IMG/VR virus record: IMGVR_UViG_3300037067_021792
From: a virus
Lineage: Duplodnaviria; Caudoviricetes
Reading direction: 5' to 3' (one strand)
Length of the DNA stretch: 64,000 bases
Positions 1 through 64,000 of the stretch are shown piece by piece (positions within the stretch are counted from its first letter, which is position 1; each line of letters starts with the position of its first letter). The translations under genes and the position numbers were made by a program. The notes beneath the pieces are model-generated. The model had not been told where the DNA came from, ran no database searches, and saw nothing but the letters and a program-made list of their open reading frames with translations.

Positions 1-1
1 C

Positions 2-226
2 TATGGAGTTCCAGGGTTAAAGGCGTTGGACATAATCACCCTCGATGGAAACCTATATTACATCACCGATATTGCACATGAAATAGATGCAAGAGAAAAT
101 CGATGGTGGATGAATATTACTGCCGAATGGCTCAAACCGTTTGAAGGCAATCTTGGAATTTTAAGTGAAAAAGGAGATACTGATTCTGGTGCTAACGAAT
201 CCGGGTCTAAAGGAATAATTATATAA
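2..226 (+). CDS. C-terminal fragment of a probable baseplate hub / tail (gp27/gpD-like) protein, 5' truncated by the window
   Basis: Frame open from base 2: YGVPGLKALDIITLDGNLYYITDIAHEID...WWMNITAEW. The G-x-P-x-L...D-x-I-x-L-x-G-x-x-Y-x-I-x-x-I-x-H pattern resembles the C-terminal beta-domain of phage hub/late-control-D proteins. Confidence 0.5.
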   Translation, partial: YGVPGLKALDIITLDGNLYYITDIAHEIDARENRWWMNITAEWLKPFEGNLGILSEKGDTDSGANESGSKGIII

Positions 227-257
227 TTGGGGGAATTGTAGTATCTCACCCTCCAAT
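226..257. terminator. Intergenic stem-loop, possible terminator or processing hairpin
   Basis: ATTGGGGG (226-233) pairs with CCTCCAAT (250-257): 8 bp with one G-U. No + strand U-tract; AAAA follows, which would be a U-tract on the - strand. Confidence 0.25.
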
Positions 258-275
258 AAAATCAAAGGAGTATTT

Positions 276-494
276 ATGAGACGTAAACCAGCAGCATATG
301 GGAAAATGAGTAGGATGATCGCAAATCCAGCCAAATCTATACCAGCCGTGGGCACCGTGCAATCTAGACAGATAACACTGAATGAAATATTCAAACAAAA
401 TTTCATCTCGGATTATCAACAGGTTATGCTCAGGTTCTCTAATGCCGCAAGAGGATTGAAATTTGGCTCTCCGCCAATGTTTGTTTCTGCATAA
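276..494 (+). CDS. Small basic hypothetical protein (72 aa)
   Basis: ATG preceded by AAAGGAG RBS; fills the gap between co-oriented genes. Confidence 0.7.
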   Translation: MRRKPAAYGKMSRMIANPAKSIPAVGTVQSRQITLNEIFKQNFISDYQQVMLRFSNAARGLKFGSPPMFVSA

Positions 495-505
495 GGATTT
501 ATACA

Positions 506-3500
506 ATGCCCTCCAGCACTAAGCATTATGGTTTAGGATATTTTGATTTCAACGATAACCTTGGTATGGATTTCGCGGAAGAAATAGAGGTGAGTCGGTT
601 TATTTTTATCGATAAGCAAATATACGGGTTGATGAGTATATTTGGCAATGGAGTTCTCAGCGGATGGCTGGCATCAGAATCTGGTCCGTTCGAGATTACT
701 GTTAGTTCTGGCTCTGGCAATATCAACTTTACATCGGCAAAAACACAATTCCCGGAAACCGTTGTTAACCTTCCTCCTAATTCAGTTCAGTACTTATATG
801 CCAAAAGATTGTCCAAAACAGGATTCGCAGAAAATATTGAATTTGCTCTGTCCGCCACACCAAGCGTAGCAGACCCTAATTTTTTATTATTGGCATCTAT
901 TACTATTGGCCCAACATCTATCCAATCAATCGATAATACTGTTCGACAAGAAATAGGGTTCATTGAATTAATTAAGGCAGCTATTCGTCTACATAGGCAC
1001 AGGGGGGGATCATCTAACCCTTCTAAAATAAATTTAGAATCTGAAGTCAAAGGCCAATTGCCTTCATTTCGTATTGCGGATTTTGACGCAGATAAGATTA
1101 CCACCGGCACTTTTGACTTATCTCGAATGCCGATATTGGACCACCAGCAGTTATCTAACGTAGGAATTCTTACTCACCCCCAATTGGATAGTTTTGTTAA
1201 AAACCTAGAATATAATAACAAAGAGCTTTTCGGAGAAATTGGAACTGCTAATCTTTTGCAGCTAATTATTGCACTTAAAATGGTCTATGATGACCCCGAC
1301 TCGCCGATATATCTATCAAATAGAACTGTAGATGAGAATTTTATTAATGAATTTACAGTTATACCTGGCATAACTCCTAATTCTTACATTGATTTTGATA
1401 ATTCTACTGCAATTATTGATTTGAATCAGCATTATGTCCAAGGCACCACACCAACTACTGGAACATCATTTTATGTCAGATGGGAAACTGCCCTGGCATG
1501 GCAATCGGCTTATTTGAGAGATAAAATTGTCATAGTAGGAAATTCTGTTACTCTGGCTTTTAACGAGGAAGAGGGTGAACCAATTGTTATCGAAGGTTTT
1601 GAATCCGCTACTGCACCTGGCCAGAATCTGAGTGAAACAGATCAGAAATTATTCGAAAAACAAGTTATTATCTTGTCAGATAACGCAGGCATAACTGCTG
1701 ATTCCGGTGCCACAAATGTAATAGAGGGGTTTTACTCCGGCAAATTTAAGCATCAGCAAAGTTTCAGAGTGCAATTTGTAAAAACGTTTTCAACCCCACA
1801 AAACTGGTCAACCTATGACTCATTGGTTTTGTATATTAAATGCATTAATCAGGTTCACGGACCAGTTAAAATGTATTTACAAGATTCTAAATCTAATAAT
1901 AGCGTAGCATTTACTTTACTAGATACTAATGAGATAACAGAAGGCAACTATACCAATGATTTTAAAATATTTGTCATAAACTTATCAATAATACCATTTA
2001 GAGATGATGTCAAAAAAATAATAATTTATACGGACGATCTGGAAAATGATTTTAGTTTCAATATAGATTATATCAATATACAAAGAGCAGTTTTATTGCC
2101 TGAAAATGGCAGAATGCTAATTAGGTATTCTAGCAATACCAAATTAATATTTGCTAATGTTGAATGGAACTCAACAGAACCTGCTGGTACACTAACATCA
2201 ATCAGGGCAAGAGCAGCCAATGGAACTGTGCTTTTGTCAAGAGCAAATTGGACATCGAACTTAACTAGTGGTGATGTGTTAAATTTGGAAGGCACAGATA
2301 TAGAGTTTGAAATCAAATTGTTCCCCGATGCAAACAGAGTTTTTGCTCCAACTCTTAATTCTCTAAAAATGCTAGTTATCACTGAAGCAGAAATTGATGG
2401 TTTTAAAATTGATACCCTAGATGAATTTAGCAGAGGAACTGCACAAAATGTAAATGTGTCATCTGACCTATCATTAGATACTCCAATTTTCGTTAATTCA
2501 TACTACTTCTGTCTGGCGGGTAACGTATCACAAATACATGAAAACACGAGTGGAAGTATTACTTTTACAGAGAGCGAACTGTCCATTAATGGTTTGGACT
2601 CACCAATTGCACCAAATTCCGTCCTAAAGACCATAGAAAACAATTTGACTAGAGTTAATTCTTCAAGTATGTTTGCGCCGAAATCGGTCAGAAGATTAAC
2701 TGGACGATCCTTTTTAGTGGCAGATACATTTAATGATAGAGTGTTAGAATTTAATGAAGAGGGTGAACTGCTCTCGGGTCTTGGGTCTATCAATTATCAA
2801 CATTCGTCTAAAACATTTCCCATCGCGGCATGTGTTGATACAAGAACTAATATTCTGTATATCGTTTGGAGCAGAAGCGTATCGTTTCAATCTGTTAATA
2901 TGAGTAAGATTGTTGTTCAAACTGCCACAGAATCAGTACAGTTAATAAAAGATTTTGATAAAATAATGGGATTATCAACCTCTGAACTACAACAAGTAGA
3001 CGCAAAAGGGCAGATTATGCCGGTTCATTTATATTCTCAAAACGCAAGCACAATATCCACTTTCCCATCAACTGGTGCAAATATATTTGTATCTCCTGAC
3101 GCCATAACATCTGGAATTGATACTGATTCGGTTTTTTATCGAGCGATAAGAAGCGAGTTGGGTATTCCGCTGTATGTAGGTAAATTTGCATATATTAATG
3201 GAATCTTCACTCCTACTTGGGCAGATAAAACTGAAGATAATTCCTATATTATATCTAATGCGAAAATAGCGATTAAAGAATGGTCTTTTCCTGCTGCAAT
3301 ATTTGACGGAAAGACCGAAACATGGACGTTGAACTCTGGAGTTTCAAGTATTATCGAAGTAGATGAAAACAACCAAGTTATTTTAGGGTCTGACGTTTTG
3401 AGTTTTTCTCCGTTCATCCCTGGGCGTGCTCAGAAAATTACATCACACACGATGTTGGTTGCAGGGATAACGCCATCTGGAAAATCTGGAGATTCATCCC

Positions 3501-3859
3501 AGTTGAACTTCAGATCGATTGGTGGAACTGAAGATGACATGAAAGCACAAAAACAAATACTAAAACAAGTGTTTTTTGGGTCTGATACTTCATATAGAGG
3601 CTCTATGATTATTTTTGACACAAATACGAAATCTACCATATTTGAATATATATCACCCGAAGGAACCTTAATATCTGACGCGGATATCGACCCTATCACT
3701 GGACAGTATATTGTTGCCGAAAGTAGTTTTGATGTAGCAGGAAAAATAGTTAAAATAGATGCAGCAGGAAATGTTGTCTATAGCTATGGGGAAGGATTAT
3801 TTAGCCTAATAAATGATATCACAATGCAAATTGATGGGGCAATGGTAATATCAACATGA
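506..3859 (+). CDS. Putative virion structural protein (1117 aa): N-terminal attachment module, carbohydrate-binding-like beta-sandwich, C-terminal NHL-like beta-propeller
   Basis: Long ORF with AAGGA upstream. The N-terminus (MPSSTKHY..F..ND...RF..ID..Y.....GNG...GW) and the HRH..NP.KINL and IPxLDH-like motifs are shared with the protein at 42215-49103. NHL-like blade PKSVRRLTGRSFLVADTFNDRVLEF. WNSTEPAGT..IRAR module also occurs in 34003-42171. Confidence 0.75.
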   Translation: MPSSTKHYGLGYFDFNDNLGMDFAEEIEVSRFIFIDKQIYGLMSIFGNGVLSGWLASESGPFEITVSSGSGNINFTSAKTQFPETVVNLPPNSVQYLYAKRLSKTGFAENIEFALSATPSVADPNFLLLASITIGPTSIQSIDNTVRQEIGFIELIKAAIRLHRHRGGSSNPSKINLESEVKGQLPSFRIADFDADKITTGTFDLSRMPILDHQQLSNVGILTHPQLDSFVKNLEYNNKELFGEIGTANLLQLIIALKMVYDDPDSPIYLSNRTVDENFINEFTVIPGITPNSYIDFDNSTAIIDLNQHYVQGTTPTTGTSFYVRWETALAWQSAYLRDKIVIVGNSVTLAFNEEEGEPIVIEGFESATAPGQNLSETDQKLFEKQVIILSDNAGITADSGATNVIEGFYSGKFKHQQSFRVQFVKTFSTPQNWSTYDSLVLYIKCINQVHGPVKMYLQDSKSNNSVAFTLLDTNEITEGNYTNDFKIFVINLSIIPFRDDVKKIIIYTDDLENDFSFNIDYINIQRAVLLPENGRMLIRYSSNTKLIFANVEWNSTEPAGTLTSIRARAANGTVLLSRANWTSNLTSGDVLNLEGTDIEFEIKLFPDANRVFAPTLNSLKMLVITEAEIDGFKIDTLDEFSRGTAQNVNVSSDLSLDTPIFVNSYYFCLAGNVSQIHENTSGSITFTESELSINGLDSPIAPNSVLKTIENNLTRVNSSSMFAPKSVRRLTGRSFLVADTFNDRVLEFNEEGELLSGLGSINYQHSSKTFPIAACVDTRTNILYIVWSRSVSFQSVNMSKIVVQTATESVQLIKDFDKIMGLSTSELQQVDAKGQIMPVHLYSQNASTISTFPSTGANIFVSPDAITSGIDTDSVFYRAIRSELGIPLYVGKFAYINGIFTPTWADKTEDNSYIISNAKIAIKEWSFPAAIFDGKTETWTLNSGVSSIIEVDENNQVILGSDVLSFSPFIPGRAQKITSHTMLVAGITPSGKSGDSSQLNFRSIGGTEDDMKAQKQILKQVFFGSDTSYRGSMIIFDTNTKSTIFEYISPEGTLISDADIDPITGQYIVAESSFDVAGKIVKIDAAGNVVYSYGEGLFSLINDITMQIDGAMVIST

Positions 3860-3896
3860 TCGGTATAATACAGCATTGAAATCGGAGTGGTTCACT

Positions 3897-4979
3897 ATGC
3901 AACTTGTCTATACTCATTACATGAATTACACAGGATATTCTATTGCGGCTCAGGACTATATTTTATCAATGTTAAAAAGCAATGTTCCATTTGATATTAA
4001 GGTGAAATGGTTGAACGCTGACCCCCAGACAGGGATAAGTGCTAATCGTAGACAAATATTTACCGCATTGAAAAATAAAAAAGATGCTCTGCCTCAGACT
4101 AATTTATATCATAGCATACCTAATCTATATAAGAATATTCCACACGCTTCAAAAAATATAGGCTTTGCTATATTTGAGACGATTAATCCCCCTAAAAAAT
4201 GGGCGGAAATAATGAATAATATGAATCGTATAATAACTGCATCTTCATTTAATAAAGGAGTTTTTGAGTCTATAGGCGTTAATGCTCCAGTGTCGGTCGT
4301 TCCTCACTGTTTTGACCCGGACCTATTCAACGCCGACGTGAAGCCAGTCGGCAGATATGGGATGACTACATTTTATAGCATGGGAACATGGAAGAACAGA
4401 AAGAATTGGGAGACTTTAATAAAAGCCTTTTACGACGCATTTGAAGACAAAAACAAGGTGTGTTTAGTAATTAAAACTGATAACCCCAAAAATCTACAAG
4501 CATTGGTAGCCAGAGTAAAAAGGTTTAGTGAGTGGAGAACCAAAAATACAGCCCCGATATATGCAGATAAGGCAGAGCATTGCGAATTTGAGGAAATTCC
4601 CAAATTAATGAAGAAAGGGGATATATATGTAAGCGCCAGCCTCGGCGAGGGATTTGCAATACCAGTTATGCATGCAATGGCATTGGGAATGCCGGTAATA
4701 GTTCCTCGATTTGGTGGGCTCCTAGAGTATGCTCTGCCACAGTTTGTCACTTATATAGAACCCGCAGGATATAAAGAATTTCCAGTAATGGACGGTGTCC
4801 CACAATTTGATAACTGTATATGGCCAGTTATTACTGTTGATGCAGTCAGGGATGCGATGAAAAAAGTATTCAATGACTACCCATCCGAAAAATCAAGAAT
4901 GGCATATGAATATGTGCATATTAATTTAACCTATAATATAATAGGTCCAAAGTTCAAAGAGGCTGTTTCAAATGATTGA
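3897..4979 (+). CDS. Glycosyltransferase family 4 (GT-B fold)
   Basis: TGYSIAA N-terminal motif, RKNWETLIKAF, and GDIYVSASLGEGFAIPVMHAMALGMPVI. ATG 3897 is preceded by GGAG (the ORF track starts at TTG 3876). TATAAT at 3864-3869 upstream. Confidence 0.9.
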   Translation: MQLVYTHYMNYTGYSIAAQDYILSMLKSNVPFDIKVKWLNADPQTGISANRRQIFTALKNKKDALPQTNLYHSIPNLYKNIPHASKNIGFAIFETINPPKKWAEIMNNMNRIITASSFNKGVFESIGVNAPVSVVPHCFDPDLFNADVKPVGRYGMTTFYSMGTWKNRKNWETLIKAFYDAFEDKNKVCLVIKTDNPKNLQALVARVKRFSEWRTKNTAPIYADKAEHCEFEEIPKLMKKGDIYVSASLGEGFAIPVMHAMALGMPVIVPRFGGLLEYALPQFVTYIEPAGYKEFPVMDGVPQFDNCIWPVITVDAVRDAMKKVFNDYPSEKSRMAYEYVHINLTYNIIGPKFKEAVSND

Positions 4980-6114
4980 ATTTCAAATTAATCCGATAAG
5001 TGGACACTCATTTTCTTATTTAGATGTTCAGTTTTTCATTAAATTTCCAGGCTCCGATGCCAGAATAGAAATATTTAATGATACCACAAAAGAACAGTTA
5101 GATATATTGTCCGTATCTTCCGGGAGAATAGAAAATGAAAATACTATTATATCAAAGGGCACAGACTCTATTAGTGGATACATTAACCTTTTTAACAAAG
5201 ATAAGATGAATGAAACTCTTAATAATTATCAATATGTAGAGCTGAAGTGCATAGTTCATCTCCCGGAAAATATATTTGAATCAACTGCGATATTCTATAA
5301 TGAAAGCAAATCCCTGGATTCTGATATAGTTCCTTTTGATTTGCTAATTGATAACCCCAATATTGACCTGGAACACAATATTCCGCTCAGCATGCACGTG
5401 CTAAGTGAATCAGAACAAAAGTTCGAGTTATCCATAAGAGGAGAAAATGAACGCGAATTTTGCGCGTTTCAGGTGATTGCATATGCAGGATCATCGCATG
5501 TTTTATTACCATCTGAAATTATCTGGTCTGACACAAAACATGTCCAGAAAACCGACAAAATGTATCAAATTTATTGGTGCAAACCCGAGGGGATAGACCA
5601 CATGGGGATGCGTGGTAGAAAATATATACCAATAAAAAATGCAACTATAATTTTAAGTGGAAACATGTCTCCATCCCCGCAACTTAGAAAGTCACCCACT
5701 GGAGTTGATCTGTCGCCAGATTTCGTTTTAAGTTCAAGATATTTTGTTCCAACGTGGAAAGGGTTCACAAGTTTAGGAGGATTGCAAAACGCATATTCAT
5801 TTAACAGAATGTCAAAAATTTCTAGGTTTTTGTTTGAATCGCAGGATATAAACGAAAAAACACAACAAAGCGCAGTGTCATCGTTCAGTGCGGATCAGAA
5901 GGTTGATATGTTTAGTTCTGCCAGGAGGGATCGAACTTACAAATTTAATTTGAAACCTGGCATAATAACAGAGTCATTTGCCAAATCCTATCAAAACCGG
6001 CGCATTCCATCGGCAACTAATCAAAAATACATCAAAACGTTTTCATCTTCGGAGACAATTATGACACCCTCAAAATCCCCTCAAAAAGGATGTGGATGCT
6101 CAAGGAAAAAATAA
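4972..6114 (+). CDS. Hypothetical protein (380 aa) ending in GCGC-x-x-KK; paralog of 15623-16417
   Basis: Overlaps the upstream stop. MIEFQINP / LPSEIIW / RKSPT match IEFKINK / IPKEVVW / FRTPT in the paralog. Confidence 0.75.
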   Translation: MIEFQINPISGHSFSYLDVQFFIKFPGSDARIEIFNDTTKEQLDILSVSSGRIENENTIISKGTDSISGYINLFNKDKMNETLNNYQYVELKCIVHLPENIFESTAIFYNESKSLDSDIVPFDLLIDNPNIDLEHNIPLSMHVLSESEQKFELSIRGENEREFCAFQVIAYAGSSHVLLPSEIIWSDTKHVQKTDKMYQIYWCKPEGIDHMGMRGRKYIPIKNATIILSGNMSPSPQLRKSPTGVDLSPDFVLSSRYFVPTWKGFTSLGGLQNAYSFNRMSKISRFLFESQDINEKTQQSAVSSFSADQKVDMFSSARRDRTYKFNLKPGIITESFAKSYQNRRIPSATNQKYIKTFSSSETIMTPSKSPQKGCGCSRKK

Positions 6115-9100
6115 GTGGAATTACCTAAAGATATACAACATATAATTTCGACAGTGAGCAATGCCGCTCAACGATGCGGTACGTCTGCATATTTATCTGG
6201 TGATTATGCGAAATTAGTAATAACAGACAGAATCACTCCTAACCCAAAAAATTCTATAGATTTTATCTTAATTAATAGTTCAGAATTATCTATACCAACT
6301 TTCTATAGTTATATATCTGAGAAAATAACTATAAATAGTGAAATAAAGAATTCTGAAGAGGTATATTCCGTTATTTCGTATCCCTACATTCTTAATTTTT
6401 TTATTCGAAATAGTATTTGTGATGAGAATCAAAGATTTTCTATTGATAATATATATTATGATATATCTAAAGAGATTGTAATCGGTAACAAATCTGAAAT
6501 AATATCTGATCCGATAGTGCTAAACTATGTTGGTATAGAAAATTTCGGGATGGATGATGTTATTGACTTAGTTCTAAAAATATCTAATTTAGGAAAATGT
6601 GAGATACGTAATCTGGATTCTTTAAAAAATATTAAGCTATCTGATTTAAAGTATGGTTTGGGAAATAGTAAATTAGATATAGTAGTGGATATTCTATTAA
6701 CAAACAATCCTGGAACTGCAATCAAATTTATTGAGTCCACATTTAAAGACGGCAAACAGTGGATGGTGGAAAATCTGTTATCCTCTATGGCTGCATTGGA
6801 AATACCAATTAGTGAGGACATAGATTTAAAGGATATATTTAGCGATAAAAAAATTGAGCTGATAAATATATATAATGAATTCTTTCTAAGTAAAAATTCT
6901 TCCTATGAAACCCCAGAGGAAAGAAAGCTCAGATTAGCTACAACCCTAAAGCTTTTATTTGATTCTCCATCGTTGGTTGTGGATATTCCATATATTGACA
7001 GAATATCGGTTGCTATATCTAAACATCTGCAAGATGGGAAAATTCAGATGTTTGAAATCCCAGGTGATTGCGAGTATCCCCCATGTCCAACTTGTGACCC
7101 TACTCAATGCGGCGAAACGGGACCATCTTGTTGTTGCTGTTCATCTGTTGATATAGTTGATCAAGTGCAGTTGGAATGTCATCACAAGGTCGTAATTTCG
7201 TGCGATTCAACCGGAACAAAACCAGGGCCCAATGATGACCCGTTTCCCGCAGGATGTTCACGATGTCTAGAATCATGCAGTGGAGTTTTGGGGGTTCCTG
7301 GATATACAGATTTTTGTTCGGGAGATTTGCCATCATGGTGGTTTTTGATCCCTCCTGTGCCGTGTCAATGTGAGTGTGCAATACCCGGCTCGCCAGATTG
7401 CAATTTAACTTGTATGTACTGCAAGGGGGATAATACAAGATGCAGATCTTTAGTGAGCATCCAACCATATGATTGTAATTACGTGGTGTCTCTCACCCCA
7501 GGACCTGAATGCTGTGGTGCGCCCGCATTTATAAATTGGATGTTTGTTTTAGATTTTTCAGGCAGCATGTCAGGAAAAATTGATGAAATTATTAATGAAA
7601 TTGGCATTTTAACCCAAAAATTAGAAGATACAGCTGCAACGGCTAATTTTGCATGTACTATGTTTGGTTATAATATTCCCGGCTCCGACGCAATTCCAAT
7701 AGTAATTATTGAGTGGACATCAGATGCTAAATCATTTACAGACAATTTACAAATACAAAAAAACAAATTCCTAGGTGGTTCTATAGAGTATGATTTACTA
7801 GCTGTTAGCAAATCGATTACCGAAATCGAATGGCCACAAGCATCGTCCAGTTTTATATTCTTAATTGGCGATGAGCCAACTCAGGATCCTAGCAGAATTG
7901 ATGATAGACTATCCGGAGTAATACAATTATGTAATTTTAAGAACATAACTGTTCACGTAGCCGATATATATTCTGAGCATAGGCAAAAACTAGTGTCTTC
8001 TACCGGCGGGCAGAGATTTAATATTTCTGAGTCATTTAGTAATATAGTTGACTCATTAAATTTGGCTGCATTTCCTACCAGTTGCGACTGTTTAGATCTT
8101 AATCCAATACCAGTATATTTAAATACTCCAGAATGTGAATGCCCACAAGACCCCACCGGAGTATATTGCCGAGATCATCCGGAAGTTCAGGGATTAGAAA
8201 ATTGGTCTGAAAAATGTATGTCAATACCGATTGAAAAATGTACATCAGGAGAAACATGTAATTGTGATTGGCCTATTAGCTTATTTGTTTGTGGAACAAG
8301 CATTCAGATAACACCAACCAGCGTAAATCAGGTATGCTGTGGCGAGTTGGAGGGGTTTAATTGTGATTGTCCGTCCGTGACAGACCCCAGAGTGTGTTGT
8401 GGGGTGGATTGCCAACCATTATGCGATCCAATCGAGCCAAAATCAGTATACAACACATTGTCTGACGCTCAGCAATCGATATGGTTTAATTGCACGCAGG
8501 AGGCTGCATATGCCATTGACGAGTCATGCTATGCATTCGCAGATGGAAAGGGAGGATTTTATCAGAAATGTAAGGATGAGGTATATAGTGAAATTGAATC
8601 AGCATTTTCACAATGTTTCGAAGGACCAGACATTCCAGAAGGCGAAAAAGTCCCTTGGACATGTATGGCTGCAAAATGCCTGGCAGATGAGAGTATTCCT
8701 GATATTAGTTTAGATTGTGTATCGACTCAACATCCGGATGTTACAGTTCTAAATAATGGAATAGGAATTGTATGCTATGAAAGCTTAGATGAAGATAAAG
8801 CTCCCGTCATTAAAATTGCGCAATTTAAAACCAGTGTAGATTACGTTCTGTTATCCAATAGAGAATTTAATTTCGGAAGACTGCAAAATAATAAAAATTG
8901 GTCAAACGGTAAAGCTAAGCTATATTACTACGATGATTTGCCAATAGAAATATTACAAGGATCAAGCACTACTGAAATAAATCCAGATGGGTCGGAATGG
9001 AAAGATGCTATAGGATTTTCTTCTGGGCCACTGCAGGGCCAATGCTTTCCTCTTGGCAAGACAGAGATTGGTGTTCCGTATGGTGAAGATGAGAATGGAA

Positions 9101-12100
9101 GATTTTTGATATTCATTACTACGAATTCAATATTGAGTAGTGAATTCCCAAGTGATGACGACATATACAATATAAAATGGTTTTTGTGGGATGTACAAAG
9201 TGCAGGCAAAAAAATAGGAGATGCTTCTGCCACGGGTGGACAAAATGCTCAGTCTTATCCATATAGTAGATTTTTGTTTGATAACAGCGGGGTGGTAAAT
9301 AATATTTTATCAGGAGAGCGGGTAACGTCTCATATCTACAATGGAACAGCGGCTCCAGTGTCCAATCCTAGAATAGTCACTCTGTGTAATTATACTAGTC
9401 AACCATATGAAAATTCTCAAGTGCTTTATTTTACATACCAAGCACTTGAAGATAATAGATGGAAAGTATACTTAAAGCAATTGAGACTTTCTGAATATAA
9501 AAAAGACGATCAGATTATTGAGTCGATTCAACAAAATACGCTGATAAAATTGTCTAGTCTTGGTATAACCGATCTGATATATCGCATTGTATGTGTAAAC
9601 GATAAATGTACCGATATAGGAGAATCCAAATTTTTACTAGAAAAAATAGTCACATTTGAAGTATTAACAACTGACGGAAGAGAAGTTTTGAATCCCCAGT
9701 TTTCCTCGACCACAGAAACCTGGGGATCCCTATGCTCGGGCGTTCCTGAATTTGAATTTCCTAAGCGTAAATTATTTACAAAGTTTACTCACTCACTGAC
9801 AACGGATAAGTGCCCAGATGAATTTGGCTTTAAAGACCTGTTTCAAAATTGGACTGCTGGACAGGAATATATAGTGCCATTTACAGTGGTATCCTCCCAG
9901 TCTTTGTGGAATTTTATTAAAAGGACCAGCGATCTGGCGATAGAGCCAGGACAATATAGTAATCTGGTAATTAGCGGGATCAATGTAAATCTTTCAACCA
10001 TCTCGTCTATATGGTATGAAAATAAAACAGATTCTGAATGGAGTGTAATATCGGAATCTGATCTTTCCGATATGATGTCATATAAAGGAATGGATATCAG
10101 TGAGCCTATCCTTATATCGGTAGATGAGTCTGGAAATTGTACAAATCCCGTAATAAAGACCGATTCTAATAATGACGTTTTTATTGCATATGAACATACT
10201 GACATAAACGGGTTGCACAACATCAAACTGGTCGGCACCTGCCAACCGGTAAATATTCTGCCAGCAGGGATATACAGAGGCAAGGATATAGAATCATCTT
10301 TGGATTATTTTATATCATATGCCGATTTCGTTTACAAATGCGATATCACTTCCACCGGAGATGGGGTTAACCAACTACCGGATATGTTCATAGATTTGAA
10401 TAACGTCATACATTTAGCGTGGCAGTCCAATAGAGACAATAGATGGGAGATATACTATTGCAATTCCAACTCGTTGTTTGCCCCACAAAGGATAACTAAT
10501 CATTACGGAAAATCAATTAAACCAAAAATATCTGGTAACAAATTCGGATATTTGTTTATAGTATGGCAGGATGATAGGTATGGGAATTATGAAATCCTAA
10601 TGTCGTATAACGCAACACAACGTATTAAACCGTTATATCAACAAGACCCGTATTTGGCATCATTAAGGAATACGGGGTGGGCACACACTACCGATGATAT
10701 ACAGTTTAGTATCACCAACAATCTGAATTATCCCACATGCTACAATAATATTATTGTAAAATTTTATAATGATAGATTTTTATCTGATCTCGCATTTGAA
10801 TTGCCCGCATCTGAATATCCATTTGCATTTAATTTAAAAGATGCTCAAGATATAAATTCTAAAAATTTAGACGACATAAGCCAATGGAACACAATAGAAA
10901 ATTTCGAATTCAGTGATACATATATATTAGACCGGATAGAGTATCAATCAACTAGCAAAGAAATAGATGCATTTATTGATAATTCTGCAATTTTATCAGT
11001 AGTAATACCAAATTTGGGAAATGGTTGGCATTTGGTGTCTATTAATATCAGGGCCAGCAATACCGCAGGTCAATCTGGAGGTTGGTCCACGAATATTGAC
11101 ATAAGTGGATTATCTGGACAAACACTAGTATTGGATTATCTTTCAATACTCGGAAGATATCAACAAGTTAAAATATCATATTATAGAGATATAAATAGCA
11201 AAAATTATACGTTGATTGATTATGATGATGATGCGATATTGGAAAATAAATCTTCATGGGACAATAATCAGCCATACATAAAATTCGGTATGGACTCTGT
11301 CTCATTTGATTCATACTTGAGATTTAAAATCGATATACCATCAGGGCAAAAAATAATTGAATCCAGCCTAAAATTTTTACCATACTCTAGCCAGGCAACT
11401 ACTGTTAACGCGTTAATTAAACTACTAGACAACAATAATGCAGACTCATTCCCTGATACAATGATTAAAAACATGGTAGTATCCGATTCCCGAGATGATG
11501 CAGAAGTACATAATCGTTTCTGGACAAGTGATGGTGATACAATTGGTATTGGATACGATGGATATACCGGAGATTCATATGATGCATATTTCAGATTTCC
11601 TATAGACATTCCCAGCAATGCTTCGATAATATCTGCTAAACTAAAAATGAGATCTGCTAGTGATTCTCTTGGAGGAACTAATTTTAGGATATCGCTCATA
11701 GATACTAATGACCAATCGGAATTTTCCTCAAGCAGCAGAATTATCACACCCGTGTCAAGTTCAAAAAGCGATACATGGGGGCATAATGGAGAATTAACCA
11801 CAGATCAATCTGCATCAAAATTTTTATATTTTGGTAACGGGTCTGGAGTGACATATCAATCATACTTTAGATTTCTACTAAATGTCCCTAAAACCGAAAT
11901 AGTATCTAATGCGTATTTACTACTTACTCCATATACAACCAACTCTCAATTATGTAGTTCTATTATTAAGTTAGCATCTGTTAAGAATATTTCAGAATTT
12001 AATGAAACCGGAACAGCCGTTGTAAACGCCAGTGCTGATGCGAATTATCTGTGGTCAGGTTGGAGTTCGCCTCTGATCGGAGGACCTGCTCAGGTGGTTT

Positions 12101-15100
12101 GCTCGGGTATATATAATATAAGATTTAATAATATTCACCTGCCTACTACTCCTGCGGCAGATTATAGAGTGTATCTACATTTTGATATACCTGTATTATT
12201 ACAGGATAAAAAGTTTGTTGCCGCTTCAATATATGTTAATCGAACAACATCACAATATAGTATTCCGGTTTACAACGCGTCTCACGATCTTCATCCATGC
12301 GGATCTGTCTCAGACTTTATTCCATTTGCAATTAATCCAGTTATATATGTATCCAATCAGATCGGATGGGCACATGGAGATATTTTGCCGCTATTTTCTG
12401 AGAATATTCTAAACGAATATACATTTGCTCTAAAATCAACAGTTGCAGACGGACAGAATGATTATATCAACAGCATTGATACTGGTTTTATCCCATATTT
12501 AAACATTGATTGGGCAACAGCAGTTCCAAATCTAATGGGAGGGGTATCTTGGTCTGCATCTGGTTGGGAAATCAATGTAGAAGAAAGATCTCCAGATATT
12601 TCAGACCTAATAAATACCTGGTTAAGTTATCAAGATGTCGGGTATGTTGGTGGTAATTATATTGGTCTGGAAATTGGAGGGCAAGCAAGCAATACAGAAT
12701 TACAAACCTGTTATGCCTGGGATGACGGAAGCGGAAAACAAGCACAATTAGTGGTAGAGTATGGAGATACAGTCCCCGATGTGACATCGATGTCTGTTCT
12801 ATGGACCCCAAACGACGAGTGGAGTTTAGGAGAAGACATAGAAAGTGTGGATATTTCGTCTTTAATACAATCATATATTAGCAGGCCCGGGTATACAGCA
12901 TCTGGCAAATACATTGGCCTTGTTATTAAAAATGAGCTAAGTTTTACAAAGAAAGAGATAGACTCTTATGACGCATCTTATGGAACAGGCACAGAATTAG
13001 AGATTAAATATGTTATAAATACTGTTCCAGAAACAACCTCTAATTCTGTCATTTGGTCACCGGGTTCTTGGGAATTGGGGGTCGAAGAAGAATCTCCAGA
13101 CATATCATCGCTCGTTCAGGAATTTATTGACAGGAGCGGATATATAGAAAACAACCATATAGGCATTAAAATAGAAGAGAACGGAAGTTTTGGATACAGG
13201 GATATAGTGGCATATGATGATCCATATCTCAATAGTGTTAGTTTAGATGTTTTATATGCCGCTCCGTTATCTTGGACATTCACTTTAAATTCTATCAGTC
13301 CTCCAAGGGTTTGTTTGATGGATGGCGATACCTTCAATGGCAGTTTAAGTTTAACTCCTACTATCCGGGTAGACCAGTCGGGTTCTGTTGTATCACAGAT
13401 TCCGTTACCGATTGATTATGAAACAAATAATGCATATTTTATCCAAGTAGTAGCTACAACTGATGAAGGAAATTCAGTCGAATTTGATCAAAAACTCAGT
13501 GCATCTTGTTTAGAATGCAAACATTTGTCTCAAAATATCTGGGAACACGATTCCTGCTCTGTTAATATATTGATTAGCAATACCACTTCACAGTCTATGT
13601 CTTATAACTTTAAAATAAAATTCTATTCAGACCACAATAGACAAAAATTGATGTATGAAATTTCTAGTCTAGATAATCTTGAGTATTTTACCGTAGGAGA
13701 GAATGTTCCAGCATCTGAGCAGTGGGGCACAAATGGTCTGGATTTAGCGCAGGGAGAAGATTTTAATGTTACAGCCTGGCCAATGTTAGATAAGAACAAC
13801 GGGCTATTATGTGGTATACCGTACTATTTAGAAGTATATTATTGTTCTTCTCTAGTGCCGGATTACCATCTGTTATCAATACAGGATTGGATGTGCGAGT
13901 GCAGGTCCGAAAGGTGGACATGGATGCCAGATCATTCCGTAAAACCTCTAGGCGAAACGGCCCGGTGGCAGTGCAGCGGAGAGGGATTATCTGATATTAG
14001 GCTTACCGAAAGCATATCCAATAATCTCAATCCATCTATTATAGTGCGAAATGATTATACTGGCATTATATTATATGAAAGTAATAGACCGAAAATATTT
14101 TCTCCTAATAATACGATTGATTATGAATATAAGATTTATTGTTCGGTGTTTTCGGTTAGTCCCAATCGGCACATGTATGCGTCATCGGTAAGAAGCATAT
14201 TATCTTCGTTCTCCTATCTTATTTACAAATCAGACGTAGAATTGTGTCCGGGTCTACCATCCGAGTGTTATGATAGTAATGGAAATCGTCGGGTAATCTA
14301 TGGAAATAATGTTTCAGCAAGTGTAGACCAATTTGATAATCTATTTGTTGCCATTGAAAAACATGAAGAACCATCTGAGTGTGATATGTTTACTAAAGGA
14401 AAAGAAAAACATATAATTGTTCATAGATGCGGAATTCTAACATCAGAATTTTTATTCGATGATTTTATAGAAGAAAAACCTCAAAAGCAAACCTGCTCAT
14501 CTGATAATATTTTGAAAAAAATATACACCGTAGATGATGCTGTGTTTAATAAAACAATAAAATTAATTCGAGTTAAAAGTGAATTTGTTAAATATCACAT
14601 CACATATGCAAAAGAAAATTGTGCAGTTGTAAATCAGTGTAACATAGAATTTGAGGTTATCGGAGCACCCGAATCATCTGCTATTCAACTAAAGAATTCC
14701 GATTCCGATGTCTGGTCATCATGGATGCCCTTTAGCCCTACCATTGGAGAAAATTCCCTTAATATTAAATGGAGTTTATCCGCAGGCAGCGGTATTAAAC
14801 AAATACAATTTCAAGTTGCAACTGTAGCTGGGGTTACTGGAACGACATCGTTGAATATCATTGCTGATTATGATCCGATATCTTACTCGGTGGTGTTCTA
14901 TGGAGCTTCAGAAATAGCGCCAGACACTATGACTAATGAGGAAATCGTATCTACGATTATAAATAAGGGAGATTTATGGAAGCAAGAAAACCGACTTACT
15001 AATTTTAACGATATTCCCGTCGCGTCAGTCGGAGTAACTGTTGAATCAGTGTGGATTGATGAGTATGGAAACGAAGTTCCCGAAGGACAAGGAACGGAGG

Positions 15101-15636
15101 TTTTCAGACCTATTGAATTAAGTTCAACCTACGCACTTATTGAAATAATACCTGATATAAAATATGTGTCCCAATTTAACAGCATTTCGGATGATATTAA
15201 ATCTCAAGGGAGCGGAGAAGGGTGCATTGCGCCGACATTTGATTTTATTCATCAGGGCAGCCAAAGCTATTATAACCAGAAAACATGGTGGTCCAGGAAC
15301 AGCGACAATCAGGAAGTGTTTAGGAGTTACATACAAATTAACAAGGATGACGATTGGGGGTATAAAGATGGATTAGCAACTATTAGACCGCATTTCAAAA
15401 ATGACTGCTCAGATTCCGGATCCGTGTCTGGAATTTGTTCTGGAAATACTACCGTATTTAGTAGAAATGAAATTAATCAACTTACAACAGAAAAAACATC
15501 ATCTCAAAATCCATCTGATATTTGGAGTGAAAATAGAAATAATGTCGGTTTAATTCAATATCCAATCGTTATAAGGCCGGTAGGAGATGACCCATATTTG
15601 ATATTCGGTGATCCAAATTATTATGATCCAAATTGA
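6115..15636 (+). CDS. Giant multidomain putative virion protein (3173 aa): degenerate CCA/PAP nucleotidyltransferase-like head, Cys-rich segments, VWA, beta-propeller blades, nested DNRLRE-like domains, Ig-like modules
   Basis: 9.5-kb ORF whose GTG directly follows the upstream TAA. VWA MIDAS motif VLDFSGS...LIGDEP (~7537-8060). Propeller blades HLAWQSNRDNRWEIYY and IVWQDDRYGNYEI. Repeated YLRF.I.IP....I.S..L and SPDIS.L.Q.F halves (11209-13263). No signal peptide. Confidence 0.85.
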   Translation: MELPKDIQHIISTVSNAAQRCGTSAYLSGDYAKLVITDRITPNPKNSIDFILINSSELSIPTFYSYISEKITINSEIKNSEEVYSVISYPYILNFFIRNSICDENQRFSIDNIYYDISKEIVIGNKSEIISDPIVLNYVGIENFGMDDVIDLVLKISNLGKCEIRNLDSLKNIKLSDLKYGLGNSKLDIVVDILLTNNPGTAIKFIESTFKDGKQWMVENLLSSMAALEIPISEDIDLKDIFSDKKIELINIYNEFFLSKNSSYETPEERKLRLATTLKLLFDSPSLVVDIPYIDRISVAISKHLQDGKIQMFEIPGDCEYPPCPTCDPTQCGETGPSCCCCSSVDIVDQVQLECHHKVVISCDSTGTKPGPNDDPFPAGCSRCLESCSGVLGVPGYTDFCSGDLPSWWFLIPPVPCQCECAIPGSPDCNLTCMYCKGDNTRCRSLVSIQPYDCNYVVSLTPGPECCGAPAFINWMFVLDFSGSMSGKIDEIINEIGILTQKLEDTAATANFACTMFGYNIPGSDAIPIVIIEWTSDAKSFTDNLQIQKNKFLGGSIEYDLLAVSKSITEIEWPQASSSFIFLIGDEPTQDPSRIDDRLSGVIQLCNFKNITVHVADIYSEHRQKLVSSTGGQRFNISESFSNIVDSLNLAAFPTSCDCLDLNPIPVYLNTPECECPQDPTGVYCRDHPEVQGLENWSEKCMSIPIEKCTSGETCNCDWPISLFVCGTSIQITPTSVNQVCCGELEGFNCDCPSVTDPRVCCGVDCQPLCDPIEPKSVYNTLSDAQQSIWFNCTQEAAYAIDESCYAFADGKGGFYQKCKDEVYSEIESAFSQCFEGPDIPEGEKVPWTCMAAKCLADESIPDISLDCVSTQHPDVTVLNNGIGIVCYESLDEDKAPVIKIAQFKTSVDYVLLSNREFNFGRLQNNKNWSNGKAKLYYYDDLPIEILQGSSTTEINPDGSEWKDAIGFSSGPLQGQCFPLGKTEIGVPYGEDENGRFLIFITTNSILSSEFPSDDDIYNIKWFLWDVQSAGKKIGDASATGGQNAQSYPYSRFLFDNSGVVNNILSGERVTSHIYNGTAAPVSNPRIVTLCNYTSQPYENSQVLYFTYQALEDNRWKVYLKQLRLSEYKKDDQIIESIQQNTLIKLSSLGITDLIYRIVCVNDKCTDIGESKFLLEKIVTFEVLTTDGREVLNPQFSSTTETWGSLCSGVPEFEFPKRKLFTKFTHSLTTDKCPDEFGFKDLFQNWTAGQEYIVPFTVVSSQSLWNFIKRTSDLAIEPGQYSNLVISGINVNLSTISSIWYENKTDSEWSVISESDLSDMMSYKGMDISEPILISVDESGNCTNPVIKTDSNNDVFIAYEHTDINGLHNIKLVGTCQPVNILPAGIYRGKDIESSLDYFISYADFVYKCDITSTGDGVNQLPDMFIDLNNVIHLAWQSNRDNRWEIYYCNSNSLFAPQRITNHYGKSIKPKISGNKFGYLFIVWQDDRYGNYEILMSYNATQRIKPLYQQDPYLASLRNTGWAHTTDDIQFSITNNLNYPTCYNNIIVKFYNDRFLSDLAFELPASEYPFAFNLKDAQDINSKNLDDISQWNTIENFEFSDTYILDRIEYQSTSKEIDAFIDNSAILSVVIPNLGNGWHLVSINIRASNTAGQSGGWSTNIDISGLSGQTLVLDYLSILGRYQQVKISYYRDINSKNYTLIDYDDDAILENKSSWDNNQPYIKFGMDSVSFDSYLRFKIDIPSGQKIIESSLKFLPYSSQATTVNALIKLLDNNNADSFPDTMIKNMVVSDSRDDAEVHNRFWTSDGDTIGIGYDGYTGDSYDAYFRFPIDIPSNASIISAKLKMRSASDSLGGTNFRISLIDTNDQSEFSSSSRIITPVSSSKSDTWGHNGELTTDQSASKFLYFGNGSGVTYQSYFRFLLNVPKTEIVSNAYLLLTPYTTNSQLCSSIIKLASVKNISEFNETGTAVVNASADANYLWSGWSSPLIGGPAQVVCSGIYNIRFNNIHLPTTPAADYRVYLHFDIPVLLQDKKFVAASIYVNRTTSQYSIPVYNASHDLHPCGSVSDFIPFAINPVIYVSNQIGWAHGDILPLFSENILNEYTFALKSTVADGQNDYINSIDTGFIPYLNIDWATAVPNLMGGVSWSASGWEINVEERSPDISDLINTWLSYQDVGYVGGNYIGLEIGGQASNTELQTCYAWDDGSGKQAQLVVEYGDTVPDVTSMSVLWTPNDEWSLGEDIESVDISSLIQSYISRPGYTASGKYIGLVIKNELSFTKKEIDSYDASYGTGTELEIKYVINTVPETTSNSVIWSPGSWELGVEEESPDISSLVQEFIDRSGYIENNHIGIKIEENGSFGYRDIVAYDDPYLNSVSLDVLYAAPLSWTFTLNSISPPRVCLMDGDTFNGSLSLTPTIRVDQSGSVVSQIPLPIDYETNNAYFIQVVATTDEGNSVEFDQKLSASCLECKHLSQNIWEHDSCSVNILISNTTSQSMSYNFKIKFYSDHNRQKLMYEISSLDNLEYFTVGENVPASEQWGTNGLDLAQGEDFNVTAWPMLDKNNGLLCGIPYYLEVYYCSSLVPDYHLLSIQDWMCECRSERWTWMPDHSVKPLGETARWQCSGEGLSDIRLTESISNNLNPSIIVRNDYTGIILYESNRPKIFSPNNTIDYEYKIYCSVFSVSPNRHMYASSVRSILSSFSYLIYKSDVELCPGLPSECYDSNGNRRVIYGNNVSASVDQFDNLFVAIEKHEEPSECDMFTKGKEKHIIVHRCGILTSEFLFDDFIEEKPQKQTCSSDNILKKIYTVDDAVFNKTIKLIRVKSEFVKYHITYAKENCAVVNQCNIEFEVIGAPESSAIQLKNSDSDVWSSWMPFSPTIGENSLNIKWSLSAGSGIKQIQFQVATVAGVTGTTSLNIIADYDPISYSVVFYGASEIAPDTMTNEEIVSTIINKGDLWKQENRLTNFNDIPVASVGVTVESVWIDEYGNEVPEGQGTEVFRPIELSSTYALIEIIPDIKYVSQFNSISDDIKSQGSGEGCIAPTFDFIHQGSQSYYNQKTWWSRNSDNQEVFRSYIQINKDDDWGYKDGLATIRPHFKNDCSDSGSVSGICSGNTTVFSRNEINQLTTEKTSSQNPSDIWSENRNNVGLIQYPIVIRPVGDDPYLIFGDPNYYDPN
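11209..13263 (+). repeat. Nested (A1-A2-A3-D-B3-B2-B1) protein domain repeat
   Basis: Three ~85-90-aa N-half repeats (D..../Y.RF...IP....I.SA.L) are followed by one whole related domain and then three ~83-aa C-half repeats (VP.....V.W....W.....S.DIS.L.......GY....IG........D......L...Y). Confidence 0.75.
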
Positions 15637-16417
15637 ATTTAAAATTAATAAATGTTCTAACGATAGCATTATTGAGATTAGAGCATGTCTGTACTGTCCA
15701 TTAGAATACAGCTCTATTGAGATAATGTTCAGAAGAAATAACGATATAATTCCAATTATAGATTCTTCTGCTGGGTATATCTTAGGTCATCGCGTTATTG
15801 TTAATCAAAAAATTAAGGTCATTGCAATAAATATATACAATGATAGTTGTGATGATATATCATGTGTGGTGGAATATTTAAATCAAGGACAAATGATTCA
15901 CTACGATTACAGTATTATCAAATTAAATACTAGAGATAATTTAAATCCAGAAATTAGATCAGATAAAATACCTATAGGATATTCTTCTTTAAAATTGCCA
16001 TCTAAAATAAAAATTCGTGTTTTTGACGATATAGTATTGAATTTATTATGCCCATCAGATTCATTTGTGGCATCGTTCGGAGATATGTCTAATGCTATAA
16101 CCAAAACAGATATAATTTTTTATGTATACAAAAATGCCAAAACAGTGACAATACCAAAGGAAGTAGTATGGATAAATTACAATAATTATATCGGCTCGGA
16201 ATTAAGATGTTGTGAATTGGTGAGATCGGTATCTCATAGTGTTAATATATTACATAAAGTCGAAATATCTGATATAATTAGTTTATCTGACATTCCATCC
16301 AAAAAACCGGTTAATCTAACAGATTTTAGAACGCCGACCAAGCAAATGTTTGACTGGGACGAATGGAAATTAAGCGATTTATCATTATTGCCTGTGTACA
16401 AGGCTAAAAGTCAATGA
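15623..16417 (+). CDS. Hypothetical protein (~264 aa); paralog of 4972-6114, directly upstream of the second giant protein
   Basis: ATG 15623 overlaps the end of the upstream gene (ORF track start is 15608); ATGA overlap with the next gene; shares motifs with 4972-6114. Confidence 0.7.
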   Translation: MIQIEFKINKCSNDSIIEIRACLYCPLEYSSIEIMFRRNNDIIPIIDSSAGYILGHRVIVNQKIKVIAINIYNDSCDDISCVVEYLNQGQMIHYDYSIIKLNTRDNLNPEIRSDKIPIGYSSLKLPSKIKIRVFDDIVLNLLCPSDSFVASFGDMSNAITKTDIIFYVYKNAKTVTIPKEVVWINYNNYIGSELRCCELVRSVSHSVNILHKVEISDIISLSDIPSKKPVNLTDFRTPTKQMFDWDEWKLSDLSLLPVYKAKSQ

Positions 16418-19400
16418 TTATGGAAAACATTAATTGCTGTCTGGGACCATATGCAATTTATTCTCCCGATTTTCCAGGAGAGACAGGGCCAGTTTTTGTA
16501 GATACCACAAAAACCAGATTAATATCTATTATATATCACAGTGGTCAATGTATCGTTCCTCCGACAGTTGATGCTAAGGTAGTTCACGAAAAAATAATCA
16601 ATGGGTATACAGCCAGATGGTATGAGTGCCCTAATGATTTTGGCCGAATTTATACTGTAATCCCAACTGCTTGTGACATATCAATTTCCTTATTTGAGAA
16701 TGGTTTTAACAAAATTGGGGAGTGTGATGCCTCAGAATACGGTGTATTTACGTACTGTTTCGGAAAATCTTATATATTAGACACAGACCTAGATAAGTGT
16801 ACTGCTGAATTCATAATAGATGATCATAAGTTTGTTGTAACGGGCACCCCATCGAATACTGATTTGTTCGACTGTAGTAATTGTTGGGGAAACGTGCAAG
16901 TATTTTCCGGTGGAGGTGGCAGTGGTTCTGGACAAAATGCTCTTCCGGATATCCCCGATACAAATGTTCCCAATTATCCTACGCAGAATGTTTTAGCCCC
17001 AACCGGTGATGACACCAACCAATGGAATGATGATTCTATTGGGTCGGCTGATTTAGACGACAACAGTCCGATGGGATGTGTTAAAATTCTAGAAATACAA
17101 AACAATGAGAAATGTGATAGTCTTAATAACCCAGCCATCTCCTCGTCCCCTTGGGGTTCGATTATAGTTGCACATGAAACAAGAAATAGTGATGGAAATA
17201 CCTATATTTCTGCAAAGGCATCTCCACTATTAAGCAATAGACAGATAATTTTTTATAGATACCTTAGTTATGGAACATTGGTAAACAATGAAGACCAGAG
17301 CACAACAAACAGAATTTTTGAAGTATATGAAGATTTGGTTTTAGGATCTAATGTTCCGTCTAAATGGCCACAAATTGAAGATTTGGAAATTGGGTTTATA
17401 ACCGGACCGCTAAAAGGAGAATCTTTATATTTAATTATAGACAAATCTAGAGTTCTAGATAATTTAACCGGAAAATATAAATGGATATTTACATTTAATA
17501 GTGACGGGAATAAAACTATATTCTCAGATTCAAATAATATATATGACATACAGTGGTTTTTGACTGCTCCTTCGGTTTCACAGATGTCTATAAATACCGC
17601 TGATAGTGTTCAATTGATGTCTACGTGCAACTGGTATAAACTATCAGATTATATAACCCCAACCAGTAAAATTGACGAATTTTTAGGGAATAGAATTAAA
17701 GTGAAAGGTGGCTATGGAAATCCAGTACCTGCCTATTATTTGAATGAAATTAAAATGACTATGGAATTTGAAGATCCATCAATTTTGATATACTGGTATG
17801 TAATGAAACAGGTCCAGACTAATCCTGTCAATGATAATTATTTCGAGACAATTGCAGAGATTATTACCCCGTCAGGGCTATATGGATTAGCAGAATACTC
17901 CAGCGGTCAAATTAATGTCAAGCTAGACGCCAGTAACACCTACGCGATAGGTGTTGCGTTTGATTCTGGACGAGGAGATACCGACAATAGGGTGATTGTT
18001 GGATCAAATAATGTTTCATATATGCAAGATTTCGGACCATTCTTACTTGAAGGTAAGTTTGAAACATCCTACATTCCTCCGGTTAATAGCAATAGCTCAG
18101 AATTCGGGCAATGGGATGTGAGCCCGACGACGGGAATGGCTTATAATATGGAGATATGCCTAAGTGAATCTGCTCCGTCTATTCCTGAAACCCCAGGACA
18201 CAATCCAGATAGCGAAATATTTGATTGTTCTACTAAAACATTTCGAATTGCGTCATCTGATGACGGACAAGAAGACAATAATTTATTTGCCGGAAATATT
18301 ATTACACTGAAGGATTGGTCTGATACTTTCTATTTAAAGGAAATAAGACAAAAAATTGAGGTACAGTATCCGGGCCAAAAGTTATATTTTACAGTTCATC
18401 AATACGACCATGCGTCTGGATTTAGTTGTGACCAGTCTCAATCTGCAACTCACACAGAATGCAATCCATTGCTATATAAAGAGATCATTCCCAGCGTGTT
18501 TGGTTCTCCATACTGGTACTCATCTGGAACTATTAATGTCAAATTAGAGCCTCCCGCATCTGGTTCTAGGAGATATATCATCGGTGTTTCTGTGAGATCC
18601 CCAAAAGTAAAATTTTATAAATCAAAAGTAAAACCTGAAGGTGGATATTCAAACATCGCTTTAAGAACATTTTTTGGATCAGTTGCATCAAATGATTACC
18701 ACATAATAGGACCGGTAAACAGAAGATCTTATATCAGAACGACAAGTACTTATGCATTTGCTCAGGAATTTTGTTTAACAAAAACTCAGGGTGGGTCGCT
18801 ATCTAGCTTGCCTGGTTCAATGGATGGGCACGATGGATATATCCCATTCTTACCTATAGATCATATTATATATCGAACTTCATCTAAAACTGGATCTATT
18901 TTTAATAAAATACGTGTCGGATACCCAGCAGAGTTGCGTGGAATTAGAACGATTAAAGAAGTAATTGTGAAATTGAATATCCCAAATGCAACAACAATAT
19001 ATTTTTACCTTGCTGATAGCAGTGGAAAAATTCTTAAATCTCATCCAGTTACAATATCCGAAATTGGAGAACAATATTGTTCTTCTGGTGAGATATCTTG
19101 GTCTGTAGGAAGTGAAAGCTCTGATATTTATTATTGGGTTGGAGTGGGCTATGCGTATTCCAGCTCTGGAGAAATATTTAGCGGTATTTGCGAAGAAACC
19201 AGTTCAAACGTAATGTGGACTCCATTTGGGAATTTAATAGGGGGAGGGTCTAGTTCGAATGTTCCTCCATATCCTGTGGAATCCACCATTTCTATTGGAA
19301 GTCCTGCACTAACTCGTGTGTATGACATCACATTGAGATGGGCAGACGCAAATGGAAATCTCCCACTACAAGGAGCATGCTGCAGTTCTGGTGGATGCCA

Positions 19401-22400
19401 GAATTTATTATCATCCGAGTGCTCAAGTATAAGTGGAGATTGGCAGGGCAGTACAACGAATTGTTATTCATTCAATTGTGGATCTTTAGTCGGGGCTTGC
19501 TGTTTACCAGATGGAACTTGTGTTAATAACAAAACTATCGTAGAATGCGAAAATTTAAATGGTATATGGCAAAATGGCGAGGATTGTGGCAGTGTGGATT
19601 GTGACATAGGTGCATGTTGCTTTAACAATTATAGTTGTTTAAATTTATCCAGTGGAGGATGTTCATCCCAGGGAGGAAATTTTCGCGGCGTGGGAACTAG
19701 TTGTGCGTCCGAAGAATGTGGCACATCTGCATGTTGCTTGTCTGATGAAACGTGTGTTGATATTACTAAAGAGAATTGTGATTCTCAATCAGGTGTATGG
19801 AGATCTGGATATACATGTTCTACGACTAGTTGCGTCCAATCGTTTACGGGTGCATGCTGCTATAACAATGGACAATGCATAAATTCTACAGAAGATGATT
19901 GTTTAAATGTATATCAGGGAAGCTTCCAGGGCATCGGAATATCTTGCGAGGAAATAGTTTGCTCTAAATCTGGCGCTTGCTGTCGGCCCGATAGTTCGTG
20001 TGTATTTACAAGTAAAACTTCCTGTGATCAACAGTCTGGCAGATATTTTGGAGACGGAGTAACATGTGAAAATTCGGATTGCTCCGAACCACATGGGGCG
20101 TGCTGTTTCTCAGATGGAACGTGTAATGATATTCCACTTACTAATTGCATTAATGCTGGGGGTATATATTGGGGAGATAACACTAATTGTGATGATATAT
20201 CAGTAAAATGCCAGGTCTCAACCAACGTCGGAGCGTGTTGCTATAAAGATGGATCATGTTGGCCTTCTACGGAGAATGATTGCAATGAAAGCGATGGGGA
20301 GTTCAAGGGTATAGGGGTATCTTGTGATGATGCCAACTGCAATATTAGGGTATTAGAAAATGACAATGTGTTTGATTTGCCCCAAACAGTATTCCCTGCC
20401 GCGAATCCAGATATAGCAGTATTTAATAACAATCTTATGATCGATCACTCCGAAATATCATATATTACATACCAAGTATATGAAGATAACCAATGGAACA
20501 TCTATCTGAGACAGTTCCGAAGGGTTCTACCAGATAGCACGTCTCCTTCATATGAATCCCCATTTGTATTTAGTAACCCATCATATGATCTTTATCCAAT
20601 TTCTGATAACATAAATGTTATATACGATTTGGTAAATTTATTTACTACCGATGACAATAAATGGAATGCAATTTTTAGGGTCTTTTTAGAAAATGGAAGA
20701 CAGGTTTTAAATTGCGATGGAGATATTAATGGGAACATAGAGCTAGACTCTGGACAAGAAGTGGATTCTGGTAGCGTTTGGGTAGAAGCAAGATATGATA
20801 TGTCAATCTGCTCAATAAATAGTGCACCGAAATGGAGTATAGGAGATAGATTTACCGGGGGACATCCTCCAGTAGCTAGTACATTTGGCGGATCAGACAC
20901 TGACGGTTGTACTGAAATTAATACGTATCCAAATGAGTCTAGATGGTGCTATCAAAAATCCGATTGTGAACAATACGGACTATACGATTCAGGCGTGTGC
21001 CCCACTCCATATATTTCCATAATATATAATCCGTCTGACATGTGGACTATAAGCACCGGGAATGATTTGGTAACCAGAGTCAAATACCAGATGGAGATAG
21101 ATACAGATCCAAGCACTACCCGGTCTTCCTTGGTTGAGCCTGAAGTTGATTTCATGTTTGTCGTAGATTATAGCATTAGTATGAGTGCTAAAATACAAGA
21201 GATTAGGTCAGCTTTGCCGGTTTTATCTCAATCCTTAAAACAATACGGAGTGAATGTCAAGTTTGGATTATGCATATTTTCTGGATCAAATAATTTAGTT
21301 CCAGACTCGATTACGTGCGGCGGGGAAATTTTTGATGGCCTATATGGTTTTAACGGAATTTATGGATTTACAGACAACATTCAAAATATATCAGATGCTA
21401 TGTCTCCATCATCCTGGAAAACATCTGATAACTCATCCGCTGGATATGTCGCAATACAGTATGCGCTAGATGATGCACATTTTTTGTGGAGACCTGATTC
21501 TGGCAAATTCATGTTAATTGCTACTGATACTAAACCAGACGAATACGCAAATGACTGTACTTACTTGAATAATTACAATTCTGCACTCAATGCATTATCA
21601 AACAAGAATTGTAAAATTTATATTGCAGCTTGTCAGTCTGAGACAGATTGTATTGATGATACATCTGATTATTTTGATATGGGAGTTGCATCGGGGTGGA
21701 ATAGTTCATCAATTTGTCCGGATTCTTCCCATCCGACAAACTGCGGATATTTTTATGTTGGCGGACCCTACTATAAAGTATTTGATAACATTGTCAATGA
21801 TATTATTACATCCATATCAAAGCCCAAAATAGTAGAACGAGACATTCCGGGATACTCTGCGACGTTCATTAAACCAGCAGAAATCATAATAACTTATAAA
21901 AATGACCTGACAGACATCTGGACATACGAGAAACATAAGTTGTCCTTTATAGATTCAGCACCTTCTTTATCTGGACACCTTAAGGGATTATCGTCCATGC
22001 CATATGATATCGAGAATGGAATGATCTATGGCGTAGATTCTGTTCATTTGGTAGGAAACACAAACAATTGGGTGTATTTTTCTGGATCTGGAAATGTGGA
22101 ATATGACTATCCTAATGTTGGAGCACCAACAAGAGACCAGTCGAATCCCAGATTGATATTTGAAAATGCTAAAAACCCCAAAATTGCTGTCAACAACAGA
22201 GGCAATGTATTCATTGTCTGCGAAAGCATGAACAGCGGGGTAGAACATATCGTAATTAAAGGCACTGGAGATTTTGCACAACAAACGGTTACTGGCGCTG
22301 ATCTACACAGATCTACTAAATTCTGGAAAACATCTGATTTTGTTTTCGAGCATAACATCACATTGCCAGGAGAAGGGGTAAATCAGCTATGTGACTTAAT

Positions 22401-25400
22401 TATTGACAAGAATGATATCATCCATGTTACATGGCAATCGAATCGCGATGGATACTGGGAAATATATTATGCAAATGGTTACGATTTGTTCAATCCTGTT
22501 CGAATTACAAAATCTGAAAGCAGATCGGCGTTTCCGTCGATAGACATTGATGATTCTGGTAATGTATTCATTGTATATCAAGACAATCGTTATGGCCCTT
22601 ACAACATATTGCTTTCATATAGAAGCAGCGAACGGGTTGTGCCTCTTTTGCAGCAAAATGCATATTTAGGGTCTGTTCGGTCGGGATACTCTCACTACAT
22701 AACCGTATTACCGATTCTTCTTACAAATTTATCTACTCCTGTTTCAACAATTGGTACAATGTGGGGGTCCAGAAGCACCGGATCTATGAGTATGTTGTTT
22801 GGCATATCTCCCGTAACCGGAGTTCTGGGATCAAATGGAGGAGATTCCAGCTACGATATCGTTGCTTTTGCAGGAAAACGATCGGGTGAATTTTATGGTA
22901 TTACTAGGGACGGAACCTTGTTGCTACTTGCCGATTCATATGAAGACCCGTATTTGGCACTTGATTTAACCACAATATCTGAAATAGGACAAATTGTATT
23001 ATCCCCTGATCAGGAAATTTTAGATGCAACTATTGACGAGATTGGTGGTTCCTTGTGGATGTTGATCCATGATTCTACAAATATTATTATTAAACAAGTA
23101 GATGTTTTGTCTGCGAGTGTTTTACGGGAAAGCGTAATATATTATGATGTAGATCGATTAATTGGAGGCATAACTTGCACATCTGATGGAAAATTTTATC
23201 TGTCTAGTTATAGGGACGGTATATCTAAGCTATCTATAAGTGAATATCCATTAATAGGTAATGACATTATAATATTCGATTTCATTGATACCGTTAACTT
23301 TTCTGTTAATATCAAATGTTTAATAACAGATTATAATGACATAGTTTACGGTGTTTCAGATTTACTGGGAATGTATATTGTCAATGAGCATGGCGAAACC
23401 TTGGTCAATTATATGAACAATACTGATGGAGACTTGGAATATATTATTGACAATAGAGATTCAGATAATACCAATGTTATTGGCAGTTGGAAAACTGGAT
23501 CTGCAGCACCCGGAAAATGGAGTATAGATTATAGATTTAAAGACACTATCGACAGACCTATTGGATTTTTCAGGTGGGTGCCGGATTTGCCATATCCGGG
23601 CAAATATAGAGTTTCAGCTTACTTTCCTGGAGGCGGCAATCGGCCTATTGACGCCCCGTTTACTATATATCACTCAGATGGGTCAGATACCATAAGAATG
23701 AATCAAAAACCAGCAACGCCAACATTAGTAGAGCCATGGAGATATTTAGGGTTTTATTCATTTGGTGATGAGTATGGTTCGGGTGGGTATGTTGAGTTAT
23801 CCAACGATACAGATCCAGCACTTGGCTGGAAAGCAGTAATTGCCGATGCCGTGAAGTTCACTCCTGAGATTAGAATCGGGTATCAATTCACCGGTCATAC
23901 GACGAGTGTTGGAAATAGTGGATTTTTTAATACAATTTTGGAATTCTATACAAATAAAAATCTTGTTGGCCAGCCCGACCTGGTGATAGATAGTAGGGTT
24001 CATCGGGAATCTTTCACGATAGAACAATTTCCAGATGATCCATACAAACCCAATGGAGATGGAATATATCTAAAATCTGGTCAATCTGGATATATGTTTT
24101 TTGATGCGTCAAATTATCGTCCCGATGCCAGTAATCTGTCTTACCCATATGTGTTTGTTAATAACCAATCGTATTTTGTAAAAGTAATTATGATAGACCA
24201 GGATGGAAACTCTTCTTACCCTGCTTATCAGAATTCCACGTTTTCTTGTACTAAATGCTCCGTGTATGCTAGTGGAAAATTTGATTTATCCGAGTGTTCG
24301 TATTCTTTTTTAGTTAACAACACCGGATCCGATACTAGATATTTTAATTTTAGAATAAACTTTTATTCTGACGAACTGAAATTGTCTATTGTAAAGTGTT
24401 TTTATTTATCTCCAGGGTCATCGGATATAGGTTACTGCGAGGTAGATAATACCACCGGAGCAAATGAATGGGGAGAGTTCGGTCTTGCGATTAGGTCTGG
24501 CGAATCAAAATTTATTCAAATATATCCATCTCTAGATCCTGCCGGAAAATTTATATGTGGTATAGAATATCCTGTTGATATTTTATTATGCTCATCATCT
24601 GGCTCAGAAGTGTGTTCTAATTTTGGTATTGATCTAGATGTGATAGAAACATATAGCAAATATTACTTTTGTGAATGCTCTAGTGCTATCTTTGATAACA
24701 GACTACTTCATATTAATGAATTAAATCGATGGCATTCTAGCGCCCATGGCTATTCCGACACAAGAATAACCGATACACCTAACAATAATTATCACCCTGT
24801 CATATCTACTAGGTCTAGCGGATCGGCAGTAGTTGTATTTGAAGACCGAAGTTCAATTTCTGAAATTAAAGCTGCCACCTTTAGCCCATCAGACAGTGAA
24901 GATGTGTTTGGGTCTGGAACTCGCGGATGGTTTGATTATAGCACTAACTCGATTGGAGAAAAACCTGCCCTATCAATAGATATGTTTGATAGAGCGAATG
25001 TGGCTTATGAATTTAATAACGCGATATTGCCATTGTCAACCGAATTGCCTAGAAGTGTTATTGATGTGAAAACATGCAAATTTAACGACTTGATTTCTTC
25101 TGGTGATACCTCTGAAAAATGTAACATATCGTCCTTTGAATCCAATGTTATAAGCAATGACCCGTTTATTAATGCAGAAATAGTTAAAAAAATAATAGTT
25201 GAATCTTCCGATGTAGATTATTTTACATACAATTCTTCAGGAGAAGCAGTTGCCGTTATCTCTAAACGTGATGTTGTATTACAAATTTGGGGGACACCGG
25301 AGATTGTGGCAGTTAGAGTCAAAAATGAAAATGAATTATCTTATGGGAATTGGTGTCCGGCATTACCAGAAATTAATTCTTATTTTATTGAAATACAACA

Positions 25401-26043
25401 TAAGTTAAGTCCCGGACCTGGAATTAAAGAAGTTTGTGTACAAGCAATGACATATAATGGCATTACATCGGAATTTTGTGTTCCTATTATCGCCGATTAT
25501 TGTGTGATAGATTTTGAGATAAAATTATATAGCGACAGCAGTTACTCTACTGCTTTGCCTAAATATGATGAATTATATGTTGCTTCTGCAATATCCGAGA
25601 AGGACTTGAAAACCAACTCAAAGTATATTTATATAGAAATAATACCTAGCATTGATACCGAAGAATCAAACGTTAATTACGATGTGATACAACAAGGGTC
25701 CAATGATCAGTATGGGCTGGAAGCCCTAAAAGTAGTTTCGGATGATGGAAAAACCGTATTTAGGGGTAAATTTTTAATATTCTCTGATGACGGGACCTTC
25801 AATAAGGATGGAATTGCAAGGATCCAAGCGAGCATACCAAGTAGTTGTGGAGTAAGATCAGTGTCAGAAGGAACTTTTATTAAAAATTCAATCAATACAG
25901 TATTGTCTGAGTCAAGTGTTGGACCGGATGAATTGTCGCAATATCGGCAGCCAATATCGGGACATATTGGCGTTGGTGTACAAATTAGACCGGATCAAGA
26001 CCCATACTTGATATTTGGTGACATTAATTATTATTTGAAGTAA
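16414..26043 (+). CDS. Giant multidomain putative virion protein (3209 aa), paralog of 6115-15636: three ~190-aa beta modules, eight GACC Cys repeats, VWA, beta-propellers, golvesin-C-like domain
   Basis: VWA motif FVVDYSIS...LIATD (~21148-21815). Blade HVTWQSNRDGYWEIYY. Golvesin/CBM-like IIDN...W.P.LP..GKYRV..Y...NR...APFTI.H..G......NQ....W..LG.Y.F...YVELSN....VIADAVKF (~23440-23862). C-terminus DPYLIFGDxNYY shared with the paralog. Confidence 0.85.
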   Translation: MIMENINCCLGPYAIYSPDFPGETGPVFVDTTKTRLISIIYHSGQCIVPPTVDAKVVHEKIINGYTARWYECPNDFGRIYTVIPTACDISISLFENGFNKIGECDASEYGVFTYCFGKSYILDTDLDKCTAEFIIDDHKFVVTGTPSNTDLFDCSNCWGNVQVFSGGGGSGSGQNALPDIPDTNVPNYPTQNVLAPTGDDTNQWNDDSIGSADLDDNSPMGCVKILEIQNNEKCDSLNNPAISSSPWGSIIVAHETRNSDGNTYISAKASPLLSNRQIIFYRYLSYGTLVNNEDQSTTNRIFEVYEDLVLGSNVPSKWPQIEDLEIGFITGPLKGESLYLIIDKSRVLDNLTGKYKWIFTFNSDGNKTIFSDSNNIYDIQWFLTAPSVSQMSINTADSVQLMSTCNWYKLSDYITPTSKIDEFLGNRIKVKGGYGNPVPAYYLNEIKMTMEFEDPSILIYWYVMKQVQTNPVNDNYFETIAEIITPSGLYGLAEYSSGQINVKLDASNTYAIGVAFDSGRGDTDNRVIVGSNNVSYMQDFGPFLLEGKFETSYIPPVNSNSSEFGQWDVSPTTGMAYNMEICLSESAPSIPETPGHNPDSEIFDCSTKTFRIASSDDGQEDNNLFAGNIITLKDWSDTFYLKEIRQKIEVQYPGQKLYFTVHQYDHASGFSCDQSQSATHTECNPLLYKEIIPSVFGSPYWYSSGTINVKLEPPASGSRRYIIGVSVRSPKVKFYKSKVKPEGGYSNIALRTFFGSVASNDYHIIGPVNRRSYIRTTSTYAFAQEFCLTKTQGGSLSSLPGSMDGHDGYIPFLPIDHIIYRTSSKTGSIFNKIRVGYPAELRGIRTIKEVIVKLNIPNATTIYFYLADSSGKILKSHPVTISEIGEQYCSSGEISWSVGSESSDIYYWVGVGYAYSSSGEIFSGICEETSSNVMWTPFGNLIGGGSSSNVPPYPVESTISIGSPALTRVYDITLRWADANGNLPLQGACCSSGGCQNLLSSECSSISGDWQGSTTNCYSFNCGSLVGACCLPDGTCVNNKTIVECENLNGIWQNGEDCGSVDCDIGACCFNNYSCLNLSSGGCSSQGGNFRGVGTSCASEECGTSACCLSDETCVDITKENCDSQSGVWRSGYTCSTTSCVQSFTGACCYNNGQCINSTEDDCLNVYQGSFQGIGISCEEIVCSKSGACCRPDSSCVFTSKTSCDQQSGRYFGDGVTCENSDCSEPHGACCFSDGTCNDIPLTNCINAGGIYWGDNTNCDDISVKCQVSTNVGACCYKDGSCWPSTENDCNESDGEFKGIGVSCDDANCNIRVLENDNVFDLPQTVFPAANPDIAVFNNNLMIDHSEISYITYQVYEDNQWNIYLRQFRRVLPDSTSPSYESPFVFSNPSYDLYPISDNINVIYDLVNLFTTDDNKWNAIFRVFLENGRQVLNCDGDINGNIELDSGQEVDSGSVWVEARYDMSICSINSAPKWSIGDRFTGGHPPVASTFGGSDTDGCTEINTYPNESRWCYQKSDCEQYGLYDSGVCPTPYISIIYNPSDMWTISTGNDLVTRVKYQMEIDTDPSTTRSSLVEPEVDFMFVVDYSISMSAKIQEIRSALPVLSQSLKQYGVNVKFGLCIFSGSNNLVPDSITCGGEIFDGLYGFNGIYGFTDNIQNISDAMSPSSWKTSDNSSAGYVAIQYALDDAHFLWRPDSGKFMLIATDTKPDEYANDCTYLNNYNSALNALSNKNCKIYIAACQSETDCIDDTSDYFDMGVASGWNSSSICPDSSHPTNCGYFYVGGPYYKVFDNIVNDIITSISKPKIVERDIPGYSATFIKPAEIIITYKNDLTDIWTYEKHKLSFIDSAPSLSGHLKGLSSMPYDIENGMIYGVDSVHLVGNTNNWVYFSGSGNVEYDYPNVGAPTRDQSNPRLIFENAKNPKIAVNNRGNVFIVCESMNSGVEHIVIKGTGDFAQQTVTGADLHRSTKFWKTSDFVFEHNITLPGEGVNQLCDLIIDKNDIIHVTWQSNRDGYWEIYYANGYDLFNPVRITKSESRSAFPSIDIDDSGNVFIVYQDNRYGPYNILLSYRSSERVVPLLQQNAYLGSVRSGYSHYITVLPILLTNLSTPVSTIGTMWGSRSTGSMSMLFGISPVTGVLGSNGGDSSYDIVAFAGKRSGEFYGITRDGTLLLLADSYEDPYLALDLTTISEIGQIVLSPDQEILDATIDEIGGSLWMLIHDSTNIIIKQVDVLSASVLRESVIYYDVDRLIGGITCTSDGKFYLSSYRDGISKLSISEYPLIGNDIIIFDFIDTVNFSVNIKCLITDYNDIVYGVSDLLGMYIVNEHGETLVNYMNNTDGDLEYIIDNRDSDNTNVIGSWKTGSAAPGKWSIDYRFKDTIDRPIGFFRWVPDLPYPGKYRVSAYFPGGGNRPIDAPFTIYHSDGSDTIRMNQKPATPTLVEPWRYLGFYSFGDEYGSGGYVELSNDTDPALGWKAVIADAVKFTPEIRIGYQFTGHTTSVGNSGFFNTILEFYTNKNLVGQPDLVIDSRVHRESFTIEQFPDDPYKPNGDGIYLKSGQSGYMFFDASNYRPDASNLSYPYVFVNNQSYFVKVIMIDQDGNSSYPAYQNSTFSCTKCSVYASGKFDLSECSYSFLVNNTGSDTRYFNFRINFYSDELKLSIVKCFYLSPGSSDIGYCEVDNTTGANEWGEFGLAIRSGESKFIQIYPSLDPAGKFICGIEYPVDILLCSSSGSEVCSNFGIDLDVIETYSKYYFCECSSAIFDNRLLHINELNRWHSSAHGYSDTRITDTPNNNYHPVISTRSSGSAVVVFEDRSSISEIKAATFSPSDSEDVFGSGTRGWFDYSTNSIGEKPALSIDMFDRANVAYEFNNAILPLSTELPRSVIDVKTCKFNDLISSGDTSEKCNISSFESNVISNDPFINAEIVKKIIVESSDVDYFTYNSSGEAVAVISKRDVVLQIWGTPEIVAVRVKNENELSYGNWCPALPEINSYFIEIQHKLSPGPGIKEVCVQAMTYNGITSEFCVPIIADYCVIDFEIKLYSDSSYSTALPKYDELYVASAISEKDLKTNSKYIYIEIIPSIDTEESNVNYDVIQQGSNDQYGLEALKVVSDDGKTVFRGKFLIFSDDGTFNKDGIARIQASIPSSCGVRSVSEGTFIKNSINTVLSESSVGPDELSQYRQPISGHIGVGVQIRPDQDPYLIFGDINYYLK
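19372..20340 (+). repeat. Eight tandem 6-Cys 'GACC' protein repeats (~38-45 aa each)
   Basis: GACCSSGGC, GACCLPDGTC, GACCFNNYSC, SACCLSDETC, GACCYNNGQC, GACCRPDSSC, GACCFSDGTC and GACCYKDGSC, each followed by C...G.(W/F/Y).G...C....C. Confidence 0.9.
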
Positions 26044-26057
26044 TTTTAGGAGAAAAT

Positions 26058-29030
26058 ATGACATTTCCAGCTCGAAGATTAGGGGGAACTTTTCCAGCAG
26101 CAGTACGTAATAGATTTTGCCCAATGTCTAGCCGGATGATTTCTGGTTATGCATTTACAGAGGGAAGTGGAACTACATTAACAAATTTGGGAGTCGGAAA
26201 CACATTAGGATCTTCATGGCCCAATATAGGAAATGGAGCAATAGTGGGCACTGAGGATTGGAAGGCTGACGCCGATGGGTCTCCTTACCTTACGATGGAC
26301 GGAGAGTACGCGCGCATTTTTCTGGCTTCCGGAGATACTACTCTAACTCGTGGAACTTTTGTAGCACGAATACAACCTATCACTAGTGGTTCTCTGTTGT
26401 GCAACCAACTTGCACTTGCTACTGCAAATCACTTTAGGGTTGGATACGCCGTTGCAACCGATGTGGCTACGGTAAACTTCATTCTCCGTAGCCCGGCCGG
26501 GGTTCTTTATACATCTCCAGGAGTGTCGTTCTCGATTGACGTTCCTCATTCAATCTTGGTTTCGTGGGGCGAAAGAGGTCTAGTTATATCAGTTGACAGA
26601 TATGATCCGAGTGATAGTCAATACACAGTGGTGGTGTCTACGAATACAGACCCGATTATTGTTCCAAATACAAAATATCTGGTTCTGCAAGCAAATGTAT
26701 CGGGAGCTAGTGGGTCCTGTGACTGGTATTCGTGCGCATTATTTGATGGGCAGCCCCAGTCTTCTCGCGAGTTTAATGATTTGTTATGTGACCCTGAACT
26801 ACCATTCAGGCCCTCGCCAACACGCACTACTCTATCACCAGTAGCTGCAGCCGACATGGGATGTGTTACAGAAACAACAGCTATAATATTGCAGAATACA
26901 GGCATTGGGATTGCAGGAGAACTACCTAGTGCATCTGTTGGAGTGAGAGCCTATGTATCTTCTGACCGATATAGTGTTATGGATGCCGCTCCGGTGTCGG
27001 CTTCTGTTAGTGCGACAACGGATGTGCAGCAGAGATTGGATATCAACTTAAGTGGGTTAACATCTGGAACCAGATACTGGTATCATAGAGAATGGACATC
27101 GGACGGATCGACCTGGCACCCATTTCCGACGGGATTCGGAACATTCCGGGCAAAACCCAGTGCGGGGGTAGAGTGTAGTTCTGCGGATTTCGCCGATGAC
27201 CACCTTGGAGGATTATCGGGATCGAATTCAGAAATATTTAATCCTGATAGTGGTGGTTACGTTCCAGAGATTGGTGGGTTTGATATTGAATTATTTGAGT
27301 CAATATCACCTCTATCTGTATCTCTTATCCCAATTTATCGGGCTTGGTTAGTATCTCGGGACATTTATAATGATCCTGTTCCAGTGGATTTAATGATTCT
27401 CTTCGGAGATCATTTCTATGTCAATAATACAGTGGTTGGTACTGGGGATTGGGATGCCCAAAGAGCCCACGATATTAGTGTTGTTAAAGATTGTTTTTAT
27501 TTGGCATCTCTGACTGGAATGATGGTCCATATTCCTGGAAATCACGACGCAGGACGGGGGGACTACGCAGACAAAGATGGAAGTGCAAAAACCAAGATTT
27601 CTACTTTATTATGGAAAACATATACAAACAATCCAACCGATGAAACTTATCCAGAGGGAGGGGAAAGCGAAGGGATTCCAACAATTACAAGCCAGCTCTC
27701 GTGGCAACACCCTATTAGCGTGGAACACGATGCGGATTGGAGAAGAACATATGAAATTGACGGAGGAGGAGATGAAGGAATAGAGCACGGAACTCCTTTG
27801 ATGAATTATTTTGCCTTTACATGGGGAGACTCTCTTCATGTAATAATTGATACTAATCGGTATTCTTTTATTGATGGTGCAACGGTTGGATCATTGGGCA
27901 TTCCTCAGAATACATGGTGTGTGGATACATTGTGGAATAGTTCCGCAAAATGGAAAAGACTTTTGGGACATTCTTTAATTTCCGGTGCTGTTACGTATCA
28001 ATGGGGAAGCGGAATTGACATTGGGCTGCTGAGCACCGAGGAAAGCAACCTTCATTTGGTATGCCAGGGAGTAGAACTTACTGAATTTGCATTTGGTCAC
28101 AATCACACATTCGGCTGGGTGATCAAGGATGGAGTTAATTATGTTTGTGTGCCCACTCCTACGAATTCTTCTTTCGTAGCAGGCACTGACCACCTGATGG
28201 AATTACAATTCGGAACCGCTCAGTCAGAAGGCTATACCCTTTATTTGGGTGCAGATGGGTCTGGGTTGTCTCGTGGGATTCAGAAGCGATTGCACCTGAT
28301 GGGATATCTTAAAACAACATGGAATATAAGTACATTTACCCATGTTTTTAGACTAACTTCCGGATCTCAGTATTCATCTGGGTCAGAACCATGTAGTGAT
28401 AGTCTGCTTTTCTCTGAACGATGGGCCGGAAAAGCTGGATTATCTTCATCCAGCCAAAGCACCGTATTAAGTGAGCGCCCTCAGAATATACTATTCGTTA
28501 TCCCTGAATCAGAACTAACAAGCCTGGGAAGTACTTGGTGGCAACATTCAAATCTTGTAAATGCCCCCGACGGTTCCCCTGCAGGGCATAATTATCGATT
28601 AGTAGATCCTCCTGGAGATTATGTAATGGAGGAGGACCACGCAGGATCTACTATTTCTTTGCACGCAAGCACTCCGGATGGAGATATCAGGGTATTTGCT
28701 ACGCCAATGAATATTTTCTCGGCCGAATTAACAAATGCGAAATTAGATCAGCCGTCATCATCGGAGTTTGAGCAACAAATTCCGGCATCCATAGTAAAAG
28801 GACAATTAATTGGGGCAATACATGTTGGTCTATATAATATGTTTGGAACATTACTAGATGATTTAACTGGGTATTACGGAACTATAGCACTACAAAAAAA
28901 TGGAAACACTGTCCCTGGACTATCTGGAACTCTGATCAAACCTTTTATAAATGGAATTGCAACTTTTGATGATTTGGTTATTAATTCAGTTGGTATATAT
29001 AGATTATTAGTTACAGTGTCTGGAGGATAG
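26058..29030 (+). CDS. LamG-like + FN3 + purple-acid-phosphatase/PhoD-like metallophosphoesterase + C-terminal Ig-like domain (990 aa)
   Basis: AGGAG RBS. Metal motifs FADDH, FGDHFY, PGNHD, LLGH and FGHNH are all present. FN3 segment LSGLTSGTRYWY...GTFRAKP precedes the catalytic domain. N-terminal YAFTEGSGTTL is typical of LamG. Confidence 0.85.
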   Translation: MTFPARRLGGTFPAAVRNRFCPMSSRMISGYAFTEGSGTTLTNLGVGNTLGSSWPNIGNGAIVGTEDWKADADGSPYLTMDGEYARIFLASGDTTLTRGTFVARIQPITSGSLLCNQLALATANHFRVGYAVATDVATVNFILRSPAGVLYTSPGVSFSIDVPHSILVSWGERGLVISVDRYDPSDSQYTVVVSTNTDPIIVPNTKYLVLQANVSGASGSCDWYSCALFDGQPQSSREFNDLLCDPELPFRPSPTRTTLSPVAAADMGCVTETTAIILQNTGIGIAGELPSASVGVRAYVSSDRYSVMDAAPVSASVSATTDVQQRLDINLSGLTSGTRYWYHREWTSDGSTWHPFPTGFGTFRAKPSAGVECSSADFADDHLGGLSGSNSEIFNPDSGGYVPEIGGFDIELFESISPLSVSLIPIYRAWLVSRDIYNDPVPVDLMILFGDHFYVNNTVVGTGDWDAQRAHDISVVKDCFYLASLTGMMVHIPGNHDAGRGDYADKDGSAKTKISTLLWKTYTNNPTDETYPEGGESEGIPTITSQLSWQHPISVEHDADWRRTYEIDGGGDEGIEHGTPLMNYFAFTWGDSLHVIIDTNRYSFIDGATVGSLGIPQNTWCVDTLWNSSAKWKRLLGHSLISGAVTYQWGSGIDIGLLSTEESNLHLVCQGVELTEFAFGHNHTFGWVIKDGVNYVCVPTPTNSSFVAGTDHLMELQFGTAQSEGYTLYLGADGSGLSRGIQKRLHLMGYLKTTWNISTFTHVFRLTSGSQYSSGSEPCSDSLLFSERWAGKAGLSSSSQSTVLSERPQNILFVIPESELTSLGSTWWQHSNLVNAPDGSPAGHNYRLVDPPGDYVMEEDHAGSTISLHASTPDGDIRVFATPMNIFSAELTNAKLDQPSSSEFEQQIPASIVKGQLIGAIHVGLYNMFGTLLDDLTGYYGTIALQKNGNTVPGLSGTLIKPFINGIATFDDLVINSVGIYRLLVTVSGG

Positions 29031-29240
29031 GTCAGCTACTCCAGTCTAACCCCTCGGAGCTTGTGAGTGATGGAACACAACGTAAGAGTTGACTAGACTA
29101 AGAAGAAAGGAGACTATTATTCTACGTTAAGAGAACTACAATCACCCTGGAACGCCACCCTAATTCCAGGCTCTGAGCTAGAACCATTTAGGGGTAGTAA
29201 CAGAGGTTCTTCATAGCGCACTTATCGTAAAGCTATGAAA
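29031..29240 (+). ncRNA. omegaRNA/HEARO-like structured RNA (5' portion; 3' scaffold appears deleted or divergent)
   Basis: Stems 29031-37/29087-93, 29146-52/29164-70 and 29210-17/29232-39; conserved-looking CTACGTT and CACC segments. Confidence 0.6.
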
Positions 29241-29328
29241 TTTTAGGTTTAAACTTATTTAAGTGTAAGGAGGAGTGGATAATTCATTTCTAGTCTAAAG
29301 ACTCAGAGTTTCCTTATCCACAAAAAAT
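29031..29328 (+). mobile_element. Non-autonomous IS200/IS605-superfamily (IscB/OMEGA-type) element carrying a truncated omegaRNA/HEARO-like RNA, with no ORF
   Basis: 5' end GTCAGCTACTCC...GGAGCTTG...AGTTGACTAGACTAAG...CTACGTT...CACCCTGGAACGCCACCCTAATTCCAGGCTCTG follows the omegaRNA/HEARO 5' scaffold pattern (GTCAGCT/AGTTGAC and CCTGGAA/TTCCAGG stems). The 3' end GTGGATAATTCATTTCTAGTCTAAAGACTCAGAGTTTCCTTATCCAC is the typical subterminal TAAA-loop hairpin. It is followed by ATGA, and there is no target-site duplication. Confidence 0.8.
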
Positions 29329-29580
29329 ATGATAATACAATGCACATCATCTGAGTTTAGTGTTATATCCAAAATAAAAGCTATTCTATTGGATAGAGAT
29401 GGAGACAAAATAACTGATTCTGATGGATACTACATTAGCTTATCGATTTTACAAATCGATGGATACTCTAGTCTATCCGGCGTGTCAAGCAAACCATTTA
29501 TAAATGGGGAGGCTGTTTTTGATGATATGTGTATTAACACCAATGGAACCCAAATTGATATAATAAACATCGAGGAATAG
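29329..29580 (+). CDS. Small Ig-like domain protein (83 aa), paralogous to the C-terminal domain of 26058-29030
   Basis: LSGVSSKPFINGEAVFDDMCIN versus LSGTLIKPFINGIATFDDLVIN in the upstream protein. Confidence 0.8.
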   Translation: MIIQCTSSEFSVISKIKAILLDRDGDKITDSDGYYISLSILQIDGYSSLSGVSSKPFINGEAVFDDMCINTNGTQIDIINIEE

Positions 29581-29581
29581 A

Positions 29582-31282
29582 GTGTCTGTTATTGGATTAT
29601 CATCTGAGTTTATTGTATTTTCTGAGGACTTGAACGCTCCTAAAATAACATCTCCTACTCATAATGAACAGTTCAATCTTGGAACGATTTTAATTCAGTG
29701 GGACAAACCTCAATTATATTCTGGTGACCCATACGATCCATACTCGCTGGTTTCTGGGTCAGATACTGCTACATATGAAATTGAATATACCGACAATTAT
29801 GATGGCGAAAAAACTAATTGGTATACTCTAAAACGGAGAATTCCCTGGGCTGAAGAATCATATTCTTGGGTTGTGGGGAAAATGGTTAAAAGCAATTCCG
29901 TGCGAATCAGAATGCGAACAAAAGATGTATATACAGAAGAAACTTCTGTATGGTCAATTAGTGAAACATTTTCAATAAATGTGTTCAATCTAGTTCCTCC
30001 TGCCATTATCAGCCCTGTATCTGGTAATATGTATAGTAATTTTATATTGATAATATTGGATGAAACTCAATCCAAAAATACATATCACCAAAAAATTAGA
30101 TATACTTTAGAATATTCGTCTGAAAGCCAAAACATCTCCTGGACAATAATTGTATCTAATGTGCCTCCTGGACAAAATGTGATAAGATGGAATATTGATG
30201 ATTTGCCAACGTCTAATGATTATGTGTTGCGTCTAACGGCTAAAAATTCATCGACATGCTTGGAACCAAACCTGCCAGAGCCCGATCAAATAGCCAAAAG
30301 ATATGTGTATGGAATTAAGATACAACAATCCGGTGTGTTTATAATTGATACAAAACCGCCTCAAGCCGTAATTCAAATAGCAAATAATACACATGTGACC
30401 AATCGGGTAAACCAATCTGTTAATATATTTGCCGAAGATGACACAACAGAGGTTAGCAGTATACAGTTAAGAGAGTGCGATATCAGCGGAAAGTTACAAT
30501 TGGGCAACATCAGTTCTCTTTCTCAATTCAAGGACTGTCCGCCATTGGATTATAGTATTCCATTCGATCATATTGTAAGTAATGCACCGATGGGAAGTAT
30601 ATCTAAAATCCATTGGACATTTAATGGCGTTGATAGTGAAAATAAGCCAATTAGTAGTGTGAAAAAATTGGAAGCCCTACTAATCGACGCCGGCGGAAAC
30701 AATTCTTTACAGGATATTGTTCGAGTATTTCTAACAATATTTGATAATAGCGATGACCAGATAAATGATTTTATAATAACTACAGAGCAAAGAGAAACCC
30801 TGTCATTCAGTGGCACTCAAAAATCTGTCAGTGTATCTACTTATGAAGTCGCTTATCTTGGAACAGATTCAGGGCAATTGTGGATTTTGGACCCATTCCC
30901 AAGCATGATATATGCAATTATTGACAGCCCCATCGTAAAGATATCCGAGTTTAATGATATAATACTATTATTTACTTATAATAAAACCAATGATACTGGA
31001 AACGTGTATAGGCACGATATGATTAGCCCTACTTTATTGTATACTTTCAGTAATAATTTATCTAAAACAGTTGGAACGTCTGTTTCCGGTTCAAAGTTGT
31101 ATATTGGTCTTGAGAATGGCGAGCTATGGGAATTTAATGGATCTGTTTTCAGTCTAATTAATACTTTTGTTAACCCGATAAGTTGTTTATATTCAGATCA
31201 ATCCTATCTATATATCGGATTTTCTAATAGCTCTGATCTGTCATTGTATAATGGGTCGGCATTCAGCACTTTGAGTATATAA
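29582..31282 (+). CDS. Putative virion protein with two FN3/Ig-like domains, an Ig-like domain and a beta-propeller (566 aa)
   Basis: GTG start. YEIEYT....W.....Y.W...VRIR and YTLEYS...W.II....W.I..L....Y.LRL modules. DTKPP...AEDD...V and L.DAGGN resemble segments of 34003-42171. C-terminal KLYIGLENGELW blades. Confidence 0.75.
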   Translation: MSVIGLSSEFIVFSEDLNAPKITSPTHNEQFNLGTILIQWDKPQLYSGDPYDPYSLVSGSDTATYEIEYTDNYDGEKTNWYTLKRRIPWAEESYSWVVGKMVKSNSVRIRMRTKDVYTEETSVWSISETFSINVFNLVPPAIISPVSGNMYSNFILIILDETQSKNTYHQKIRYTLEYSSESQNISWTIIVSNVPPGQNVIRWNIDDLPTSNDYVLRLTAKNSSTCLEPNLPEPDQIAKRYVYGIKIQQSGVFIIDTKPPQAVIQIANNTHVTNRVNQSVNIFAEDDTTEVSSIQLRECDISGKLQLGNISSLSQFKDCPPLDYSIPFDHIVSNAPMGSISKIHWTFNGVDSENKPISSVKKLEALLIDAGGNNSLQDIVRVFLTIFDNSDDQINDFIITTEQRETLSFSGTQKSVSVSTYEVAYLGTDSGQLWILDPFPSMIYAIIDSPIVKISEFNDIILLFTYNKTNDTGNVYRHDMISPTLLYTFSNNLSKTVGTSVSGSKLYIGLENGELWEFNGSVFSLINTFVNPISCLYSDQSYLYIGFSNSSDLSLYNGSAFSTLSI

Positions 31283-32965
31283 ATGTCAGAAATTATCACA
31301 AAAACAATTTCAATACCGTGCTCTGCTGGGGTAGAGGTAATTGGCGATGTCGGAACAACAACAACAGGCTCGCACAACTACGAAGCCCGACGAAGGGGCA
31401 GCCAAACTCCGGCAATATCTGGGGATGCCGAGAAAGTGGCCGTTATTAGTGCTGGATTTAATGGATCGTATGGCTCATTTCTTTGGCCGGCATCAAAAGC
31501 CACTATAACTGTGACTCAGGTTAAATTGGAGTTTTGGTACTACAATAACAATGTGGATGAACCCATTAAAAAAATAATATTTTTTGAGACAGACCCAATC
31601 GCGAGCATAACAAACTGGGCCACATGGTATGGGGACATAGAAAACGCCACTATCTACAAAACTCAAGAAATATATAATTTAGGGAAAACACAAAGTATCA
31701 TAGAGCTAGGAAGTGATTCCAGTGATAGTATTTGTCGGTCCTTTACAACACGCATTAGAAGTGCAGTAGCAAATGATCATGAGTTTAGTGTTGCTATTAG
31801 AAGAAGCGATTTTACAACAAGTGAATGGGGATCAATATTTATAGGAGGTGAAACTTTAGTTGGAGACACGGGCAATGGCTGGAGAGCAGCTAATTTAGAT
31901 GAGATTTCATCACCAGCAAGATTTATAATAGGCTATTCTCATACTCAGGATTCGCCGTTATCTCAATTCTATTTTAGGTATACCACCGATGATCCTACAG
32001 ATTCCGGCGGGCAGCAAACTCCGGAGAATAGTATTGGTGGGTATATTGCCCCTAATGACGTGTATGTGTCAACTTTAATATCGGATCCAATATCAAAATC
32101 CCAGATAACAATCCCATTGGCTTCTGGTTCAGACGAACCGCCATCTTCTGGATTGGCACAAGTTGGGTCAGAAATTATTAGATATACATCTGAAAATAAT
32201 GATAATCTGTATGGATTAACGAGATCGATATTTCCGTCATCATCGTTCGCGGCGGTAGTTACTCCGCACGCAGATATAGTTAGATATTTAGATATAGATA
32301 GGATATTTAATAAAAATCCGGTTTCTGGTGTGTCTCAGTATCGATGTATAGCCGTATTGCATGAATCATCGGACAATATGTATGTTGATGATGTAAAAAT
32401 CCAATTAAAACAAAATTTAAACACAAACACTACAATAGATGTTGGAATTGAAGTTCCAAAATTTGATGTTCATAGTGGAACATTCTACGAAGACATGCTA
32501 TCTGGATCAAATATATTTGAAAGTGCCGACTTGGATGGTTCAGGATATGACACTGGGTTTTTCGAAGGCGCATATATGATAATAAATCCATCGGCATCTG
32601 CCAATGGCGTATTGGTTGATAGCTTTGACATTAACCTATCAGGCCGAGCTGAATTTATTATTGACAGAACCCTATCTATAGACGTAATAGCTGGTACTTA
32701 TTTTAGAATAGTTCCGGCTCCATCTCAATCATCCCCGAATGATATTACTAGGCCCAATGAAAACAGCGGCAGATTCCTAGGTTTTATTGGGGAGGGAGGG
32801 CAAAATAGTATTGGGTATGCAGGTATTAGAGAAAGGGGCGGAAGAATGAATAATCATGAGCTGTTTTATATTTGGATTAAAAGGTCGATTAAACAGAACT
32901 CACCAGAAGATGACAGCTCCGGAGCAATGCTAATATTAGAGTTCAACGAATCTTCAAGGTATTAA
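31283..32965 (+). CDS. Putative phage structural protein (560 aa)
   Basis: Abuts the upstream TAA. The SIGGYI...YRCIAV...IDVGIE...IWIKR pattern resembles a domain I associate with large-phage tail/baseplate proteins (recognition by eye). Confidence 0.6.
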   Translation: MSEIITKTISIPCSAGVEVIGDVGTTTTGSHNYEARRRGSQTPAISGDAEKVAVISAGFNGSYGSFLWPASKATITVTQVKLEFWYYNNNVDEPIKKIIFFETDPIASITNWATWYGDIENATIYKTQEIYNLGKTQSIIELGSDSSDSICRSFTTRIRSAVANDHEFSVAIRRSDFTTSEWGSIFIGGETLVGDTGNGWRAANLDEISSPARFIIGYSHTQDSPLSQFYFRYTTDDPTDSGGQQTPENSIGGYIAPNDVYVSTLISDPISKSQITIPLASGSDEPPSSGLAQVGSEIIRYTSENNDNLYGLTRSIFPSSSFAAVVTPHADIVRYLDIDRIFNKNPVSGVSQYRCIAVLHESSDNMYVDDVKIQLKQNLNTNTTIDVGIEVPKFDVHSGTFYEDMLSGSNIFESADLDGSGYDTGFFEGAYMIINPSASANGVLVDSFDINLSGRAEFIIDRTLSIDVIAGTYFRIVPAPSQSSPNDITRPNENSGRFLGFIGEGGQNSIGYAGIRERGGRMNNHELFYIWIKRSIKQNSPEDDSSGAMLILEFNESSRY

Positions 32966-32966
32966 A

Positions 32967-34001
32967 ATGGGGTATCTTTCGTCAGTAAAAGCTCACTGGT
33001 CGTTTAACAACAATATTGAGGATAGTGCTCTCAATAATGATTTTGTTTCATCTGGTCCTATTGTGTTATTTGGCAGATATTCTGTCTACAATATGGTTTC
33101 AAATCAAACAGAAACAAAATACGGGGTTTTATTAGACAATTATTATACTGCAAATTCTGTCAATCTTTTAAATCTAGGTAACACTGCCCATGATTTTACT
33201 ATATCTTTTTGGTGGTATTCACCATCTGTAGTTGGATATACCAGGCATGCAATTACCAGAAAAGAGACCAGCAAGGTAACCCCAATTGTGGGAAAAGGAA
33301 GAGTAGTTGAAGATGAATCATTTAAATTTGTCGATGATGGCGAATTTATAATTTCAGAAGTATCAGCATCTTCATCTTGTAATGCCATTAAACTGGAAAT
33401 ATGTACTACAAACAGCAGTCCGACTCATGAGTATCTTTCAAAATCATATATACCTGGCCTTCATCATGTGATGATTTCTTATAAATCTACTATAGATCCG
33501 ATTTCAGAAATAAAAATAATAATAGATGGAGAACAAGGAGAAACGCAGTTCGGTCCAGAATATAATATGTCCACAACCTTGTCAAATATATATGTCAATA
33601 GACTATATCATGGGTATCTTGCCCATGAAAGCAGGCAGGTTGGATCTTTTATTTCAGATTTAGTAATTAAAACTAGTAACGCAGATAATGCGGAACGTGA
33701 TGCCATAAGAAACATTAGATTTGGAACTAATTATATAGTAGATAAGAGTCTAGAACATGTTGAGCATGAATTTTTTGGATTGGGTTATTCACAGCCATCA
33801 ACTATTACGACTAAACAAATTTATGCATCGGGGGGAAACATATATGTCGCAAGATCAAACGGGGATATACTAAAAGGATATCGCCCTATATGGGATACAG
33901 AATCCAACTATGCAACAGACGGATCTAATTTAACCTCTAACCCCAAAATTACCGTGACATCAAATGGACTGAGGATTGCCGGAACCACCATAAGGATATA
34001 G
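32967..34001 (+). CDS. LamG/concanavalin-like domain protein (344 aa)
   Basis: AHWSFNNNIEDS, DFTISFWW, LHHVMISY, IIIDG, FISDLVI. Confidence 0.75.
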   Translation: MGYLSSVKAHWSFNNNIEDSALNNDFVSSGPIVLFGRYSVYNMVSNQTETKYGVLLDNYYTANSVNLLNLGNTAHDFTISFWWYSPSVVGYTRHAITRKETSKVTPIVGKGRVVEDESFKFVDDGEFIISEVSASSSCNAIKLEICTTNSSPTHEYLSKSYIPGLHHVMISYKSTIDPISEIKIIIDGEQGETQFGPEYNMSTTLSNIYVNRLYHGYLAHESRQVGSFISDLVIKTSNADNAERDAIRNIRFGTNYIVDKSLEHVEHEFFGLGYSQPSTITTKQIYASGGNIYVARSNGDILKGYRPIWDTESNYATDGSNLTSNPKITVTSNGLRIAGTTIRI

Positions 34002-34002
34002 G

Positions 34003-37000
34003 ATGGCGTATATTGATATAATACGAGTAAACGGGCAGCAATCTAGTGGCACTATAACTCCAGTAATTGCCGGGTTAAATCCCGTATTTACATGGGACTA
34101 TGTAGAAACCGCCGATGCCTTGTCTCAGATGACGTTTGAAATACAAATAGGAACTAGCTCCGACAATTGGGGCACAGATATATTCAACTATAATATTTTA
34201 CAGGATTCTGGGGAATCATCTAATTCCTATGAATACTATAAACACTCTCTTCTCAGGGGTGTTGTATACTATGGGCAAATTAGATCAATCGACGAGGACC
34301 ACGAGGAAACATCCTGGTCTATGTTTTCTTTTAAAATAAACAGGGTTCCCACAGCAATAAATCCTCACTTAACTCCATATAATCCAACGTCATCTGACCA
34401 TATAGATGTAAATTATACCTTTGCAGATCCGGATGGACATGAAGAATCTGGCACCAAAATCAGATGGTATAGAGATGGGTTGCCGGTCCTAGAATACGAT
34501 GATTTATGTACTTTGCCCGCATCGGCGACATATCCCGGAGAGTCGTGGAATGCCCGTATTATTCCAAGCGATGGACTAGAGTTTGGAATGGTATCAGAAA
34601 CAGGGTCGGTTGTAATAGGTCAATCCGATATCTACATATCCTATATTACAATATTACCATCCGATGCAAATGTTGATGATATTCTGAAAGCGGATTATGC
34701 TATTATTGATAATGAGTATTCTCCATTCACGGGGACTATATTAATCGAGTGGTATGTTAATGGGACTTTATGCTCATCTTCTAGCTCACAATATGTTAGG
34801 CTGTCTTTGGAACCGGGAGATTATGTTTACGCTGTGATTAAAATAATCGAGGGGAGTTCAATTATATCACAAAAACAGAGTTCTGCTGTGATAATTTCTG
34901 ACGTGGTTTGGCATTTAACATCTCTAGAAATAAGTGGTTTATCTAATCCAACGTATCTGAACGATTTAACTCCTATGGTAGAGTGGAAAGTCTTTAAGAC
35001 TACTGCGGAGTCCAGGGAAAAGCCGGACTATTTTAGGTTCTTTATAACTAAAACTCCATCCTTTGACGGTGCGGTATTTGATACAGGATATACTCAGTAT
35101 GTTAAGGACTCATATTCTATACCAGAAAATGTCCTATCCAGGGGAAACCAATATTTCATCCACGTAGGAGCCGGAGATACGACTCCATTTGATGAAAATT
35201 TATATATTACTAAAGAAATTAAAATATCAGGTTCTAGTTGGTCAGAAAATGTCAGTAATAATATTGGATGGACAATAGAGTTCCGGGCGGGAATTGAAAT
35301 CAATGATGACAATGGAGATCCTATAGACCCGACTAGCCTAGATTACACGCCTAATATTGGATTGTATATTAATGATGGAACGTATTTCTGTGCTGTTGTG
35401 CTAGGACTAAAAAACATAACATTCATATCAGATAGCTCAATAGTTTATACGTATGCATCTAATTTGGGCTCTTTGCAGATAACTGGAGCATCCACAGGAC
35501 ATACTTTCCAAATATGTGGGAAAGAAAATGATGTAAGAATATACATGGACGGAAAAGTAGTTTTAGATGCAATTGGACTGCTTACAAACAAATCTGCCCT
35601 TAAGAATATTGAATACGGGAACATTGATGGTAAACATGAGAATATTGCTGTTTTTAGATATTTTAGATATTCAACAAAGGGCGCGTATGGCCTAGACCAA
35701 AATGTGAACAATCCAAATTTGTTCTATTTTTCAAATATTGGGACCATAGATGGCGGATCGATAGAGTTTGTATACGATAATTTTATTTCATTTACATCAG
35801 ATAACGGAGTTGATTCCAGCAAATTAATAACGTTTAATGAGACTGGCGATACCATAAAACTCCCAACTGTAGTGAAAAATTATTCTCCTATTACATCAAT
35901 ATATATAGACGAAAATAGATCAAAATTTATTGGAACAGCCAATGGAGTAACTGCGATATACGGAGATAAACACGACCCCGATTACGTATTACTTACGAGT
36001 GGTTCAGACTTTAACGGAATAAAGCCTGAAGATTTTGATAGAATATCGAATGTACCGATAGATAAATTATCTCTTGTAGAACCAAATGCCAGAACTGGTT
36101 GGTTTACGATAGATACAACATATAGAACCATCGGAACGATAATTCCAGGAACTAGATTTTTAACAGGAGCAGGTGACCCTTATAATCCATATTCTCCGGA
36201 AATTTTAAGTCGTGCGATTCATTATTATAGCCAGAGGACCCACGGGCATTCTTGGTTTGACAGAGTTGACAACAAAATAGGTTGGCAAGTTGCATTTTCT
36301 TTTAATTTAGAGTATTTGGAAGCCGATGATTTTCAGGAAACAGATATTGATAAAACTGATTTTGGAATATATATTAACGATGGAACACGCCAAGAGATAA
36401 TATACTTTTACAAAGATAGGATACGGCTATATTACGCCAATATATATGTTCCTTTAGATACTACAAAAATCAGAAATTATGTGATATCCGGCAAAGATGA
36501 CAGTCTGCTTATCTACCAAAGATTGTTTAACTCTTCTACATCTGGATATCAACTGTCTCTCAATGGGGCGGGGTTGTTCACAACTCCATCAGACAAATCT
36601 GGAAACAGCAGAAACCCCAATATAGAGGTAGATAGTTTTGGGTTTTACCATGCAGTATGGCACGATGATGGGGATAGATGGTCTAAAATCGTATATTCTT
36701 TTTATGACGGCCAATCATGGTCTCAGCCCGAATCAGTTGTTGAGTCTTCAAAATTTAACTTGAGAAATCCTCGAATAAGCATTGACAGCCATGACCGAAT
36801 ATGGGTGGTATACGAAGACACATCTTGGGGTAATACGGAGATATCGGTTAGTGTCCGAGATACTGTGGGTTGGAATTCCAAAACGCGGGTTACAAATTTT
36901 TCAAGCCAGAAATCTAATCCTGATATCATAATAGACACTAACAATAACGTCCATCTAGTTTGGCAAGATAACAGGAACGGGAACTGGGAGATATTATGGT

Positions 37001-40000
37001 GCCAGTGGGATGATATAAAGAAAGCATGGATATCGAGTGGACATTTTGGGGAAGACGAAGTTATTATGTCATATGCGGAAGACGATCCGTATCAAAATGC
37101 CAGCGCAATTGATTATAAAAAACCCAGGATGTCAATTATATATCCATATTTGTGGGTTGTTGCCGAAGGCCACATAAAAGATGATAGCACATCAGCTATT
37201 TATATGGGGTATAGGGATTTGTCATCTGGATATTGGAACGGTCCCGGCAGCATAATAAAAGAAAACGGAGAATTTTATGCCGCAGGAATATCTAACATTG
37301 TAAGCCTGTCAGGAAGAAACTGTCTAAATCCAGATATTACCGGCAATGCTCTGACGAAAGATTTTGTGGTTGTATGGGAAGACCAAACTACACCAATTTC
37401 TCAAATTTGGGGAAGCGCGTGGTTTTATGATACGACGAATAAAGCCAGCGCGCAGCAGATCACCAGCCGAATACTAAACTGCAAAAACCCTGTATGCGGA
37501 TACGTCTCTAACCAGGTTGTAATATTATATGAGGCAGATAATGATATATATTTATCGTCTTATAATCCATCTTATTCTCAATTTTTAGGATCTTTTTCTG
37601 GTTACACAGACCAATTAATAACAATTGATAATGATAAAATCGTGTCTAATCCAGACTTACCAAGTAATAATATTTCTACAACATTTATACTAGCGTATGA
37701 TTTCCAAAAATCTAGAGATGTAAACTCTATAGAATCTGTGGAATATCCAGAATATCAGCTAATTGGTGATGCTGTTGTAGAACATAACCTAGACTCAGAA
37801 TTCTCTATTACATCAACAACTGAAACTATACAAAATGGAGATGTTAGTTGGATCGATACTAAGGAATTTGCTTTCGGAGATTTTTCGGAAAATGTTGGCA
37901 TAAGAGCGCATTGGAAAGACATAGAGTTTTATTTTGGCTATGACGCCAAGCCTCAAAGTGTTATCAAATATAATTCTAACTCTGTACCATCTTGGCCAGA
38001 TGATAGGGTTAATGATTTATTCGTTGATTCATATGGGAACATAGTATCTGCAACTTTTGGTGGATTAGTATATTATAACGTATTTACGAATCAACTAACT
38101 CTAATCGAAGGGCACACGCCGACATATTCATCCGACACAGGGTGTACCTCGGAAACATGTTTACTTGCGATGTCGGATGGATCGGGCAAATTAATAACAT
38201 CAGTAAAATGGGGAGGCAGTGGCATATGGTATGTTGGCACAGCTAGTGGATTGTATTACACAAATACCGCTGGTAGGACGTGGTTTCCAATTCAATCCGG
38301 TGGCCAACCTATTTTTAGCAATAAAATCATTAATGATATGGTTGTGGACCAGCACGGTAATGCAATTGTGTCAGCCATATCATCTGGATCAAGCTACGAT
38401 TCTAGTTTTGATGGAATATATGTTGTAAATCCAAAAAATTCTGCACAAACTCGTATACCTGTCAGTTTCCAAATTCGATGTGTGGCCGTTGATGAAAATG
38501 ATATAATTTGGGGTGGTGGTGATTCTGGTCTTATTCGAATTGAAAATTATAGTAATACAAACTTGATCACATTTGACCGATCAAATGGAATGAGATCATC
38601 CTGGGTTAACGACATTGCTATAGTAAATAAATATTTAAGATACATTGCTACTGCTGCGGGAATAGAGCGAATGCATGGAATGAAATTCGCCAGTATAAAC
38701 GTGAGAACTCATGAGCTAACAAATGACAATATAAATGTAGTGGAATGGCATAGCAGCACGAACAGTTTGTGGGTTGGGTCTTTATACTCACTACATGAAA
38801 TTATATTTAGAGATGTATTTCATGATATAATATCCGATGAAGTTACACACTATGATTCCAGTAATATTTCAACCGAAGAAGTTTACGACAGAAGCACCTA
38901 CATGATACTGGATTTTTCTCAATCCGATCAAAATGTAACCACGGAATCAGCATCTATATTTATAAATGGAAATGAAATAGAGTTTGGTTACACGGTTTCC
39001 AATAACTCCATTCAATTTTTAACAAATCTCCTGGTTAATGACCAAGTAGAAATAGAAATATCTAATAGATTTTTAACATTTAAAGATTTTAATCAAACTA
39101 ATATAGAAAAATCGGTTCTCGGATTTAAACGATCAGTTATTAAACAAATGATAAGGTCTAGCAAAAATCAATATCTGGTCAGATCCACTGGAGATAAGAA
39201 TACTATCATGCTATATGCCGGTGAATCTAGCCTTCCGTATGATACTATCTCTCTTGATTTGGTTGCTCCGGTAGGGTGTATAGAGCAACTAGATATTCTA
39301 TCTAGGAGTAAAATACGATTTCGTATTCTTGCATCTGATGATTTATCAGGTGTAGAGAGTTACATGCTATCTAATTATGAGAATTTTACATCTGATGGGA
39401 CTAATGAACTTGATTGGTCTCCGATAGCATCTGTAGTAGATCACGATATTGGCATGAACATAAATAATGTCTATGATAGTTTGTCTTTAGAAACCGGAAC
39501 TGGATCTTCACTAGGAATTTGGAATGATCAGCCTAATAATAAAATTTATTTATATGCTGGCACTAGTTCGCCTGCAGTTATATCAAGGTATGACCCAACA
39601 ACCGAAATTTGGACCAAACTGCTAGACATAAACCCTATTGACTCAACCACAATAATTACCGGGATAAAAACTATAGATAACGTAATTTACGTAACAGCCG
39701 GGTCGCCATCAGGGAGTGGAAGAATATACAAGTCGGTTGATGGAACCAACTTTGATTTGGTTAGCAGTATTTCCGGCGCATATGCCAGGGGCATATGCCC
39801 ATCAGATGACGGTCATATTTATTTTGGGTCAAGTGATGGCAGTGTTTATGCGTATAAAGATTCTATTTTATCGCTACCAGATTATCTAAAAGATATTTCT
39901 GAATCTATATATGATTTAAATATATTTAATAATATCTTATATATTGCCAGTGGAAACAAAGGCAGATTATATGCAATAGACCTGAAGAGTTATGATCATT

Positions 40001-42171
40001 TGATAATTTTTGATTCTCCCGGGACATATTTAAGATCTGTTTATACAGATTCTGAAACCACAACAGCGTCTAATGAGGTTAACGTGTTTGTAGGTGATGG
40101 AAGTTCCACTACTATATATAGAGCAGATGTTGACAATTTGGATTTTATAAAAAGTTATAGTTCTTTTGGAAAAAACATTTATAAGATTAGTGGCATACTC
40201 AAAAGTGTTCTGAATGGCGGATCACAAACATCAGACACGGGCAGAACCACAGTAGCAGCGATAGGGGATGGGCTATTTAAATATAACGGCGTTACATGGG
40301 AGATGTTCTATCAACACGACAATGATATCTATGATTTTATAGAATATACAACTGGTGGAGTGCCCGGAGTATGGGTAGTGTCCAAAAACAAAGTCACTAA
40401 GTGGACATCAGAACTTAGTACAAAAACCGTATACCTACGGCTAAAAGACAAGGCCGGGAATATTAGCCAAGTTTCAGATGAGTATTGTCCAACCAAAGAA
40501 TCTTTATGTTGCACATCCTACTCAATTAATATTTCTGATTTAAAAGATTTTGTTAACGCTAATAGGATTTTGAATGTTGATGAATACGGCGTTATTCAAT
40601 ATTCTTATGACTCTTTTAATGACCAGTCATTTTATTCAGCTGACCAGATAGACCAAGAAATTGGAATATACATATCCGAAGTTCTGAACGGGTCTAATGA
40701 CCTGGTGTCCTGGAAAACCATAACGTGGGAATCCGTCGAACCCGTAGGCACGTCCGTAAATGTCCAAATACGAAGTGGAGCAGATGAAACCGAGTGTGCG
40801 GCATCAAGTTGGTCTACAAATCTAATTAAAGATGATACTGGTTTTGTTTCAATTGAGCATATAACAGATCAATTTTTACAATTTAAAGTCATTTTGACAA
40901 GTCAAAGTCGAAATGTGTCTTCATCACTGACATCGGTTACAATAAGAAATATTACATCCCAGGCTAGCCACTTTTTTACAACCAATTTTATTTTGCCAAG
41001 TAGACTGGTCAAGGGGATAATGACTACAAATACTTTTCTACCAATTTCATCTGATATAGTATTTGGAATAAATACGACGAATAGCGTTGACTTTAGTGGA
41101 TACCAGATAATAGAACCTAATAGAATTTTTACAACTACCAAAAAACAGTTTGGCGAAAATTTAAGAATAGGAGCTAAACTTCTATCTCCGGGAATTCCTT
41201 CTTTATCTGTGTCGAATAACCCGGGAGATCCTTACGATGAGTCTTCTTTCTTGTGCAACATAGATTTTGACCACACGAATATTGGCTCTACCAATTATGA
41301 TTACCATTTTAGAATTAGATTTTATAACGACATATATAGAACTCAGTTGATTTATACTAGATTCAGCGGAAACGATCAAACAGGGTGGAAAGTAGGAGTA
41401 TCATCATTTCCATCCACTGGAGTCTCGATTTCTGCCGGTGAAACAAAAAGCATATCATATATGCCAGATATAGAACAAAACCAAAAGTGGTATGTCACTA
41501 TCGACGCCTGGAACGGTATAACATACGAAAACGTATTGAATAATATGTCATATATATGTGCAACATGTAATGTGGAGAATGATCCTGGCTTAATATCGGA
41601 ATATTACACGTCTTTCACGAACGTTGGAATAACTCTGGCATCTATGCCCATTTTTAGTGATTTTACACCAGATTATATTTTCACTGAGAAAAACGTAAAC
41701 TTTTCAGGAACTACTGCCCTATGGGCATCAACAGACAGTGCTGCTCCGGTGTCTGGAATACCAGGAACATCTTCTAATTTTGCAATTAGACTGAAAGGAA
41801 GGATATCATGCCCTTCTGGGGGAATTTACGGTTTTTCTGTAATTGCAGATGATGGAGCAATACTAAAAATTAATGGAGACATTGTAATAGATCCTGTCGG
41901 AAGCCACACAATGCTAGAATCTGAAACCGGAAGTATTAGTTTAAATGCAGGATTTAATGATATAGAATTGCAATATTATGAAACAAGTGGCTCCTCTGGT
42001 TTAATCTTACTATGGATGTTGCCGGGAGAGTCTGTGTATACCGTTATTCCAGAGGATAAGTTTTTCCATTCTACGGTATCAGAATATTGCGAATCTAATG
42101 CCCCTAAAATATTTAACATTGCTATTCAGGTAGAATTGGAAAACGGGGAAACCGTAAAATTCAATTTGTAA
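34003..42171 (+). CDS. Giant multidomain putative virion protein (2722 aa): FN3/Ig modules, two lectin-like sandwiches, several beta-propellers, C-terminal PA14 domain
   Basis: FN3 (NPVFTWD...FEIQI...YYGQIR). Ig module YTFADPDGHEESGTKIRWY shared with the C-terminus of 50103-59426. Regulator-propeller-type blades PDDRVNDLFVD and SNGMRSSWVNDI. PA14 motif GLISEYY...NFAIRLKGRI...GIYGFSVIADDGAILKING...GFNDIELQYYE (~41585-42070). Confidence 0.85.
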   Translation: MAYIDIIRVNGQQSSGTITPVIAGLNPVFTWDYVETADALSQMTFEIQIGTSSDNWGTDIFNYNILQDSGESSNSYEYYKHSLLRGVVYYGQIRSIDEDHEETSWSMFSFKINRVPTAINPHLTPYNPTSSDHIDVNYTFADPDGHEESGTKIRWYRDGLPVLEYDDLCTLPASATYPGESWNARIIPSDGLEFGMVSETGSVVIGQSDIYISYITILPSDANVDDILKADYAIIDNEYSPFTGTILIEWYVNGTLCSSSSSQYVRLSLEPGDYVYAVIKIIEGSSIISQKQSSAVIISDVVWHLTSLEISGLSNPTYLNDLTPMVEWKVFKTTAESREKPDYFRFFITKTPSFDGAVFDTGYTQYVKDSYSIPENVLSRGNQYFIHVGAGDTTPFDENLYITKEIKISGSSWSENVSNNIGWTIEFRAGIEINDDNGDPIDPTSLDYTPNIGLYINDGTYFCAVVLGLKNITFISDSSIVYTYASNLGSLQITGASTGHTFQICGKENDVRIYMDGKVVLDAIGLLTNKSALKNIEYGNIDGKHENIAVFRYFRYSTKGAYGLDQNVNNPNLFYFSNIGTIDGGSIEFVYDNFISFTSDNGVDSSKLITFNETGDTIKLPTVVKNYSPITSIYIDENRSKFIGTANGVTAIYGDKHDPDYVLLTSGSDFNGIKPEDFDRISNVPIDKLSLVEPNARTGWFTIDTTYRTIGTIIPGTRFLTGAGDPYNPYSPEILSRAIHYYSQRTHGHSWFDRVDNKIGWQVAFSFNLEYLEADDFQETDIDKTDFGIYINDGTRQEIIYFYKDRIRLYYANIYVPLDTTKIRNYVISGKDDSLLIYQRLFNSSTSGYQLSLNGAGLFTTPSDKSGNSRNPNIEVDSFGFYHAVWHDDGDRWSKIVYSFYDGQSWSQPESVVESSKFNLRNPRISIDSHDRIWVVYEDTSWGNTEISVSVRDTVGWNSKTRVTNFSSQKSNPDIIIDTNNNVHLVWQDNRNGNWEILWCQWDDIKKAWISSGHFGEDEVIMSYAEDDPYQNASAIDYKKPRMSIIYPYLWVVAEGHIKDDSTSAIYMGYRDLSSGYWNGPGSIIKENGEFYAAGISNIVSLSGRNCLNPDITGNALTKDFVVVWEDQTTPISQIWGSAWFYDTTNKASAQQITSRILNCKNPVCGYVSNQVVILYEADNDIYLSSYNPSYSQFLGSFSGYTDQLITIDNDKIVSNPDLPSNNISTTFILAYDFQKSRDVNSIESVEYPEYQLIGDAVVEHNLDSEFSITSTTETIQNGDVSWIDTKEFAFGDFSENVGIRAHWKDIEFYFGYDAKPQSVIKYNSNSVPSWPDDRVNDLFVDSYGNIVSATFGGLVYYNVFTNQLTLIEGHTPTYSSDTGCTSETCLLAMSDGSGKLITSVKWGGSGIWYVGTASGLYYTNTAGRTWFPIQSGGQPIFSNKIINDMVVDQHGNAIVSAISSGSSYDSSFDGIYVVNPKNSAQTRIPVSFQIRCVAVDENDIIWGGGDSGLIRIENYSNTNLITFDRSNGMRSSWVNDIAIVNKYLRYIATAAGIERMHGMKFASINVRTHELTNDNINVVEWHSSTNSLWVGSLYSLHEIIFRDVFHDIISDEVTHYDSSNISTEEVYDRSTYMILDFSQSDQNVTTESASIFINGNEIEFGYTVSNNSIQFLTNLLVNDQVEIEISNRFLTFKDFNQTNIEKSVLGFKRSVIKQMIRSSKNQYLVRSTGDKNTIMLYAGESSLPYDTISLDLVAPVGCIEQLDILSRSKIRFRILASDDLSGVESYMLSNYENFTSDGTNELDWSPIASVVDHDIGMNINNVYDSLSLETGTGSSLGIWNDQPNNKIYLYAGTSSPAVISRYDPTTEIWTKLLDINPIDSTTIITGIKTIDNVIYVTAGSPSGSGRIYKSVDGTNFDLVSSISGAYARGICPSDDGHIYFGSSDGSVYAYKDSILSLPDYLKDISESIYDLNIFNNILYIASGNKGRLYAIDLKSYDHLIIFDSPGTYLRSVYTDSETTTASNEVNVFVGDGSSTTIYRADVDNLDFIKSYSSFGKNIYKISGILKSVLNGGSQTSDTGRTTVAAIGDGLFKYNGVTWEMFYQHDNDIYDFIEYTTGGVPGVWVVSKNKVTKWTSELSTKTVYLRLKDKAGNISQVSDEYCPTKESLCCTSYSINISDLKDFVNANRILNVDEYGVIQYSYDSFNDQSFYSADQIDQEIGIYISEVLNGSNDLVSWKTITWESVEPVGTSVNVQIRSGADETECAASSWSTNLIKDDTGFVSIEHITDQFLQFKVILTSQSRNVSSSLTSVTIRNITSQASHFFTTNFILPSRLVKGIMTTNTFLPISSDIVFGINTTNSVDFSGYQIIEPNRIFTTTKKQFGENLRIGAKLLSPGIPSLSVSNNPGDPYDESSFLCNIDFDHTNIGSTNYDYHFRIRFYNDIYRTQLIYTRFSGNDQTGWKVGVSSFPSTGVSISAGETKSISYMPDIEQNQKWYVTIDAWNGITYENVLNNMSYICATCNVENDPGLISEYYTSFTNVGITLASMPIFSDFTPDYIFTEKNVNFSGTTALWASTDSAAPVSGIPGTSSNFAIRLKGRISCPSGGIYGFSVIADDGAILKINGDIVIDPVGSHTMLESETGSISLNAGFNDIELQYYETSGSSGLILLWMLPGESVYTVIPEDKFFHSTVSEYCESNAPKIFNIAIQVELENGETVKFNL

Positions 42172-42204
42172 ATGTTCATCATATTTATAACGCAAAGAAA
42201 GGAG

Positions 42205-42260
42205 GTCAAGAGGGATGCCTATTAATACAAAAAATTATTTGTTAGAGGCATTCCTCTGAC
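42205..42260 (+). promoter_or_regulatory. Long hairpin enclosing the start codon and premature stop of the next gene
   Basis: GTCA-(A)-GAGGGATGCCT (42205-42220) pairs with AGGCATTCCTC-TGAC (42246-42260), with inner ACAAA/TTTGT pairing. Strong RBS AAAGGAGG lies just 5'. Confidence 0.55.
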
Positions 42261-45200
42261 GAGATTGATGGAGATGTTTACTCTGCCCTATCGGACAAAC
42301 GCAGATTTACCATTATTGATAACCATTTGTATCGGATATCCGAGATAATCGGAAACGGGAGAATTGACGGGTGGGATATCGAGGCTGGAATATTTCCAAG
42401 TGTAATCGTTTCTCGCGGAAGTGGTATTATTGATGGTTATTATTTAAACACATTTGATGATCAGGTATTTAATCTTACTCAGAATGGGAATTTTTATTTT
42501 TACGCACAAAGAAGAGTTGGAATTATCGGTTCTAACGGTCCCAAATCTGATGTTAGATCCATTCAATATATAGATTCCGGGCCACCTGGCGATATAACAT
42601 CAATTAGCATATCTTCTCCTGATCCATTTTCAGTGATTATTACATTCTCTGCTGTGTCGGATAATGATTTGGATTATTATGAAATTTATAGAAGAGACGG
42701 CAGCACTGGATCTTTTAATGTAATTTCAACCACAGAGGAAACTACCTTCTCGGACTCAGTTGACGAGTTCTCGCAGTATGATTATCAAATATATGCTGTA
42801 GACCAGAGCGGAAACAGGTCGGCCAATCCAGCCACAGCTTCAATAACTACGGACTTGGCCAGTATTTTACCACCTAACCCAATCAATGTTTTAATGCCTA
42901 CGTCTAAATCTTCAGTTAACATTCTGTGGTCGAAGCCTCCAACCTTAGATATTGATCAAATAAACAATTGGAAGATTTCTTATGTGGAGCTAGATAGTGA
43001 GGACGCACCGATTGATTCTACCAGAACTGATTTTTTGATCAATAGATCGCTCTACAGCGATAGAATAGATGATCTTAAAATCGGACAGAAGTATCAGATT
43101 GCATTGCAAACAGTAGATTTATATAATAGGGAATCTATCGGGGTATCAAAGAATATAGTGCCACAACCGAGTTCTGGACCCAACGATCCAGTGGTTATTA
43201 CGTATTCCCAATCTAAATCAGACGAAAGTGGTATACGAGTTGATTTGTCATGGACGGATGGAGATACGCCATATTACCCAATCAAATCAAGACGGTATAA
43301 AATATATACTACGATTGAAGGGCAAATAGAGAGTGACGCTATCAATGTCCCAATTGGATATACCGATGAACAGATTTCTTTAGTTCCATACAACAGTGCA
43401 TCCGAATATAGAATAATCCCGGAGAATACTTTGATAACTTTCAGAGTTGTTGCTGTGGATGATCAGGAATACGAAAGTTCAGGAAATTATGTTAGATTTG
43501 TGACCGACATAGTTTCACCCACCCTTAGATTAGAGAATGTTCAATCTACGTTTGATTTGGACACTGCCAAAATCAGAATTACGTGGGACAATCGAAAAGA
43601 TACATACCAAATAAACATTATTATATTAGATACCGACTTAGAAGATCCATATACCACCGATGTAATAGTTATTAATACCATTGTCAGATCATCGCTGTAT
43701 GAATTTAACGGAGCTGAAATAAACCATAAATACAAGATATATCTTACTCCATATAACGTGGCGGGTAATGCTGGACCAGTATCCAATAAAACAGTGCTTA
43801 CAACATCTGGAATTGTGGGAACAATTCCAAAACCTAGCCCTCCAGATAAAATAGACATTAAGTCGAACGACCGGGAAATATCCATTGCATGGAATGATTC
43901 CATGTCTAATTTGACAACGGAATATAGAATATACAGAAAAGCAGGCGACATAAGCACTAGATATTCAGATTGGAAAATGATAGATCAAGTGCCTAGAAGT
44001 TCGCGGTTATTTACGGATTACGGGCTAGAAAATGACCAATTATATTCTTACTATTTAACAGGAGTAGATATATATGGAAATGAATCTTTGCATTTACTAA
44101 ACGGAGTTATAAATCTAGCATATGTCCAGGGCACACCCAAGAAAGAAGGGTCCACCACAGAACCTGACAATGTTCAACTGTCATTATCTAATGGACATAT
44201 TCTTATTACTTGGGACTCTTTACTTGAAGAATTTGATGGTTTCTCTATATATAGAAGTCATAATAATTTGCACAGCTGGGTTAAAATTGCAGATGTAGGC
44301 AGAGATACATTTTCCTTTTTGGATATAGAAATGCCAATGATAGATGGAACTATTATATATTATATGATAGATAAAACCGTCAACGATACGGATATAGTAG
44401 TCCAATCCTTTGACGTTTTGCCAGATCATTCTATTTATTTGGGCGCTGTTAGCACATCGGGATCTGAATTCGCCAGCATCGACACAGCATCCAGGCGCGA
44501 CATAAAGGATATGTTAGACCCAATATCCGAATACACAAATCAATACTTACTTACTCACAAACACTCGGGGATTGAAAATAACCCCGACAGGATTGATCTA
44601 AACTCTAAGCTAATTATAACCAAGTGGAGTACGAATGATGGTAAAACATTTACCACTCAAGAGGACATCCGAAATGGCACATCTTATGTTTTAAAAGTCA
44701 ACGGAAGAATCCCGAGTGTTCTATATGAGATAAATGTCGATGTCGGAAGTATTACTTTCGTTGATAAAATAGCAGATATAGAGACGGGCACGACTACAAA
44801 TATTCCAGATATAGAATTGATGGTATTCGGAGTAGAAGAAGTACAAGGTGTTTTGCCGGTTTCAGGGTTTAATGATATCCATGCAAGACAGGTAAGGTAT
44901 GGAGTGCTCACATCTGAGCAGATTCCTGATTTAGATCACGAAGGCAGAATATTTGAATCTGTATATCCAGATAGATATTTACTGGAGAGATATAGCAATC
45001 ACACTTTTTCAATCCCGCAATATAGTAGGGATTTAGGTAAAAATTTTGGGAATGGAACCACGTTTTATTCAATCATAGACGGCGATGGAGAGATAGAAAC
45101 CCTTGTAGATTGGGACAAGTACAATAATGGTGAGCGAGTTATGTTCCAGAAGCCATCCTATTCTGGGACTACTTTGCATAATTTGAAATTAAATACAGCA

Positions 45201-48200
45201 CAAGAAACTGTAAATACTTTTGCTGATAACGCGGTATACGATTCTGGTGGAACTTGGTATTCAAATCCGACTTATTTATACCTTGGGGATAATGCTACTT
45301 TTCAGTCTGATATTTACCTTCGATTTCCCATTAACTTTATATCCAGTTTTTCATTAGTTTCTGCAACAGTCCCATTCACCGCCCATGAATCTTTTGGTAG
45401 TCAGGTTGTGGTTAAAATTTCATACTTGGATCCAGCATCATATAGTGACTCGCTTGATTTGGATACTGATGCTGCGAGGTTTGTCCAGGGCAAGGGTTCT
45501 ATAATATGGAATCCTCAGAACTGGGCAGATGGGGCAACCGAATCTGTTGATGTGACATCATTAATCAATCAGTTCATGCAAGAATCGGATTATGCAGACG
45601 GTAACCATATTATATTAAAATTTGAAACTATAAGTTCTGGTGTGGGACATTATAGATCTGCTTACTCTTTTAATGATATAACCCTGGCACCAACCCTTGA
45701 TTTGCGTTATACTGTAGATTTATCAGAGGTAACCAGTAGTATACAATTTCAAAATCTTAAATCGTATCATTTACAGTTTGAATTTGAAGATAACTCTACC
45801 ACTAGATGGGTAAGGATCACAACTTCTGATTCAGGAATATTTCCAAATCCGATTATTAATTTGAAAAAAAGATTGAGATTTAAAATATATTTACCATCCC
45901 GATCCATACGTATGGGAATTGGAATTAGAGAGGTATTGGGAGAATCGCTTCAAATCGGAGAAAATGGTGGCATGTCAGGCGCCATTGAGTGGGTTAATGT
46001 GCCTGATTTTGTAATAGATGAGAACAACGTGGTTCCGGTGGGTCAATCTATATCCCCTGGCATATGGCATGATATCGATATAGACTTCTCTAACACCAGC
46101 ATATTAAGTTTTGAAAATGGGAACGGACAAATTAGCGAGAAGTATGGAGTATTAGAGCATTTAGCGTTTACTGTTGATCCAGAAAACCCATCGTCTGGAC
46201 CATTTGATGTGTATATAAATAAAATTGAGCAATCAAGCGATTTGTTAGTGTCTGGAACAAGCAATGGTATACAGATATCAGACGATTTTGGAAGTTCATG
46301 GAAGGTATCAAGGCTCACGGAAACTCCTGTGCATAAATTTTATAAATCTAAGAATAGCAACTTTTTGTGGGCAATTTCTTCAACAGAAGTGTTACTATCT
46401 ACCGATCCAGTTAAATGGTATACAATCAAAGGTGTTACAGGCGTACAAAGCATCAGAGACATAGCAGAAGATTCTGTTGGTAATATTTATATTTCTACTG
46501 AGCGTGGAGTTTTTACTTTAGACATATCTAGAATATATAATTTTGCCCTGTTCGAGCAGACTCAACCGATTGCTGCATTTACCACTGATTGTTATGGGCT
46601 ATACCATAACAATATATCTTCTGGAATTGACGAGATATGGGTTAGTACTGAATTTGGGATTTATAGAACTTCCGACACCGGTTCTACGTGGGAAGATACA
46701 GGATTACGAACGTTGGGCTTGCCTGTCTTTCAATTTCAAAATATTGGGACATCTCAAAACCCGAATATTATAGGAATGACCAGAAAACACATCTTGCGCA
46801 AGCGACATACTGACGATCAGTTTTATGCGATAACCAACTTCGATGACCAGCATGGAATTTCTGATAATTGGACATTTGAATATTTTTCTGAAAAACTATA
46901 TGTATCTAATGGCGGTGGAGTCTATGCTAATGATAAGGATTTAATTTTTACGCCCGGAACAGTGGATATTTCCTTTAGCAGAGTGATGCCTCAGCTTGAC
47001 AGAAACGGACACATAGCCACCACTTTCTGTTTAAATAAGGTTATATCTGAATCTAACAATTATGTTATGTTTGCTGGTCAAGAAAATAGGTTATTTTTAG
47101 TTGATAATGATGATAAAGTTCATACTAGATCGGTATTTTATGGGGAGCTTCCTAGTTTTTACGTGGACGATGTAGAACAAAATATCGGCTATACTTATAA
47201 TAATTTTAATGGTGTTATATCATTCAGAGAATATATAGGGATAAATCAAATAGTATCTTCTGCAACTTTGCCTCGCAGAGTTTTCCATGCATCCAACGGT
47301 GGTTGGGCCCTCACAAATCCAATGGCGGAAATATTTATATACATAGATGGTAACCCGACATGGTTGTTCTTTCAAATCAACAGCAGCAGGATATTGAATG
47401 AAATACAATTGATAAAAAGCGATATAGAAAATTTACCAGATTTAGATGACTTCAACAGTATTTTACCACAGTCTCAACAATACATGGATAGTACTATAGG
47501 AGACATAAATACAATATTAAGTGGTGGAAAAGATGGAACGCCGTTAATATCAAATGACACTATAATAACATTTCTGGATGATTTTACTAGATTTAAATCT
47601 TTATTAACTACTGATATTTCTGCAACCGTCAAGAATCCTGAAATAATTATTTCTGGAATCCCTAGATCAGAGGCTTTAGCCACCAGCAGGGGAGTGATAC
47701 TAGAACTATCTGAAGATTTTTCATCGAGCCATAGTGTGGGCATAGATATAAGTACATTTAATGGCGTGATAGATTTCAGGTCTGCATATGCGAATGCCAC
47801 GACTCCGGAAGATAGAGATTTATTTTCTTTTGATAAATTTGATCATATGAATATCACAGTATTTAATTCCAATATAAAAAACACCGGCGAACTGACACAC
47901 CGACAAACTGAGGATAAAATGGAGGAAGTAGGTACTGGACTGTCTGAAAATATGTCCAGATCATTTTACACGAATTTAATAAAAACAGGTATTTTTGCCG
48001 AATTAAATAATCATTTTTTGTTCGACAGATATAATGTGTCAAATATACAAAGTAAGTTTTACGCCGCACATACGGCATCCTGGTATGATTTGGTGAATTC
48101 TACAATAGACTATGATACAGTAATCGAGGTTGATGCTGTTTTGGAGTCGAGATTTGTCAATGTAATTATACAGACGAGTGGTGACCCGTATTTGCCCAAT

Positions 48201-49103
48201 AAAATTTGGATTGGAACAGACAGGCACATTTCACAATATGACATAGTTAACGACCCATACTTTGGCACGGAAGAGCTTAGCATGACGGGAATTATAATTC
48301 CTGGTAATTATGATTTTATGTCAATATGGGATATCTGGGAGTATAATGGTAAAGTATATGCTGTTGCATCTGATCCTGATCAATCTGGTCACATTTATTA
48401 TACATCAGATTATGGAATAACATGGAACGAGATAGAAACAACAAATTTGCCTAATGAAATATATTCTTTCAGAATGATCAATAATATCAAAATAGTTGGA
48501 ACGCAGCAGGGAGTATATTACTGTGACAACGATTTGGAGGAGTGGTATGCTGCGGATGTTGTTTTATCCAAATACTTGTCTGGAAAAGACCCAATAAATG
48601 CATTTGGACGTTCGATGTGGAAGTTGGTTCATTCTAATTTTTTGACGTGCGAATCTGACCGGTGGTTCTACACGTCTGGATCTGGCAAAGAGTTCTTTTG
48701 CCCCGGACGTATGTCAGAGAACAAGTGTTCTTCCGTGAACTCTGTTCTTCGTTTTAAAAACTTAACATGGATTGCCACAAATAAAGGATTATATAATGAT
48801 GGTAATTCAATATTATCTGACAATGTTCAGTTCGGCCTGCAAATAATTGAGGCAACAGAGGAGTCCTCTTTACTACCTATAAATGATATTACAAACAGCG
48901 CCGACTCTGTGTATGCGTGCTCAAGCAATGAGTTTATTTATCGATTTTGGGACGGCATTTGGGACAAATATTTTGTTCCAGACTTTGGGCCAATTCATAA
49001 ATTGTTTTATTGTAATACAGAAGTAAAACAATTGTTAATAGCTATTTCTTATGATAAATCAAAAGTAATAGACGTGACACCTGGCATTGGAGTTTTTGGG
49101 TAA
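42215..49103 (+). CDS. Giant FN3/DNRLRE-like/BNR-propeller putative virion protein (~2290 aa) with a frame disruption after codon 14
   Basis: RBS-led ATG 42215 gives MPINTKNYLLEAFL*. The main frame (open from 42246) continues IDGDVYSALSDKRRFTIIDNHLYRISEIIGNG, and together they align with the N-terminus of 506-3859. Multiple FN3 domains (YEIYRR..., YYLTGVDIYGNES); Asp-box motifs SDDFGSSW, TSDTGSTW, TSDYGITW. The ORF track uses internal TTG 42327. Confidence 0.75.
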
Positions 49104-50101
49104 TGTCAATAGATCTTATTTCTGCTGCCAACACGGCTTATACGACAGGGACCATATTAGGACAAATTGTCCGATTCGAAGATGGTGATATATATGACCC
49201 GTATGGGACAAGAAAAAAAGTAGACAAGGTGTCATTAAATCTATCTGTAAATACTGCAGGAAGGAAGGATTATGTTGAGGAATCGGGTGGATTGGCAGCA
49301 TTTCAGGCTGCAAACTTTCAGGAGTCAAGGGATGGATGGGTATTTCAGCCAACAATTAATTGGCAACCGGGTAATAGTTGGGAGAGTAGTGGCACTCCGA
49401 TTGTAAATTCTTTTCAATCTCAATATTACAGTGGGTGGGATGACTCTGTTGTTAACGCATCATTTATAAAATACGAAATTCTTTTTAGTACTGTCGGTAA
49501 CTATGACGTATGGGGATATGGAAAAACATCCGGCGGCAATGCATATTGGTCATTCCAAAATAACATAAGTGATATATATGATTTTACACTCGGAGAGATA
49601 ACCGACAGTAGACCAAGATGGACCAAAATAGGAAGCGTAGATATAGAGGAAGGAGGGGTATACACATTTACTGTATATTTGTCTGATGCATCCCTTGTAT
49701 TGTTAGACCAATGGTGTTTTGTTAGCTCTGTTCTGGGTAATATATTTGCAGGAAGCAATGTCCCTGTGACAAACTCGGTCGGTCCTTTTAATACTGTTGT
49801 TCGAGTAAGGAGTTTATCATCAGACGACAGCGTTGACAGTATAAATTCTCCGACTTCTATTGGCCCTAAATCTATATCAGCATGGCTTCCATCCAAAAAT
49901 ATTATTGCGTCAGGAAAACATAATTATGCCATCAAAGGAATTTCTGATACATATTTTGTTGGTGGATTAACCATAGAATACTGGCAAATTGGTGGGAGTG
50001 AAGACCATTTTGCTGCATGGCGGTATTCGTTTCCGAGTACAAGTGTGGGGAAATCGTTTATAAGCAATGATTTGGGTCAGAATTATCAAGTATCGGAATA
50101 A
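49103..50101 (+). CDS. Hypothetical protein with CBM-like beta-sandwich (332 aa)
   Basis: TAATG overlap. YVEESGGLAAFQAANF...YEILFSTVGNYDVW...W......IEEGGVYTFTVY...LLDQW resembles galactose-binding-like CBM folds. Confidence 0.65.
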   Translation: MSIDLISAANTAYTTGTILGQIVRFEDGDIYDPYGTRKKVDKVSLNLSVNTAGRKDYVEESGGLAAFQAANFQESRDGWVFQPTINWQPGNSWESSGTPIVNSFQSQYYSGWDDSVVNASFIKYEILFSTVGNYDVWGYGKTSGGNAYWSFQNNISDIYDFTLGEITDSRPRWTKIGSVDIEEGGVYTFTVYLSDASLVLLDQWCFVSSVLGNIFAGSNVPVTNSVGPFNTVVRVRSLSSDDSVDSINSPTSIGPKSISAWLPSKNIIASGKHNYAIKGISDTYFVGGLTIEYWQIGGSEDHFAAWRYSFPSTSVGKSFISNDLGQNYQVSE

Positions 50102-50102
50102 T

Positions 50103-53100
50103 ATGAGCGATATGAATTATTCATTTGAGATATACACTTTCAACGAGGCCATTACTCCATACGGAACCCTGGAAACACGATCGCCTCCTCTTGAGCCTTA
50201 TGTTTTAGACGATTTTACGCCAGGGATACACTTCAGAACAGGCCCCGACCCAATTACAAAAGCACTGCAACTAGAGTTTGATAATAGATTGTTGACGATA
50301 CTATTGGATCAATCCGGGTCTCTGACTTGGAACGACCAAAGTCGGGACAGATACACGTATTTATCACGATTTTTAAGTAAACTAGAATCAACTTATCCGG
50401 GATCAATTTCTACTAACTTAATTGGATTCGGCGGCTCGTTTGTAAAAACATTCATACTTTTATCTGCATCCAATGATACTTCCGTTTCTTCTGATTTTAA
50501 CCAGCTTCTTCGAACATCGTTTCAAAATAGTGTATATGATTTTGCCGGAATAAGAGTCGTCAGAAGATTAGACAGGTTCCCACTGCATCCTGCAGATGGA
50601 GCTGTAATACTAGATGGAATATTCGAGTCAGTGAAAGACGATGATTTAACAGATGGAACCCAATATTATTATGGAGTTTGGACATATAATAAAGACGAGC
50701 ATTTTAGTGTGGGACAATTCATATCTGGCACACCAAGGGATAGAATATTGCCAAAGGGAGTGAATTTTGCAACAGCAACACCCAGAGTACTGCCAGGTGT
50801 GGCAAGAGATTCCTACACCGAACTAATATATAATTTTTCTGATAGGTCAGGGTCTATTATTTTTGATTCATCTGGAAACGGTATGCACGGAATTCTGGGT
50901 GATGAAGTTATCGAGGAAAATTTTTGGATTGGTGATGGAGTAGATGGGTATATCACCAGCGATGGATTAAAAAAATCAAGCGGCGTAAGATTCGATGGTT
51001 CATTCGACATAATTGAGGTATCTAGTTCTGTCGGAACTTCTTATGTTTCAAGTCGTGCGACTACAATAAACCTGTGGATATATAAAAACGAACAAACTGC
51101 GCAGTCTTGGGTGATTGGGACATCGTCTCAATCACCGTCAACCAATGTCGGGTGGGCTATCGGATTAGATACTAACGGTGGTTTATTGTTCCATATCAAC
51201 GGAGATATTGTTTCTGGGTTTAATGAAAACACGGGCGTAGTAGTCCCGACCAGAGAATGGACGATGGTAACGTTTGTTTTGTCAACAGCAGGACAAATGG
51301 CATCTCTATATATTAATGGATACTTAACTTCATGGTCAACTGTAATGCCCGTTGCGGACACATCATCTTATGACCGAATTTATATTGGTGCTAAGCCAGT
51401 AGATAATAGTTCCGTGTGGGCTGGGGTCGATTATTTTGGAGCCTTGAATCTAATTAGTATTCACAGCACAATTCGAAGCGCCGAATATATACTCCAGTTA
51501 TATGATCAAGAAAAACTAGTATTTAATCGTACTATTAAAGATTCTGCGCAGAAACTAATAGACAACAAACAAAGAGAGGTATTGATAAGCTGGAACACGG
51601 AGTCTGGGTATGATTATGAAAATGGCTATATTAAAGTATTACGGAAATATAACAGTATTCCATTTAATGTTAGTGATGGTGACACTGTTTGCATGGTATC
51701 TCCGCAAGTTGGAACTGCATATTATTTAGATACATATAATTTTATACATAATGGAAACTATTACTACAGAGTGTTTACTATTAATGCTATGGGCAACCCA
51801 TGCGATTTGCAGGAATCTAGGATTATGTCTGTGCATATACCTAGATCTGACAATGCTACTGCATCTCTTTTGTCTCCGGTATCCAATCCTAGTGTGACAT
51901 TAGGGAATAGAAAATTGTATTTGCAATGGACCAATCCTTTGGATTCTAGGTGGCGTGGTACCAAAATTTGGTATAGTAAAAAAACGTTTCCAAAGATAAG
52001 CAAGTCTGGCGAAAATACGATAGATGTATCCGACGGAGTGCTTTTGCTGGATACAACACAGTCCGGTTTTGTTCACAAAGAAGACGGCAAGAGTGGTACA
52101 AACGCGACGATTGCCCTACAAAACGGAGTATCTTATTACTATACAATTCTAACATACGATGAATATGGAAGATATTCTGATCCTGCATATTTAGTGGGAA
52201 TTCCATCATCAGAGTTAGACTCTGCATTTATCCCGGAAGAAATAAAAAATCTCAATCTATCTATACTTAGTCCTAATACTATCGTTTTGCAGTGGAATAA
52301 TCCAACAATAAAATCCGAGCAATTAAATCTGTGGATGAATGAGTTGGCGGTGGCATTTATTAGCATCAAAGACGCGTATGGGGATGATTTAGACGATATT
52401 AGTAACCTGCAGGTTCAAGTATGCACTGACATTACAACAAGAGATATTATAACCACTGAAATTCCTCTGGATAATAGCAATTTGTACCCCGGAGGAACAG
52501 AATGCATTGGCAAGGGATGTGTTTCGAGGGGCTATACCTTTGATGCAAATTGCAATACACCGGAAGAAGATGCAGAAACAGTTGTTCAGTTTACTACGGA
52601 GACAGGCGGAATTATAAAAAGTATTGTTACTCATATTGGGGATAAATCAGTATTATCCCGAAGAGAGCAATACACAATGAACATACGGGCCATATATAAA
52701 ATCAAAGATCCATCAAACTCAGAAAATAATTTGTTTGAGTTCTATACCGATGGAGTTACAGTGTCTTTTTCTCATCCTATTAAAATGTCTCTTGTTAATA
52801 AATCCAATTCCGTAGTCACGGTTAGTTGTCAGTCTGAAGGAGCACATCGGGGAGAAGAGCCTTGTAAATGTTTATCTCAGCAAGATCATCCTACTTGTCA
52901 AACAAAAACATTTAATGGAGGGTTTGCAGGATCATCTACCCCATACGTGTGCCGGTGTGAGGTGCAATACAAAGGTGAATCGCTGCCAGAAGGTGTTTTG
53001 GTTAATGTGACTGCATGGAAACATACAGACAATTACTCGTTGAACGAAAAATCAACTATTACATCTATTAGGGAGGGATATTATAGCACAAAACCAATAT

Positions 53101-56100
53101 TATCCGAAGAAATAGACATTAATGGAAATCCCACCGGTAGATTGGTGTCTAAAAGCATTGTAGACATCGAAGTCCCTCATCCATCTTTGCCAGATTGGAT
53201 AGACATTTATGTTACCATAGACTACAACGGACTGTTTGTTGATGCAGTGCATACTATTCGGTTTATAAGTGTTTTGTTTATATCCGCAGAAGTTAATCCA
53301 GCTCTACCGGATGGCATAGATGTTTCAGAGCAAATAGCTACGGTCTGGACCGTTAATCCAGATTATCCTGACGATGTTTCAAAAAGGCTGCCCGTGCCAA
53401 ACGATACCCTAGTTAAGTGGGAGTTGGTCAAAATACAATTTGGGAGGGATCGTCCGTTTTATAGTACTGAAAACGTTCCGATAAGCGGAGTATACTCAGC
53501 AACAGTAAATGGGGTCGCTAGAAATGTATTCTTTGGTCCTGTTGGCAATATGGAGCCGCACATTTTTAACAAATCATGTGGAAAAGATGAAGCCCCGGAG
53601 TTGTGTTGTTTGTCAGAACATTATGCAATTAAGGCCAGCGCAACCTATAACGGTGAAACTGCCCAAGATTCATATCAATTTTTCTATGAGTGTGAAATAC
53701 CAGGTGGGTTCACAAATAAAAGGTTCTTGATTAACGCGGCACACAACCAACCCGGGCAATGGCCTCATTGGGTAACATGGGCCGACGGAGAGCACTTGCT
53801 CAAATTCCAGATTGCCCAGGACGCAGCTATTTTAGACGATTCACAAATGCTTGATGTAGAAAATTTTGTTGACTGCGTTGAGAGAACTGTCGGTGGGCAA
53901 AGTTTCTTTTTACCATTAGGACATATTGTTCAAGTATATGCTCCAGGCGAAATCCTATGGGATGTAATATTTCAAGAAGACCCATATACTGGTGAGGAGA
54001 CGATATATTCTTATGAGTCTATATCGCCTAGTTTGGCAGAAGATCTTGGTGTCCCATTTGTGGCAAATATACCAATACGAGGGGCGGTAACAGATTTCTA
54101 CGTGAGATTGAATGCATTTGTTGGGGACAAAAGTAATCCAAAACCAGATGTTTGCCAGAGTAGCAATGAATCTGGTGGTGGGAATATAGACCTATTGCCA
54201 TGCGAATGGAGATATATATGTGACAATAATTCTTACCAGAAGTGGGTTAGTGTATCGCCTATATCGGGTTATACTACAATTATGGTTAATAACAAATCTG
54301 TTTCATTGCAAGCAGCGGGAAATTACGATGTGGGCATTCCTCCTGTATATATTGGATGGAAGGAGCCGCTCGATGTGAGAATTATTGAGGCCAGAGCAAA
54401 TAGTCAGAGAATTAATGATCTCATCGTAGATGGGGTTACAAGGCATACTTTTGTGGTAGAGGCCACATTTGCTGGTCTGCCAGTTCCGGATGGCACACCT
54501 GTAATACTTCAAGTCATCGATGAAGGACAGAGCATAGTTAGGCTGTCTAACTGTGTTGGCATACCAGAATGTAGTCCATCGTCTAATGGTATTATTTACA
54601 CAAGGCAGGTTAACGACAGCATTTTAAATCCAACCGGAAATAAAAGATCTCTTGCTTATTTCAGTATAGAACCACTTGAAGGCTCAGTACAATTTTATGC
54701 AAAAATATTAGTAAGATGTTCTTATGATAAATTAGGCACGGTCTCCAGAACAATCGAGAGGTGTATAGAGATAAATAACACTATAAACTCCGATGAAAAC
54801 CCAGAGACCAATCCAACTATTGCGAATTGTCCAAATCCGCCGTGTTCCAATCCACAAACAACATCAGTTACTACCAATGAGTTGGTGATATATGACACAA
54901 TACATCAGTCCATCGGCACAGCAAATAGCAGTCAATTGCACAGGATGTCTCATTTTGTATCATATTTGGATACAACCGGCGGATTCAGCATGTATGTTTT
55001 CGGAGGATTCACCGGAGGTGCTAATTCATCCACCGCACCATATGAAAGATTATCAAATGATTATATAACTCCAACTTGCGAAGAACTCAATTTAATAACT
55101 ATGGAGTGGGAATTCATAACCAACATGCCTACTCCTAGATGTTCTGGTATGACCGCGTCCAAAAATGGCATCATATACTGTATTGGAGGAATTGAGCGGG
55201 ATGAAATACTGTCTCAGTATACAGTGTCTAGAAAGATAGAAGCATATAATACCGATTCGGGGTCGTGGGATTCTACACTATCTTCAATGCCGGAAGAATA
55301 TGGAGTGGCCTTTGGAACTGCCCAAATTGTCGGTGATTATATATATGTCACATGTGGAATTAATACAATTATTAATAATTCTCAACCAGATAAGCTAAAT
55401 GATCGTATCCTAAGATACTCAATAACTAAGAATAAGTGGGACATAATTACACCGAATAACGTCGCGACATGCCAGCGAATATCGCCATTTGGTTTTTACA
55501 GAAGTAACGATTCTAGTGGATACGGCGATTCAAACAGTTATTATGTAGTGTGCGGGTCGTCCCCAAAAGGATTATCGGAAATTGATGCAGAAAGGTCTGC
55601 GATTATAGACCAGAAATTGAGTGATTTAAAATCAGAGACAGAGGCCTCTTTGTATTTTTCGAAACTCACTCTAGATGAACAGTCCGAGTTTTTATCTAAT
55701 ATGGATAAACAAATTAGGAGTGAAACTCAAGTATCTCCATTCGAATATTTTAAAACCGGTTTCAAATTCGTTCCTGGAACAGAGTTTGAGTCTGGCGGAA
55801 CGTGGTTAATTAATATTATTTCGATAGATGATGAATGGAAAATAATGCCGTTCCCAAGAGACAGAGGACAATCTGTTTATATCCCACATCAAGACGTTGT
55901 GTATTTTATCGGTGGCTCAAATCAGAATTTTTCTACAACACTCAGCAAAGTAGAAGCTATCGACCTCAGAACTAATTCTTACTCCGTTTCTGCTCCGTTA
56001 AAGAGGGGAAAATCAATGTTTGGGGCGGTTGCTATTGATGATTCTATTTATATATCTGGAGGGTTTACAAGCGGACACAGGGAGGGGTTTGTAAGAGTAT

Positions 56101-59100
56101 CAGTTCAAGCTCAGCCAGATTTGGTCTTAGCGACAGGCGTAGAAAGCAGCGGTATCGTAGTTGCGCTTTACAATGATTCGGGGGAAATAATAAACGACGA
56201 TGTGGTTGTTAGTATACGTGGTCAGGTCCGAATAAAAGAAATAACAACGCGTCTTATAGACTTTCTGTCGAAGCGGGGTGCGGATCGGGCTTTGGGCGGC
56301 GATGGCACAGGCACGGCAACTATTCCTGCGGGTGACGAAATTGACTATCAACGACTAATAGATGCCCAAAATACTGTTGTAGATCCGAATAGTGATGAAT
56401 TCCAATTTAATGCTGTAAAAAACCTTGAGAACCAACTATACCTGCTTCCTGTCATTTTTACTGAACAAAACATATTGGTTTCTGGCGGTTCTGGTGGAGC
56501 CACGGTATTTCCACGATCGGAAGATCCACTCTCTGGGTTTAATAAGATGGGAGATTTTATTACCCAAATTCTTCAAAACATACCCGAAAATTCTGATGAA
56601 ACCTTTGAAGGTGGATTGACAAGGGACGAAATGGCCGCGTTAGGGGATGTCTTAAACACAATTGATACTCCGACCACAACAATTGATGCTGGATCTTTGC
56701 GGGATTTATATGATATTGAAATTATAGCAACTGTTGTAGACGATTATTACTTCGGACAAACCATAAGCGGTTTTGACCTCGAATTGCAAACGTCTATTAG
56801 TTATCGCATCGTAGATCTTTTAACTCCAGATACTACATCAGATGGCGGAGTATCTGGCATTGAAGGATCCGGTATTCCCCCAGTGGAAGCTATTCAAAAC
56901 TCGACTTGTTTTGTTTTACAGCACTTGGCACAACCAGACGTGCCATCATCAAGCACTCCTACTCCGTCAGAAGACAGCCCTAATAATACCGGAGGATATG
57001 GACAGTCGGGACAATCGCTGTGGAGTAGCAGTTTAATTCCATTAAACACCCAAAGGTTGTCTCAGCTCTACTCTCCATCTATAAAATATTATAATGTATT
57101 CGACTGGATTCCACAGATTAGGAAGTACCTATATGGAAATAATTCCAGTATATCAGATGTTTTATCTGAAATTAACCAAATTAAATACGACATTCCATTT
57201 GGTGCTAGCAACTTATATTCTGCGTTATCTTATAGTAGTGAAATTATGTCGAATGAGGACATTATTGCTCCAAAATCTATATATGTCTGTTCGGATAATG
57301 AAGAAAACACGTCATCTGTTACCCGAGACCAATCAATCGAAAGCATAAACTCAATTGATGGGAATAGAAATACACCTGTGGTTTATGTTTTATTTAGTAC
57401 AGCCAGACCACAATCGTTGTCATCAAAATTTAACCAAGTCGAGGTTGGTGATATCGAAAAGATCGTTAAAAACACCGGTGGTCAGGCTGTGGTTTTGATT
57501 TCCTCTTTGTTTCTGGATCAAATACTAAATCTAACAATTGGGGCTGCTGTTGGTGGATTGGGATACGGCATATACACTCGCACTATAGATTTTGGCGAAA
57601 TTACGGCATTCACGTCGATGATGCCGACTTATTCTCTTCCTTTAAATACTAATGGTTATATACGGTTCAGGTATAGCGAGGACGGACACAATTTTACGGA
57701 TTGGACTGAAAAATTCATAGGAAATGACATCTCTGATTTTGTCCAATTTTTTGCCCAAATAATTGAGATAGAAATTACATTGATGACCGGATTTTCTTTA
57801 GATACTTCAGAGGAATATGATACAACACCTACAGGAATTCCGCAGCTTGTAAATATTGTGTGGGATATATCAAGTGAAAAAGAAGATTATATATATTTAA
57901 ACGAAGAAAGCACTATAAGCAACATCCAGCAAATTGCCGTGGCAATGGAGGGACATGTTCCAGACAATGCTCTGATTGATATAGGAGTTGCAACGTCTGT
58001 ATCAACCAATTGGTCTGATTTTGAAAGCAAAGCAAGACCATCGGTACGAGAATATGGAAAGATAGTTCTATTAAATAGAATTAATGATGCGGCATCGATT
58101 GTCTCTGCTGAAAAACTGACAACTAAAGATCAAAAATTATATTCATCGGAGTATGGATCATGGGACCCAAATGCAAGAATAACGGTTTATGAAAAGGTAT
58201 CTGGTGGATATACTGAAATTTTATCTGGTTTCAAACTATTTCCTAGACAGGGACAAATATATTTTGACACTCGACAAAATCCTGATAAATACTTTTACGT
58301 GCAAATAATAAATGATAATACTGCCAGGGTAGGTGTTAAGATTAGAAATAGATTGCACAATGATAGTGTTACAGTATCCGGAGTGGGATATATCTATAAT
58401 ACAAATAATGTAAGACCGGCAGCACTTGCGCAGGTCGCACCGCAGGCTAATAATTTGTCTATACAGCCTGCAGAGCCGAGTGCAGTTGATGATATATTCG
58501 CGGTTTATTCATATATAGATCTGAATGGGAACGTAGAAACTGGCAGCATTATAACTTGGTATAAAAATAGCAGAGTGTTGTTGGAAATCCAAAACAAATC
58601 ATCTTGGAATAACGTCGATCTTCTTCCTTCAAATAAACTAGAGCCTAATGACAAGATATATTTTACCGTGTCCCCCAGTGACGGCATAGATTTCGGTCAG
58701 GTTTTTTATTCTCCGTCGGTATTGATAGTCCCGCAGCGCCCGTCTGTCGATGACGTTCGAATAGTCCCAATAAGAAATCAATCAACCAATGACAGATATG
58801 ATACTGGTAGTATATTCGAGTTAACATATATTTTCAGAACAGAGGATATTGGCGCTCAATCCACAGAAGACGGAACCCGAATAGAGTGGTTTGTTAATGG
58901 AGTATCATGGAAAGTCGGAACGTTCTCTGCGTCGAATCCACCCGATGAATTTGATGATAGCAATAATGCTTTGCCTGTTCCATATAAAATAATTCCTGGT
59001 GAGGTAAATAATGGAGTGTCCGCCCATATTATTGGGAACCAAATATATGTAGAAGTCACTCCTAAAAATGCATCATCCACCGGGAATGTAGTTAGAAGTT

Positions 59101-59426
59101 CTACTATTACGGTCGAGAATGCGGTCCCGATCGTTGTCAGTGCGGAAATATCTCCCAGCAATCCGACATCTCAATCTACCCTTGTTGTTGATTATACTAT
59201 AGATGATCCAGATATGAGTGTTGGAGTGCAAACAGATCAGAGTGACATCAAATGGTTTAAATCGTTAGACGGTATTGATTTCTCTGAAGCAATAGCCGTG
59301 GCAAATAAAACGTCGGTTCTTTCGGACATGATACGAACAGGAGAAAAGTGGTATTGTGAAATATATCCATTTGATGGGCTAGATACTGGCACAACCAAAA
59401 GAAGTGCGACTGTTACGATTAGATGA
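50103..59426 (+). CDS. Giant multidomain putative virion protein (~3107 aa): split VWA, FN3 variants, LamG, invasin-type Ig domains, Kelch propeller, three C-terminal Ig modules
   Basis: Likely ATG 50103, 1 nt after the upstream stop (ORF track start is 50067). LLDQSGS near the N-terminus and PFGASNLY...CSDNEEN...TGGQ ~2200 aa later. LamG (YNFSDRSG...VRFDG...EWTMVT...LYING). Kelch motifs MPTPRC...IYCIGG and VYFIGG. Ig modules Y.D..G..E.GS.I.WY. Confidence 0.85.
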   Translation: MSDMNYSFEIYTFNEAITPYGTLETRSPPLEPYVLDDFTPGIHFRTGPDPITKALQLEFDNRLLTILLDQSGSLTWNDQSRDRYTYLSRFLSKLESTYPGSISTNLIGFGGSFVKTFILLSASNDTSVSSDFNQLLRTSFQNSVYDFAGIRVVRRLDRFPLHPADGAVILDGIFESVKDDDLTDGTQYYYGVWTYNKDEHFSVGQFISGTPRDRILPKGVNFATATPRVLPGVARDSYTELIYNFSDRSGSIIFDSSGNGMHGILGDEVIEENFWIGDGVDGYITSDGLKKSSGVRFDGSFDIIEVSSSVGTSYVSSRATTINLWIYKNEQTAQSWVIGTSSQSPSTNVGWAIGLDTNGGLLFHINGDIVSGFNENTGVVVPTREWTMVTFVLSTAGQMASLYINGYLTSWSTVMPVADTSSYDRIYIGAKPVDNSSVWAGVDYFGALNLISIHSTIRSAEYILQLYDQEKLVFNRTIKDSAQKLIDNKQREVLISWNTESGYDYENGYIKVLRKYNSIPFNVSDGDTVCMVSPQVGTAYYLDTYNFIHNGNYYYRVFTINAMGNPCDLQESRIMSVHIPRSDNATASLLSPVSNPSVTLGNRKLYLQWTNPLDSRWRGTKIWYSKKTFPKISKSGENTIDVSDGVLLLDTTQSGFVHKEDGKSGTNATIALQNGVSYYYTILTYDEYGRYSDPAYLVGIPSSELDSAFIPEEIKNLNLSILSPNTIVLQWNNPTIKSEQLNLWMNELAVAFISIKDAYGDDLDDISNLQVQVCTDITTRDIITTEIPLDNSNLYPGGTECIGKGCVSRGYTFDANCNTPEEDAETVVQFTTETGGIIKSIVTHIGDKSVLSRREQYTMNIRAIYKIKDPSNSENNLFEFYTDGVTVSFSHPIKMSLVNKSNSVVTVSCQSEGAHRGEEPCKCLSQQDHPTCQTKTFNGGFAGSSTPYVCRCEVQYKGESLPEGVLVNVTAWKHTDNYSLNEKSTITSIREGYYSTKPILSEEIDINGNPTGRLVSKSIVDIEVPHPSLPDWIDIYVTIDYNGLFVDAVHTIRFISVLFISAEVNPALPDGIDVSEQIATVWTVNPDYPDDVSKRLPVPNDTLVKWELVKIQFGRDRPFYSTENVPISGVYSATVNGVARNVFFGPVGNMEPHIFNKSCGKDEAPELCCLSEHYAIKASATYNGETAQDSYQFFYECEIPGGFTNKRFLINAAHNQPGQWPHWVTWADGEHLLKFQIAQDAAILDDSQMLDVENFVDCVERTVGGQSFFLPLGHIVQVYAPGEILWDVIFQEDPYTGEETIYSYESISPSLAEDLGVPFVANIPIRGAVTDFYVRLNAFVGDKSNPKPDVCQSSNESGGGNIDLLPCEWRYICDNNSYQKWVSVSPISGYTTIMVNNKSVSLQAAGNYDVGIPPVYIGWKEPLDVRIIEARANSQRINDLIVDGVTRHTFVVEATFAGLPVPDGTPVILQVIDEGQSIVRLSNCVGIPECSPSSNGIIYTRQVNDSILNPTGNKRSLAYFSIEPLEGSVQFYAKILVRCSYDKLGTVSRTIERCIEINNTINSDENPETNPTIANCPNPPCSNPQTTSVTTNELVIYDTIHQSIGTANSSQLHRMSHFVSYLDTTGGFSMYVFGGFTGGANSSTAPYERLSNDYITPTCEELNLITMEWEFITNMPTPRCSGMTASKNGIIYCIGGIERDEILSQYTVSRKIEAYNTDSGSWDSTLSSMPEEYGVAFGTAQIVGDYIYVTCGINTIINNSQPDKLNDRILRYSITKNKWDIITPNNVATCQRISPFGFYRSNDSSGYGDSNSYYVVCGSSPKGLSEIDAERSAIIDQKLSDLKSETEASLYFSKLTLDEQSEFLSNMDKQIRSETQVSPFEYFKTGFKFVPGTEFESGGTWLINIISIDDEWKIMPFPRDRGQSVYIPHQDVVYFIGGSNQNFSTTLSKVEAIDLRTNSYSVSAPLKRGKSMFGAVAIDDSIYISGGFTSGHREGFVRVSVQAQPDLVLATGVESSGIVVALYNDSGEIINDDVVVSIRGQVRIKEITTRLIDFLSKRGADRALGGDGTGTATIPAGDEIDYQRLIDAQNTVVDPNSDEFQFNAVKNLENQLYLLPVIFTEQNILVSGGSGGATVFPRSEDPLSGFNKMGDFITQILQNIPENSDETFEGGLTRDEMAALGDVLNTIDTPTTTIDAGSLRDLYDIEIIATVVDDYYFGQTISGFDLELQTSISYRIVDLLTPDTTSDGGVSGIEGSGIPPVEAIQNSTCFVLQHLAQPDVPSSSTPTPSEDSPNNTGGYGQSGQSLWSSSLIPLNTQRLSQLYSPSIKYYNVFDWIPQIRKYLYGNNSSISDVLSEINQIKYDIPFGASNLYSALSYSSEIMSNEDIIAPKSIYVCSDNEENTSSVTRDQSIESINSIDGNRNTPVVYVLFSTARPQSLSSKFNQVEVGDIEKIVKNTGGQAVVLISSLFLDQILNLTIGAAVGGLGYGIYTRTIDFGEITAFTSMMPTYSLPLNTNGYIRFRYSEDGHNFTDWTEKFIGNDISDFVQFFAQIIEIEITLMTGFSLDTSEEYDTTPTGIPQLVNIVWDISSEKEDYIYLNEESTISNIQQIAVAMEGHVPDNALIDIGVATSVSTNWSDFESKARPSVREYGKIVLLNRINDAASIVSAEKLTTKDQKLYSSEYGSWDPNARITVYEKVSGGYTEILSGFKLFPRQGQIYFDTRQNPDKYFYVQIINDNTARVGVKIRNRLHNDSVTVSGVGYIYNTNNVRPAALAQVAPQANNLSIQPAEPSAVDDIFAVYSYIDLNGNVETGSIITWYKNSRVLLEIQNKSSWNNVDLLPSNKLEPNDKIYFTVSPSDGIDFGQVFYSPSVLIVPQRPSVDDVRIVPIRNQSTNDRYDTGSIFELTYIFRTEDIGAQSTEDGTRIEWFVNGVSWKVGTFSASNPPDEFDDSNNALPVPYKIIPGEVNNGVSAHIIGNQIYVEVTPKNASSTGNVVRSSTITVENAVPIVVSAEISPSNPTSQSTLVVDYTIDDPDMSVGVQTDQSDIKWFKSLDGIDFSEAIAVANKTSVLSDMIRTGEKWYCEIYPFDGLDTGTTKRSATVTIR

Positions 59427-59435
59427 TTCTGCTCC

Positions 59436-59464
59436 TTGTATATTGGGATTGTCTTGTCTATAAT
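59436..59464 (+). promoter_or_regulatory. Sigma70-type promoter, probably giving a leaderless transcript
   Basis: TTGTAT (59436-41), 17 bp, TATAAT (59459-64). ATG at 59471 sits at the expected +1 with no SD. Confidence 0.6.
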
Positions 59465-59470
59465 ATATGA

Positions 59471-60217
59471 ATGCACCCCATAACCGACATAATTTGTTTA
59501 GTGCACAATCAACTTCCTGTGACCAAGGGATTCATCTCTCAACTATTTAAAAGTACTGAGAACTTCCGGTTAATATTTGTTGATAACGGCAGCACTGATG
59601 GAACGAATGAGTTTTTAACGTCCGGTGGCGATTGGAGTGTTATTTCCCCCGGCGAAAATCTCGGTATTATTAAAGGACGAAACCTTGGAGCACAATCTGT
59701 TCAATCTGATTATTTTCTAAACATTGATAATGACCAGTATGTCAATAAGGGGTGGCTTCAGTCTTTACACGACAAAATGAGTAAAGGGTTTGATATAGTT
59801 GGATGCGAGGCATGGAAAATGGTTCCTCCATTCAATAAAACAGATTCTGTCGTGGTGAGTGGATCGACTATAAAAGATAATCGATATTTTCCGCACAAAA
59901 GATGTGTTAATCCAAATGATAAGTGGACATATGTGGGGTGTGGGGGTATGCTCATTAAAACAGAAGTTTATATCAAAATAGGATTATTTGACGAAAGGTT
60001 CTCTCCCGCCTACTTTGAGGATCCTGATCTGAATTTCCGGGCATTTCAAGCTGGATTTAAAATCGGATGGGAACCTAAGTGTTCAATAAACCACCTAGCA
60101 CATCAGACCATTAACATCCAGAAATTGTTCTCAAAAAACCCGCAGTTTTTGCAGAGCTGGGGCCGATTTGTTGAAAAATGGGGTGACTATTTTCCGGAGT
60201 ATGCCAAAAACAAATGA
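59471..60217 (+). CDS. Glycosyltransferase family 2 (GT-A fold)
   Basis: IFVDNGSTDGT, NLG...GRNLGA, FLNIDND (DxD), GCGGMLIK, GLFDERFSPAYFEDPDL. Confidence 0.93.
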   Translation: MHPITDIICLVHNQLPVTKGFISQLFKSTENFRLIFVDNGSTDGTNEFLTSGGDWSVISPGENLGIIKGRNLGAQSVQSDYFLNIDNDQYVNKGWLQSLHDKMSKGFDIVGCEAWKMVPPFNKTDSVVVSGSTIKDNRYFPHKRCVNPNDKWTYVGCGGMLIKTEVYIKIGLFDERFSPAYFEDPDLNFRAFQAGFKIGWEPKCSINHLAHQTINIQKLFSKNPQFLQSWGRFVEKWGDYFPEYAKNK

Positions 60218-60471
60218 AACTTGACGACAGAAAAATAACAGCCATCGGGTGGGGACCGTCCGAAAATATCCCGAATCATTATGAGTGGGTTACAGTTGGC
60301 TCCGAGACAATGGGACGCAAGGTGACCCAAATTAATTGCGCAGAGCAGTATTGCGGGGAATACAGTATTTACTGGATACAAGTATGGTCTAATGACACGT
60401 TGGTTTCGCGGTATAATGCAAGAAGCGTAGATACAATTCTATACGATGAGGATGAGGATGAAAATGAGTGA
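60214..60471 (+). CDS. Small hypothetical protein (85 aa)
   Basis: ATGA overlap with the upstream stop; co-oriented; acidic tail. Confidence 0.65.
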   Translation: MKLDDRKITAIGWGPSENIPNHYEWVTVGSETMGRKVTQINCAEQYCGEYSIYWIQVWSNDTLVSRYNARSVDTILYDEDEDENE

Positions 60472-60646
60472 GCATAGAACCAGAATAAGTATTGAAAATA
60501 ACTTGACAGAAATAAAAGAAAACAAATCAAGTCCTGCTACCCAGGATTTATTTTTAGTTGAATGTGAACTACTGTTAGATATACGTGATTTACTATATGA
60601 CATAGCAAGAAATTCTGGTATTTTAAAATGGGGAGCAAAAATATAG
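60464..60646 (+). CDS. Small hypothetical protein (~60 aa)
   Basis: ATG 60464 preceded by GAGG and overlapping the upstream stop; helical ELLLDIRDLL segment. Confidence 0.55.
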   Translation: MSEHRTRISIENNLTEIKENKSSPATQDLFLVECELLLDIRDLLYDIARNSGILKWGAKI

Positions 60647-60647
60647 C

Positions 60648-61769
60648 GTGAAAATAGTTATTTGTGTAAATCATTATGCTCCGCTTTTAGGTGGATGTGA
60701 AATAGTCACTCAACATATATCGGAGTACTTGTCGCAATATCACGAGGTTTTCGTCATAACCAGACGAGTTCCTGGCATATCTCGTAATAACTCTGGTCCA
60801 GTAAAAGTTTTGGAATACATTCCAAATAATTCTGTTGGATTTGAAAAACAAATTAAATCTATTAATCCTAATGTAGTATTAGTATATAGTGATGTGTTTG
60901 ATTTTTTCAGATACTTCATTTATAATCAAAATCCTACATGGAAATTAATATTAGCTCCTTGTGGTGCAAATTTTCTGTACAATAACAGGACAATGGTTAA
61001 TAGAGTTTGTTCTGGACCTGTGATACAAAGAATTATCTGTCATTCCAAATCCGACAGAGACTATAAAATATTTAACTCAAATATAACACCAGAAAAAATG
61101 ATAATAATACCCAATGGAATTGATATTGATGAATTTGATGAAAATAAACTTTCCAGAGAAGAGATAGTACATTCTGCCAACATTGATGAGAGATTTATAA
61201 ATCTTCGATGGGTATTAAACGTGTCTAATTTCTTTCCTGGAAAGGGACATAATCATATGCCACATATTTTGTCAATGATTCCAGATCCGCATAAATTTGT
61301 TTACATTCAGGTGTGTAGTCAGATGTCTTTTCCAATCGGAGAACAAATAGAAAACGACTGGTATAAAAAAATGAAACTAACAACAGTAAATACTGTTCTT
61401 CTTAAAAATATCAGTCGTCAGATTACGGTGGGGTTGTTTAAGAATAGCAATGTTTTTGTTTTCCCGTCAGAAAAAGAGGTAGCCCCATTGGTATTACTTG
61501 AGTGTATGGCTGCTTGTCTGCCGTGGGTGTCGATGGATGTTGGGAATGCTATTGAATTAAGTGGCGGAAAATGTATTCCATCTGCGAAAAATTCGAATTA
61601 TCAGAGCATATTTAGTGAGAGAGTCTGCGGAGCGTTCTCTAATTTTATACAAAACATATGGGAATCCCCATCGATTGCCAATGATGGGAGGATGCAAGTT
61701 GAGAAAGATTTAAATTGGAAGAATATATTGCCCAGGTATAAAGATGTAGTAGAAAGTTGCTGTGCATAA
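60648..61769 (+). CDS. Glycosyltransferase family 4 (GT-B fold)
   Basis: MKIVI..NHYAPLLGGCE, IIPNGID, KG, VFVFPSEKEVAPLVLLECMAACLP (EX7E intact). Confidence 0.93.
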   Translation: MKIVICVNHYAPLLGGCEIVTQHISEYLSQYHEVFVITRRVPGISRNNSGPVKVLEYIPNNSVGFEKQIKSINPNVVLVYSDVFDFFRYFIYNQNPTWKLILAPCGANFLYNNRTMVNRVCSGPVIQRIICHSKSDRDYKIFNSNITPEKMIIIPNGIDIDEFDENKLSREEIVHSANIDERFINLRWVLNVSNFFPGKGHNHMPHILSMIPDPHKFVYIQVCSQMSFPIGEQIENDWYKKMKLTTVNTVLLKNISRQITVGLFKNSNVFVFPSEKEVAPLVLLECMAACLPWVSMDVGNAIELSGGKCIPSAKNSNYQSIFSERVCGAFSNFIQNIWESPSIANDGRMQVEKDLNWKNILPRYKDVVESCCA

Positions 61770-62556
61770 ATTAAGTGTCATTGTGACTGTGTTCAATGCC
61801 AAGCCGTATCTTTGCGAAAGCTTGGATTCTTTATTTGGACAATCTTTTCAGGATTTTAACACTATCTTGGTCAACGATGGATCCACAGATGGCAGCAGAG
61901 AAATAATGATTGAATATGCAAAAAAAGACAATGTAATTATGCTAGAAAACAAGCATAATGAGGGTATTCCTGTTGCCAGAAATAGAGCATTATTAGAATC
62001 TCAATCAGAATATATTGCAATACATGATGCTGATGATGTAAGCCTTCAACATAGGCTTGAGAAGGAAGTATTGTTTTTAGACGAGCACCCCGATATTGAT
62101 GTTGTTGGAGGACATGCATTAAAAATAAATGCCGCAGGAGAACACATTGGATATATGAGCTATCCTCCGGAGTCTACATCAAAGGCATTTGTTGTAATTA
62201 GTAGGTTTAAATTAAATCCTATTATTGACCCATCGTGTGTTTATCGCAGGAGTTCGGTTCTTGTAAGAGGGGGATATTCGATGGACCCTAGTATGAGAAC
62301 TGTATTAGACTTTCACTTATGGTGCAGAATGTTGTTGTCTGGACAAAAACTGCACAACATTCAAGAGCCGCTTATAAAATATCGAATAAACCCCGATGGT
62401 GTAACCAGGAGAGAAACATCAAATATGCTGCAAGCTACTGATATTGTTTGGTCTGCTTTTGTTAGAAGACAGGGCTTCTCAGAAACACAACTGAATAGCG
62501 ACATATTCCGGCAGGATTGTTTTACGAAATTGCCGAAAAGTAAACAGGAGAATTAA
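61762..62556 (+). CDS. Glycosyltransferase family 2 (GT-A fold)
   Basis: LSVIVTVFN, VNDGSTDGS, G...ARNRAL, YIAIHDADD. Confidence 0.93.
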   Translation: MHKLSVIVTVFNAKPYLCESLDSLFGQSFQDFNTILVNDGSTDGSREIMIEYAKKDNVIMLENKHNEGIPVARNRALLESQSEYIAIHDADDVSLQHRLEKEVLFLDEHPDIDVVGGHALKINAAGEHIGYMSYPPESTSKAFVVISRFKLNPIIDPSCVYRRSSVLVRGGYSMDPSMRTVLDFHLWCRMLLSGQKLHNIQEPLIKYRINPDGVTRRETSNMLQATDIVWSAFVRRQGFSETQLNSDIFRQDCFTKLPKSKQEN

Positions 62557-63810
62557 ATGATTGAACCAAAAGATTCCGGCACAGGGTCCAAGTGGATGTC
62601 TGATGAAATGATGATGCTTTATCATCTCAAGACAGCGGGACATAAATATCAAGAGATTTCTGATATAATGTCTCAAAATTTAGCACGAAGAGAGTATAGC
62701 GCAAATCTATGCTATAAAAAATGGCAGAATACGGATTGGGTGGAGTTCCTAGAAAAATTCGGAGAGAAGGAATCCCAACTTCAGGCAATTCAGGATAGAG
62801 ACGAAGAAAAACAAAAAATAATAGAGAATACATTAGCCAATCAAGAGAAGTTAGTAAAAAGGGAACACATAAGAACCGATTTAATTATAGACGCTATTAA
62901 AAGCTCAATATGGAGATTACCCAGACCTAGACCTGTAAGCCTTGAATACAGGGAACGACTTAACCCCAAATACAGAGAAGAGCACATGGGTATTGCGTTG
63001 AGCGATATTCATATTGGAGCGTCTTATACCAAGGAAGATACGGGAGGACTATCTGAATATAATTTAGATATTTTTCGCAAGCGACTTGGTATACTTGAAG
63101 ACGCGGTGCTTGAGATTGCCGAAAGGCACAGGCATGTGTGTGACATTCCGCATTTACATGTGTTTTGTTTGGGAGATATTGTCGCTGGAATGCCTGATGC
63201 GGGCGCGTGGTCAAGTAATTATATTGACTTAGATATCTATGATCAAATGTTTGCTGGTGTATCATCTCTAAGGGATACATTAGCCAAATGGTCCCGTGCG
63301 TTTGACAGGGTTACGTTCTATGGTATATTTGGCAATCATGGCCGTATCGGTAAAAGGGGGTTGGTGAAAAATTCGACCAACTGGGATCGTATATGTTACG
63401 AATTTGTAAGAATATCTCTATCAGAGTATGACAACATTGACTGGAAAATTCCTCAGTCGTGGTGGTTAATGGAAAAGATACAAAACCATAACTTTTATTT
63501 GACACATGGCGACGGGATTAAAGGATCAATGGGAATACCATATTACGGTGTCGAAAGAGCAGAAAGAAGTATATTAGGCCTCATGCCGAGCAAGCCAGAC
63601 TATTTAATCTTGGGACATTTCCATTCGCCTGCTGAAATACAAACCAATAGCGGCAGAATTATTATGAATGGGAGTTTCATCGGCGGAGACATTTATTCGC
63701 TCAATGACCTAAAACGAAAAGATAAAGCAGAACAGAAGCTGTTTGGTATTCATGAAAAGATGGGTATTACATGGACATATAATATTCATTTAAATAAAGA
63801 GGAGCAATAA
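62557..63810 (+). CDS. Calcineurin-like metallophosphoesterase/nuclease with N-terminal Myb/HTH-like and coiled-coil region
   Basis: CAGGAG RBS. Motifs SDIHIG, LGDIV.G, GNHGR, HGD and GHFH. N-terminal W...E...L......Y.EI...M.....C..KW. Confidence 0.85.
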   Translation: MIEPKDSGTGSKWMSDEMMMLYHLKTAGHKYQEISDIMSQNLARREYSANLCYKKWQNTDWVEFLEKFGEKESQLQAIQDRDEEKQKIIENTLANQEKLVKREHIRTDLIIDAIKSSIWRLPRPRPVSLEYRERLNPKYREEHMGIALSDIHIGASYTKEDTGGLSEYNLDIFRKRLGILEDAVLEIAERHRHVCDIPHLHVFCLGDIVAGMPDAGAWSSNYIDLDIYDQMFAGVSSLRDTLAKWSRAFDRVTFYGIFGNHGRIGKRGLVKNSTNWDRICYEFVRISLSEYDNIDWKIPQSWWLMEKIQNHNFYLTHGDGIKGSMGIPYYGVERAERSILGLMPSKPDYLILGHFHSPAEIQTNSGRIIMNGSFIGGDIYSLNDLKRKDKAEQKLFGIHEKMGITWTYNIHLNKEEQ

Positions 63811-64000
63811 ATGTTACCATTGTGGAAGTATTTACCAAAATGGATGACAAATATAATCAACAGCAAGTTGTGCTCTCAATGCCATCACCTCGCTAATAAA
63901 TCGGAGATTATCGCCGTAGGTGTTAGAAAAGTTAAGGATGGTATGTATTCATTTTATGTTGAGCACTGCTGCTCAAATTGTGAAAAAAGGGTGATTACCT
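63811..64000 (+). CDS. Zinc-ribbon protein, 3' truncated by the window
   Basis: GAGGAG RBS. MLPLWKYLPKWMTNIINSKLCSQC...VEHCCSNCEKRVIT contains two CxxC pairs; no stop before the window end. Confidence 0.7.
   Translation, partial: MLPLWKYLPKWMTNIINSKLCSQCHHLANKSEIIAVGVRKVKDGMYSFYVEHCCSNCEKRVIT

What the first reader, a model, noticed from the sequence alone, without database searches (positions are those of the whole stretch)
11209..13263. Matryoshka domain: three split DNRLRE-like domains nested around a fourth
Seen: three consecutive N-halves (~11209, 11461, 11734), one complete related domain (~12010-12519), then three consecutive C-halves (12520, 12769, 13021). The uninterrupted N-half + C-half domain occurs in another protein of this window (~45207-45716: DNAVY..W....LYLG.....YLRFPI...SA...IIWNPQNW......VDVTSLINQF......GNHI......SF......L.L.Y), showing the halves belong to one fold. 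Inference: recursive insertion of the domain into the same loop of itself (A1[A2[A3[D]B3]B2]B1). This would build a rigid out-and-back stalk that projects a tip domain, and the whole unit is itself inserted in a chassis domain. It differs from ordinary tandem-repeat stalks.
Basis: partly seen in the sequence, partly recalled or inferred. Interest (0 to 1): 0.82.

Follow-up and report, generated by a model that had tools for sequence, protein, structure and literature searches.

The report
Sugar-binding-type domains nested like Russian dolls
A 3,173-residue protein of an uncultured huge phage carries four copies of one sugar-binding-type domain set inside one another, so the chain runs out and back; related phages carry three to eight such layers, always with matched halves, which is a rare but already described way to build a protein arm.

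Summary
Residues 1695-2383 of the protein encoded at 6115-15636 read A1 A2 A3 [D] B3 B2 B1. A and B are the N- and C-halves of a DNRLRE/CBM96-like beta-sandwich, and D is a complete, divergent copy.

- In 144 ordinary family members the halves strictly alternate: 357 A-to-B junctions, median gap 8 residues.
- Only the nine syntenic giant orthologues show A..A[core]B..B. Counts are equal wherever every unit is detected: 3/3 plus D here, 3/3 in two orthologues, 8/8 in three.
- Two AlphaFold2 models build whole CBM96-like sandwiches from halves 170-430 residues apart, one inside the other (8WAB Z 16.7-17.3, 7VBO Z 14.3-14.4).
- The pairing register followed the input alignment. The A1-B1 pair and D were not modelled with confidence. 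The balanced register rests on orthology: inner-type A3 and B3, duplicated outer-type A1/A2 and B1/B2.

Recursive self-insertion is known from the Si3 region of cyanobacterial RNA polymerase, reported as six levels deep, so this is a new variant of a known kind. Earlier notes of this scan report similar nests on other DNA. The function is inferred: an arm that holds out a tip or displays glycan-binding modules. The "chassis domain" claim was not tested.

The parts
6115..15636 (+). Gene for the 3173-aa giant protein that holds the nest
   Evidence: ORF list and translation. Syntenic orthologues P0004-P0010 and P0015 share the order 1120-aa gene, GT4, ~390-aa gene, giant, ~280-aa gene, giant.
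10462..11196 (+). Conserved upstream flank (aa 1450-1694), ending just before the first N-half
   Evidence: 39-46% identity to all eight orthologues, ending at the start of their first A unit.
11197..11460 (+). A1: N-half of the outermost domain (aa 1695-1782), outer type
   Evidence: Family A-HMM E 1e-18. Best match of the N-half of the intact domain. 38% identical to A2. Low pLDDT in model 1, where it had no alignment cover.
11467..11730 (+). A2: N-half of level 2 (aa 1785-1872), outer type
   Evidence: A-HMM E 7e-21. pLDDT 83-95 in model 2. Forms a sandwich with B2 in model 2 (range 3..516) and with B1 in model 1 (8WAB Z 17.3, range 95..697).
11734..12009 (+). A3: N-half of level 3 (aa 1874-1965), inner type
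   Evidence: A-HMM E 5e-15. Groups with the inner A of all five shallow orthologues (support 95/94). With B3 it forms a complete CBM96-like sandwich in model 2 (8WAB Z 16.7, 163 of 176 residues aligned, range 89..435).
12010..12519 (+). D: complete but divergent central domain (aa 1966-2135), the tip
   Evidence: hhalign of the D-plus-orthologue-centres profile against the single-domain family: probability 97.5%, E 6e-12, whole length. NF033679 match is weak (E 0.088). pLDDT below 50 in both models.
12520..12765 (+). B3: C-half of level 3 (aa 2136-2217), inner type
   Evidence: B-HMM E 3e-16. Shares the W[LF]xxQxxGY two-residue insertion with the inner B of all five shallow orthologues. pLDDT 79-94 in model 2, paired with A3.
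12769..13020 (+). B2: C-half of level 2 (aa 2219-2302), outer type
   Evidence: B-HMM E 2e-19. 43% identical to B1. Lacks the inner-type insertion. pLDDT 86-96 in model 2.
13021..13263 (+). B1: C-half of the outermost domain (aa 2303-2383), outer type
   Evidence: B-HMM E 2e-23. Best match of the C-half of the intact domain (E 5e-11).
13264..14064 (+). Conserved downstream flank (aa 2384-2650), starting right after the last C-half
   Evidence: 36-40% identity to all eight orthologues, starting right after their last B unit. Contains the conserved PPR[LIV]CL motif.
45207..45719 (+). Uninterrupted copy of the same domain in the 2258-aa protein (aa 961-1131)
   Evidence: A and B HMM hits are adjacent. 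NF033679 covers model positions 11-162 of 164, at E 0.0067 and below the cut-off.
22474..24813 (+). Equivalent site in the paralogous giant (16414-26043): homologous flanks around a Golvesin_C domain instead of the nest
   Evidence: BLASTP of the flanks: aa 2021-2105 (E 6e-17) and 2572-2800 (E 1e-26). PF25275 at aa 2344-2483, E 3e-22.

Best explanation
Residues ~1695-2383 are four copies of one DNRLRE/CBM96-like beta-sandwich nested in one another: A1[A2[A3[D]B3]B2]B1.

Each copy is opened at the same surface loop, after the ~88-residue N-half that ends in the LIDxxD..F strand and before the V.W strand of the C-half. The next copy is spliced in there with linkers of only 2-7 residues.

The chain therefore runs outward through three N-halves, folds the tip domain D, and returns through three C-halves, each completing the sandwich begun on the way out. 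This gives a side arm of about four sandwiches whose entry and exit lie together, between two conserved flanking regions of a giant, probably virion-associated, phage protein.

Shown here: the halves are halves of one fold; their numbers are balanced across orthologues of different depth; distant halves are modelled as single sandwiches in nested order.

Inferred:
- The exact register in this protein.
- That the arm is stiff.
- Its role. By analogy with the split domains of RTX adhesins, the likely role is to hold a tip or a row of glycan-binding modules away from the protein axis, with length tuned by adding or removing matched half-pairs.
For: 1. One fold. In 144 other family members, A is always followed by B (357 junctions, median gap 8 aa, no AA or BB). 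Six of 12 single-domain relatives hit NF033679 (best E 1e-8), and the 707-aa piece scores 42 bits against a cut-off of 34.

2. Balance. The nine syntenic orthologues carry, between the same flanks, equal A and B counts at three depths (4 here counting D, 3, and 8).

3. Structure.
- Model 2 (aa 1783-2303, pLDDT 73, pTM 0.61) has A2, A3, B3 and B2 at pLDDT 79-96. 8WAB_B aligns 163 of 176 residues at Z 16.7 (rmsd 3.6) over model range 89..435, which is A3 plus B3. 7VBO aligns at Z 14.3 (154 residues, rmsd 3.3). A further hit spans 3..516, which is A2 plus B2.
- Model 1 (aa 1686-2392) also gives two nested sandwiches: 8WAB Z 17.3, 162 residues, range 95..697; a second set of hits spans 187..617.
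- 8WAB is a DNRLRE-domain protein (PMC12611786) and 7VBO is CBM96 (PMC9971899).

4. Register.
- A3 groups with the orthologues' inner A (95/94).
- B3 shares a two-residue insertion with all their inner B units, while B1 and B2 lack it.
- A1/A2 and B1/B2 are each the closest pair (38% and 43% identity), and both resemble the outer units of the orthologues.
- The unit types therefore read outer, outer, inner, [centre], inner, outer, outer: a mirror order.

5. Mirror-tree tests.
- This protein: nested is the best of 6 mappings.
- P0005: nested r 0.53 (p 0.017), collinear r -0.40.
- The three deep nests pooled: nested r 0.43 (p 0.05), collinear r -0.27.

6. Linkers between units are 2-7 residues. 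This leaves no slack for non-nested pairings.
Against: - The full-length model paired A2 with B1 and A3 with B2 and left A1, D and B3 at low confidence. AlphaFold2 followed whichever register the six-sequence alignment implied, so the models do not fix the register on their own.
- A1-B1 was never modelled as a pair.
- D is below pLDDT 50 in both models.
- A reference-panel paralogue-matching test worked on controls (212 of 330 correct against 118 by chance). On the nests it was mixed: it favoured nested pairing here and in four of five two-level orthologues, was weakly in favour in P0008 (p 0.07), but favoured collinear pairing in P0005 (p 0.019).
- The tree of B units is unresolved.
- No experimental structure exists, and no contact map or PAE was available.
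- Phage origin and virion location rest on earlier, unchecked notes. No PHROG, IMG/VR or GenBank-phage relative was found.
Confidence: 0.82

Rival explanations
1. Nested, but in a shifted register with orphan halves. A2 pairs with B1, A3 with B2 and the N-part of D with B3. A1 and the C-part of D are unpaired remnants of an unfinished or decaying duplication.
For: This is what the full-length AlphaFold2 model shows: A1 has pLDDT ~35-50, and one whole sandwich spans model range 95..697. MAFFT aligns the orthologues in this way.
Against: - The shift follows the alignment. With the balanced alignment, B3 rises from pLDDT 33-57 to 79-94 and pairs with A3.
- D is a complete domain by profile comparison.
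- B3 carries the inner-type insertion and so corresponds to the partner of the inner A.
- A1 is well conserved as an A unit (E 1e-18) and is the best match of the N-half of the intact domain. That is not expected of a decaying orphan.
Confidence: 0.08
2. The half-arrays pair between chains. In an oligomeric fibre, the A array of one subunit zips with the B array of a neighbour (domain swapping), so the nest acts as an assembly clasp rather than a monomeric arm.
For: - Phage fibre and baseplate proteins are commonly oligomers (general knowledge).
- Equal A and B counts would also be required for such a clasp.
- Nothing tested here separates intra-chain from inter-chain pairing.
Against: - The central domain and the 2-7-residue linkers fit a simple hairpin return.
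- AlphaFold2 closes the sandwiches within one chain at high confidence.
- The entry and exit of the nest are adjacent to conserved flanks. In the orthologues they are bracketed by conserved cysteines, as expected for an insertion.
Confidence: 0.06
3. A and B are independent small domains in two ordinary tandem arrays, or they pair collinearly (A1-B3, A2-B2, A3-B1). There is no nesting.
For: On sequence alone, AAA...BBB could be two tandem arrays. The reference-panel test favoured collinear pairing in one orthologue (P0005, p 0.019).
Against: - In 357 junctions outside this clade, A never occurs without an adjacent B.
- Counts are balanced at three depths.
- Unit types lie in mirror order.
- Both models place the halves in single sandwiches in nested order.
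- Collinear correlation is negative in the Mantel tests.
- Collinear pairing would need D, or the 500-630-aa cores of the deep orthologues, to span the whole stack.
Confidence: 0.03

Closest known systems
Si3 insertion of the cyanobacterial RNA polymerase beta' subunit: recursively inserted SBHM/HABAS domains (PMC10895346; ECOD survey PMC13114784)
   Same: One small beta domain is inserted into copies of itself, so several copies are discontinuous in sequence and the whole forms an elongated appendage inside a loop of a larger protein. The survey describes 'six-level nested' architecture as its example of recursive insertion.
   Different: - Different fold (SBHM against a CBM96-like sandwich) and a different host protein (polymerase trigger loop against a giant phage structural-type protein).
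- The nest here is strictly regular: same loop, one copy per level, 2-7-residue linkers.
- Depth varies between orthologues from 3 to 8 domains. Eight would exceed the six levels reported.
- Si3 is solved experimentally. This nest is only predicted.
DNRLRE domain (NCBIfam NF033679) / CBM96, e.g. the alginate-binding TM6-N4 (PDB 7VBO, PMC9971899) and the chondroitin-sulfate-binding module (PDB 8WAB)
   Same: Weak but consistent sequence signal. The reassembled split domains superpose on 8WAB and 7VBO over 153-163 residues at Z 14.3-17.3.
   Different: - Known members are contiguous domains, single or in tandem. Here they are split and nested.
- Sequence identity to the solved modules is only 14-18%.
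- A PDB sequence search finds nothing.
- Sugar binding is untested.
Split Ig-like domains of RTX adhesins (FrhA, MpIBP; PMC10865825)
   Same: A host beta domain is interrupted by an inserted ligand-binding domain. The cargo is projected sideways from a very long protein, with both its termini on one side. This is the functional model adopted here.
   Different: - Those are a single level, with a different fold for host and cargo, and they occur in bacterial adhesins.
- Here host and cargo are the same family, repeated recursively.

Membership tests
DNRLRE domain (NF033679) / CBM96 | Match to the NF033679 profile above its curated cut-off (34 bits) | tested here: met
   - The 707-aa piece scores 42.0 bits, E 1e-10, in three stretches.
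- Single units are weaker. The intact copy at 45.2 kb scores 16.5 bits (E 0.0067) but covers model positions 11-162 of 164. D alone gives E 0.088.
- Six of 12 single-domain relatives match, best E 1e-8.
DNRLRE domain (NF033679) / CBM96 | Two-sheet beta-sandwich superposable on solved members (7VBO, 8WAB) | tested here: met
   On AlphaFold2 models, not on a solved structure:
- 8WAB_B: Z 17.3 (162 aligned, rmsd 3.4) and Z 16.7 (163 aligned, rmsd 3.6).
- 7VBO_A: Z 14.4 (153 aligned, rmsd 3.2) and Z 14.3 (154 aligned, rmsd 3.3).
- The next unrelated rows score Z about 11.
DNRLRE domain (NF033679) / CBM96 | Binding of an acidic polysaccharide in a basic groove; structural Ca2+ site | not testable with these tools
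   Ligand-binding residues of 7VBO (PMC9971899) were not mapped, and identity is only 14-18%. A binding assay is needed.
Recursive (nested) domain insertion, as in RNA polymerase Si3 | A domain whose two sequence segments are separated by another complete domain | tested here: met
   Single sandwiches are built from model ranges 89..435 and 3..516 (model 2) and from 95..697 and 187..617 (model 1). The intact version of the domain exists in the same window and in 144 other proteins.
Recursive (nested) domain insertion, as in RNA polymerase Si3 | The inserted domain is itself a split host for a further insertion (two or more levels) | tested here: met
   Two split levels lie one inside the other in each model. 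Sequence shows three split levels plus a centre here, and seven plus a centre in P0004, P0005 and P0008.
Recursive (nested) domain insertion, as in RNA polymerase Si3 | The full register A1-B1, A2-B2, A3-B3, D intact, in this protein | tested here: inconclusive
   - A2-B2 and A3-B3 are modelled only with the balanced alignment.
- The full-length model is shifted by one.
- A1-B1 and D are not modelled with confidence.
- Orthology and unit types favour the balanced register.
Split-domain projection modules of RTX adhesins | Ig-like host domain within an RTX adhesin, carrying a ligand-binding domain | tested here: not met
   The host fold here is CBM96-like, not Ig-like, and no RTX or adhesin families were found in the protein. 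This is a working analogy only, not membership.

The most novel reading that the evidence does not exclude
The nest is an evolvable, length-adjustable arm. Layers are gained or lost only as matched N-half/C-half pairs that lie up to 6 kb apart in the gene. In this protein the outer layer was duplicated on both sides.

That would imply either a dedicated one-step route, in which a whole domain copy is inserted into the same loop of itself, or tolerated intermediates with an unpaired half. With eight domains, the deep orthologues would be the deepest regular self-nesting described in the literature I could search. The arm would display a row of glycan-binding modules for host-surface recognition by huge phages.
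Probability: 0.3. Interest if true: 0.75.

Novelty: new variant of a known kind. Interest (0 to 1): 0.6.

Why it matters
Domain insertion is common, but recursive insertion of a domain into itself is documented mainly for one case, the Si3 region of cyanobacterial RNA polymerase.

Here the same principle builds a regular out-and-back arm from a carbohydrate-binding-type sandwich in giant proteins of uncultured huge phages. Natural variants carry 3, 4 and 8 layers between identical anchor points.

- This gives a natural series for asking how split domains fold, and how two distant gene segments change in step.
- It may help explain how very large phage proteins reach and recognise host surfaces.
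- It is a practical warning for annotation and structure prediction. Half-domains are missed by family models, and alignments of orthologues with different depth shift the predicted pairing.

Tried and rejected
- Pfam gave nothing for the protein, the nest, D or the inserted cores of the orthologues. PHROGs gave nothing for the giants or their neighbours except glycosyltransferases.
- PDB sequence searches with the 707-aa piece and with a family profile found no relative. The only hit was 1g43 at E 0.19, which I take as chance.
- Foldseek against the PDB gave no match at E <= 0.001. It gave only half-domain local alignments to 8WAB and 7VBO of 94-95 columns, because its local alignments do not bridge the insert.
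- IMG/VR scans and tblastn against GenBank phages found no relatives. I could not confirm phage origin myself.
- No whole genome is held for this window.
- A deep alignment with single-domain relatives was rejected for folding. MAFFT puts them all on A2 plus B1, the most canonical halves, which would have imposed a pairing. Adding flanks did not correct the register.
- The reference-panel paralogue matching gave mixed results, and I treat it as inconclusive.
- Unit-by-unit orthology between shallow and deep nests could not be resolved.
- The B-unit tree was unresolved.
- DNA repeats show only motif-level similarity, so a recent duplication is excluded.
Full report
**Observation.** The window holds a run of giant genes on the + strand. 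The finding lies in the 3173-aa product of 6115-15636.

Its N-half matches three consecutive segments of the 3173-aa protein: aa 1693-1772, 1778-1869 and 1903-1965. Its C-half matches three later consecutive segments: aa 2142-2204, 2227-2309 and 2311-2386. E-values go down to 5e-11.

HMMs of the two halves, rebuilt over four rounds mostly from other proteins, score the three A units at E 5e-15 to 7e-21 and the three B units at E 3e-16 to 2e-23. They find no other copy in the window.

The central 170 residues are missed by these HMMs. A profile of this piece with its orthologues matches the single-domain family over its whole length (hhalign 97.5%, E 6e-12). The layout A1 A2 A3 [D] B3 B2 B1 is therefore real, and the coordinates are right.

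**What the domain is.** Pfam has nothing. NCBIfam's DNRLRE_dom (NF033679) matches the 707-aa piece at 42 bits (cut-off 34). It covers nearly its whole model on the intact copy, weakly, and matches six of twelve single-domain relatives.

DNRLRE domains are the CBM96 family. The solved member 7VBO is a two-sheet beta-sandwich that binds alginate (PMC9971899). 8WAB, a chondroitin-sulfate-binding module, is also a DNRLRE-domain protein (PMC12611786).

**The family elsewhere.**
- An exhaustive HMMER search found 627 proteins.
- In the 144 listed members outside the phage clade, A and B strictly alternate. There are 357 A-to-B junctions with a median gap of 8 residues, only one gap exceeds 40, and there is never AA or BB.
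- The halves therefore belong to one contiguous fold in every ordinary relative.

**The orthologues.** Eight giant proteins (P0004-P0010, P0015) share the gene order 1120-aa gene, GT4 glycosyltransferase, ~390-aa gene, giant, ~280-aa gene, giant. They also share 36-46% identical flanks on both sides of the nest.

With HMMs trained on the phage units, the content between the flanks is:

| Protein(s) | A / B units | Note |
|---|---|---|
| This protein | 3 / 3 | plus D |
| P0009, P0007 | 3 / 3 | innermost pair adjacent, i.e. an intact centre |
| P0015, P0010 | 3 / 2 | unassigned gap of 88-90 residues where the third B should be |
| P0006 | 2 / 2 | around a 405-aa core |
| P0005, P0004, P0008 | 8 / 8 | see below |

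Depth thus takes three values (3, 4 and 8 domains), and the counts balance each time.

**Pairing from sequence.**
- A3 groups with the inner A of all five shallow orthologues (support 95/94).
- B3 and all five inner B units share a W[LF]xxQxxGY motif with a two-residue insertion. B1, B2 and all the orthologues' outer B units lack it.
- A1/A2 (38% identity) and B1/B2 (43%) are each the closest pair. Both resemble the orthologues' outer units.
- The types therefore read outer, outer, inner, [centre], inner, outer, outer. Relative to its relatives, this protein duplicated the outer layer on both sides. This is what nesting predicts and what collinear pairing does not.
- Mirror-tree (Mantel) tests point the same way but are modest. 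Here, nested is the best of six mappings. In P0005, nested gives r 0.53 (p 0.017) against collinear r -0.40. For the three deep nests pooled, nested gives r 0.43 (p 0.05) against collinear r -0.27.
- A reference-panel matching method recovered true partners in control proteins (212 of 330 against 118 by chance). On the nests it gave mixed answers, including one in favour of collinear pairing, so I treat it as inconclusive.

**Pairing from structure prediction.** I foresaw that alignments would bias the result. MAFFT puts single-domain relatives on A2 plus B1. It aligns the shallower orthologues with a shift: their outer A onto A2, but their outer B onto B1.

*Model 1:* aa 1686-2392, six-sequence orthologue alignment, mean pLDDT 61.8, pTM 0.44.
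- Confident for A2, A3, B2 and B1. Poor for A1, D and B3.
- VIA-align places 8WAB_B (Z 17.3, rmsd 3.4, 162 of 176 residues) and 7VBO_A (Z 14.4, 153 of 182) on model range ~95..697. That is one whole sandwich made of A2 and B1.
- A second set of hits spans 187..617, which is A3 plus B2.

*Model 2:* aa 1783-2303 (A2 A3 D B3 B2), for which MAFFT gives the balanced register. Mean pLDDT 73.2, pTM 0.61.
- All four halves are at pLDDT 79-96.
- 8WAB_B (Z 16.7, 163 residues) and 7VBO_A (Z 14.3, 154 residues) lie on range ~89..435, which is A3 plus B3.
- A further hit spans 3..516, which is A2 plus B2.

In both models, halves 170-430 residues apart close into single CBM96-like sandwiches, one inside the other. 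The halves never fold alone or pair collinearly.

The register followed the alignment, so the models establish the architecture, not the register. A1-B1 and D remain unmodelled. The balanced register is preferred on four grounds:
- D is a complete domain.
- B3 is of the inner type.
- All eight halves then find partners.
- B3 becomes confident only in that register.

**Context and function.**
- Earlier notes of this scan call the genome a huge phage and place these genes near tail genes. I could not confirm this: there is no PHROG, IMG/VR or GenBank-phage match.
- The neighbouring giants carry PA14, LamG, Kelch, VWA and Golvesin_C domains and are flanked by glycosyltransferases. This fits surface-recognition proteins.
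- A paralogous giant in the window has the same flanks around a Golvesin_C domain instead of the nest. The site therefore behaves as a cargo slot.
- Whether the flanks form one 'chassis' domain was not tested.
- In RTX adhesins, split domains project sugar-binding domains away from the protein axis (PMC10865825). I adopt that as the most likely role, at about even odds. The alternative is a passive spacer.

**Novelty.** Recursive insertion of one domain into itself is documented for the Si3 region of cyanobacterial RNA polymerase, which has a solved structure (PMC10895346). A 2026 ECOD survey cites it as a six-level nested architecture (PMC13114784).

The present case uses another fold, is strictly regular, varies in depth between orthologues, and reaches eight domains in relatives. 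I found no paper describing nested DNRLRE/CBM96 domains.

Notes of this scan report comparable nests in other jumbo phages, giant viruses and Asgard archaea. The kind recurs, and this is a further variant of it, not a new category.

Noticed in passing
window 22474-24813 (aa 2021-2800 of the 16414-26043 product): The paralogous giant protein shares both flanks of the nest but carries a Golvesin_C domain (PF25275, E 3e-22) between them. The same site appears to accept different cargo.
   Followed up: partly
L006 (P0005) aa 1880-2326 and 2906-3446; also P0004 and P0008: The deep orthologues have a second insertion hot spot inside the N-half, at HMM position ~31. The outermost A is split by ~360 aa and the central A by ~480 aa, and in P0008 the second A is split as well. 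The inserts match no Pfam family.
   Followed up: partly
P0004 aa 333-704: A second, small nest of the same domain (A, A..., B) lies near the N-terminus of the 5358-aa orthologue, far from the main nest.
   Followed up: no
window ~11170-11196 and ~13300-13320; orthologue alignment: All eight orthologues have a cysteine just before the first N-half, and all nine proteins have PPR[LIV]CL just after the last C-half. This could be a disulfide clamp at the base of the arm. This window's protein has lost the first cysteine.
   Followed up: no
window 34003-42171, 50067-59426, 3876-4979, 59471-61769: The cassette of giant genes carries PA14, LamG, Kelch-propeller and VWA domains and is interspersed with GT4-type and other glycosyltransferases.
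   Followed up: no
window 6115-15636 and loci L001-L006: The lineage is known only from metagenome assemblies, with contigs up to ~330 kb. It has no relative in IMG/VR or in GenBank phages by the searches run.
   Followed up: partly
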